Shown here piece after piece: positions 1 through 29,410 of a DNA stretch of 29,410 bases; position 1 is the first letter of the stretch, and the number at the start of each line of letters is the position of its first letter. The notes under the pieces are model-generated. The model did no database searches. It was not told the origin of the DNA and worked only from the letters and a program-made list of their open reading frames with translations. The DNA is from a virus. A program made the translations under genes and the position numbers. The DNA lies in IMG/VR virus record IMGVR_UViG_3300045988_055400, positions 1 to 29,410 of that record. One strand, written 5' to 3'.

Positions 1-55
1 AGTTCTGTCATGTAATTAAGTCTAGCGTAGGGTGTTTTGATATGCTAAGTAGTAT
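1..55. repeat. Terminal direct repeat, copy 1 (identical to 29356-29410); circular-contig overlap
   Basis: Direct comparison: the first 55 nt equal the last 55 nt with no mismatch. Confidence 0.97.
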
Positions 56-203
56 GAGTCGTGAGTTTATTGAGAATGTCGTTCTCATTCTTTTGTCGTC
101 GTTCCTTATTGGCGTCATGGTGGTGGGCGGTTATCTGCTTATCACTGGGCTTCCGGCTTTCGTTCGTTTTCTTTTTATCATTTGGTATGTTTTGATTGTT
201 TGA
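42..203 (+). CDS. Small two-helix membrane protein directly upstream of the endolysin (holin/antiholin-like candidate), 53 aa
   Basis: Hand translation of an ORF below the track cutoff: MLSSMSREFIENVVLILLSSFLIGVMVVGGYLLITGLPAFVRFLFIIWYVLIV. It has two hydrophobic helices. The TGA stop at 201-203 lies on the endolysin RBS. An alternative start is ATG 54. Confidence 0.5.
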   Translation: MLSSMSREFIENVVLILLSSFLIGVMVVGGYLLITGLPAFVRFLFIIWYVLIV

Positions 204-217
204 AAGGAAGTTTTATA

Positions 218-1060
218 GTGTCTTACGAGAACATTACCCGGTATGATAGTCCGAATTATACGAGCGGTCGCCCGTATGGTATCAAATTCATCGTGATTCA
301 TTGGTGGGGTGATCCGAGCACTCATCCGACGTTCGAGGGCGTCATTAAGACTTTGTGCAGTCCGGCTCGTGGTGCTTCCGCGCATTATGTGGCTGAGGCG
401 GGCCGTGTGGCGTGCATCGTGGATCCTGATGATCGTGCGTGGAATGCCGGGGATGGTATCGGCGTCCGTTCCAAGGGTAATGATATGGGTATCGGCATTG
501 AGTGTAATCCCCGTCAGTCGGATGGTGATTATGAGACGATCGCTGAGCTTATTCGTGATCTGCGGGTGGAGTATGGAGACTTGCCGTTGATTCGTCATCG
601 TGATTGTTCTGCGACGCAGTGTCCTGGCTCGTATGATCTGGATCGTTTGGATCGTTTGGCCCGTGGTTTGGTGGCTCCATCGAATCCGGTGCCTGTGCAG
701 CCGGCTACGCAGTCGGTTATGAAGCTTGAAGTGGATGGGTCTTGGGGTCCTTTGACGATGCGGAGGGCTCAGGAAGTTGCCGGCACGACCGTGGATGGTG
801 TCATGTCCGGTCAGATCAGGTGTGTCGAGAATCGGAATATCGCTTGTCTTGAGGAGGGTACTTCGGGTAGCGATTGGGTTGAGTGGATGTCTCGTCGGTT
901 CGGTATTACGGATCGGCCGCGCAATGCGGGTCCTGAGTTCATTCATAGGTTCTTGATGGAGATGAACGGTTTTCCGGGCGATGGGATGATCAGTCCTGCC
1001 CCTAGTATGGCTGTGAAGGAATTTCAGAAGCGTCTTAATGACGGTATTATCTTTAAGTGA
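218..1060 (+). CDS. Endolysin: N-acetylmuramoyl-L-alanine amidase (Amidase_2/PGRP-like) with C-terminal wall-binding-like repeats
   Basis: Amidase-type motifs IVIHWWG, AHYVAEAG, DRAWNAGDG, GIECN and HRD..TQCPG. The C-terminal half has paired VDGSWGP.../PGDGMISP... segments. GTG 218 follows AAAGGAAG by 7 nt. The ORF is open from TTG 182. Confidence 0.9.
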   Translation: MSYENITRYDSPNYTSGRPYGIKFIVIHWWGDPSTHPTFEGVIKTLCSPARGASAHYVAEAGRVACIVDPDDRAWNAGDGIGVRSKGNDMGIGIECNPRQSDGDYETIAELIRDLRVEYGDLPLIRHRDCSATQCPGSYDLDRLDRLARGLVAPSNPVPVQPATQSVMKLEVDGSWGPLTMRRAQEVAGTTVDGVMSGQIRCVENRNIACLEEGTSGSDWVEWMSRRFGITDRPRNAGPEFIHRFLMEMNGFPGDGMISPAPSMAVKEFQKRLNDGIIFK

Positions 1061-1079
1061 TTGAAAGGATTGGTTGTTT

Positions 1080-1379
1080 ATGGCTAAGCATGTGATGTTG
1101 TCTGATGACGCGTTGTCTGGCGAACCGACTTCGGAGACCATGATCACGAATGAGTGCGCGGATGGTTCGGATGATTATGTGCCTGCGTTCAACGCCGATA
1201 CGCGTCGTTGGGCGTATTTGCTGTCCGGTTTGTTGGGTATTGCCGGTGCGGTGGCTAGTTTGGTGAGTGCCGTTCCTGGTGTTCCATCGTGGGTTGCCGT
1301 TGCCGGTGGTGCTTGTGCGCTGGTTGGTTCCGGTGTAGCTAGCTTGTTCGGCGTGCATTATGCTGGTGTGAGCCGTTAG
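1080..1379 (+). CDS. Holin-like membrane protein (two Gly/Ala-rich TM helices in the C-terminal half)
   Basis: Position immediately after the endolysin. Hydrophobic segments WAYLLSGLLGIAGAVASLVSAV and WVAVAGGACALVGSGVASLF. ATG 1080 is chosen; TTG 1074 is also possible. Confidence 0.6.
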   Translation: MAKHVMLSDDALSGEPTSETMITNECADGSDDYVPAFNADTRRWAYLLSGLLGIAGAVASLVSAVPGVPSWVAVAGGACALVGSGVASLFGVHYAGVSR

Positions 1380-1395
1380 TCGACTTTAGTATATG

Positions 1396-1440
1396 AAACG
1401 CCCCGCGTTTGGGCTTGTTCGGCCGTCAGCGGGGCGTTTT
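1396..1440. terminator. Hairpin terminator between convergent genes
   Basis: AAACGCCCCGC (1396-1406) pairs with GCGGGGCGTTT (1429-1439). An A-run lies before it and a T-run after, so it could act on either strand. The loop is long (~22 nt). Confidence 0.6.
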
Positions 1441-1455
1441 CGCATGTTTTGGGGG

Positions 1456-1725
1456 TTACCTCCAGTAGAAGAAGTGCAGTGTGATCGGTGCTGTCATGGT
1501 GAAGTCGTATCCGATGCCATTGTCGATTTCGTGGACTGGTGTGGTTTCGACTTCTTCGATGCCGTTCAATAGGCCGCGGAGGGTGATGAACGCGTCGTAG
1601 TCTTTGATGCCGATCCGACCGTAAGTGATTTCCGGGTCGAGTCCGTCCTCGTCGAGGATGGTGCCTATTTTCGGCTGGTGCATGATGAGGCTGATGATGG
1701 TGGTGAGGTATTTGACGGTTTCCAT
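1456..1725 (-). CDS. Hypothetical acidic protein, 89 aa, single-gene unit
   Basis: ORF with RBS AAGGAG 6 nt upstream of the ATG. It has its own promoter cassette (1773-1812) and a terminator (1396-1440). Confidence 0.75.
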   Translation of the reverse strand: METVKYLTTIISLIMHQPKIGTILDEDGLDPEITYGRIGIKDYDAFITLRGLLNGIEEVETTPVHEIDNGIGYDFTMTAPITLHFFYWR

Positions 1726-1772
1726 TTATGGCTCCTTTTTATGTTGTGGCAGGATCCCCGCCTGACGTTTTT

Positions 1773-1812
1773 ACTATATCATAAGCGGCGTGCCACACCG
1801 GTGCGACACGCC
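1773..1812 (-). promoter_or_regulatory. Hairpin plus extended -10 cassette (minus strand: GGCGTGTCGC-ACCGGT-GTGGCACGCC, 5 nt, TGATATAGT)
   Basis: Read on the minus strand. The stem is 10 bp with two G-U pairs that only form in a minus-sense RNA. A TGnTAnnnT box follows at 1773-1781. Confidence 0.55.
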
Positions 1813-1825
1813 GTAGGGAAGGGGA

Positions 1826-2164
1826 TTAGTCAGGGAAGATGTTTGGGTTGAGCTCGGCATTGATCAACTGCCTGTACTTCTTGAGCGGGTGTCTCAATCC
1901 GTTTTCCCACATCTCGATGATGGTTTTACTGGACACGTGGAGTCTTTCGGCGAGGCCGGCCTGTGTGTACCCGTAACGGTTTCTCCAATATTTGAGCCGC
2001 TGCATGCTGGGGACCTGCGCTTCGATAATACGGTAGGCGACCGGAGAGTGACTGCCGTCGTGTCGGATGGTGTAGAAGAGCCCCGTGTAGGCGTTCTGGT
2101 GTATTGTGATTCTCTTACCTCCGATGATGGCGGAGAACGGTTTCGTTGCCATGGTGTTTTTCAT
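1826..2164 (-). CDS. XRE-family HTH transcriptional regulator with an N-terminal extension
   Basis: C-terminal HTH segment LKYWRNRYGYTQAGLAERLHVSSKTIIEMWENG. ATGA start/stop overlap with the upstream gene. Confidence 0.8.
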   Translation of the reverse strand: MKNTMATKPFSAIIGGKRITIHQNAYTGLFYTIRHDGSHSPVAYRIIEAQVPSMQRLKYWRNRYGYTQAGLAERLHVSSKTIIEMWENGLRHPLKKYRQLINAELNPNIFPD

Positions 2165-2448
2165 TTCCTTTCAATTGATGTGGTGGGGTCGAGGAGTTCT
2201 TGGACGAGGTCTTTGCCTTTTTTGGAGAGCTGCCATCGCCAGCATGGGCGGCCGTGGCTGCTGACGCCGTTTCTGTCGACACGGTGGACGTATCCGCCCC
2301 GTTCGAGTTCAACCATGCGGCTTCTTAGGCTTTGTGGCGTGTCGTGACAGCCCAGTTTTGGGGCTATCGCGGTCAGGTGTTCTTGGGTGGTCGGCTCCTC
2401 GATTAGGTGGAGGAGGATGATCACGTGGCGTTGTGGAATGCCGTACAT
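2161..2448 (-). CDS. Winged-helix (MarR/ArsR-like) DNA-binding protein, 95 aa
   Basis: Sequence MYGIPQRHVIILLHLIEEPTTQEHLTAIAPKLG...SLRSRMVELERGGYVHRV fits a wHTH pattern. The start at 2448 overlaps the upstream stop (TAATG). Confidence 0.65.
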   Translation of the reverse strand: MYGIPQRHVIILLHLIEEPTTQEHLTAIAPKLGCHDTPQSLRSRMVELERGGYVHRVDRNGVSSHGRPCWRWQLSKKGKDLVQELLDPTTSIERK

Positions 2449-2783
2449 TAGATCCTGCTTTCTGCTTGATGCCTGTAATATGCGGCGATGCTTGTCGCTG
2501 TGGCCAGTCCGATTAGCCATTTGAGGCCGAAACGAATGCGAAACGCTTTCGCGCTTGCAGTCCATGCCGGCAGGCTCATGTATAAACTGAGGCACCATCC
2601 ACAGTAGGCGAGTTCTCCGAAGCTGGATACCAGGTCGTTGGCTTGGTTTTCGGTTTTGGCTGTGAGTCGCTTTCTGAGTTTACTGAAGGCGTATGCGGGT
2701 CCTGGTGAGAGTTGAGTCGTTGTGACGGCGTATCCGGCCGTGAGTCCGGCTGTGATGACTGCGGTCCACCATTCCGTTTTCAT
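2448..2783 (-). CDS. Membrane protein, DUF1360-like (CxWC motif), 111 aa
   Basis: MKTEWWTAVITAGLTAGYAV..., then ELAYCGWCLSLYMSLPAW and a third hydrophobic helix. RBS AAAGGAG. ATGA overlap with the upstream gene. Confidence 0.65.
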   Translation of the reverse strand: MKTEWWTAVITAGLTAGYAVTTTQLSPGPAYAFSKLRKRLTAKTENQANDLVSSFGELAYCGWCLSLYMSLPAWTASAKAFRIRFGLKWLIGLATATSIAAYYRHQAESRI

Positions 2784-3058
2784 TGTTGGCTCCTTTCGGT
2801 TATGTCCTGTGGGTCGTATCGGATGATGCCGTCCGTGAGGATCATTGGATATTCGACGTGTTGTCCTTGGTTTTGGGCGATGAGTCTCATCAGTGTGGCC
2901 GTTTGGCTGCCTGATGGTATGACGTGTAGTCGTCGTCGTGTTTTTTGTGCTTGCGTCCGGCATTTGTCGAGGTGTTTCAAGCTTTCCGGATGGCAGGTGG
3001 GGCATCCATCGAAGAGCATGTAGATGTCTTCGCTTTGGAGGAGGCTGTCGATGGTCAT
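2780..3058 (-). CDS. Glutaredoxin/NrdH-like thioredoxin-fold protein (CPTC)
   Basis: IYMLFDGCPTCHPESLKHLDK followed by VEYPMILTDGIIRYDP resembles a beta-CxxC-alpha ... TVP-x-fold layout. ATGA overlap at both ends. Confidence 0.5.
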   Translation of the reverse strand: MTIDSLLQSEDIYMLFDGCPTCHPESLKHLDKCRTQAQKTRRRLHVIPSGSQTATLMRLIAQNQGQHVEYPMILTDGIIRYDPQDITERSQQ

Positions 3059-3960
3059 TGAAATGTCGCTCCTGTTGCTTCGGTGATGATGTCGATGATG
3101 TGGAGTGTGTTGAGTTGTTTGCGTTTGTGGTCGGCGATGAGTGGTTGGATGTCCTTTCGGTGGATTGGGATGATTTGGTGTCGGGCGTCACCGTAGACGC
3201 GTGGGTCGTACATGCTGAAGTAGAGCGTTTCGAGCGTGTCGCAGACCACGAAGTATTGGAGGGCTTGTGTTCGGTACATGTCGGGGATGAAGTCCATTCC
3301 AGTGGCGTTAAGGCTTGTGGTTTCCGTTGGGAGTACTTGCGCGGCTACTTCGTGCAGCGGTGTCGGGATGGAGTGTTGGCGGATGTACTGTGAGTGGATC
3401 ATCCATGGGATAACGGTTTGGAGGTGGTAGGCGCTGCCGAGGCTTTTGCATTCGATGGCCCATGTCGGGTTGTCTGAGGCTTGGTAGGCGTCTGGACTGC
3501 AGGCGAGTCGGGCGTCTTCATCGTTTTCCCAGATGCCGCAGTCCGTGATGCAGTCTTCGGGATTGTAGCCTAGTTGTTGGAGGGTTAGGGCGATGTTTTC
3601 TGATTCGAGTCTGTGTCCGCGTTTCATCGGGTTTTCGTCGTCGGGTTGTTCGGCCATGGTTTCGGCTAGGAATTTCCAGAAGTCGATGTTGACTTTTAGG
3701 TGCTTGTTTTTTGCGTCGGCTTCGATAATTCGTGTGTCGTAGTCTTGTGCTTTTCGGAAGTATTCGTCGGCTTTGGCTTTGGTTTTTGCGGTTTTTGACT
3801 GTTCGAGTGCTTTGTTTCGGTATTCGGTGAGTTTTTTGATGTCGGTTTGTGGATAGCGGCTCATGGCTAGACTGCCGCTTTTGGTGCCGGTGATACGGCC
3901 GATGCGTTCGTTGAGCCATGCGTCGGTGTCGTTTGCTTGTGAGAGGTTGATGATTTTCAT
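3055..3960 (-). CDS. YqaJ/lambda-Exo-type recombination exonuclease
   Basis: N-terminal WLNERIGRITGTKSGSL, G..E, and SPDA...ECKS PD-(D/E)xK-like motifs. It is paired with the ERF gene upstream. Confidence 0.8.
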   Translation of the reverse strand: MKIINLSQANDTDAWLNERIGRITGTKSGSLAMSRYPQTDIKKLTEYRNKALEQSKTAKTKAKADEYFRKAQDYDTRIIEADAKNKHLKVNIDFWKFLAETMAEQPDDENPMKRGHRLESENIALTLQQLGYNPEDCITDCGIWENDEDARLACSPDAYQASDNPTWAIECKSLGSAYHLQTVIPWMIHSQYIRQHSIPTPLHEVAAQVLPTETTSLNATGMDFIPDMYRTQALQYFVVCDTLETLYFSMYDPRVYGDARHQIIPIHRKDIQPLIADHKRKQLNTLHIIDIITEATGATFQ

Positions 3961-3987
3961 TGTCTTCCTTTCTTAGTTGATATCCTT

Positions 3988-4030
3988 ACTATATCATCTG
4001 GTAAGGTAGAGGGTGCATGCCGGCGTGTCG
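3988..4030 (-). promoter_or_regulatory. Extended -10 (TGATATAGT, 3988-3996) with an upstream CGACACGCCGGCA motif (4018-4030 on the minus strand)
   Basis: Same -10 box as at 1773-1781, and a member of the motif family. Confidence 0.5.
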
Positions 4031-4068
4031 TTTCCTCCGTTTCTTCATTTGTGTCCCAGATATGATAA

Positions 4069-4094
4069 AGCCCCGGCGTGTGTGCGCCGGGGCT
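4069..4094 (-). terminator. GC-rich hairpin after the ERF gene
   Basis: AGCCCCGGCG / CGCCGGGGCT form a 10-bp perfect stem with a 6-nt loop. On the minus strand it is followed by UUAUCAUAU. Confidence 0.6.
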
Positions 4095-4101
4095 ATCCTT
4101 A

Positions 4102-4695
4102 TCATATTCTATTGATGGCGTCCATGAGTTTCGTCATGTCGGATTGGGTGATGCCTTTCCAACCTTTGACTGACCGGTTGAGTGTACCGCTGATGAATTC
4201 GCCTCGTGCCTCCGCTGGAACGGCGTGTGCGTCCATGGCTTTGACGAGCGTGGCGTACTGGCCTGCTCCGATTGGCTTGTCGGCGGTTTTGTATTGCTGT
4301 TGTGCGTATGCTCCGTCGTCATCCTTATCCGGGAAGATGCCGAGGATGGTAGTGAGGCTGTAGCGACGTGCGTAGGTGATGGCGCTGCCGACTTGCTGAG
4401 GGTCGCCGGTAACGAAGAACGGGTATTCGCAGACCGTCATCTGATCAGTGTCGTCGAAGATGATGGTTTCGATGGTGCCGAGGATTTGTCTTCCGTCTCC
4501 TCCGGGTGTGTAGGTGACTTTTTGGGTGAATGCGAGTCCGTGCTTTGCGAAGACGGGTTTGATGGTCTTGAGCAGGGTGGCGAGGTTGAGGTACTTGTAG
4601 GTGCGGTTGCCGGCTTGTGCGGTTTCGTCGGTGCTGAAGTTTGGTACTTCGTTGAGGACTTTAGCGAATTTCTTATTGAGGCTGTCGTTTTCCAT
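4102..4695 (-). CDS. ERF-family single-strand annealing protein
   Basis: YKYLNLATLLKTIKPVFAKHGLAF and GSAITYARRYSL match the ERF pattern. It is adjacent to the exonuclease. Confidence 0.8.
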   Translation of the reverse strand: MENDSLNKKFAKVLNEVPNFSTDETAQAGNRTYKYLNLATLLKTIKPVFAKHGLAFTQKVTYTPGGDGRQILGTIETIIFDDTDQMTVCEYPFFVTGDPQQVGSAITYARRYSLTTILGIFPDKDDDGAYAQQQYKTADKPIGAGQYATLVKAMDAHAVPAEARGEFISGTLNRSVKGWKGITQSDMTKLMDAINRI

Positions 4696-4722
4696 TTATG
4701 GCTCCTTTTGTCGGGTCGGTGG

Positions 4723-5079
4723 TCAGTGCTTATAGATGGGGCAGACGATGGTCTGTGGCTCGTTTTCGGTGACGTTGTTGTAGATGGTTTCGAGTGTTTC
4801 CATTCCGCCTAGGTTGTAGGCCTGCGTGTAGAAGTCGATGCGTTCCGGATTATTTTTGGCGAGCGTGTAGAGGTAGCAGGCCCATTCCGCACCGTCGTGG
4901 TCCCATTCGTAGTCTTCGAAGGTTTGCGCGTAGTCGTCGAGTGTAACGTATTTGTGGTCGCCGACGTGGTAGATGATGCCTTTGGGCATGACGTCGGTGG
5001 TGTAGTGGCTTTTTTGGTCGAGGCGTACGTCGATGTCGTGCATCATGGCTTTGGCTTCGTTGGTGGTGACGTGGTTCAT
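4723..5079 (-). CDS. Hypothetical acidic protein, 118 aa
   Basis: ORF with RBS AAAGGAA. First gene after promoter cassette 5125-5164. Confidence 0.75.
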   Translation of the reverse strand: MNHVTTNEAKAMMHDIDVRLDQKSHYTTDVMPKGIIYHVGDHKYVTLDDYAQTFEDYEWDHDGAEWACYLYTLAKNNPERIDFYTQAYNLGGMETLETIYNNVTENEPQTIVCPIYKH

Positions 5080-5124
5080 TGGTTGTTCCTTTTGTGTTCG
5101 TCAAGCTCTTTGCTTGATATGTTC

Positions 5125-5164
5125 AATATATCATAAAAAGCGTGCCACGTTAACGCGACACGCT
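5125..5164 (-). promoter_or_regulatory. Hairpin plus extended -10 cassette (minus strand: AGCGTGTCGC-GTTAAC-GTGGCACGCT, 5 nt, TGATATATT)
   Basis: Same architecture and spacing as 1773-1812. The closing pair changes from G-C to A-T on both arms. Confidence 0.55.
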
Positions 5165-5228
5165 ACAATTCGTAGATTTTCCTGTGCTCACCGTCTCCTG
5201 TAAGACATGAGGATCGTGAGTGCGAGCA

Positions 5229-5399
5229 TCAGGGACACAATCCACACATCAGACGTTCCCGTGCCACTTTCTCCTTGTGTTCTTTGATGACGGCTTCGAT
5301 CTCCTGCCTACAGTATTGCGGGATGATCGGGGCGAATTCGTCGACGGTTAGGCCGGCCTCATACCATCTGATGATCTGCATCTTCGTTTCTTTCTTCAT
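5229..5399 (-). CDS. Small HTH-like protein, 56 aa
   Basis: Hand translation: MKKETKMQIIRWYEAGLTVDEFAPIIPQYCRQEIEAVIKEHKEKVARERLMCGLCP. RBS GGAGGG. ATGA overlap with the upstream ORF. Confidence 0.6.
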   Translation of the reverse strand: MKKETKMQIIRWYEAGLTVDEFAPIIPQYCRQEIEAVIKEHKEKVARERLMCGLCP

Positions 5400-5572
5400 T
5401 TGTCCCTCCTTGTCGGCGTGATATATCTGACGCAGTCGTCGTGGATCTTCCTGACCTGATCCTCGTCCATGGAGAGGATTTCGGCGGTCTTTTCGACCGA
5501 TTGATTGAGGTCGAAAAGGTAGTGTTCCGCTATGACGACTTCGATCTGGACGTCGTGAAGCTTGCGTGTCAT
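5396..5572 (-). CDS. Small HTH-like protein, 58 aa
   Basis: Hand translation: MTRKLHDVQIEVVIAEHYLFDLNQSVEKTAEILSMDEDQVRKIHDDCVRYITPTRRDK. RBS GGAGGAAAG. ATGA overlaps at both ends. Confidence 0.6.
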   Translation of the reverse strand: MTRKLHDVQIEVVIAEHYLFDLNQSVEKTAEILSMDEDQVRKIHDDCVRYITPTRRDK

Positions 5573-5922
5573 TTGCTTTCCTCCTCTATCATTCGATCCA
5601 AGGCCTTGATGACGGCATGCCAGTCGCTGTTACGGATGCCATGCCATGCGATACGTTCCAAACCGTCGGTTGATTGTGCCAGTCTATGCAGGATGACCCC
5701 GCATGTGCTTGCCGTGTACGTTAGTTCGTGTCTTATGGCTGCGAGTCGTGCGTACCATCGTGCTTTCTTCAGGTCTTCGATTGGTTGTCCTTTTGACTTG
5801 TGTCGCCACAAGTATTTGATGACGTTCCCAGTGCTGAAGCATTGGTATTTGGCGAGGACGATGCATTCGTAGCCGATGTTGCGGTGATTGTAATGGGTTG
5901 GATGGTTGACGGTGTTTTTCAT
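5569..5922 (-). CDS. DUF3310-family protein, 117 aa
   Basis: The segments HPTHYN, ECI, FSTGNVIKYLWRHKSKG and IEDLKKARWY fit the DUF3310 pattern. RBS AAAGGAA. The track ORF (5569..6201) extends upstream of the real start. Confidence 0.75.
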   Translation of the reverse strand: MKNTVNHPTHYNHRNIGYECIVLAKYQCFSTGNVIKYLWRHKSKGQPIEDLKKARWYARLAAIRHELTYTASTCGVILHRLAQSTDGLERIAWHGIRNSDWHAVIKALDRMIEEESK

Positions 5923-6371
5923 GCTTGTTCCTTTCGGGTGGATTCGGTTTCCAGTTTCTTGGCTTTGGCTTTGGCCCGGCGTATGCGGGCCCGTTCCCTC
6001 TGTTTCCTGACGTATTCGGCTTTCTGCTCCGGGGTCATGGCGTGGTAGCGTTCTCGTTGTCTGGCGAGCATCGCTTCCCTCCATTCGGGGTCGGAGTGGT
6101 AGCGTTCTCGAGCGGTTTCGCGCTTCTTTTTCATGATCTTTGGGTTGCTGTGGTATTCTTTTTGTTTTTCTGCGTAGTGTTCGGCGTGTGACTCTCTCCA
6201 TTTGCGGTTCGCTTCAGCTCGTTCTTCCTTGTGTCGGCGGTAGTACTTCCAGTTGCTGATTTTGCGCCGTTCGTCCGCTGTTGGTTGACTGTTGCGCATT
6301 TCATTTATCCAGGCCATCGTGTCATCGTCATCGAGGTTGATGATGATTGGCTCTTTTTTCTTGCGGCTCAT
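5919..6371 (-). CDS. Highly basic Arg/Lys/Glu-rich repeat protein, 150 aa
   Basis: Repeated RxxY(H/Y)...P(E/K) units: NWKYYRRHKEE, EHYAEKQKEYHSNP, RERYHSDPEW and RERYHAMTPEQ. ATGA overlap with the downstream gene. Confidence 0.65.
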   Translation of the reverse strand: MSRKKKEPIIINLDDDDTMAWINEMRNSQPTADERRKISNWKYYRRHKEERAEANRKWRESHAEHYAEKQKEYHSNPKIMKKKRETARERYHSDPEWREAMLARQRERYHAMTPEQKAEYVRKQRERARIRRAKAKAKKLETESTRKEQA

Positions 6372-6384
6372 TGTTTTTTTCTTT

Positions 6385-6678
6385 TCAGAAGTAGATTGCG
6401 ATGAGGTTGGCGAGGTCTTCCGGGGATGTGAGGTCCGTGACGGCCTTGTCGAACAGGGTGCTGGTTGCAATGGTGTTGCCTGCCTTGTCGTATAGGATCA
6501 TGTCGATGAGATTTCCCTCGACTGGTGTGACCCACAGTTTCTTGCCTGAGTTGCGTTCGGTGATTTCAAATGAGGTCCCGTAGTCGTTGAGGTCGATTGT
6601 TTTTGCCGTGTAGTTGTTTCCGGAGGCGTTTAGCCTGTCAAGGATTTCGAGGGCGATGGTGTTTGGTTCGATGGTCAT
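6385..6678 (-). CDS. Hypothetical protein, 97 aa
   Basis: ORF with RBS AAAGGAC. Confidence 0.7.
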   Translation of the reverse strand: MTIEPNTIALEILDRLNASGNNYTAKTIDLNDYGTSFEITERNSGKKLWVTPVEGNLIDMILYDKAGNTIATSTLFDKAVTDLTSPEDLANLIAIYF

Positions 6679-6709
6679 TTGTGGTCCTTTTGTTTTGTTT
6701 GGCGGATTG

Positions 6710-7003
6710 TCAGAGGTGGTGTTTGATGTCGTCGATGATGGAGTCGAGTGGGATTTGTTCGTCTTCGGAGGACCGGTAGATGGGCTCGTATTCCACGAAG
6801 TAGCCCCTGTTCGGGTCGTCGTGGCCTATGGCTACTACGTCGTCGTCGTCGTCATTGTCCAGTGTGATGTACATGGTGTTGTCTGAGTCTTCTTTTGTGA
6901 GGATGATGGTGTTTTCGTTGGCGACGAGTTTTTCGTCGTATTCGTATGGTAGGCATCCGTTGAGGATATGGAATAGGGCTTGTATGTTTGTGTTCTTGTT
7001 CAT
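6710..7003 (-). CDS. Strongly acidic hypothetical protein, 97 aa (DNA-mimic-like composition)
   Basis: Start at ATG 7003 after AAGGAAA. By my count there are 23 Asp/Glu against about 6 Lys/Arg, including a DNDDDDD run. Confidence 0.7.
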   Translation of the reverse strand: MNKNTNIQALFHILNGCLPYEYDEKLVANENTIILTKEDSDNTMYITLDNDDDDDVVAIGHDDPNRGYFVEYEPIYRSSEDEQIPLDSIIDDIKHHL

Positions 7004-7047
7004 TTTGGTTTCCTTTTTATTTGGTGGCGTTGTTTTCCTTGCCTGAT

Positions 7048-7083
7048 ATTTAACACTGTACATACACGCGTGGTATGACACGC
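7048..7083 (-). promoter_or_regulatory. Motif-family site (GGCGTGTCA...) with TGTTAAAT extended -10-like box
   Basis: Minus strand reads GGCGTGTCATACCACGCGTGTATGTACAGTGTTAAAT. Confidence 0.4.
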
Positions 7084-7093
7084 CGAGGGTATG

Positions 7094-7122
7094 AAAAAAA
7101 GTGGCATGCTGTTGCGCATGCC
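7094..7122 (-). terminator. Rho-independent terminator after the DnaC-like gene
   Basis: GGCATGC / GCATGCC form a 7-bp stem. The plus-strand A7 run (7094-7100) gives a U-tract on the minus strand. Confidence 0.65.
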
Positions 7123-7134
7123 GCCTTAGGGTCG

Positions 7135-7980
7135 CTAGAGGCCGAGGAGTCTTGCCATGTCGGCCGAATCGTCGCGGAGCTTCTTCTCACGCCTGTCAGC
7201 GCCTTTCATTTCGATCGGCACGCACATTTCGAGCAGCCGTGAATAGATGCGTTTCCTGTCGACGGAGCTCGGGTTCTTTAGATCGGCTTGTGTGAGATTG
7301 GATGTTACGATGAGTGGTTTGCCGCTCCGGTATCTGGAGTCGATGATGTTGAAGATCATCTCGTTCATGAAGGATGTGTCGCGTTCTGCGGCTAGGTCGT
7401 CGATGACGAGCAGGTCAAGACGGTTGAGGTCGTCGAGGTAGCGTTGTTTGCCGTCGAACGTTCCTTGGAGGGTGTTGGTAATCCTTGCGAAGTTGGTTAC
7501 GAGGCATGGACGTCCTTGGTTGATGAGTTCGTTGGCGATGCAAGCTGCTGTATATGTTTTGCCAGTGCCGACCGTACCGTACAGAAGCAGTCCTTTGCCG
7601 CGTTTCTTCATTTCCTGGAAGTTGTCGACGTATTTGTGGGCGATGCTCGTTGTCTTCGGGTCTGTTCCGTCGTCGTTGGCGAAGGTCCAGTCGGCCATTT
7701 CACTGTCGGGGAAGCCGAGTTTGCGGAGTCGGTTTACTTCGACGCGAAGGTTTTGTGCCTGTCGGGCCTGTTCTTCTGCGTTCCGGCGTTCGCGTGCGCA
7801 GTCGCAGGGCGTGTATGGTTTCTTCTCCTTGCCGTCCCATGTGGCGATGAAGCGGCATTGTTTTGGCGTATGGCATTTGCCGCATGTGAGGAGGCCGTCT
7901 TCGTTGAGGTAGTCGCCTTCTTCGTAGTGGCTGTTTTTGTTTGCTTCGTGGATCATGGTTTCGATGAGGTTGGTTTTCAT
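7135..7980 (-). CDS. DnaC/IstB-like AAA+ helicase loader
   Basis: Walker A GTVGTGKT and Walker B LLVIDDL, with N-terminal Cys pairs CGKC...CDC. Start is ATG 7980; an alternative ATG at 8034 lies inside a hairpin and has no RBS. Confidence 0.85.
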   Translation of the reverse strand: MKTNLIETMIHEANKNSHYEEGDYLNEDGLLTCGKCHTPKQCRFIATWDGKEKKPYTPCDCARERRNAEEQARQAQNLRVEVNRLRKLGFPDSEMADWTFANDDGTDPKTTSIAHKYVDNFQEMKKRGKGLLLYGTVGTGKTYTAACIANELINQGRPCLVTNFARITNTLQGTFDGKQRYLDDLNRLDLLVIDDLAAERDTSFMNEMIFNIIDSRYRSGKPLIVTSNLTQADLKNPSSVDRKRIYSRLLEMCVPIEMKGADRREKKLRDDSADMARLLGL

Positions 7981-8004
7981 TTGTGGTTCATTTTCTTTTA
8001 CTTG

Positions 8005-8051
8005 AGATAATGTTATCTCACGTGTTGCCGGCATTGTGTGCCGGCGTGTCG
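8005..8051 (-). promoter_or_regulatory. Inverted repeats plus a CGACACGCCGGCA motif between the rep and loader genes
   Basis: GAGATAA-TG-TTATCTC at 8005-8020. GCCGGCA / TGCCGGC hairpin at 8027-8045. Motif at 8043-8051. Confidence 0.4.
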
Positions 8052-8055
8052 TGGG

Positions 8056-8793
8056 TTAGAACCAGCCGTTTTCGCGGGTGCATTCAGGTAGATGGCCGTC
8101 GGCATCCTGTGCGAGGGGTGTGGCGTTGGTGTTGGGTCGAATGGTCGTTCGGGCGTTGAGGTAGCCCTCGAATTTGTTACCGAAGAGGGTTTCCGGTCGG
8201 AGGAATTTTACCATTTCCGGGTTGTTGAGCCATTCTGCGCATTTCTTGTCGATGACCAGCTTCATATCGTCGACGGTAAAGCCTTCCTTGAGGCGGGTTT
8301 TGACTAGTTTGCGAGTGTTTACGGTGGTGGGCTTGTATTTGGTGCCGGCACGGCGGTTTAGGTGGTTTACGACCTCTTCGGTGGGGTCTGGATCCTTTGG
8401 CCGTGCGGGGGCTTGCGGCTCGTCGATGAGCGGTTGTGGTTCGATGGTGTCGTGTTCCGTCGTGGTGTCGGGCGGGGCTTGCACGTCGTTCTGTCGTGCG
8501 GCGATTTCCGGTGGGACGGCCGTGTAGTCGCACATGCGGATTCCGTTCACGTATTTTTCATGCTTGACGATGAGCTTGTCGGTGAGCAGTGACGCGAGGG
8601 TGTTGTCGACGGTCCGCATGGAGCATCCACACCATTCCGCGATGTATCGTCTGGTGCCGGAGAATTTGGAGTTTTCGTCTTGCGAGAAGCCGTAGATGAG
8701 GGCGTAGACGATGAGTTCGTAGCCTTTGAGGTTGAGTTTGGTGCGCATCCATCCTTGGATTGCGATGAAGTTGTTGTCTTTTACTGCTGACAT
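8056..8793 (-). CDS. Replication organiser: N-terminal wHTH plus C-terminal conserved phage domain (Phg_2220_C-like)
   Basis: N-terminal LKGYELIVYALIYGFSQDE...RYIAEWCGCSMRTVDNTLASL. C-terminal VVNHLNRRAGTKYKPTT...LVIDKKCAEWLNNPEMVKFLRPETLFGNKFEGY. RBS GAAGGAAA before ATG 8793. Confidence 0.75.
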   Translation of the reverse strand: MSAVKDNNFIAIQGWMRTKLNLKGYELIVYALIYGFSQDENSKFSGTRRYIAEWCGCSMRTVDNTLASLLTDKLIVKHEKYVNGIRMCDYTAVPPEIAARQNDVQAPPDTTTEHDTIEPQPLIDEPQAPARPKDPDPTEEVVNHLNRRAGTKYKPTTVNTRKLVKTRLKEGFTVDDMKLVIDKKCAEWLNNPEMVKFLRPETLFGNKFEGYLNARTTIRPNTNATPLAQDADGHLPECTRENGWF

Positions 8794-8927
8794 GATATTT
8801 CCTTCTGGGTAAAGTAAATCCCACTGACTGCTACCGTCTCCACCCGGTGGCAATCAATGGGATTCGTACCATTCCAAGTTATTTGCTCCATCCAAGCGGT
8901 GGAGCACTCGGAATGGCGTATGCCTCT

Positions 8928-8956
8928 AGCATACCACGTTTTCTAGACGACACGCC
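8928..8956 (-). promoter_or_regulatory. Promoter-like cassette for rep (GGCGTGTCGTCTAGAAAACGTGGTATGCT)
   Basis: Family motif plus a TGgTATGCT extended -10-like box. Confidence 0.5.
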
Positions 8957-8957
8957 G

Positions 8958-9248
8958 CTATATTCGGGTTATCGCATACCAGCTGAGGCAGCCGTAATGA
9001 ACCATGCTGAACAGTCCCTCATCCTCAAGCTTTCCGAGGGCCTTGGAAACGATGACTGCGGGCAGGTCCGGGAACATCCGGGGAAAATCCTTATAGGGCA
9101 TCCGAACCTAATAACGGCCGACATGATAGTGGCGCTGCCGCCTCCTCTGTTTCCGGTAGTAGTCGTAGAGCGGAGCATAGACGGTCGCCGCGGAAAAACC
9201 CAGTCTCTCGACCGGTTCAGGCATGGACGGAAGATTCTTCAAAGTCAA
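8958..9248 (-). pseudogene. Winged-helix-like ORF interrupted by one in-frame TAG (9108-9110): pseudogene or amber read-through gene
   Basis: Hand translation: (L)TLKNLPSMPEPVERLGFSAATVYAPLYDYYRKQRRRQRHYHVGRY-TAG-VRMPYKDFPRMFPDLPAVIVSKALGKLEDEGLFSMVHYGCLSWYAITRI. GAGGAGGA lies ahead of the TTG/ATG starts. Confidence 0.5.
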
Positions 9249-9490
9249 TCCTCCTCGATGAAAGAGCAGAAGAGACTCCGATTGTAGAGAATGCCTCCAA
9301 GCTTCGAAAGTGCGGTCACCGGATTATCCTATTTCCTGCATGCGATATCCCAAGCCTTAAGGACTTCATCGTTACCGAACTTCGAGCACAGGCCCGAGAA
9401 GAACTTCCGTGCCTTCTGCTCGCCTTCTCCACTGAAGTGGACGCCATACCGTTCAACGAGAGTATTTCCGATGGTGTCATAAACGCTCAT
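9245..9490 (-). pseudogene. DnaD-C-terminal-like ORF interrupted by one in-frame TAG (9329-9331): pseudogene or amber read-through gene
   Basis: MSVYDTIGNTLVERYGVHFSGEGEQKARKFFSGLCSKFGNDEVLKAWDIACRK-TAG-DNPVTALSKLGGILYNRSLFCSFIEED. The TGA stop overlaps the next ORF start as TTGA. Confidence 0.5.
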
Positions 9491-9526
9491 TATGTGATCT
9501 TTTTCTTGCCGTTGGCGTTTACCTCA

Positions 9527-9556
9527 AGCATACCACAAAGCATCGAAAAGCATCAA
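9527..9556 (-). promoter_or_regulatory. Sigma70-like promoter for the amber-containing ORFs (TTGATG-18-TATGCT)
   Basis: Minus strand reads TTGATGcttttcgatgctttgtggTATGCT. The GTGGTATGCT is shared with the rep promoter at 8928-8937. Confidence 0.45.
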
Positions 9557-9572
9557 AAGGCAAGGTATAGAT

Positions 9573-9628
9573 ACTTACTGCACATTCGCATCATCACCTC
9601 ACTTACTGCACATTCGCATCCTCACCTC
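9573..9628. repeat. 28-bp tandem direct repeat x2 (ACTTACTGCACATTCGCATC[A/C]TCACCTC), with a partial third unit
   Basis: Units at 9573-9600 and 9601-9628 differ at one base. Each carries CTGCAcattcGCA, which resembles the 10614-10696 sites. Confidence 0.9.
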
Positions 9629-9698
9629 ACTCACGTTCAACCCGGTCACCGCCATGCCCTGTTTCTTGATAGAGGGAGCGAGCTCCGGTAGAGAGAGT

Positions 9699-9744
9699 AA
9701 GCCTTAAGGGCTAAAGCGTTTTTTAGTGCTTTAGGTTAAGGCTT
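9699..9744 (+). promoter_or_regulatory. Bulged 16-bp hairpin followed by a T-rich tail
   Basis: AAGCCTTAA-GGG-CTAAAGC, loop GTTTTTTAGT, then GCTTTAG-G-TTAAGGCTT, followed by GTTGATTGTTT. Confidence 0.5.
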
Positions 9745-10013
9745 GTTGATTGTTTCCGTCAGTCGGTCGTCCGTACGGCGTCGGTCATAAGAGTGATGTA
9801 TTACTATCACTGATGCGGCATGCCCCAGCAGGTCGCGCTACATCTTTGATGTGATGGTGTCGGCATCCCGGTTGTTCCACCATCGCCTGTTGGGTCGGTT
9901 GAACTTCGCACCTCTAACGTGAGTATCAACCAACTATTAGTGGTTGTTCCCTTTACCTAAAGCAAGGACTGTAGCCGGGGAGTTTTTTCATGCCTCCGCA
10001 CCTGAGAGGCTTA

Positions 10014-10084
10014 TGCTATACTCGGATTTTACGGTTATTTTCAACCCCTATTATAGCGCATCGCTGTAGTGGGGGTTTCTTTTA
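10014..10084 (+). ncRNA. Candidate ~55-nt transcript: extended -10 promoter plus intrinsic terminator
   Basis: TGcTATACT at 10014-10022. A 14-bp stem (10043-10056 with 10064-10077) has three G-U pairs valid only for plus-sense RNA. The loop is CGCATCG and TCTTTT follows. Confidence 0.45.
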
Positions 10085-10150
10085 TGTCATCCACGCATTC
10101 GCATGGCATTCCTCTCTCACGCTTTCCACCGCACATGCCTCCAGAACGCA

Positions 10151-10237
10151 CGTAAAGGCCCCTCAAACCGATTTTCCCGTCAAACCCGATAACTCGTTAG
10201 GACTCGCTCACGACAGCCCATCAGAAAGGCCTTTACG
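10151..10237 (+). other. Long-range perfect 10-bp helix (CGTAAAGGCC / GGCCTTTACG) enclosing 67 nt
   Basis: Read directly. The strand is assigned only by context. Confidence 0.35.
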
Positions 10238-10417
10238 CAAGAAAGTGACGCTCCAGCATCAAAAAGTACCGAAAAGCATCGAAAGCGCCAAGCCATGAGA
10301 GAACCACCCAAGCCAAGTAAGGACCAACTCTCCTCTCTGCCTTCTCTCGGATCGAGTATCGGAGCCAAGGCCCGAAGGGCAGCATCGAAACCAAGCCTGT
10401 ACCCTCCTCGGTACTCA

Positions 10418-10463
10418 GAGCCATGGAAGAAGTTCCGAGACATCAGGTCAGACACCATGGCTC
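10418..10463 (+). other. Perfect 9-bp inverted repeat (GAGCCATGG / CCATGGCTC) enclosing 28 nt
   Basis: Read directly. Confidence 0.35.
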
Positions 10464-10527
10464 CACTCCGTAGTCACCGAAGCCATCAAGGCTTGTTCTT
10501 GGAGACTGGTTTCGTTTCTCTCTCTCT

Positions 10528-10554
10528 GGAAAGAAAGATTTTATCTTTCTTTCT
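10528..10554. other. A/T-rich purine-pyrimidine hairpin (GAAAGAAAGAT-TTT-ATCTTTCTTTC) flanked by CT repeats
   Basis: Read directly. An 11-bp stem. Confidence 0.5.
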
Positions 10555-10613
10555 CTCTCTTTAGAGTATTTACTAGAATATCCCTATATCTTATAGAGAT
10601 CTATATTATAGAG

Positions 10614-10696
10614 TTGCAAATTTTGCAGCTTCCTTGCTGTAAATTCTGCAGTACCCCCACTGCATATTTTGCGGTACAGTGCTGCAATGATTGCAG
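10614..10696. repeat. Four phased 15-bp palindromic sites (consensus CTGCA-N5-TGCAG): iteron/operator array
   Basis: Sites are TTGCAAATTTTGCAG (10614), CTGTAAATTCTGCAG (10637), CTGCATATTTTGCGG (10660) and CTGCAATGATTGCAG (10682). Spacing is 23, 23 and 22 bp. An AT-rich tract at 10561-10613 precedes them. Confidence 0.8.
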
Positions 10697-10779
10697 TGGG
10701 TGCGCAATCGTACGGGGAACTGTCTGAGGGTTCACACGTGGCACGCACCCTTGGTTGAACACGAACCATCGGCAATGAC

Positions 10780-10829
10780 AAAAAAGCCCCAGCCAGTCCG
10801 GGATTCTCTTCCCAAGACCAACCGGGGCC
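10780..10829 (-). terminator. Intrinsic terminator after the dut-DUF1064 operon
   Basis: Minus-sense stem CCCCGGUUGGUCU / GGACUGGCUGGGG with several G-U pairs, followed by CUUUUUUG (plus-strand A-run at 10780-10785). Confidence 0.6.
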
Positions 10830-10847
10830 ATGACCATTCCTACGCCG

Positions 10848-11183
10848 TCACGTCTCCTTGATGCTCATGCCGTACCGTCGTGCGAAGAGCTTGCGCTTAA
10901 GCCTATATATGTCGGTTCTCATGCCCTTGACGTCCTCGACGACCGTCTTGCCGTCCTCCACGTAAACGAAGTCCGCCACGTAGGAAACAGGCCGGTAATG
11001 ACTGCCGTCCACATCAAAGGCCGGCACGAGCTCATAACGCACCTGACGGCGCAGATCCTCGATGCTTCCGTCCTCCTCCATGCCTTTTAGGACGAGATAC
11101 CTGTCAGCCTCCCTCTTCGAGTCAAAAGTGACGCCGTCGACGCATGTTTTCTTTGCGTGGTATTTGCTTCGTCCGCTCCACAT
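10848..11183 (-). CDS. DUF1064-family protein (RecU/PD-(D/E)xK-like, putative junction resolvase)
   Basis: KYHAKKTCVDGVTFDSKREADRY, YVADFVY and VVEDVKG fit the DUF1064 pattern. RBS GGGAGG. Confidence 0.75.
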   Translation of the reverse strand: MWSGRSKYHAKKTCVDGVTFDSKREADRYLVLKGMEEDGSIEDLRRQVRYELVPAFDVDGSHYRPVSYVADFVYVEDGKTVVEDVKGMRTDIYRLKRKLFARRYGMSIKET

Positions 11184-11186
11184 GGC

Positions 11187-11597
11187 TTACCTCCCGGTAC
11201 TTCCGAAACCGTTGTCGCCACGCTCTGTCGCATTGAACGCGGAGACCTGTTCTGCCGATTCGCAGACCACCGGAATCACGACCAGCTGCGTGATCTTATC
11301 CCCGGCCTCGAACCCATAGTCTTCACCTCCGTGGTTGTAGAGCTTGACTACGATGCTTCCGGTGTATTCCTCGTCGATGAGTCCGGTGCTCGTGATGGAG
11401 TGCTTGACATTGAGGCCACTCTTGCTGACGAGCAGTCCAGCACATCCGTGCGGCAGTGCGACGTGCACTCCTGTGTCTACCGTGACGTTTGAGTAGGCCG
11501 GTACGGTCACCGCCACCGGCGTGCGCAGGTCCAGTCCCGCATCGGTCTTATAGGTTCGTGTCGGCATGTATGCGTCGTTGTTTAGCATGATTTCCAT
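11187..11597 (-). CDS. dut: dUTP diphosphatase
   Basis: Motifs AGLDLRTP, GLIDEEYTGSI and ERGDNGFGSTGR. RBS GGAAGGAA. Confidence 0.9.
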   Translation of the reverse strand: MEIMLNNDAYMPTRTYKTDAGLDLRTPVAVTVPAYSNVTVDTGVHVALPHGCAGLLVSKSGLNVKHSITSTGLIDEEYTGSIVVKLYNHGGEDYGFEAGDKITQLVVIPVVCESAEQVSAFNATERGDNGFGSTGR

Positions 11598-11629
11598 AAC
11601 GTGTTCCTTCCTGTGGTATAGTCGTCAAT

Positions 11630-11662
11630 GTCGGAAAGTTTTTTTTGGTTTCCCTTTCCGAC
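11630..11662. other. Perfect 9-bp hairpin (GTCGGAAAG / CTTTCCGAC) upstream of dut
   Basis: Read directly. The 15-nt loop is T-rich. Confidence 0.4.
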
Positions 11663-11682
11663 TGCCTTTCTATTATATAAAA

Positions 11683-11725
11683 ATACCCACTCGGACAACT
11701 GTTCGGGTGGGTATCGTTTTTTTTT
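11683..11725. terminator. Bidirectional terminator
   Basis: ATACCCAC...GTGGGTAT stem flanked by A5 upstream and T9 downstream (11717-11725). Confidence 0.7.
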
Positions 11726-11734
11726 ACGTTTGTG

Positions 11735-11944
11735 TCAGCGCTTGCTGTAGCCGCCGCTCAGGGCCTTGACGAGCCAGTAGAAGAAGTAGATGCCGCCAGT
11801 AAGGAAGCTATATACGCACACCTTGATGAAGCCTGGGGCCTTCTTCTTACCACTATTGTCCGTCTGAGGCGCAGACACGTTGTTGATGATGATGGGCTGC
11901 TGGGTCGGCTGGGTTTCCGTCTGGTTGGTTTCCTGCTCGGTCAT
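11735..11944 (-). CDS. Small membrane protein, 69 aa (single-gene unit)
   Basis: The N-terminus is Thr/Gln-rich. The C-terminal TM segment is FIKVCVYSFLTGGIYFFYWLV. RBS AAAGGAA. Confidence 0.75.
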   Translation of the reverse strand: MTEQETNQTETQPTQQPIIINNVSAPQTDNSGKKKAPGFIKVCVYSFLTGGIYFFYWLVKALSGGYSKR

Positions 11945-11999
11945 TTTTATTCCTTTCAGTTGGGTAGGTTTTTGATGCCCTACGTTGTTTGATGTACTC

Positions 12000-12029
12000 A
12001 GAGTATCATGCCACGTTAAGTGACACGCC
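12000..12029 (-). promoter_or_regulatory. Leftward promoter-like cassette (GGCGTGTCACTTAACGTGGCA-TGATACTCT)
   Basis: Family motif abutting a TGnTACTCT box. Confidence 0.5.
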
Positions 12030-12059
12030 GAACAGTCGATGGTCTACCGCACACGTCGG

Positions 12060-12088
12060 TTGCAATCCGATAAAAACGACGCTATATT
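12060..12088 (+). promoter_or_regulatory. Strong sigma70-like rightward promoter (TTGCAA-17-TATATT)
   Basis: Read directly. The spacer was counted as 17 nt. Confidence 0.65.
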
Positions 12089-12130
12089 GGTACTCGTCCC
12101 TCATTATGTACTGACCTACCTCAGACAAAT

Positions 12131-12173
12131 GCTCAACCGGCTTCCACGCATACCACCGGTTGAGCACTTTTTT
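12131..12173 (+). terminator. Intrinsic terminator ~40 nt downstream of the rightward promoter
   Basis: GCTCAACCGG / CCGGTTGAGC form a 10-bp perfect stem, followed by ACTTTTTT. Confidence 0.75.
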
Positions 12174-12232
12174 ATATCCAAAACCCTACAATCCTCTCCA
12201 CACATGCCTGTGACACACCAATACGAAATAAG

Positions 12233-12262
12233 TTGTAGGAAACACTCAAACCGTTATATAAT
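12233..12262 (+). promoter_or_regulatory. Promoter TTGTAG-18-TATAAT, 7 nt before ATG 12270 (leaderless arrangement)
   Basis: Read directly. Confidence 0.55.
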
Positions 12263-12269
12263 AAGACCT

Positions 12270-12449
12270 ATGAACGCTAAAGATTACACAGCAACAGTCC
12301 CCGAATACGCCAAGCGCTGGAAGCTCAACATTCAGACCGTCCGCCGCTTCATCCGCGAAGGACGACTCCACGCAGTCAAGGTCGGCCGATGCTACTTCCT
12401 CGACCCGGACGTCATTCCCGACAAGGACAGACGCTCGGCCAACGAGTAG
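12270..12449 (+). CDS. Excisionase/MerR-type HTH (HTH_17-like) DNA-binding protein, 59 aa
   Basis: YAKRWKLNIQTVRRFIREGRLHAVKVGRCYFLDPD. There is no RBS, and TATAAT lies 7 nt upstream. Confidence 0.7.
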   Translation: MNAKDYTATVPEYAKRWKLNIQTVRRFIREGRLHAVKVGRCYFLDPDVIPDKDRRSANE

Positions 12450-12471
12450 CCATCCGACCAACCAACCATTC

Positions 12472-12498
12472 AAGGGGTGAACGTACCGTTCGCCCCTT
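12472..12498 (+). terminator. 12-bp hairpin without a U-tract (I-shaped terminator or processing site)
   Basis: AAGGGGTGAACG / CGTTCGCCCCTT with one G-U pair that forms only in plus-sense RNA. Confidence 0.4.
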
Positions 12499-12528
12499 AA
12501 CCATCACCAAGCAAGGAAAGGCAACAAA

Positions 12529-12912
12529 ATAAACACCGAAATCCAACCATTCGAATTCGAAAACAATCAGGTCAGAGCATTCACCGACGGCGACGAAGTA
12601 ATGTTCGTCGCAACCGACATCGCGAAGATCCCCTCGAACGCCGGCATGCCAATCGGAGAAAAGGAACTACGCGAATGGCTTAAACAACACGATTGGATAT
12701 CCCGACACGCCGGAACATGGAGTGCGGCTTCGGAACGGGTGAAAACCGGACGCTTGGCCATGGTGGAGTCAAGATCACACGGACGACATAAGGACGGCAG
12801 CACCTTCGCGTTCGCCCCGACTGTCAAAATCACCTGCAGAGGCCTGGCACTACTTCACACGCGACTCAGCGAAACCCGCATGAACGAAAATCTCGAAACA
12901 ACCACTCACTGA
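12529..12912 (+). CDS. Antirepressor-like protein (Bro-N plus KilA-C-like); 5' boundary unresolved, canonical ATG only at 12601
   Basis: The in-frame sequence upstream of ATG 12601 reads NTEIQPFEFENNQVRAFTDGDEV-MFVATDIAKI, which is a Bro-N core. The frame is open from 12481 with no ATG/GTG/TTG. RBS AAGGAAAGG at 12513-12521 is 7 nt before ATA 12529. The C-terminal ERVKTGRLAMVE...VKITCRGLALL is KilA-C-like. Confidence 0.6.
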   Translation: MNTEIQPFEFENNQVRAFTDGDEVMFVATDIAKIPSNAGMPIGEKELREWLKQHDWISRHAGTWSAASERVKTGRLAMVESRSHGRHKDGSTFAFAPTVKITCRGLALLHTRLSETRMNENLETTTH

Positions 12913-12934
12913 CAAAAAGAAAGGCTCAACACCT

Positions 12935-13378
12935 ATGCACGATCCACACATCATCCTCCCCTCTGCCCGCCTCGTCGCCGACCCAGAACAGAAACAGTCC
13001 AAAAACGGCACCCCATACCTGCTCATCCGCGTAGCCGCCAACGGCTCTCACAAGGACAAGCAGACCGGACAATGGATCAACCACGACACCATGTTCGCTA
13101 CCATCTTCGAATACGACCAGCGTCTCGCGGCCACCTACATGCAATCACTGCACAAAGGTACCCCGGTACGCGTCGAGGGAGACCTGAAATGGTCTATAGG
13201 TACCGACCGTAACGGGCAACCACACACCAACTTCACCATCAACTACGCGACCATCACCATGGTCCTCCAGAAAGTCAAGCAGCAGCAGCAGCAGGAGCAG
13301 TCCCGACCACAGGCCACCAGTTACGCTCCACCTGCACAGCAGGACCCCTACAACGACCCATACGCCGAAGAATGGTAA
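12935..13378 (+). CDS. ssb: Single-stranded DNA-binding protein
   Basis: OB-fold pattern (RLVADPE...NGTPYLLIRVAAN...VRVEGDLK), a Gln/Pro-rich linker and an acidic aromatic tail PYAEEW. Confidence 0.8.
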   Translation: MHDPHIILPSARLVADPEQKQSKNGTPYLLIRVAANGSHKDKQTGQWINHDTMFATIFEYDQRLAATYMQSLHKGTPVRVEGDLKWSIGTDRNGQPHTNFTINYATITMVLQKVKQQQQQEQSRPQATSYAPPAQQDPYNDPYAEEW

Positions 13379-13384
13379 AAAGAA

Positions 13385-13534
13385 ATGAAAACACCCACGA
13401 ACAATAACGACAATCCGATCGGATATTGGCTAGGCCGCATCCTCGCCTACCTCACCATCATCCTGACCACACTGCTCGTAACCGGAGGAGGTATTGCACT
13501 CTTGAAACTCCTCATCGACTTCATTCTCAACTAA
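13385..13534 (+). CDS. Small membrane protein, 49 aa
   Basis: Hand translation: MKTPTNNNDNPIGYWLGRILAYLTIILTTLLVTGGGIALLKLLIDFILN. Confidence 0.5.
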   Translation: MKTPTNNNDNPIGYWLGRILAYLTIILTTLLVTGGGIALLKLLIDFILN

Positions 13535-13538
13535 ACCC

Positions 13539-13572
13539 AAGCCTCTCCAACAACACGGAGAGGCTTTCTTCT
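13539..13572 (+). terminator. Intrinsic terminator
   Basis: AAGCCTCTCC / GGAGAGGCTT form a 10-bp perfect stem, followed by TCTTCT. Confidence 0.6.
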
Positions 13573-13579
13573 AAACAGA

Positions 13580-13585
13580 TATAAT
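13580..13585 (+). promoter_or_regulatory. TATAAT box 7 nt upstream of the terS ATG (leaderless arrangement)
   Basis: Read directly. There is no convincing -35. Confidence 0.4.
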
Positions 13586-13592
13586 CAGTCAT

Positions 13593-13982
13593 ATGACAGA
13601 CGTGACAAGAGATCATCGAGGCCGCATCACCGGTGGCGTCCTCAACCCCACCGGCAAAGGTGGATTCCAGGAACGACCAGAAGACCGAGGCTCATGGACC
13701 AAAGACACCAGCCCCACCCGATGGATGCGCGAATTCAGCAAACTCACCATAACGGAAATCAACGAAAAAGCAAAAGACCCGACCTTGACGATGGTGCAGC
13801 GAATCGCCATCAAACACGTCCTTAACGCATATAAGGACCCGCGCGTGACATCCGACTACATCGACAGGCTGGACGGCAAAGCACGCCAATCCACTGACGT
13901 GACCGTCACCGGCTACGAGCCGCCGCACATCACCCTCGAAATCTTTGACGACAACCCGAAAAACGATAAGGACGACCAGTAG
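13593..13982 (+). CDS. terS: Terminase small subunit
   Basis: NPTGKGGFQERPEDRGSW motif, typical of one small-terminase family. Position immediately before terL. Confidence 0.65.
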   Translation: MTDVTRDHRGRITGGVLNPTGKGGFQERPEDRGSWTKDTSPTRWMREFSKLTITEINEKAKDPTLTMVQRIAIKHVLNAYKDPRVTSDYIDRLDGKARQSTDVTVTGYEPPHITLEIFDDNPKNDKDDQ

Positions 13983-13999
13983 ACACGTAAACTGGGAGT

Positions 14000-15259
14000 A
14001 TGCAGATAGCAAAACCTTACCGAGACCTATGGTGGTGGCTCCACACGGAGACACCACCATATCGTTATTACTGTTATTCCGGCGGCAGGGCCTCAGGTAA
14101 GAGCACCGCCGTCGCTCAAAGCCTCATTCTCCGCGCCTCCGTACAGCCAATCACCGTCCTCTGCGCACGCGAATTCCAGAATTCCATCACCGACTCCGTA
14201 TACAAGCTCCTCACCGGCACCATCGAAAAATTCGGCCTGCAAGGCTTCGAAATCCGACGCGACGGCATCGGCCACGTCAACGGCAGCAGCTTCATCTTTC
14301 GCGGCCTGCACGACAATATTCAATCCATAAAAAGCATCGAAGGCATCGACGTCTGCTGGATAGAGGAAGCCCAAACCATCAGCCAGGCAAGCCTGACGAC
14401 GCTTATTCCGACCATCCGCAAGACCAACTCGACACTGATATTCACTTGGAATCCGCTTACCAGCCACGACCCGGTCTGGACATACTTCATCACCACAGAC
14501 TCCAAAGAACGCCTGCGCCAGACATGCCACTGGCACACTACATACGAGGATGTACGCCGCCTCATCAGCCAAGACGTCCTCGATATGATCGAAGCCGACA
14601 AACAAACAGCCGACTACGGACACGTCTGGCTTGGCCTGCCATACGCGGACACCGACAACCAGCTCATCAGCGACGCCATGCTCAACGAAGCCCTCCACCG
14701 TACACCATCGGACGGCCCCGTCACCTTCGGAGTCGACGTCGCACGATATGGCAACGACCGCACAGCCCTCACCATCAAACAAGGCAATCGGATCGAAACC
14801 CTCGAATCATGGACCCACACAAGCATCGTCGAAACCGCCGAAAGGATCAAACTCCACGCTTCACGACACCAGCCGATCGACATTCGAATCGACGACACCG
14901 GCGTAGGTGGAGGGCTTACCGACTTGCTCAAATCATGGGGACTGCCAGCCACCGGCATCAACTACGCCGGCAAACCAAAGGATCCGCAATACCCCAACAT
15001 CGCATCCGAACTCTGGTTTGACTTCGCAAACATGCTCCCCCAGCTCGGCATCAACCCGCGAATCCCCGATCTAGCCAAGCTCACCACCGAACTGATCACA
15101 CGCAAATGGCACATAAACAGCCGCAACCAACGCCAAATCGAAAGCAAACAAGACTACAAAGACGCTATGAACCTTGGAAGCCCGGATTTGGCCGACAGCC
15201 TACTCCTTGCATGCTACGAGCCACCGAAACTCCCCTCATGGGACGTCATAGTCTGCTGA
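14000..15259 (+). CDS. terL: Terminase large subunit
   Basis: Walker A YSGGRASGKS, Walker B-like DVCWIEEA and a C-terminal nuclease region (FGVDVARYGNDRTAL). RBS GGGAG. Confidence 0.9.
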   Translation: MQIAKPYRDLWWWLHTETPPYRYYCYSGGRASGKSTAVAQSLILRASVQPITVLCAREFQNSITDSVYKLLTGTIEKFGLQGFEIRRDGIGHVNGSSFIFRGLHDNIQSIKSIEGIDVCWIEEAQTISQASLTTLIPTIRKTNSTLIFTWNPLTSHDPVWTYFITTDSKERLRQTCHWHTTYEDVRRLISQDVLDMIEADKQTADYGHVWLGLPYADTDNQLISDAMLNEALHRTPSDGPVTFGVDVARYGNDRTALTIKQGNRIETLESWTHTSIVETAERIKLHASRHQPIDIRIDDTGVGGGLTDLLKSWGLPATGINYAGKPKDPQYPNIASELWFDFANMLPQLGINPRIPDLAKLTTELITRKWHINSRNQRQIESKQDYKDAMNLGSPDLADSLLLACYEPPKLPSWDVIVC

Positions 15260-15313
15260 CCTAACAGGTAATATACTGAAGACACACAATCCTACTAGTA
15301 AATCGAGGACAAA

Positions 15314-17407
15314 ATGACCTTGCTCAACAATATCCGCGCTGGCTTCGAGAGCGCATTCGGTCGAACCAACGCCCCCCACAACACCCCCACACCGGCAAGC
15401 GGCAACACATGGCAGCCGCTCGGAGGCAACACCATTCCGATGCACGACACCTACGACAACATCTTCCCCTACGTCAACGCCATCGCACAACGCTTCAGCA
15501 CCATCATCCCCTACGCAGTCACCACCGACGGCCGCAAACTCGAACCGATACCAGCCGCACTGACCGCACTCTACGCACCAAACGACACCTACAGCTGCCT
15601 CGAATTCCTGAAACTCATCGCTTCAGGCATCCTCACCCAATCACACGTCGACATCCTCGTCTGGACAAACGAAGGCCCCGGCGGCAACATCACCCCGAAC
15701 AACATCACCGGCTACACCATCCTCCCAACCAACAGCCGCGTATACAACGACAACCGCTCCAACTGGTACCACCGCGTAACCATGGACCTCGGCAACGGAC
15801 TACGCCAATACGAATTCACCCGCAACGAAACCATCTCACTAAGCTACAGCCGCCACCCAAACGACCCGACACGCGGCATCAGCCCCGCCATGACAATCAA
15901 AAAATGGGCCAACGTCGACGACATGATAGCCGACTACGAACGCGGCTTCTTCGGCAACAACGCCGTCCCGGCCGGCATGCTCGGCATCGTCTCCGAAAAC
16001 ACCGAAGACTTCCAACGAAACCGAGCACGCCTTGAAAACACCTTCCGCGGAGCTGGCAACAACAACGGCATCGTCTATAACCTGATCCCGGTCGATCCCA
16101 CCACACACAAGCCAAGCACAGCCAGCAAACTCATCTGGACGCCATTCCAGAACTCAAATGACACACTCGACCTGCAAACCGTCTCCAACGTCGTCAACAA
16201 CCGACTCGCCAACGCGCTCGCAGTCCCCGACATCATCCGAGGCATCGACAACGGCCAAACCTACGCCAACGCCGAAATGGCCGAACGCGCCTTCATCGAA
16301 AACACCCTCAAACCACTCTGCATGACAGTATGGGACAAATGGCAGTTCGAACTCGACCGAATCACGGGCGGACTCGGCTACGGCATCACATTCGACCTCA
16401 ACCTGCCAGCCCAAACCGAAGTCGAACGAATCCAAGCCGAAACACAGCAAATCCGCGTTAACACCCTCACCCAACTCATAAACCTCGGAGTGACCATCGA
16501 AAGCGCCGTGGAAGCACTCAACCTACCAGAATCATACCGACGCCTCGCACTGCACCGGACTGACGCCACCACGCCACCAAACCACTCCACACAAAAAAGG
16601 AACGCACGACCCATCGAACCGACTAAAAACACGACGACCGAAGACCACATCCTAACCGTCACACGCACATACATGAACCGAATCATCCGCCTCGCCAACC
16701 GCTCCCACAACAGCCTGACAGACGACCTCGAAACCATCGGCAAACAATGGGTCAACGACGTAAAAGACGACCTCCTCACCCACCTCGCCGACTATGCGCG
16801 CAAAACCGGCATGAAACTCGAACAAGTCATCACCGCATGGAGCGAACTCCACCCGGAACGGCCACTCGCCGTCGACATCCAGTCCTACACGACAACCGAC
16901 TGGCAAAAACTCTACGACTGGACCACACTGCCGGACAACGTCAAAACAGCATACGAACGCCACCTACAGGAAATAGCCAACACGACATCAAGAACAGTCA
17001 CAGACAAAACATTGGAACTCCTGAACCGGGCCGACAGGGAACAATGGGACGCACCCCGACTCCGTGAAACACTCGACCGACTCGGAAACGACCACGCCGA
17101 ACTAATCGCCAGATGCGAAACCGTCCAATCCCAAAGGCTCGGCAGCCTATACAGCGCCCGTAACCTAAGCGAAACATTAGGAGTCAAACTGCAAAAGGTA
17201 TGGCGTACCACCGGTGACGGAAACACATGCGACTTCTGCCGTCACATGGAAGGAACGACGATACCGCTCGACTCCACCTACATGGCAAAAGACGCGAACA
17301 TCAACATCAACGGCCACGACTACGTGAACAGCTTCGAAAACATGGCCACGCCGAACGCGCATCCGAACTGCCGTTGCTACGAAGACTACGAAGTAGTTGA
17401 GGACTAA
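15314..17407 (+). CDS. Portal and MuF-like (SPP1 gp7-type) fusion protein
   Basis: The size, position after terL and N-terminal ~430 aa are portal-like. The C-terminus has WRTTGDGNTCDFCRHMEG...HPNCRCY, a MuF head-morphogenesis signature. Confidence 0.8.
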   Translation: MTLLNNIRAGFESAFGRTNAPHNTPTPASGNTWQPLGGNTIPMHDTYDNIFPYVNAIAQRFSTIIPYAVTTDGRKLEPIPAALTALYAPNDTYSCLEFLKLIASGILTQSHVDILVWTNEGPGGNITPNNITGYTILPTNSRVYNDNRSNWYHRVTMDLGNGLRQYEFTRNETISLSYSRHPNDPTRGISPAMTIKKWANVDDMIADYERGFFGNNAVPAGMLGIVSENTEDFQRNRARLENTFRGAGNNNGIVYNLIPVDPTTHKPSTASKLIWTPFQNSNDTLDLQTVSNVVNNRLANALAVPDIIRGIDNGQTYANAEMAERAFIENTLKPLCMTVWDKWQFELDRITGGLGYGITFDLNLPAQTEVERIQAETQQIRVNTLTQLINLGVTIESAVEALNLPESYRRLALHRTDATTPPNHSTQKRNARPIEPTKNTTTEDHILTVTRTYMNRIIRLANRSHNSLTDDLETIGKQWVNDVKDDLLTHLADYARKTGMKLEQVITAWSELHPERPLAVDIQSYTTTDWQKLYDWTTLPDNVKTAYERHLQEIANTTSRTVTDKTLELLNRADREQWDAPRLRETLDRLGNDHAELIARCETVQSQRLGSLYSARNLSETLGVKLQKVWRTTGDGNTCDFCRHMEGTTIPLDSTYMAKDANININGHDYVNSFENMATPNAHPNCRCYEDYEVVED

Positions 17408-17431
17408 CCGAACATGACGCTGTGATATCAT

Positions 17432-17474
17432 GGTGCTCGTCAAGACGCCGCCCACTGGAGCCCTGACGAGCACC
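17432..17474 (+). other. 11-bp perfect inverted repeat (GGTGCTCGTCA / TGACGAGCACC) between the portal and capsid genes
   Basis: Read directly. The loop is 21 nt and there is no U-tract. Confidence 0.5.
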
Positions 17475-17500
17475 ACCACGCCAATCCGAAAGGATACGAT

Positions 17501-19312
17501 TTGAAGATTCGCAAGAGTCTCACACATAGCGGTGCTGTTGAAACAAAAGGCCGCACCCTCACATTCCTCGCCAACAGTGGCAAGCCAATGTGCGACGGCC
17601 TCACCGTGGACTTATCCACGCTCAAAGCGCCGCTTATCGACGGCAGTTTGAAACTCGTGGACGAACTCACGGAATCCGACCGGCTAACGCTACCGCTCCT
17701 AATCGACCACGAGCCAAGCATCAATTCCCAAGCAGGCGTCATCACCCACCTATGGATGACCGATGCCGGGCTCATGGCCGAAGCAAAGCTCAGCGAAGTC
17801 GATAACGGCGAACGCGTCCGCCAACTCGCCGCAGACGGATGCCTGACAAACAGTTTCAGCATTACCGTCGAATTTTCCAAAAAGCCAAGCGCGGACGGCA
17901 TCATCCACGACAGCGAACTGGTGGAAATCAGCGTCGTCTATCGCGGGGCCGACCAACGAGCAGCCTTCACGGCAATCAACAAAAGAAATGGAGACAACAT
18001 GAATCCGGAACTCATGAAGAAGCTGGCACGGACCGTCGCAGAGTTTAAACTCTCCCCGGACGAGGCCACCAACCTGACCTCTTCAATCAACGACATCATG
18101 TCCGAAGCAGTCGACGACATCAACGAAGCCGTCAACGCCCAGACCGACGCCACGTCTAACGACACACAGCAGACCACCGCACCGGAGGAACCTGTCCAGT
18201 CCGCAAACAAGCGTCCGATCGTTATCGTCAACAAGAGCAACCGGACGGCAAGACAGTCCGGCATCGTCTCCTTTGGTAACGACCGTAAGACGTGGCTAGA
18301 CTCCCCGGACGCCATGGCAGCCTTCGAACGCGCCCTCCTCGACAACGACAACAAGGGCATTGAAGCATTTCGCAAGGAGTGGACCGACACTGTATCCCGC
18401 AACATGGCCGACACCGCCTCCTTCGGCGTAGGCAAGACCGACGTGGGCAAGTTCATCCCGACCGAAGCCATCACCACCATCAGCGACGCTCTGAACACGC
18501 GCGGCTCCGGCCTGTGGAACCTGTTCCGCAAGACCGGCATGGACAGGCTCACCATCGGAGGCAACATCCTCGGCCTCTCCGAAGAAACCCGCGCTCACGG
18601 CTACCCGGTCGCCTTCTACGGCACCAAGAAAAAGGAACAGACCCCGTCTTTCGTGAAGCGCGAACTGACCGCGGACTACACGTACAAGTACATCACCCTA
18701 AACAAGGGTGATATCCGTCGAACGCAGAAGCCGGGCGCACTGCTCCGTTATATCCTCTCCGAACTGCCGAACTACATCATCCAGACCATCGAACGTCAGG
18801 TCGTGCTCGGTGGCTACGATGACATGGCACACTTCCGCTCCATCACCACCGACGCGGCAGACAAGTCCTCCGACTGGGCCGGCAGCAAATTCGCCCTCAC
18901 CTACACCTTGACCGAGAACGCGCCGCTCATGGGGTTCGTGAAGGCTTCCCACATGGTCCGAGCACAAGGCAACAAGGTCCTGGTCTGCAATGCGGACACG
19001 GTAGCCGACCTGCTCATGAGCGCCAACGCGAACGGAAACACGTACATCGCCCTCGGAGGTGACGACACCCTCGCCCGCGCTCTCGGCGTCTCCCAGATCA
19101 TCACCCCGGAATGGTGGACTGAGGAAGACGACAAGAAGGTCGCAGGCGTGGTCATGTCCGCTTCCCACTACCCGCTCGTCGGAGACACTTCCGTCGAATC
19201 GTTCACCAACTTCGCTCTCCAGACCAACACCAACGAATATCTGCAGGAAATCTACGCAGGTGGCGGTCTGGACGCGGAGAAGTCCGCAGTCGTCATCAAG
19301 CCGAAGGCCTGA
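17501..19312 (+). CDS. Prohead protease (HK97/S78-like), linker and major capsid protein fusion
   Basis: The N-terminal [10 protein letters not shown]...NSFSITVEF...[17 protein letters not shown] is protease-like. The middle is an acidic helical linker and the C-terminal ~350 aa resemble an HK97-fold capsid. TTG start after GAAAGGA. Confidence 0.8.
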
Positions 19313-19314
19313 TC

Positions 19315-19686
19315 ATGATCGATGAAATGTACTCACGACTCGGCAATAAAGCATTGCCTGAAGACAGTCTGAACACGGTTAAGGTCATCAACTTTGTGGA
19401 CGAAGAAGGTCAGCCAGTGGCCTTCGGCCAGGGTCCGGCAGGTCCGGCTGGTCCTGTTGGCCCGGCAGGTCCGGCTGGTCCTGTTGGCCCGGCAGGTCCG
19501 GCTGGCCAAGTCGGTCCCGAAGGCCTCGCAGGCCCCGCAGGCCCCGCAGGCCCCGAAGGCCCCGCAGGCCCCGCAGGCCCCGCAGGCCCCGCAGGCCAGA
19601 TCACCAAGGCCTCCCACGTTGACCCGGACACCGGCTCGGTCGCAGACGTGGTGAACGCTCTGGTTAACGCTGGACTCATGGAATGA
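19315..19686 (+). CDS. Collagen-like (Gly-X-Y) repeat protein, 123 aa; head decoration/fibre candidate
   Basis: 19 uninterrupted G-X-Y triplets (GPAGPAGPV...). The start overlaps the capsid stop region. Confidence 0.8.
19432..19602 (+). repeat. Nucleotide-level tandem repeats encoding the Gly-X-Y tract (27-bp units, then 9-bp GCAGGCCCC units)
   Basis: Read directly. Confidence 0.85.
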
Positions 19687-19712
19687 GCCTTATAACCAGC
19701 CAGTAAACAATT

Positions 19713-19754
19713 AGGTCCTATCGTTACAATTAACGGTAGGACCTTTCTTTCCCC
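19713..19754 (+). terminator. Intrinsic terminator after the capsid/collagen module
   Basis: AGGTCCTATCG / CGGTAGGACCT stem with one G-U pair. The loop is TTACAATTAA and TTCTTTCCCC follows. Confidence 0.65.
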
Positions 19755-19766
19755 ATTGGAGGTTAA

Positions 19767-20429
19767 ATGATAATAGCCGACACCATACGCAAACAGGTAG
19801 GCGAAACCGTATACGACACGTGGAAAGCCGCAGCATTAGCCGACCTCGCCAGCATGCTCTGCATGGGTTCACTCGACGAAACAACGGACACCATGACCGG
19901 TATCGTCAGCGACGACGGCAAACACGTCATCCTACCATCATGGTATTCAGAAGTAACCGACGTGAGATCCACGTACGACACCAATCTCGAATACACCATC
20001 GAATCCACCAAGACGGACAGCCTGACACCGGAAACGAAATACATGAACACTCTCACTCTCACCACACCATACCTGCCAGGCATGGCCGTCGCCATCACCG
20101 GCACCCACGGCTTCAACCGACTCCCTGCACCTCTCACCGCCATCCTCGCGGCCATCATCCAATCCGACCAGTCAATGACCGACAGGACCGACAGCATCAC
20201 CTCCAAACGCATCGAAGACGTAAGCGTAACCTACGCAGAAGCCACCCAAACCACGCTCGAACACGCACTCACCCCATACAAGGCGCTGCTTAACACGTGG
20301 AAACTCTGCCACTCCAGCCCAGACACCGGAGGACTCCTCAGCATGCCAACCCCCCACCTCGACCTACCATGGTGGGAAAACGTCCAAGACCACACAGGAG
20401 ACAACTACTCGTATGGCACTGCAATGTGA
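19767..20429 (+). CDS. Head-tail connector/head completion candidate (hypothetical structural protein)
   Basis: Position and RBS GGAGG. No motif recognised. Confidence 0.55.
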
Positions 20430-20784
20430 CCCGTTTACCCTATTCCCCGCACAAGCGCAAACAGCCTCGCTTTGGAAATACACGGCCCCCGGTCTCGACA
20501 ACATCAAACTCGCCGATGTTAAGACAATAATCAAACACTCCACCGAAACAGACCAGCCAGCCGAATACGGCACCCGGATCTCCACACGCCGTTTCCATAT
20601 CCAACCAGACAATCTTCCCGAAACACTCCGCGAAGACATGGAAGCATGGCCGGACCTCATACTCAAACTCCATAACGGACGCGCCTATCAAATCACCAAA
20701 GCCAGCAGAGGAGACGACATGGACACTGGCAGGACCCTTTTCATCACCCTCACCGGCAACCCATACGGACGGACCAGCCTATGA
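20413..20784 (+). CDS. Head-tail joining protein candidate
   Basis: Position, and overlaps with both neighbours. Confidence 0.55.
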   Translation: MALQCDPFTLFPAQAQTASLWKYTAPGLDNIKLADVKTIIKHSTETDQPAEYGTRISTRRFHIQPDNLPETLREDMEAWPDLILKLHNGRAYQITKASRGDDMDTGRTLFITLTGNPYGRTSL

Positions 20785-21101
20785 GCTACCAACTCAAAGT
20801 CACCGCCAAATGGGTGCGCAAACTCTCCGCCAAACAACTCAACAAAGGCGGCGTACGCATGATGACCGACATCCTCCGCATGGCCCGCCAAAACGCGCCA
20901 GTCAAAACCGGCGCGCTCCGTAACAGTGGCCGATTCCAACAAGTCGAAAACACCCACTGGCGAATCACCTTCGGTAATGGCAGAATCCCATACGCCCGCA
21001 TCCGTGAACACGAAAACCGGTTGCACCCAAACACGGTCCGCTATCTGGAACGAGCAGCCCGCACCGCAAGTTCCCGCACCAAAACCTACTTCAACATCTA
21101 A
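20781..21101 (+). CDS. HK97 gp10-like tail completion/neck protein
   Basis: ARQNAPVKTGALRNS...YARIREHEN resembles the gp10-family pattern. Confidence 0.6.
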   Translation: MSYQLKVTAKWVRKLSAKQLNKGGVRMMTDILRMARQNAPVKTGALRNSGRFQQVENTHWRITFGNGRIPYARIREHENRLHPNTVRYLERAARTASSRTKTYFNI

Positions 21102-21111
21102 GGAATAACGC

Positions 21112-21537
21112 ATGATAGACCTAGCAGTGTGCATGACCCTCCAAAACGAAGGCTACGGCATCTACGGACAAAACCTCTTCTTCGGTACCAGCCCCATCCT
21201 CGACACCGGCGCGGTCACCAGCATGGAAGGCATATGGGTCAACGCGAACACGGTCGACATCAACGGCGACCTCTACACCGACCAAATCACCATCAGCAGC
21301 CGCCACGAAGACGTCCTGGAACAAGGCCGGCTCATGCTCAAACTCCTCAACCTGATCAACACCACACTCCCCCACTACTGCCGACTCACATGTCAGCCAA
21401 TCACCGACATCAACTACGAAAGCATCCGCACTCACCCGGCCACCGCGATCGACCTCGACGCCATCGACCACGAAGGACACTGGGTAAAAAGCATCCGCTT
21501 CCAAATCGACTACAAACTCGATCCGACAACACTGTAA
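21112..21537 (+). CDS. Tail terminator-like protein
   Basis: Position just before the major tail protein. The N-terminal L.NEGYGIYGQNLFFG pattern is common in this slot. Confidence 0.55.
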   Translation: MIDLAVCMTLQNEGYGIYGQNLFFGTSPILDTGAVTSMEGIWVNANTVDINGDLYTDQITISSRHEDVLEQGRLMLKLLNLINTTLPHYCRLTCQPITDINYESIRTHPATAIDLDAIDHEGHWVKSIRFQIDYKLDPTTL

Positions 21538-21595
21538 AATAAAAACGGCATAATACACCGCAGTCAAACCGGACACGCCAACCGAAAGGAAAAAA

Positions 21596-22459
21596 ATGGC
21601 ATCCTATCCACTCATCGGCAAAAAAACCGTCTACATCGACGACATGATCATCCCCCCCGACTACGTGCAGGATGAAGTCGGCACTCTCACCCTCACTCCA
21701 AGCACCACCGAAATCGCCAGCCAGTCCGGCACTATCAAAGTGCCGAACGGCAGCTACGACGAAATGAGCTTCGAACTCAACGTCATCTGCCCTAGCGTCC
21801 GCTTCCTCGGCATGCTGTTCCCCGAACTCTACCACAACGCAAAATTCAAGCGCGTCATCGGCGGAGACCTCGGAGAAACAGGACAGGTACGATTCGGCGG
21901 CAACGAATGCGTCTCCAACACGCCACGAGACATCATCATCCACAACGTGTGCGACGGCCAGTCCAGCGCACAGGACTTCCGCATCCCGCAAGCCCTCATC
22001 AGCGCCGGAGGCGAATTCAAGATCAGCCTCAGCGACCCATTCGTCGTCACCCTCACTGGCACCATGACCGCCAGCCCCGAAGGCGCGGTCGTCATGGGCG
22101 AACTCGACCTCGACACGCCAAGCTACTACGACGAAAGCACCGGAACCATCAAGCCGTCGACAAACGCCATCACCTCTCTCATCGCCACCCCTTCCAACAT
22201 CAACTGCAAAGTGAACGAACCAGTGAAAATCACCGTGACCGCCATGCCGAACGGAGCCACCGGCACCATCACCGCAGAAAACTTGGAAGCTGAAACATCC
22301 ACCGTAACCGACAACGGCGACGGTACTTGGACCCTCATTGCCAAAAAGCCCGGCAACAGCTCCATTGCCTTTAAATCCGGTACCGCACAGGTAACCATCC
22401 ACATCAACGCGACAGACGACTCCTCCATCGCTTCCAACGACACCAATACAGAAGCGTAA
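21596..22459 (+). CDS. Major tail protein with a C-terminal Ig-like (Big_2-type) domain
   Basis: Position. The C-terminal VKITVTAMPNGATGTITAENLE...GTWTLIAKKPGNSSIAFKSG is Ig-like. Confidence 0.75.
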   Translation: MASYPLIGKKTVYIDDMIIPPDYVQDEVGTLTLTPSTTEIASQSGTIKVPNGSYDEMSFELNVICPSVRFLGMLFPELYHNAKFKRVIGGDLGETGQVRFGGNECVSNTPRDIIIHNVCDGQSSAQDFRIPQALISAGGEFKISLSDPFVVTLTGTMTASPEGAVVMGELDLDTPSYYDESTGTIKPSTNAITSLIATPSNINCKVNEPVKITVTAMPNGATGTITAENLEAETSTVTDNGDGTWTLIAKKPGNSSIAFKSGTAQVTIHINATDDSSIASNDTNTEA

Positions 22460-22478
22460 CCAGACAGAAAACAGAAAA

Positions 22479-22510
22479 AGCCCACCATCGTTACAATACG
22501 ATGATGGGCT
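22479..22510. other. 12-bp hairpin after the major tail gene; its loop shares CGTTACAAT with hairpin 19713-19744
   Basis: AGCCCACCATCG / CGATGATGGGCT with one mismatch. An A-run upstream would give a U-tract only on the minus strand. Confidence 0.5.
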
Positions 22511-22573
22511 AATCCGTCAACACAATGGCATAAAGGAGCCAATCCCAATAATACCACACTCAAGGAGCATGAA

Positions 22574-22924
22574 ATGACCAAACCAACACTAACCATCGAC
22601 ACCCGCAAATCATTCCGCCGACTCACCGTCAAAATCGACGGCATCACCTACACCATGCGCCCACTCGGCTCAAAAGACATGCTCACCATTCTCGACAACG
22701 CTGAAGCACTCGACAAACTCTCCGCCGGCGAAATGACCAAAGAAACACTGGAAACAGCGGAAAACATCATCTTCCCACTCGTCGCCGACCTCATGACCCC
22801 AAACAACGCCTTCCACGAATGGATGACACAAACCAAACAGCGCAGCGACCTCGCCTACCTACAAGCCATGACCGCCCTTTGCAGACTCATGGCAGAAAAC
22901 CTCACCCTCGACATCGAAGGCTGA
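22574..22924 (+). CDS. Tail assembly chaperone candidate (gpG position)
   Basis: Position between the major tail and tape measure genes. RBS AAGGAG. Confidence 0.6.
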   Translation: MTKPTLTIDTRKSFRRLTVKIDGITYTMRPLGSKDMLTILDNAEALDKLSAGEMTKETLETAENIIFPLVADLMTPNNAFHEWMTQTKQRSDLAYLQAMTALCRLMAENLTLDIEG

Positions 22925-22930
22925 CAATAA

Positions 22931-23260
22931 ATGCGCTCATGGGATAGCCTCCTCACCCCCGCAGAAAAACAGCGGATGCAAACATACAAACAACAAGAAA
23001 CAAAACAACACACCCCACCCAGCATCCGCATCCTCGCCGAACTCGGAGACCTATACGGGTGGGAGGCCATCCACGACGCACTAGAAAACAAGCTGACACC
23101 AAGCCTGACCCTCAACCTAATCAAAGAAGGCCAACGCCTCCGACGAACCCACCTAGCCGAACAATACCGACTGACCTTCGAATGCCTGACCGCAGCATTC
23201 ACTAAACACGGAGACCAAAAAATCAGCCGCATCATAAACGAGCTCGGAAAGGAACGATAA
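22931..23260 (+). CDS. Second chaperone-position protein (gpT position), separate ORF
   Basis: Position. It is in the same frame as the previous ORF, separated by TGA-CAA-TAA. Confidence 0.5.
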   Translation: MRSWDSLLTPAEKQRMQTYKQQETKQHTPPSIRILAELGDLYGWEAIHDALENKLTPSLTLNLIKEGQRLRRTHLAEQYRLTFECLTAAFTKHGDQKISRIINELGKER

Positions 23261-25309
23261 ATGGTTGACTCCACACTCACACTCGACGCCGAAATCAACA
23301 CCAGCGACTGGACAAACGGCGTCAAAACCATCCAAGCCGGAAGCCGTCAAATCGAAACATCCGCACGCGAAGCCTCCGACTCCATGGACAACATGGACGA
23401 ATCCTCCAAAAAATCATCCAACGGATTAGGCAAACTCTCCGCCATCGCCGGAGCCGTCGGCGGTCTCGTATCCACCGGACTCAACATGGCCGTGGACGCC
23501 ATAAGCAACCTCAGCGGCGACATCATAGAAGCTTCCGACTCGGCACAAAAATTCGCCAGCACGCTAAACTTCGCAGGCTTGGACACAAGCACGATAGACC
23601 AGCTTACCGCCAGCACGCAAAAGTACGCGGACCAGACAGTCTACGACCTGTCCGACATTCGCAACACCACCGCACAATTAGCTGCGAACGGTGTCGACAA
23701 TTATGCGAACCTAGCGGAAGCGGCCGGTAACCTCAACGCGGTCGCAGGTGGTAACGCTGACACGTTCAAAAGCGTTGGCATGGTATTGACGCAAACGGCC
23801 GGCGCAGGCAAACTCACCACCGAAAACTGGAACCAGTTAAGCGATGCGATCCCGGGCGCTTCAGGTAAACTACAGGAAGCCATGAAGAAAAACGGCGCGT
23901 ACACGGGCGATTTCCGTGACGCGATGGCCAAAGGCGAGATCACCGCCGAGGAATTCAACAAGGCCGTCATGGACTTGGGTATGACCGATGCGGCCAAGGA
24001 AGCCGCTACCAGTACGCAAACCATCGAGGGTGCGATGGGAAATCTAGAAGCTTCCGTCGTGAACGTCGGTATGCAAATATTGGATTCGTTCAAAGGTCCT
24101 GCTACTCAAGGTATCAGCATGCTTGCCGAGGGTATCGGCGGTTTGCCTCAGGCTTTCAAAAGCATGACGTCGTCGATGATGCCAGTCTTGCAGCAGGTTG
24201 GTAGCGTACTCCAGTCTTCTTTCGCTCCGATCGGGCAAGTGTTCACCGGTCAACTATTGCCGGCTTTAAAACCGTTCATACAGTCTTTACAGAGTCTTGG
24301 CAGTGCGATCATGCCGATCCTGAACGCGGCTTTCCAAACGTTCATGCCAGTGTTGGGTTCGCTGGTCGCGAATCTGACTCAGATCGGTGCGATCATCATG
24401 ACCACGGTCACGCCTGTCATCAATAATCTGGCTGCAGTGTTCCAAACCGTCCTGCCAGTATTGCAAGCTCAATTCACCATATGGGCCAACGCCATTCAAG
24501 GTGTCATCGACGCGGTATTTCCTTATATTCAAACGGTCATCAGTACGGTAATGAACGTCATCAACTCCATTATCTCGACCGTACTTGCAGTCGTAAGAGG
24601 CGATTGGGACGCAGTATGGGCCAGTATAGGCAATCTTGCCTCGACAGTATGGAACGGTATCAAGAATGTCGTTACCGCCGGATTAAACTCCGTTTCCGAT
24701 ATCATCTCATCGGTTCTGGGTGTAATCAGCAACACGTGGTCCAATATTTGGAATTCTGTCAAGAATATCGCTTCCAACGCTTGGAACGGTATCATCAACA
24801 GTGTTCGCAACGGCGTCAACAATGTGGCGAACACCGTCAACGGCATTGGCGGTAAGATCAGGAACGCGTTCAGCAATGCCGGATCATGGCTGGTATCCGC
24901 TGGCAACAACATTATCCAAGGTTTGATCAACGGCATCAAGGGAGCCATAGGCAATGCCGTCGCAGCGGTCAAGGGAGCGGCTTCCAGTATCATCAACGCT
25001 GCGAAGGGCGCCCTTGGCATTCATTCGCCATCACGAGTGTTCCGTGACGAGGTCGGCAAGATGATCCCGGCCGGTCTCGGCGTCGGTGTGGAAATGAATG
25101 AGAGCTTGGCCGTACGACCGGTACGGAGCATGATATCGGATCTGCTCCCGTCCTCACTGTCAGGTCCTCTTTCGACTCCGATGTCTTCTCCGGTGGCTTT
25201 GAATGAGAATAACGGGCCTCGCGTGTCCGCTCCGATCACCGTCAACGCCTCCGATCCGACGATGGCGGCTCGGGAAACGGTCCGAATGATCAATTTTTGC
25301 TACGTGTGA
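23261..25309 (+). CDS. Tape measure protein
   Basis: 682 aa with Ala/Gly/Ser/Asn-rich helical repeats (e.g. SNTWSNIWNSVKNIASNAWNGIINSV), in the canonical position. Confidence 0.9.
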   Translation: MVDSTLTLDAEINTSDWTNGVKTIQAGSRQIETSAREASDSMDNMDESSKKSSNGLGKLSAIAGAVGGLVSTGLNMAVDAISNLSGDIIEASDSAQKFASTLNFAGLDTSTIDQLTASTQKYADQTVYDLSDIRNTTAQLAANGVDNYANLAEAAGNLNAVAGGNADTFKSVGMVLTQTAGAGKLTTENWNQLSDAIPGASGKLQEAMKKNGAYTGDFRDAMAKGEITAEEFNKAVMDLGMTDAAKEAATSTQTIEGAMGNLEASVVNVGMQILDSFKGPATQGISMLAEGIGGLPQAFKSMTSSMMPVLQQVGSVLQSSFAPIGQVFTGQLLPALKPFIQSLQSLGSAIMPILNAAFQTFMPVLGSLVANLTQIGAIIMTTVTPVINNLAAVFQTVLPVLQAQFTIWANAIQGVIDAVFPYIQTVISTVMNVINSIISTVLAVVRGDWDAVWASIGNLASTVWNGIKNVVTAGLNSVSDIISSVLGVISNTWSNIWNSVKNIASNAWNGIINSVRNGVNNVANTVNGIGGKIRNAFSNAGSWLVSAGNNIIQGLINGIKGAIGNAVAAVKGAASSIINAAKGALGIHSPSRVFRDEVGKMIPAGLGVGVEMNESLAVRPVRSMISDLLPSSLSGPLSTPMSSPVALNENNGPRVSAPITVNASDPTMAARETVRMINFCYV

Positions 25310-25321
25310 TAAGGATATGAT

Positions 25322-26218
25322 GTGGTTATGAGTATGTTTTCCCTCGATTCCCGTGACCTTCGGTTGACGTTGAACGGTTTCCCCCTCTATGGCGTGGACT
25401 CGTCTGGGTGCGAATGGCATGTCACGTTTCAGGACGTGTCCGGCTTGTTCGACGGCGTGGGTTCGACTTTGCAAACCAGTGAAAAGCTTATGGCTGACGG
25501 CTGGTATAGTAATCTGCCTCGTTTGAAAGGTCGTACCATCAGCATCGAAGGTCATATTATCGGCCGGTGTACCGAATCATGCGTAAAAGCGTGGACCGCG
25601 TTCAAAAGCGTCCTAAACACTGCCGGCATGAGACTGTCCGTACGGCTTGGTGATGTCGGTTTCCAAATGCAAGTGTGGCAGTCAGCATCCGCACCATTGG
25701 TCAAATGGGCTGGAGTGAACATGCTTCGTTTTAGTCTCGGTCTGACGTCTTTGGATCCGTGCGTATACGGGCTTGAATCGGTGTCCGGTGTTTCGGGATT
25801 GCCGAGCACGTCTGGCGGCATGGCGTTCCCATACTGTTTCGGAACGTGCGATGGTCCGGTATCATCTTGGGAGTGGAGCGAGGATGTCCTATCCGGACGT
25901 GTCCTACTATCGAACGTCGGCAACGCTCCAAGTCCGGTGTTTATTCGCATTGACGGCCCGGTCGTAAACCCTCAGGTATCGCATGTTGAAAGTGGACACG
26001 TCATGGCTTTCGATCTGAAGCTCGGCATCGGCCATTATGTGACCATAAACGGCGTAAACCATGAGATATTGATCGACGGGTTCGATCCGGCTCGTGGCCA
26101 TGTCGTCAGACGTGAATGGAGTCAGGCTGTGGCCGGGTTGAACGAGTGGGCTTTCAGTGCGAGTGAACATTCGAGTGATGCTCGTATGACGGTTTCTTTC
26201 TATCCGGCTTACATGTAG
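25322..26218 (+). CDS. Distal tail protein (Dit-like)
   Basis: Immediately after the tape measure gene, with a typical size. GTG 25322 lies 6 nt after AAGGA; ATG 25328 is an alternative. Confidence 0.65.
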   Translation: MVMSMFSLDSRDLRLTLNGFPLYGVDSSGCEWHVTFQDVSGLFDGVGSTLQTSEKLMADGWYSNLPRLKGRTISIEGHIIGRCTESCVKAWTAFKSVLNTAGMRLSVRLGDVGFQMQVWQSASAPLVKWAGVNMLRFSLGLTSLDPCVYGLESVSGVSGLPSTSGGMAFPYCFGTCDGPVSSWEWSEDVLSGRVLLSNVGNAPSPVFIRIDGPVVNPQVSHVESGHVMAFDLKLGIGHYVTINGVNHEILIDGFDPARGHVVRREWSQAVAGLNEWAFSASEHSSDARMTVSFYPAYM

Positions 26219-26228
26219 GGAGCGTGTC

Positions 26229-27338
26229 ATGGTTTTGTCCGGTGATTGGTTTGGCTCGCCTCGTTCCGTGGACGGGCATGCATTGTGGGATACGACCGGA
26301 TTTCAATTCCTTTCGGTGTCTTTGCCTACCGGAATCGTGTTGGCGGAGTTCCAGGATTTGCAGGTTTCCAAGTTTTCGTATCGTTTCGAGGAGAAGACAA
26401 GTGAGACGGTGATGATTCCATGGCGGAACATTCCAACTAATTGGAATGAGGCGACGATCCCGTATGGTACGGCCATTGTTTTGGTGAGCGGACAGACCGT
26501 ATTATGGGGTGGCATCGTCGTTAAACGGGAACGTGGCTTGCAGGATCAGGGCCTGTCTCTCACGTTGGCGACCGTCGAACATTATTTAGGCAACGTGTAT
26601 GTGAAGGATCATGCGTATTCGAAACGTGACCAGTGCGAGATCGTGAAGGATCTTGTATCGAGTACGCTCGCAGATCACCGGTTCACGCTTCTGACGAACG
26701 CGACCCCCAGTGGCATACTACGCGACAGGACGTATGAAGAGTCCTCCGAGAAAACGTTGCTGAGTGCCCTTCAGGACCTTTCGAACGTCCAGAACGGTCC
26801 GGAATGGTGCACGTCATGGCGGGCTGTCGAGGGCGGCAGATATCTGCCGGTTTTGACGGTTGCGGACAGGATAGGTTCCGTCACTCCGGTCACGACGTTT
26901 GATGAGAGTGTGATGACGTCTTTCAAGATCGTAGAGGATTACACGACTGATTACGGCGCGAACATGGTCGTAGCGGTCGGGAGCACGTCGGGGGAGACTC
27001 AGTTGCGGTCTGATGTAATGACCGTGGACCAGTCTTATCGTCCTGTCGTTGAATATGTGGTCCGAGCGTCGGAGAGCATTAAGCAGAAGGAAACGTTGAA
27101 CGCTCACGCCATGTCCGTGTTGCGACAATTACAGGATGGTACGAACACCGTCGCCATGACGTTGGATCTGATGGCTGCGCCTGTTGTCTACCAGGATTGG
27201 AGTCCGGGTGATGTCGTCGCGTGGGATATCACCGATGATAGTGGCCGTTTAGAGGGTTTCGCCCGAGGTGAAGCGCGTGTTGTTGGATATGATATTGACT
27301 TCACTGGTTCTTGGACTGTCACACCTGTATTGCAGTAG
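26229..27338 (+). CDS. Tail-associated/baseplate hub protein (Tal-like N-terminal domain only)
   Basis: Position after Dit. RBS GGGAG. Confidence 0.6.
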   Translation: MVLSGDWFGSPRSVDGHALWDTTGFQFLSVSLPTGIVLAEFQDLQVSKFSYRFEEKTSETVMIPWRNIPTNWNEATIPYGTAIVLVSGQTVLWGGIVVKRERGLQDQGLSLTLATVEHYLGNVYVKDHAYSKRDQCEIVKDLVSSTLADHRFTLLTNATPSGILRDRTYEESSEKTLLSALQDLSNVQNGPEWCTSWRAVEGGRYLPVLTVADRIGSVTPVTTFDESVMTSFKIVEDYTTDYGANMVVAVGSTSGETQLRSDVMTVDQSYRPVVEYVVRASESIKQKETLNAHAMSVLRQLQDGTNTVAMTLDLMAAPVVYQDWSPGDVVAWDITDDSGRLEGFARGEARVVGYDIDFTGSWTVTPVLQ

Positions 27339-27347
27339 GAGGATATT

Positions 27348-28037
27348 ATGCAAGGTAAGTTCAGGTTTTCGCTTGATGGGGTGGATGCCACCTCTCGCCA
27401 GTTTTCAGAGGTTCGCCGTCAGTTGCGTGAACTGTCGGCGGACGTTTCCAAGCGTGTAGAGGAAGTCGGTAAGCGTGTCGTTACCGTCGAGGATGATTTA
27501 GGTTCGCTTATTGGGGAGCAAGATCAGGCCAATGTTTACGAGGGTAATGCCGTGATCGTGCCTGCTCATGGCGGTACTGGCGTTAGGGACGTGTATTCCG
27601 GTTCGCTTCTGTCGAGTCCACTGAGGCCGGTTTACTGCCTTCCCGACGGCCGGTTAGGGACCGATCATTCGTCTGCGTGTTCGGTGGTGAACGTTGACGA
27701 TGCTGACGGGTTCATTCCGTTGGATGCTCTCCGTCGGGTGAAATGGCGTGTGTACATGTATGAGGATGATTTGAATTTGAGGCTTGATAACACACAGCCG
27801 GTCGTCGGTCTCCTTGCTGAGGATTTGGATGATGCCGGTCTTGGTTTTTTCTGCCTGTACGATGAGGATAGTGTTCCGGTCGGCGTTGACTATCCGAAGT
27901 TAAGCATTGCTGCCTTACGGTTGGCCCAAGAGAGCATGGATGAGGTGGATAAGCTGAGGGTTACTGTCGAGAGTCTTTCCTCAAAGATTGATAAAATAGA
28001 GAAGACTTATATTAAGAAACCTACTGTTGGAGAGTAG
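27348..28037 (+). CDS. Tail fibre protein with a C-terminal intramolecular-chaperone-like (S74-type) domain
   Basis: An N-terminal coiled coil and a PAHGGTG motif. The C-terminal ALRRVKWRVYMYEDD...VVGLLAEDLDDAG...VDYPKLSIAALRLAQE resembles the fibre chaperone domain. Confidence 0.6.
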   Translation: MQGKFRFSLDGVDATSRQFSEVRRQLRELSADVSKRVEEVGKRVVTVEDDLGSLIGEQDQANVYEGNAVIVPAHGGTGVRDVYSGSLLSSPLRPVYCLPDGRLGTDHSSACSVVNVDDADGFIPLDALRRVKWRVYMYEDDLNLRLDNTQPVVGLLAEDLDDAGLGFFCLYDEDSVPVGVDYPKLSIAALRLAQESMDEVDKLRVTVESLSSKIDKIEKTYIKKPTVGE

Positions 28038-28040
28038 CTT

Positions 28041-28940
28041 ATGAGTATTACCATGCATCCTTTGACTGCCGTGGATGGGGTTCCGACTTATACGGCCGAT
28101 AATTTTCGGCATGTTGTCAACCCGTTTCTGGCTCCGTCTGACGGCACGGCCTTCAACTGTATTTCCGGCGTGTTGTATGGTGCTGAGAGCCCGTTGTGCG
28201 TGATCGACGGGTTGAAGGTCACTGTCAAGCCTCATTGCGGGATAGTAAGCCCGTGGGCCAGTATCGGAGCTTACACTTATGCCAGTGTGGGCGAGGAGAC
28301 TGTGACGATTCCTGGTCCGTCCGGTAATTATAAGATCGCGGTCATCGTGGAGGATCCGAATTATTCGCATGGTAGCGTGCCTCGTGGTTTGGTGAAGGTG
28401 TATCCGGAGTCGACTGCCGATAATACGATTCCCGGTTTGGTGCTTGCTTATGTTACTGCTGGTGTTATTTCTGACGTGGCTCCTATGTTGTATCGGAATA
28501 TGCTGGTGAAAGTGCCTAACGTGGATAGGTTGAATGCCCTCTCCGCGGCTGACGGGCAGGAGGTGTTCGTGGCGTCTACCGGTACCCGGTATGTGAGGGA
28601 GAACGGCGTTTGGCACGACACCCTCGAAGTGGTTACCACCAATTGGCTTAACGGGAGTTTGACGCTCTTGTATGGTGCGGATTCCTGTACCGTGCAGGTT
28701 TCCGGCATTCAGATCGATGCCGCCTCGTGGGCTGAGATTCCTTTTACGGATAAAGTGAAGAAAGAATGTTGTCCCGCGGTGGATGTTTCAGCTGCACTTT
28801 GCGTCGAAAATGGGGCCAGTGTCACTGGCTTGTTGATGGTAGGTGCTGACGGTACCATTAAGATCACTAATAGGGGTGGCTCCGGTTCGACCGGTTCTCG
28901 CAGGGGTAGTGTGAGCTGGCCAATCTCCAGACGGTATTAA
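28041..28940 (+). CDS. Tail fibre/receptor-binding protein candidate
   Basis: Last structural ORF of the late arm. No motif recognised. Confidence 0.55.
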   Translation: MSITMHPLTAVDGVPTYTADNFRHVVNPFLAPSDGTAFNCISGVLYGAESPLCVIDGLKVTVKPHCGIVSPWASIGAYTYASVGEETVTIPGPSGNYKIAVIVEDPNYSHGSVPRGLVKVYPESTADNTIPGLVLAYVTAGVISDVAPMLYRNMLVKVPNVDRLNALSAADGQEVFVASTGTRYVRENGVWHDTLEVVTTNWLNGSLTLLYGADSCTVQVSGIQIDAASWAEIPFTDKVKKECCPAVDVSAALCVENGASVTGLLMVGADGTIKITNRGGSGSTGSRRGSVSWPISRRY

Positions 28941-28970
28941 GGGTTTTGCCGGGTTCGGTTTTTGATCAGT

Positions 28971-29010
28971 GCGCCACGATCGTAATTGTTTGATTGTGGC
29001 GCTTGTTTTA
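28971..29010 (+). terminator. Hairpin terminator after the fibre genes
   Basis: GCGCCAC / GTGGCGC stem with an 18-nt loop, followed by TTGTTTTA. Confidence 0.5.
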
Positions 29011-29021
29011 TGTCGGGTTGG

Positions 29022-29366
29022 TCAGAGTGGGCAGATGCGGTTTCGTAGTTCGTCCGGCAGTGATGGTTTTGGGTGGCGTGTTAGGAAGTCGTCGTCGATT
29101 ACTTCGCAGAATTGGGCGAGCCAGTGGCCTAGCGTGCGAATGTATCCGGTTTCGAGGTCGCTTACGTGTTGCAGTTCGTCTCGTGTTTGGATGAGTTTGT
29201 TTATTTTTTCGTCTTGGGCGTCGATTTGTTTTTTGAGTTCGCCCTGTGCCTCTACGATATGTTGGTAGGCGGTGGTGAGGTTGTTGCGTCGTGTGGTGAC
29301 CCATGTGATGGTGCCGCCTACTACTATGCCAGTGAGTCCGAGGATGGACGGTATTAGTTCTGTCAT
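29022..29366 (-). CDS. N-terminal TM plus coiled-coil protein, 114 aa, antisense to the late arm; starts inside the terminal repeat
   Basis: MTELIPSILGLTGIVVGGTITWV is the TM segment, followed by the helical segment QHIVEAQGELKKQIDAQDEKINKLIQTRDELQ. It converges on the fibre genes. Confidence 0.7.
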   Translation of the reverse strand: MTELIPSILGLTGIVVGGTITWVTTRRNNLTTAYQHIVEAQGELKKQIDAQDEKINKLIQTRDELQHVSDLETGYIRTLGHWLAQFCEVIDDDFLTRHPKPSLPDELRNRICPL

Positions 29367-29410
29367 GTAATTAAGTCTAGCGTAGGGTGTTTTGATATGC
29401 TAAGTAGTAT
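29356..29410. repeat. Terminal direct repeat, copy 2 (identical to 1-55)
   Basis: Direct comparison with 1-55. Confidence 0.97.
29374..29403 (-). promoter_or_regulatory. TTAGCA-18-TAGACT promoter, 7 nt before ATG 29366 (leaderless arrangement); equals positions 19-48
   Basis: Read on the minus strand across the repeat. Confidence 0.4.

Follow-up and report, generated by a model that had tools for sequence, protein, structure and literature searches.

An island of conserved sequence without intact genes

What occupies two kilobases of a phage replication region in which no intact gene is to be found? In the 29,410-nucleotide stretch of viral DNA analyzed here (the window), no intact open reading frame (ORF) with protein support lies between the start of rep at 8793 and the stop of the DUF1064 gene at 10848. 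A sequence-only reading had described these 2.05 kb as lacking convincing protein character, and had offered as explanations either a decayed divergent gene pair or RNAs made from both strands. Its description stands as far as intact ORFs are concerned, but fails for two amber-interrupted ORFs (geneX and geneY) that are intact in relatives; because these are bona fide genes, the truly non-coding part of the island amounts to ~1.36 kb (9495-10847) rather than 2.05 kb. Gene callers placed no gene in the gap between DUF1064 and geneX, also on independent assemblies. Four further ORFs of the translation track (8847-9287, 9990-10298 and 10295-10564 on the plus strand; 10180-10458 on the minus strand) are not conserved as such, the frames of relatives being different.

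Searches with blastn and nhmmer recovered the island from ~30 related ~30-kb gut-phage genomes at 75-83% nucleotide identity. The comparison did not uncover ordinary intact genes across 9495-10847; this interval proved conserved, yet it is non-coding throughout the relatives and codon periodicity is absent. Within it lie two blocks, whose full-length homologues were sought by nhmmer:

10095-10505, minus strand: block B, conserved non-coding sequence present in nearly all family members
9647-10092, plus strand: block C, a structured RNA element of ~440 nt with its own intrinsic terminator; an optional, mobile module

Per-site diversity in the two blocks (0.16-0.18) is roughly 55-60% of the value (0.30-0.32) found at third codon positions in the flanking genes. 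By codon phase it is flat, at 0.178/0.183/0.183 in block B and 0.171/0.162/0.162 in block C, as against 0.115/0.096/0.305 in DUF1064 and 0.137/0.067/0.324 in geneX; indels among relatives also break the frames, and neither block behaves as protein-coding sequence. Low diversity without three-base periodicity indicates constrained non-coding sequence, not rotting genes, and the decayed gene pair is not supported for 9495-10847. The island of low coding does exist, though neither "empty" nor "decayed" describes it.

Strand composition changes near position 10000, much as the sequence-only reading had noticed: AT skew rises from -0.20 to +0.11 while GC skew falls from -0.015 to -0.20, a shift that coincides with the junction of blocks B and C. 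Cumulative GC skew reaches its maximum at the island, an ambiguous signal whose polarity would, by the bacterial rule, mark a terminus rather than an origin and so counts against an origin here.

Comparison with Rfam matched no family, whether the whole window was scanned at gathering score or 8700-10950 was scanned against Rfam 15 (4,227 families) at E <= 10, where chance matches alone (11-19 bits) appeared; ARAGORN found neither tRNA nor tmRNA. The island had no blastn match among INPHARED phages, and GTDB genomes scanned with a 19-mer of block B and with a geneX profile yielded no prophage copy. By its terminase large subunit (TerL), the nearest cultured phage is BlindUri1 (49% identity), whose genome layout differs. 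Judged by TerL, Bifidobacterium phages are the closest relatives in culture, and the family of phages that hosts the island is itself abundant in the human gut but uncultured. The same genome recurs across several human-gut assemblies: a 6,045-nt contig of 100% identity comes from a different assembly, and at least 15 contigs encode the exact DUF1064 protein.

Two small genes interrupted by amber codons

The part of the island next to rep carries the following features:

9245-9490, minus strand: geneX, 81 codons, a predicted five-helix protein; in-frame TAG (9329-9331) at the position of Tyr54 in relatives
8943-9248, minus strand: geneY, about 100 codons, a predicted winged-helix DNA-binding domain; in-frame TAG (9108-9110) at a Trp of relatives
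9527-9556, minus strand: P_X, promoter-like element for geneX-geneY(-rep), with -35 TTGATG (9556-9551) and an 18-nt spacer
8928-8937, duplicated at 9527-9536, minus strand: rep promoter-like element GTGGTATGCT, a repeat
8794-8937, minus strand: rep leader (~130 nt, conserved) with the promoter-like element

Homologues of geneX fall into 299 clusters and are 81 amino acids long in 115 of 120 cases among the matches listed, and no Pfam or PHROG family covers them. On the two listed contigs that encode the exact DUF1064 protein the gene is called as 53 amino acids, and it is truncated in the window and in the related genomes L085 and L101. Its predicted structure (pLDDT 94) gave matches to DnaD-domain-like folds that are non-significant, with TM of about 0.5. 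The geneY frame ends at a second TAG (8958-8960), four codons short of the stop used by relatives; its product resembles the N-terminus of phrog_11233, a 'replication initiation protein' (E 4e-8), and had no meaningful match among PDB sequences. In different genomes geneY is absent, frameshifted or amber-mutated. Both genes lie on the minus strand (8943-9490), and the only truly decayed pair in the island is tandem, not divergent as had been proposed.

P_X, whose extended -10 is TGGTATGCT at 9535-9527, is kept in relatives as TGGTATACT/TGGTATGCT; the geneX ribosome-binding site reads AAAAAGA here and AAAGGA in relatives. The promoter-like element that had been noted upstream of rep was likewise recovered at 8928-8937, and the leader it precedes is kept even where the rep gene differs (L080, L104).

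One could suppose that a suppressor tRNA of the host, or recoding of the stop codon, lets translation pass both TAG codons, and that geneX and geneY still function. A TAG-recoded phage would have in-frame TAG codons in many genes, usually together with a suppressor tRNA. Both interruptions are indeed TAG, the geneX peptide past its TAG is still nearly identical to the family consensus, and the genome is no single-assembly oddity. The two codons, however, replace different residues (Tyr and Trp), the DnaC-like gene uses TAG as its normal stop, no other real gene of the window has an in-frame TAG among the output listed, and no tRNA is encoded. Two nonsense mutations, one in a Tyr and one in a Trp codon, would both yield TAG with a chance of 1 in 4. 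Moreover, the geneX ribosome-binding site is weakened as well, and other lineages have suffered independent frameshifts or losses of geneX or geneY. Readthrough thus appears quite unlikely, and the two genes are best read, from these comparisons, as recently inactivated accessory genes.

A conserved terminator and a putative iteron origin

At the opposite end of the island, four features follow one another:

10778-10829, minus strand: intrinsic terminator (18-bp hairpin and T-run) closing the dUTPase-DUF1064 transcription unit
10614-10696, no strand assigned: four 15-bp dyad-symmetric iterons with the minus-strand consensus CTGCAAAATTTGCAG, proposed Rep-binding sites
10563-10613, no strand assigned: AT-rich tract with short repeats of the (T/G)ATACTCTAG type, a candidate DNA-unwinding element
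10515-10562, no strand assigned: purine/pyrimidine palindrome with its stem at 10528-10554

The minus-strand terminator that had been noted after DUF1064 is borne out by evolution: compensatory changes are seen at 8 of its 18 pairs among 15 relatives, and a conserved T-run follows the hairpin. The four phased palindromes described earlier correspond to iterons at 10614-10628, 10637-10651, 10660-10674 and 10682-10696, spaced by 23, 23 and 22 bp; their pattern occurs nowhere else in the window, where 0.69 sites would be expected by chance. Origins of relatives carry 3-5 repeats with a period of ~22 bp, and the TAGATACTCTAG repeats of the AT-rich tract are conserved in their alignment. The palindrome, which matches the A/T-rich purine/pyrimidine hairpin of the sequence-only reading, is replaced by two G+C-rich hairpins in relatives with the other origin cassette; origin cassettes thus come in two hairpin flavors, and they can be duplicated.

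The protein encoded by rep combines HTH_36 and Phg_2220_C domains, and a DnaC-like loader gene follows it. When iterons and Rep were typed by fixed patterns, five iteron types paired with five alleles of the Rep N-terminal HTH domain, with zero discordance in the 22 of 25 genomes typable for both (among the other three, one Rep was missed by its pattern and two had variant iterons). Within four of the five classes the intervening block C may be present or absent, the fifth class being a single genome, so that iteron type tracks Rep allele although the sequence between them has been reshuffled. No DnaA boxes were found in the island. The locus shows at least three phased direct repeats and an adjoining AT-rich region, as an iteron origin should, and the pairing with Rep alleles suggests that the repeats are initiator-specific. 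On these grounds, an origin is the best-supported function of 10515-10696.

Block C encodes a structured element with its own terminator

Two further features belong to block C or accompany it:

hairpin 10043-10077 with a U-run to ~10087, plus strand: block C terminator, conserved in both phage groups
9573-9631, no strand assigned: 28-bp tandem repeat of 2.1 copies, part of a variable repeat tract whose minus strand is G/T-rich

Covariation shows that block C is structured. Of its 98 predicted pairs, 27 show double (compensatory) changes; alignment cells changed on both sides of a pair number 113, compared with 36.6 +/- 4.5 in shuffled alignments (0 of 500 shuffles as high), and the covariation score is 0.187 versus 0.04-0.06 in slid controls. 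The fold comprises at least 15 helices, some of them long-range, and many invariant G-U pairs.

Several observations bear on which strand is read. Column-shuffle z-scores (RNAalifold) are -10.2 for the plus and -6.9 for the minus strand, and single-sequence z-scores are -3.6 on the plus strand, where none of 100 shuffles was as stable, and -1.7 on the minus strand. The plus-strand terminator that had been predicted is found at 10043-10077, and its hairpin shows C-G/U-G and U-A/U-G alternations that are legal on the plus strand only. In both phage groups the edge of the homology unit coincides with the terminator U-run, whose conservation behind a strand-specific hairpin points to termination of transcription. 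A few other helices (the hairpin at ~9927-9946 and, in alignment A1, the pair 230-336) contain G-U pairs legal on the minus strand only, making the strand assignment less than clean. A plus-strand reading of block C is well supported by these comparisons.

Block C occurs in about half of the ~30-kb family and at another locus in a second, ~35-kb group, at ~70% identity and without block B; both groups are human-gut phages, and the block was found in these two alone. In the second group it is flanked by a small membrane-protein gene on one side and an HNH gene on the other, in a lysis/packaging region upstream of HNH/terminase genes and far from replication genes, a placement that argues against a replication-specific role in cis. 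In both groups its orientation relative to flanking genes is identical, antisense to its neighbors, and it overlaps no known coding target. A search for trans targets in the rest of the genome found no complementarity of 13 nt or more, matches of 11-12 nt being at chance level. The 28-bp repeat of the sequence-only reading was recovered at 9573-9631; the repeat tract to which it belongs accompanies block C in the ~30-kb family, is absent without it and differs in sequence among genomes.

Sequence upstream of block C is not conserved between the two groups. Candidate -10 elements, TATCAT in the second group and GATACT (9570-9575) in the window, were set aside as unconserved across groups, and a sigma-70 scan returned no promoter for block B or C. 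Also rejected was a conserved-looking peptide (…TDPTGDGGITGVPTPSHQRCSA…), which shows no third-position excess and whose frames shift among relatives.

The hairpins of block C might instead act as DNA, forming on single strands during replication or packaging as a primosome-assembly, single-strand initiation or packaging-related site. In favor of such a role, the two strands mirror each other's helices and each shows wobble-type exceptions, and the block sits beside the origin here and upstream of HNH/terminase genes in the second group. A fold of 440 nt with multiple helices, some of them long-range, and with numerous invariant G-U pairs is, however, typical of RNA; known single-strand initiation signals are about 100 nt long, and the terminator features described above point to transcription. 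We therefore regard action as DNA as very unlikely.

Block B is linked to the origin cassette

Block B directly adjoins the iterons, and where a genome carries two origin cassettes, each of them is followed by a copy of the first ~110 nt of the block. Its minus strand is G/U-rich, with G exceeding C, and the consensus fold energy is -71.8 kcal/mol on the minus strand versus -32.1 on the plus strand. Only 8 pairs show double changes, the covariation score equals that of shuffles, and the single-sequence fold is not unusual (z -0.85); a minus-strand (sense) fold of block B is weakly supported. The earlier proposal of RNAs from both strands therefore holds in part: block C is best read as a plus-strand fold with a plus-only terminator, whereas minus-strand covariation in block B is weak.

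These features invite the alternative that blocks B and C form one long sense RNA made from the origin cassette on the minus strand, either a replication primer or R-loop former or the leader of a geneX-rep operon, with the plus-strand terminator merely insulating it against antisense transcription. The base composition of block B would favor R-loops, its position and duplication tie it to origin cassettes, the orientation of block C is constant, and the minus-only G-U pairs fit as well. Yet the fold of block C has its greater stability, and is the more unusual, on the plus strand, its conserved unit stops exactly at the plus-strand hairpin and U-run with wobble changes illegal on the minus strand, and in the second group it stands far from replication genes without block B. 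Both blocks are, moreover, missing from two genomes of the family (L103 and L010), while L101 is deleted from mid-B into geneX and also lacks block C; neither block is then essential, if those contigs represent viable phages. A single sense RNA is an unlikely account of the two blocks.

The rearrangements might also suggest that decayed genes and recombination scars are all that the island holds, and that it has no present function beyond promoters and the terminator. It is a rearrangement hot spot: iterons are degenerate in L100, the 5' part of block B is duplicated, block B contains a P_X-like relic, and geneX and geneY are damaged in several ways. This explanation, already disfavored by the reduced diversity and missing codon periodicity of both blocks, must also contend with the 27 compensated pairs of block C, unmatched in any shuffle, with the retention of that block in a different phage group, and with iterons that track the Rep allele; we consider it highly improbable.

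Discussion

Taken together, the comparisons favor a reading in which the island is probably a lambda-type origin/control region, of a ~30-kb human-gut phage, that carries a mobile, novel structured RNA gene. The region is mosaic, and directions here follow the minus strand, the sense of the flanking genes. The intrinsic terminator, shown by covariation, ends the dUTPase-DUF1064 unit. A lambda-type origin of four phased iterons, AT-rich tract and palindrome would come next; the HTH domain of Rep, encoded 1.8 kb downstream, may bind the iterons, as its allelic co-variation with them suggests, after which the AT-rich tract would be the site of action of the DnaC-like loader. Block B, the weakest step, would most likely yield a minus-strand origin-proximal leader or primer-like RNA. 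Block C would be a self-contained RNA gene of ~440 nt on the plus strand, antisense to its neighbors and with its own terminator, an accessory 'RNA moron' moving between phage lineages. Finally, P_X would drive geneX-geneY and the second copy of the extended -10 element would drive rep; each of the two genes appears to have been cut short by one single-base amber mutation, the geneX ribosome-binding site having weakened too.

A bolder proposal, to which we give somewhat less than an even chance, is that block C represents a new class of large (~440 nt) structured phage RNA, an independently terminated moron that passes between gut-phage lineages and acts in trans, for example on replication or lysis timing or as an anti-defense decoy, and that block B supplies an RNA, coupled to the origin, by which initiation is primed or licensed, making this a transcript-assisted, initiator-dependent origin of an undescribed kind.

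To our knowledge, very few covariation-supported bacterial or phage RNAs longer than 400 nt are of unassigned function, and all of these have turned out to be of biological interest. Block C is a further candidate: its boundaries are clear, it has a terminator, it occurs in two genomic contexts, and it is present in some genomes and absent from others. The pairs of Rep alleles and iteron types supply, from natural variation, a table of specificities for an initiator of the DnaD-like kind in phages, and the cassette duplications point to origin swapping in an abundant, uncultured human-gut phage family. Annotations should label the 'gap' as origin plus non-coding RNA and mark both of the small ORF pairs as pseudogenes.

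Relation to known systems

The origin of lambdoid phages, ori-lambda, comprises four iterons bound by the O protein, an AT-rich region and a palindrome. The locus described here shares four dyad-symmetric repeats on one helix face, followed by an AT-rich tract and an inverted repeat, an initiator whose N-terminal DNA-binding domain allele matches the repeat type, and a helicase-loader gene as its partner. Unlike that of lambda, which lies inside the initiator gene, the putative origin lies between genes, at a distance of 1.8 kb upstream of rep; its initiator is a DnaD-like replisome organizer (HTH_36 plus Phg_2220_C) rather than lambda O, a terminator shields it from upstream transcription, and its cassettes exist in two hairpin flavors that can be duplicated.

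Lambda OOP RNA and the copy-control antisense RNAs of plasmids (CopA, RNA I) are 70-110 nt long. Block C resembles them as a terminator-ended RNA gene just upstream of a replication operon and pointing against it, but is ~440 nt long with at least 15 helices, neither overlaps a known coding target nor has genomic complementarity of 13 nt or more, and occupies a lysis/packaging region in the second phage group.

Transcript-dependent origins include ColE1 with its RNA II, the T4 R-loop origins (ori(uvsY)/ori(34)) and the ori transcript of lactococcal phage c2. Like these, block B is a non-coding stretch of several hundred nucleotides with a G-rich sense strand beside an origin; in contrast to them, a dedicated initiator and loader are encoded, block B is missing from some genomes, and neither a promoter nor an RNase H-type processing site was identified for it.

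Among the large 'ornate' structured RNAs of phages and prophages are ROOL and GOLLD. Block C matches neither of them, nor any of the 4,227 Rfam families at E <= 10, in sequence or structure; it does not lie beside tRNAs, and it was seen in two human-gut phage groups only. With these RNAs and with phage morons it nevertheless shares a stand-alone, phage-borne character, a covariation-supported length of more than 400 nt, a patchy distribution and insertion between transcription units.

Genomic setting and relatives of the island

Early and replication genes of the ~29.4-kb phage genome are encoded on the minus strand (11944 to 131); the late genes run on the plus strand, starting at 12039. The island (8794-10847) lies between two replication-module genes:

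10848-11183, DUF1064 gene, upstream of the island (Pfam E 1.5e-31)
8056-8793, rep, downstream of the island (HTH_36 and Phg_2220_C), followed by a DnaC-like loader gene

We conclude that this interval, a hot spot of cassette exchange, is probably an origin and control region with a mobile accessory gene for a large structured RNA. An earlier sequence-only reading had seen no convincing ORF here; indeed, no intact ORF with protein support was found in 8794-10847, but two of its frames, geneX and geneY, proved to be real genes in relatives.

To find relatives, IMG/VR was scanned with Rep and DUF1064, and a metagenome scan and two scans with DNA patterns were added; these recovered ~30 different related contigs, about 30 kb long and mostly from human gut. 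In every one of them, DUF1064 is separated from the next gene by 0.5-1.7 kb. Of the two database comparisons proposed by the sequence-only reading, BLASTN against related genomes aligned the island at 75-83% identity, similar to the flanking genes and in a modular pattern, and Rfam (release 15) returned no match; ARAGORN and blastn against deposited phage genomes likewise gave none for the island. The sequence is no artefact of assembly, since an ENA human-gut contig of 6,045 nt is 100% identical to the window and at least 15 contigs encode the exact DUF1064 protein. No prophage copy was found in 185,579 GTDB species genomes, and this abundant human-gut phage family therefore seems to be uncultured and possibly virulent.

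Several features were observed elsewhere in the genome. In a comparison with 50,697 deposited phage genomes, TerL (14000-15259) shares 49% identity with that of two honey-bee Bifidobacterium phages, BlindUri1 and BlindBasel1, and less than 35% with the other matches listed. Cumulative GC skew has its maximum at ~8.8-9.0 kb, the island's left edge, and its minimum at ~24.5 kb, about half a genome away; the skew switch at 9 kb differs in position from the gene-orientation switch at 12.0 kb. In DUF1064/dUTPase, and likewise across the final 5 kb of plus-strand genes, skew is opposite to that of other genes on the same strand. Annotation of the divergent early/late boundary, which took in neighboring genes, placed there genes for an excisionase-like HTH protein (12039-12449) and a KilAC/Ant anti-repressor domain protein (12601-12912). 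A late ORF in the tail-fibre region contains collagen-like 9-bp (Gly-X-Y) tandem repeats (19432-19597).

Two small genes are interrupted by nonsense codons

In the left third of the island, the minus strand of relatives encodes two small genes. GeneX, whose homologues form 299 clusters, is 81 aa long (115 of 120 among the matches listed), with a mean identity of 88% in a 15-sequence alignment. GeneY, of about 93-106 aa, overlaps geneX through an ATGA and matches the N-terminal DNA-binding part of phrog_11233 'replication initiation protein' (E 4e-8), with weak HTH matches in Pfam. Both frames are broken in the window:

9245-9490, minus strand, geneX, with TAG at 9329-9331 in place of the relatives' Tyr54
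8943-9248, minus strand, geneY, with TAG at 9108-9110 in place of the relatives' Trp

A second geneY TAG (8958-8960) ends the frame four codons short of the relatives' stop, and the ribosome-binding site of geneX reads AAAAAGA, as compared with AAAGGA in relatives. Among related contigs, geneY is missing from several and frameshifted in L103, L085 has a frameshift in geneX, and L101 has a truncated geneX. We infer that the window's copies are recent pseudogenes of accessory genes. The DnaC-like gene itself stops at TAG, no in-frame TAG occurs in the other real genes among those listed, and the window encodes no tRNA; translation of geneX and geneY by TAG read-through is a minor alternative to their being pseudogenes.

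The structure model of geneX is a five-helix bundle (pLDDT 94) whose resemblance to DnaD-type domains is non-significant (TM about 0.5), and we treat this possible likeness as a lead rather than a finding. In the related contig L088 (IMGVR_UViG_3300045988_027766), a rep ORF lies about 700 nt downstream of geneX, and the N-terminus of its Rep is homologous to stand-alone geneY. GeneY may thus represent the DNA-binding domain of an initiator, left behind or kept as a spare after a swap of the rep module.

Transcription signals at the edges of the island

Directly after DUF1064 the minus strand carries the following element:

10778-10829, minus strand, 18-bp hairpin with T-run

Eight pairs of this hairpin are retained through compensatory changes (15 genomes), indicating that upstream transcription ends before the island, in line with the terminator that the sequence-only reading had placed here to close the upstream operon. 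The same reading had assigned rep a promoter-like cassette, and this too stands: the exact decamer GTGGTATGCT has two minus-strand copies, at 8928-8937 upstream of rep and at 9527-9536 upstream of geneX, which are kept in relatives as TGGTATACT or TGGTATGCT, and each resembles an extended -10 promoter. The rep leader of ~130 nt (8794-8927) is conserved even where rep has been swapped for an unrelated gene (L080, L104), which suggests that it has a regulatory role of its own.

A motif of short repeats with a ~10-bp period, TCGATGCTTTTCG(A/G)TGCTT, was seen at 9537-9560, in the -35 region of the geneX promoter, and at 10255-10285, within conserved block B. The latter copy resembles a relic promoter that lacks a -10 or, alternatively, a protein-binding site that the two places share.

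Block C is a probable mobile, structured RNA element

Around half of the family carries block C (9647-10092), accompanied by a variable repeat tract to which the 28-bp tandem repeat of the window belongs. Several results point to a structured RNA. RNAalifold on 23 distinct sequences gave a fold of 98 pairs, with compensatory changes in 27. Cells changed on both sides number 113, as compared with 36.6 +/- 4.5 in shuffles (none of 500 as high), and for the covariation score the two values are 0.187 and 0.105 (0/500 reach the observed value), with slid-partner controls at 0.04-0.06. Codon periodicity is absent. An apparent peptide in the block was rejected, as frame-shifting indels break it.

Comparison of the two strands favors plus, from which block C is predicted to be transcribed. 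Consensus energy is -111.7 on plus versus -86.6 on minus, the column-shuffle z is -10.2 versus -6.9, and the single-sequence z is -3.6 (0/100 shuffles as stable) versus -1.7. The 3' hairpin (10043-10077) has a conserved U-run on the plus strand only, and only there do its C-G/U-G and U-A/U-G alternations give permitted pairs. The preference is not absolute, because a few helices have G-U pairs on the minus strand only. No promoter could be assigned to block C, and no trans target was found for it.

A second, ~35-kb phage group has block C as well, in four contigs, where it lies upstream of the terminase genes and is flanked by genes for a small membrane protein and an HNH endonuclease; block B is absent there, and C is antisense to its neighbors, as in the window's family. 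In contig L195, C lies about 8 kb from DUF1064, geneX and geneY, which are adjacent to one another with no large gap. Homology between the groups runs from about CAC…CAT(G/A)GTGTGTTTCTTGAGGGAG to the terminator U-run, delimiting C as a self-contained unit. A catalogue of >10,000 candidate structured RNAs from IMG/VR (PMC10690425) might list block C without describing it.

Block B is a constrained element linked to the proposed origin

Block B (10095-10505) is present in all genomes but two. It is missing from L103/L010, which lacks C as well and has its junction at a shared AAGCCTT, and a deletion in L101 runs from mid-B into geneX; provided that these phages are viable, neither B nor C is needed. 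Variation in B is 0.18, versus 0.30-0.32 at third codon positions, and codon periodicity is absent. In genomes with two tandem origin cassettes, the initial ~110 nt of B follow each cassette. Block B is a constrained non-coding element linked to the origin.

Block B may plausibly act as an RNA of the sense strand. Its consensus fold is -71.8 kcal/mol on the minus strand (95 pairs, column-shuffle z -3.9) and -32.1 kcal/mol on the plus strand (41 pairs, z -2.6). Changes are mostly one-sided and wobble-compatible, double changes occur in just 8 pairs, the covariation score is at shuffle level and the single-sequence fold is unremarkable; in one short hairpin, GCCC-UUC-GGGC, compensatory change has occurred twice independently. 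The proposal of RNAs made from both strands, raised by the sequence-only reading, gains partial support: C folds best as plus, and B folds better as minus with covariation no higher than in shuffles.

Rep alleles and iteron types go together in the typed genomes

Beyond block B, the island contains a putative origin cassette:

10614-10696, four 15-bp dyad-symmetric sites (iterons), spaced 23, 23 and 22 bp
10563-10613, AT-rich tract with short ATACTCTAG-type repeats, adjoining the iterons
10515-10562, purine/pyrimidine palindrome, next to the AT-rich tract

The four sites, which had been picked out earlier as phased palindromes, are the sole matches in the window (0.69 expected by chance). No DnaA boxes were found in the island. 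Relatives share the architecture and differ in repeat sequence, and iteron type tracks the allele that Rep carries in its N-terminal HTH region.

Iteron types and Rep alleles in the window (WIN) and related contigs
CTGCAAAATTTGCAG; Rep motif …SMRTVDNT…; WIN, L086, L089, L097
GCCGCAAAATCAG; Rep motif …SLDTVDR…; L082, L085, L091, L094, L095, L098
CCTCAAAATGAGG; Rep motif …S(M/I)AT(I/V)DRT…; L087, L099, L100, L101, L102, L103, L007
CAATACCTAGGTATCGA; unrelated Rep, start MKYT(I/L)EGFSQE; L080, L081, L096
TTAAAATGAATTTGGG; Rep start MKKHILDIGVAQL; L088

No discordant pairing was found in the 22 of 25 genomes typable for both partners with fixed patterns; the remaining three comprise one Rep missed by its pattern (L090, with CTGCAAAATTTGCAG-type iterons) and two variant iterons. 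In L004 and L006, a K variant of the SMRTVDNT motif accompanies a CTGTAAAATTTACAG-type iteron. The repeats of L104, whose Rep belongs to the MKYT(I/L)EGFSQE class, have diverged. Four of the five classes include genomes with and genomes without block C, whose place is between the repeats and rep; the remaining class is a single genome. Across this reshuffled interval, recombination has thus never split a Rep allele from its repeats, as initiator-iteron specificity predicts. From this pairing, Rep is predicted to bind the iterons and initiate replication there.

Two tandem cassettes occur in L100 (6430-6800), L099, L102, L007 and L088; the upstream cassette of L100 has degenerate repeats, followed by a weak terminator-like hairpin.

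Ori-lambda has the same layout of repeats, AT-rich tract and palindrome. The window's proposed origin is alike in this arrangement but is intergenic.

What the first reader, a model, noticed from the sequence alone, without database searches (positions are those of the whole stretch)
10561..10696. AT-rich tract plus four phased 15-bp palindromes: candidate origin or operator array
Four copies of CTGCA-N5-TGCAG start at 10614, 10637, 10660 and 10682. The 23/23/22-bp spacing is about two helical turns, so all sites face one side of the helix. A 53-bp tract immediately precedes them, and I count it at about one quarter G+C. The array lies in a zone protected from read-through by the terminator at 10780-10829. 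It is ~1.8 kb from the rep gene and ~2.6 kb from the DnaC-like loader gene. Iterons next to an AT-rich unwinding element are the classic layout of phage and plasmid origins. A repressor operator array or a centromere-like site are alternatives.
Basis: partly seen in the sequence, partly recalled or inferred. Interest (0 to 1): 0.65.

Follow-up and report, generated by a model that had tools for sequence, protein, structure and literature searches.

The report
Phage replication origin with matched iterons
This is most likely the replication origin of an uncultured human-gut phage: four repeated binding sites for the phage's own initiator protein lie beside the most easily melted DNA in the genome, which is an ordinary kind of element but is well supported here because the sites change in step with the initiator across related phages.

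Summary
Four 15-bp dyad-symmetric sites start at 10614, 10637, 10660 and 10682. One matches CTGCA-N5-TGCAG exactly and three have one mismatch. They sit next to a 24.5% G+C tract, which is the least stable duplex in the 29.4-kb circular genome.

In 37 related gut-phage genomes the same position always holds 3-6 repeats spaced 21-24 bp, but the repeat sequence falls into at least seven types. The type tracks the N-terminal winged-helix domain of the PF09524 replisome organiser (8056-8793). This is the SPP1 G38P family. No other gene within reach tracks it, although the DNA between the two loci has recombined.

Within the window's type, Arg or Lys at residue 60 of the recognition helix goes with TGCAG or TACAG half-sites (9/9 and 6/6 genomes). 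Eleven of eleven predictions made from the protein sequence alone were correct.

Best reading (about 0.78): an iteron-plus-unwinding-element origin of the lambda O / SPP1 G38P type, lying 1.8 kb outside the rep gene in an exchangeable cassette. Operator, centromere and packaging-site readings are not supported. It is a new member of a known kind.

Seen in passing: a roughly 440-nt structured non-coding RNA candidate with no Rfam match, directly beside the cassette.

The parts
10614..10628 (.). Iteron 1, TTGCAAATTTTGCAG (dyad-symmetric, one mismatch to CTGCA-N5-TGCAG). It is the best conserved site among the type-A relatives.
10637..10651 (.). Iteron 2, CTGTAAATTCTGCAG
10660..10674 (.). Iteron 3, CTGCATATTTTGCGG
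10682..10696 (.). Iteron 4, CTGCAATGATTGCAG (exact palindrome arms). It is the most variable site among relatives.
10560..10613 (.). AT-rich tract (24.5% G+C) made of short repeats about 11 bp long (TAGAGTATTTAC / TAGAATATCC / CTATATCTTATAGAG / CTATATTATAGAG). Candidate DNA unwinding element and the least stable duplex in the genome.
   Evidence: The short-repeat family changes with the family of the Rep N-domain.
10528..10554 (.). Perfect 11-12 bp AT-rich hairpin (GGAAAGAAAGAT-TTT-ATCTTTCTTTC[T]) at the left edge of the cassette. It occurs with cassette types A and C; other types carry G+C-rich hairpins here. Its role is unknown.
10697..10779 (.). Type-specific tail of the cassette, containing the motif CGTACGGGG (10711-10719) conserved in all type-A relatives.
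10780..10829 (-). Intrinsic terminator of the dUTPase-DUF1064 operon. It forms the conserved right border of the cassette.
8056..8793 (-). Rep, the replisome organiser (245 aa). It has an N-terminal winged helix (aa about 6-100), a disordered linker, and a C-terminal Phg_2220_C domain (PF09524, aa 141-213). Proposed iteron-binding initiator.
8581..8619 (-). Codons for the predicted recognition helix (aa 59-71, MRTVDNTLASLLT). Arg60 is encoded at 8614-8616, and its R/K state tracks G/A in the half-sites.
7135..8034 (-). DnaC/IstB-like AAA+ helicase loader directly downstream of rep.
9527..9556 (-). Predicted promoter of the p53-rep-loader operon (TTGATG-N18-TATGCT with an upstream TG). The -10 region is conserved in all relatives. 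It places the rep promoter 1.1 kb from the array.
   Evidence: consensus reading by eye, not a tool prediction

Best explanation
The region 10528-10779 is the replication-origin cassette of this phage. The phage has a roughly 29.4-kb circularly assembled genome and belongs to the human-gut Namikivirus/Umezonoviridae group.

Proposed mechanism, with every step inferred rather than shown:
- Dimers of the replisome organiser Rep (8056-8793) bind the four dyad-symmetric 15-bp iterons through the N-terminal winged helix. The recognition helix spans aa 59-71, and Arg60 reads the G of TGCAG.
- The four sites, spaced 22-23 bp, build a wrapped nucleoprotein complex.
- On supercoiled DNA this complex melts the adjoining AT-rich tract (10560-10613).
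- The C-terminal PF09524 domain of Rep, together with the neighbouring DnaC-like loader (7135-8034), places the host replicative helicase on the melted DNA. The phage SSB stabilises the bubble.
- Theta replication follows, probably handing over to recombination-driven replication through ERF and YqaJ, as in SPP1.

What is actually shown is the sequence anatomy, its conservation, and the exclusive co-variation of site sequence with the Rep DNA-binding domain. Binding, melting, helicase loading and origin activity are all inferred.
For: 1) The sites are real, non-random and unique in the genome.

2) The flanking tract is the global minimum of duplex stability (z = 5.1-5.2).

3) All 37 relatives examined carry 2-6 repeats spaced 21-24 bp at the same position. 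The repeats fall into seven sequence types.

4) An association scan used 200-nt tiles over window 1500-15500, comparing 6 type-A genomes with 21 others. Only two places separate the groups completely: tiles 8300-8799 (the Rep N-domain and linker) and the tile 10500-10699, which spans most of the array itself. The 1.5 kb between them is mosaic. Tiles 1-8300 show no separation either, and these include the HTH_3 and other winged-helix genes.

5) Clustering the Rep N-domains at 82% identity gives a clean cross-table: cluster 1 with type A in 13/13 genomes, cluster 2 with type C in 10/10, cluster 3 with type B or E in 9/9, cluster 4 with type D in 3/3, and two singletons with types G and F.

6) Within type A, residue 60 matches the second base of the right half-site. 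With Arg, 31 of 32 sites have G. With Lys, 17 have A, 2 have T and 1 has G, out of 20. Both classes occur with long and short intergenic regions, so the DNA between the two loci has recombined.

7) Eleven Rep homologues were chosen by protein sequence alone and their contigs fetched afterwards. All 11 carried the predicted array type or half-site variant.

8) Rep has PF09524 (E = 4e-28) and matches PHROG 428, annotated as replication initiation protein. SPP1 G38P belongs to the same Pfam family and binds repeated boxes beside an AT-rich unwinding element (PMC5737612).

9) The AlphaFold model gives a winged helix with residue 60 at the start of the recognition helix (pLDDT 76-90 across the domain). 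Its fold resembles DnaD-N and the staphylococcal RepA initiator-DNA complexes.

10) The rep operon has its own conserved promoter 1.1 kb away. The promoter scan finds none at the array.
Against: - No experiment exists. Co-variation shows that Rep very probably binds the sites, not that binding starts replication.
- Unlike SPP1 oriL and lambda ori, the sites are not inside the initiator gene. They lie 1.8 kb away, beyond small genes and about 1 kb of conserved non-coding DNA.
- Cumulative GC skew peaks near 9 kb but follows the direction of transcription, so it gives no independent support.
- The array sits between convergent transcription units, which does not by itself favour melting.
- Many relatives carry a second cassette that does not match their Rep, so possessing a cassette does not prove that it is used.
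- Two genomes of Rep cluster 3 carry type E repeats instead of type B, so the correspondence between protein and site is not strictly one to one.
- The sampled genomes are related, so the counts are not independent events.
- The fold-search E-values are weak (1e-3 to 3e-2).
Confidence: 0.78

Rival explanations
1. Rep binds the array, but the array acts as a transcriptional operator. It might autoregulate Rep or control the neighbouring non-coding transcripts rather than start replication. Alternatively it has both roles, as in iteron plasmids.
For: Co-variation with the Rep DNA-binding domain is equally expected for an autoregulatory site. Read on the minus strand, the AT-rich tract contains TTGCAA-N18-TATAAG, with the TTGCAA inside iteron 1 (read by eye). 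The adjacent block 9645-10498 is conserved and probably transcribed.
Against: The rep operon has a conserved extended -10 promoter immediately upstream of its first gene, 1.1 kb from the array. The promoter scan reports nothing at the array. Relatives that lack most of the non-coding block keep the cassette. Four phased sites beside the least stable DNA of the genome match the layout of an origin rather than an operator.
Confidence: 0.12
2. The array is a binding site for a different protein: a centromere-like partition site, a terminase (pac/cos) recognition site, or an operator of the phage's lysis-lysogeny regulators.
For: Phased repeat arrays also occur in parS, pac and operator regions. 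Several assemblies break or carry gaps exactly in the array.
Against: The array type does not co-vary with the putative small terminase gene (13593-13982), the ANT gene, the HTH_17/excisionase-like gene (12039-12449) or the HTH_3 gene (1826-2164). No ParA or ParB family appears in the source annotations or the Pfam scans. The array is 3 kb from the terminase genes. The contig breaks are explained by perfect tandem repeats longer than the assembler's word size; the overlaps are 45-77 nt.
Confidence: 0.04
3. The repeats are a by-product of recombination at a junction between mosaic modules and have no sequence-specific function.
For: The cassette lies between two conserved recombination borders, the end of block M2 and the terminator. 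It is swapped or duplicated among relatives.
Against: Copy number (3-6), spacing (21-24 bp) and dyad symmetry are kept across seven unrelated repeat sequences. Half-site bases are conserved while the spacers between sites vary. The amino-acid-to-base match has no explanation without function.
Confidence: 0.02

Closest known systems
Bacillus phage SPP1 oriL with the replisome organiser G38P (pfam09524) and loader G39P
   Same: The initiator belongs to the same Pfam family, PF09524, and has no AAA+ domain. Repeated initiator-binding boxes lie next to an AT-rich unwinding element. A helicase-loader gene follows the initiator gene directly. Phage SSB and recombination genes sit in the same early region.
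   Different: SPP1 oriL is embedded in gene 38; here the sites are 1.8 kb upstream in non-coding DNA. SPP1 encodes its own helicase (G40P) and a G39P-type loader; here the loader is DnaC/IstB-like and no phage helicase was found. The site sequences are unrelated. Similarity of the N-terminal domain to G38P was not tested.
Phage lambda ori with the O and P proteins
   Same: Both have four iterons, each an imperfect inverted repeat bound by dimers of the initiator's N-terminal domain, flanked on one side by an AT-rich tract. In both, the initiator's C-terminal part recruits the loader-helicase complex. Lambdoid phages likewise show allele-specific matching of initiator and iteron (PMC7466680; the last point rests on general knowledge).
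   Different: Lambda iterons are 19 bp and lie inside the O gene. O is not a PF09524 protein; the PHROG 'O-like' match is only E = 5e-5.
RepA_N initiators of staphylococcal multiresistance plasmids (pSK41 / pTZ2162) and their iterons
   Same: A winged-helix N-domain resembling DnaD-N binds repeated sites as a dimer. The fold search recovers these structures (5kbj, 4pql, 4pt7). Sources name some homologues 'Replication initiator protein A (RepA) N-terminus'.
   Different: The fold similarity is weak (E about 1e-2). Those are plasmid systems whose origin lies inside repA, and their C-terminal domain differs.
Non-coding origins of lactococcal and streptococcal phages, cloned as 'Per' phage-encoded resistance elements (recalled from memory, not checked here)
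   Same: These are intergenic origins made of direct and inverted repeats, separate from the rep gene. When extra copies are present they act as decoys for replication factors.
   Different: No sequence relationship is known. The comparison rests on recall only.

Membership tests
Iteron-plus-unwinding-element origin served by a PF09524 (G38P-type) replisome organiser | The initiator carries the Phg_2220_C / PF09524 domain and has no AAA+ module | tested here: met
   PF09524 E = 4.1e-28 at aa 141-213, with no ATPase domain. G38P is stated to be pfam09524.
Iteron-plus-unwinding-element origin served by a PF09524 (G38P-type) replisome organiser | A cluster of repeated sites specific to the initiator | tested here: met
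   Four sites, unique in the genome. The site type and a half-site base co-vary only with the Rep N-domain. All 11 of 11 predictions were correct. Physical binding itself cannot be tested here.
Iteron-plus-unwinding-element origin served by a PF09524 (G38P-type) replisome organiser | An AT-rich DNA unwinding element next to the repeats | tested here: met
   10560-10610 is the least stable 50-bp duplex of the genome, z = 5.1.
Iteron-plus-unwinding-element origin served by a PF09524 (G38P-type) replisome organiser | A helicase-loader gene linked to the initiator gene | tested here: met
   The DnaC/IstB-like AAA+ gene at 7135-8034 lies 22 bp downstream of rep.
Iteron-plus-unwinding-element origin served by a PF09524 (G38P-type) replisome organiser | The fragment supports initiator-dependent replication | not testable with these tools
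   Needs a plasmid replication assay or in vitro reconstitution.
Origins embedded in the initiator gene (lambda ori in O, SPP1 oriL in gene 38) | The repeats lie within the initiator's coding sequence | tested here: not met
   No iteron-like sites or comparable repeat array occur inside 8056-8793. The array is 1.8 kb upstream.
Operator array of a CI/Cro-type genetic switch | The sites lie between divergent promoters beside the repressor gene and co-vary with it | tested here: not met
   The array lies between convergent units. The scan finds no promoter there. The array type does not track the HTH_3 gene at 1826-2164 or the HTH_17 gene at 12039-12449.
parS-type centromere | ParA/ParB or an equivalent partition gene is present | tested here: not met
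   No partition family appears in the source Pfam annotation of window 1-19300 or in the scans. The remaining genes are structural. Not every ORF was scanned.
pac/cos packaging site | The site is next to, and co-varies with, the small terminase gene | tested here: not met
   The array is 3 kb from the ORF at 13593-13982. Tiles 13500-13999 do not separate array types.
DnaA-dependent origin | A cluster of DnaA boxes | tested here: not met
   TTWTCCACA with up to one mismatch gives 7 hits against 11.8 expected, and none near the array.

The most novel reading that the evidence does not exclude
The origin may be one allele of a plug-in specificity cassette: hairpin, three short repeats, about four iterons, and a tail. 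The cassette would be exchanged by recombination between two conserved borders and kept matched to a swappable Rep N-domain. The second, non-matching cassettes carried by roughly a third of the relatives would not be relics. They would act as decoy origins that soak up the initiator of co-infecting phages of another specificity type, giving a phage-against-phage exclusion device. Alternatively they would let the genome be replicated by a co-infecting relative. The adjacent conserved non-coding block, comprising the structured RNA M1 and the C/A-rich M2, might additionally regulate or prime initiation.
Probability: 0.15. Interest if true: 0.65.

Novelty: new member of a known kind. Interest (0 to 1): 0.42.

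Why it matters
Umezonoviridae were described only from metagenomes, as an abundant and prevalent family of human-gut phages. Nothing is known about how they replicate.

This work pins down the probable origin, its initiator, and a single amino-acid-to-base specificity rule (Arg60/Lys60 with G/A). That gives a directly testable model.

It also gives a natural set of about seven mutually orthogonal initiator-origin pairs. These could serve as compatibility groups or as replicon parts for gut Actinobacteria or Firmicutes.

The orphan cassettes offer a handle on competition between co-infecting phages.

In kind, though, this is the classic iteron-plus-AT-rich origin layout.

Tried and rejected
- DNA similarity to 50,697 GenBank phage records found no match for 9800-11600.
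- tRNA and Rfam searches found nothing in the region.
- GC skew gives a cumulative maximum near 9 kb, but it follows the direction of transcription and codon usage, so it was rejected as evidence for or against an origin.
- DnaA boxes are neither enriched nor near the array.
- The 1.36 kb next to the array showed no coding signal: no 3-base periodicity, stop codons conserved in all frames, and no gene called by the source pipelines.
- Block M2 (10102-10498) has no RNA covariation support on either strand beyond the slid controls.
- Block motifs were searched in one genome per GTDB species and gave 0 hits. The host and any prophage state therefore remain unknown. The nearest cultured phage by large terminase is a Bifidobacterium phage at 49% identity.
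- A sequence search of Rep against solved structures gave nothing useful.
- The apparent exceptions to the Rep-to-array rule (023566, 061117, 120038) disappeared once the full intergenic region was read. The matching array lies further from DUF1064, behind a second cassette.
- An N4-type Rep domain that could serve the orphan type-D cassettes was sought in the held flanks of those genomes and not found.
- The small winged-helix ORF between p53 and rep does not track the array type.

Full report
**What is in the sequence.** The window is a complete, circularly assembled phage genome with a 55-nt terminal overlap. It comes from human-gut metagenomes: identical stretches occur in at least four ENA assemblies. 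Rep homologues are named Namikivirus, family Umezonoviridae, a family defined from a Japanese gut virome survey.

Early genes run on the minus strand from about 9490 down to 131. dUTPase and DUF1064 (11597-10848) are also on the minus strand, and the structural genes run on the plus strand from about 12000.

Between DUF1064 and the next called gene (a 53-aa ORF at 9329-9490) lie 1357 nt in which no source pipeline calls a gene. The finding sits at the right end of this gap.

**Checking the observation.**
- The four sites are at the stated coordinates. One is exact and three carry one mismatch.
- With one mismatch allowed they are the only four hits in 29.4 kb. Shuffles give a mean of 0.81, and 0 of 100 reach four.
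- A looser consensus search finds no other convincing copy. There is no repeat array inside rep.
- Spacing is 23/23/22 bp.
- The 53-bp tract before the sites is 24.5% G+C. Positions 10560-10610 are the least stable 50-bp duplex of the genome (z = 5.1), and 10524-10624 is the least stable 100-bp stretch (z = 5.2).
- The 10780-10829 hairpin is a strong terminator on the minus strand only. It ends the dUTPase-DUF1064 transcript before the array.
- A 22-23 bp step is slightly more than two helical turns, so the sites spiral around the helix rather than sharing one face.

**Relatives.** Protein-anchored searches of IMG/VR returned 28 related genomes of 28-31 kb. All carry a comparable cassette at the same place, directly after the conserved DUF1064 terminator. 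The cassette consists of a hairpin, about three short repeats of 11-13 bp, then 2-6 longer repeats spaced 21-24 bp, then a tail.

The long repeats fall into at least seven sequence types:

| Type | Consensus repeat |
|---|---|
| A (the window's) | YTGYAAWTTTTRCAG |
| B | CTGATTTTGCGGCY |
| C | CCTCATTTTGAGG |
| D | TCGATACCTAGGTATYGA |
| E | TACTACGACAATCAAGGTAGGG |
| F | TTCGGAAGTTGAGTTCCGA |
| G | CACCCAAATTCATTTTAATCTT |

Types A, B and C share an ATTTTG core. Most types are dyad-symmetric.

**Which protein goes with the array.** I tiled window 1500-15500 in 200-nt steps. For each tile I asked whether the six type-A relatives are all more similar to the window than any of the 21 other relatives.
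- Only two places pass. One is tiles 8300-8799, the N-terminal half and linker of Rep, whose gene is on the minus strand. The other is the tile 10500-10699, which spans most of the array itself.
- Everything between them, 8900-10400, is mosaic.
- Fetching more of the early region showed no separation anywhere in 1-8300. That region includes the HTH_3 regulator.
- The small-terminase candidate, ANT and the HTH_17 protein do not separate the groups either.

Clustering the Rep N-domains at 82% identity gives a clean cross-table:

| Rep N-domain cluster | Array type | Genomes |
|---|---|---|
| 1 | A | 13/13 |
| 2 | C | 10/10 |
| 3 | B (7) or E (2) | 9/9 |
| 4 (unrelated N-domain) | D | 3/3 |
| two singletons | G, F | 1 each |

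Three apparent exceptions vanished on reading the full intergenic region. Those genomes carry two cassettes, and the matching one lies further from DUF1064.

**Fine-scale match and a prospective test.** Within type A the predicted recognition helix reads S-M-R/K-T-V-D-N-T.
- Genomes with Arg60 have TGCAG right half-sites: 31 of 32 sites have G at the second base.
- Genomes with Lys60 have TACAG: 17 A, 2 T and 1 G out of 20 sites. Their left half-sites shift to TGTA, which keeps the dyad symmetry.
- Both classes occur with long and short intergenic regions. The link therefore survives recombination of the intervening DNA.

As a test, I chose eleven further Rep homologues from the protein database by helix sequence alone and fetched their contigs afterwards. 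All eleven carried the predicted array: four Lys to TACAG, four Arg to TGCAG, two cluster-2 proteins to type C, and one cluster-3 protein to type B. The genomes are related, so these are not independent events, but the pattern is hard to explain without direct recognition.

**The protein.**
- Rep has a weak HTH_36 match at aa 20-69 and a strong PF09524 (Phg_2220_C) match at aa 141-213. It also matches PHROG 428, 'replication initiation protein'.
- The AlphaFold model has mean pLDDT 69.5, rising to 76-90 over the N-domain. It shows a winged helix with helices at 48-55 and 59-71 and a beta-hairpin wing at 75-92. Residue 60 is therefore at the start of the recognition helix.
- Fold search returns MarR/PadR regulators, the DnaD N-domain (2v79) and staphylococcal RepA initiator-DNA complexes (5kbj, 4pql, 4pt7), all with weak E-values.
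- The next gene downstream is a DnaC/IstB-like AAA+ loader.
- SPP1 G38P is a pfam09524 protein that binds repeated 'AB boxes' beside an AT-rich unwinding element and, with its loader, loads the helicase (PMC5737612).
- Lambda ori has four 19-bp imperfect inverted repeats beside an AT-rich tract (PMC7466680).

**Mechanism proposed.** Rep dimers bind the four iterons and wrap the DNA, and the adjacent AT-rich tract melts. The PF09524 domain and the DnaC-like loader then deliver the host helicase, and SSB, ERF and YqaJ support later steps. Only the anatomy and the co-variation are shown. Every biochemical step is inferred by analogy with G38P and lambda O.

**Rival explanations.**
- *Autoregulatory operator.* This would equally explain the co-variation. 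However, the rep operon has its own extended -10 promoter, conserved in all relatives, just upstream of its first gene and 1.1 kb from the array. No promoter is predicted at the array. The cassette also persists in relatives that lack most of the non-coding block. I give this reading about 0.12. It could also hold in addition to origin function.
- *Partition, packaging or switch-operator site.* These fail their defining features; see the membership table.
- *Recombination by-product.* This does not explain the conserved number, spacing and symmetry across unrelated repeat sequences.

**Comparison and novelty.** The element works like the SPP1 oriL and lambda ori systems, and its initiator belongs to the G38P Pfam family. 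It differs in lying outside the initiator gene, in a cassette bounded by two conserved recombination borders: the last 100 nt or so of block M2, and the terminator. It also relies on a DnaC-like loader with no phage helicase found. I rate it a new member of a known kind.

The less ordinary aspects are the allelic series of matched initiator-origin pairs, the single-residue specificity rule, and the frequent second 'orphan' cassettes. For these I found no matching Rep domain in the held flanks.

**Seen alongside.** The non-coding DNA next to the cassette is itself conserved at about 80-96% identity. It shows no codon periodicity: 0.106/0.114/0.103 by codon position, against 0.07/0.07/0.21 in the flanking genes.
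- *M1 (9645-10094).* This part is present in about 60% of relatives. It folds on the plus strand into 102 predicted pairs, and 97.6% of alignment cells are paired. Fourteen pairs show compensatory change, covering 52 cells. No shuffle out of 500 reaches that, and the slid controls give 3-9 cells. The same helices read on the other strand drop to 85% paired because of 228 G-U cells. M1 ends in a strong plus-strand terminator at 10043-10087 (-24.4 kcal/mol, z = -6.9). It has no Rfam match and was found only in this phage clade.
- *M2 (10102-10498).* This part is nearly universal and C/A-rich on the plus strand. It has no covariation support on either strand. Its conservation remains unexplained.

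Noticed in passing
window 9645-10094 (+): Block 'M1' is a candidate structured non-coding RNA of about 440 nt with no Rfam match. It has 102 predicted pairs, 14 of them with compensatory changes (52 cells; 0 of 500 shuffles reach this). Many invariant G-U pairs are valid only on the plus strand. It ends in a strong plus-strand intrinsic terminator at 10043-10087. It is present in about 60% of relatives and was found only in this gut-phage clade.
   Followed up: partly
window 10102-10498: Block 'M2' is non-coding DNA conserved at 85% mean column identity in nearly all relatives. It is strongly C/A-rich on the plus strand, shows no codon periodicity and has no RNA covariation support on either strand. 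Its last 100 nt or so are duplicated in front of every extra origin cassette. Its function is unknown.
   Followed up: partly
relatives, e.g. L103 (IMGVR_UViG_3300045988_023566), L104, L088, L091, L099, L202, L204: About a third of relatives carry two origin-like cassettes in tandem. One matches the resident Rep N-domain. The other, usually type D (TCGATACCTAGGTATCGA), has no matching Rep domain in the held flanks. These could be relics, decoys, or origins for use by a co-infecting relative.
   Followed up: partly
window 8964-9248 (-): A small winged-helix-like ORF between p53 and rep is interrupted by an in-frame TAG where relatives have TGG (Trp): GRY*VRMPY against GRYWVRMPY. The intact homologues are 99-121 aa. 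The same stop appears in several independent assemblies, so it is a pseudogene or a read-through gene rather than an isolated sequencing error.
   Followed up: partly
window 9573-9628: Two tandem 28-bp direct repeats (ACTTACTGCACATTCGCATCMTCACCTC) lie between the predicted rep-operon promoter and M1. Relatives carry different C/A-rich repeats at this position.
   Followed up: no
window 9527-9556 (-): A predicted extended -10 promoter (TTGATG-N18-TATGCT with an upstream TG) lies upstream of the p53-rep-loader operon. The GTGGTATRC core is conserved in all relatives examined.
   Followed up: partly
window 10711-10719 and homologous positions: The motif CGTACGGGG, 15-20 bp after the last iteron, is conserved in all 13 type-A cassettes although its surroundings vary. 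Its role is unknown.
   Followed up: no
L087/L025, L088/L017, L096/L022, L097, L195, L200: Several public assemblies of relatives break, or contain a run of N, exactly inside the iteron array. Perfect tandem repeats defeat short-read assemblers here, so copy numbers in these arrays may be under-reported.
   Followed up: no
whole window: Over most of the genome the coding strand is C- and A-rich (GC skew about -0.2 to -0.3 on the sense strand), the reverse of the usual purine-rich sense strand. The dUTPase-DUF1064 genes and the genes at 25-29 kb are exceptions.
   Followed up: no
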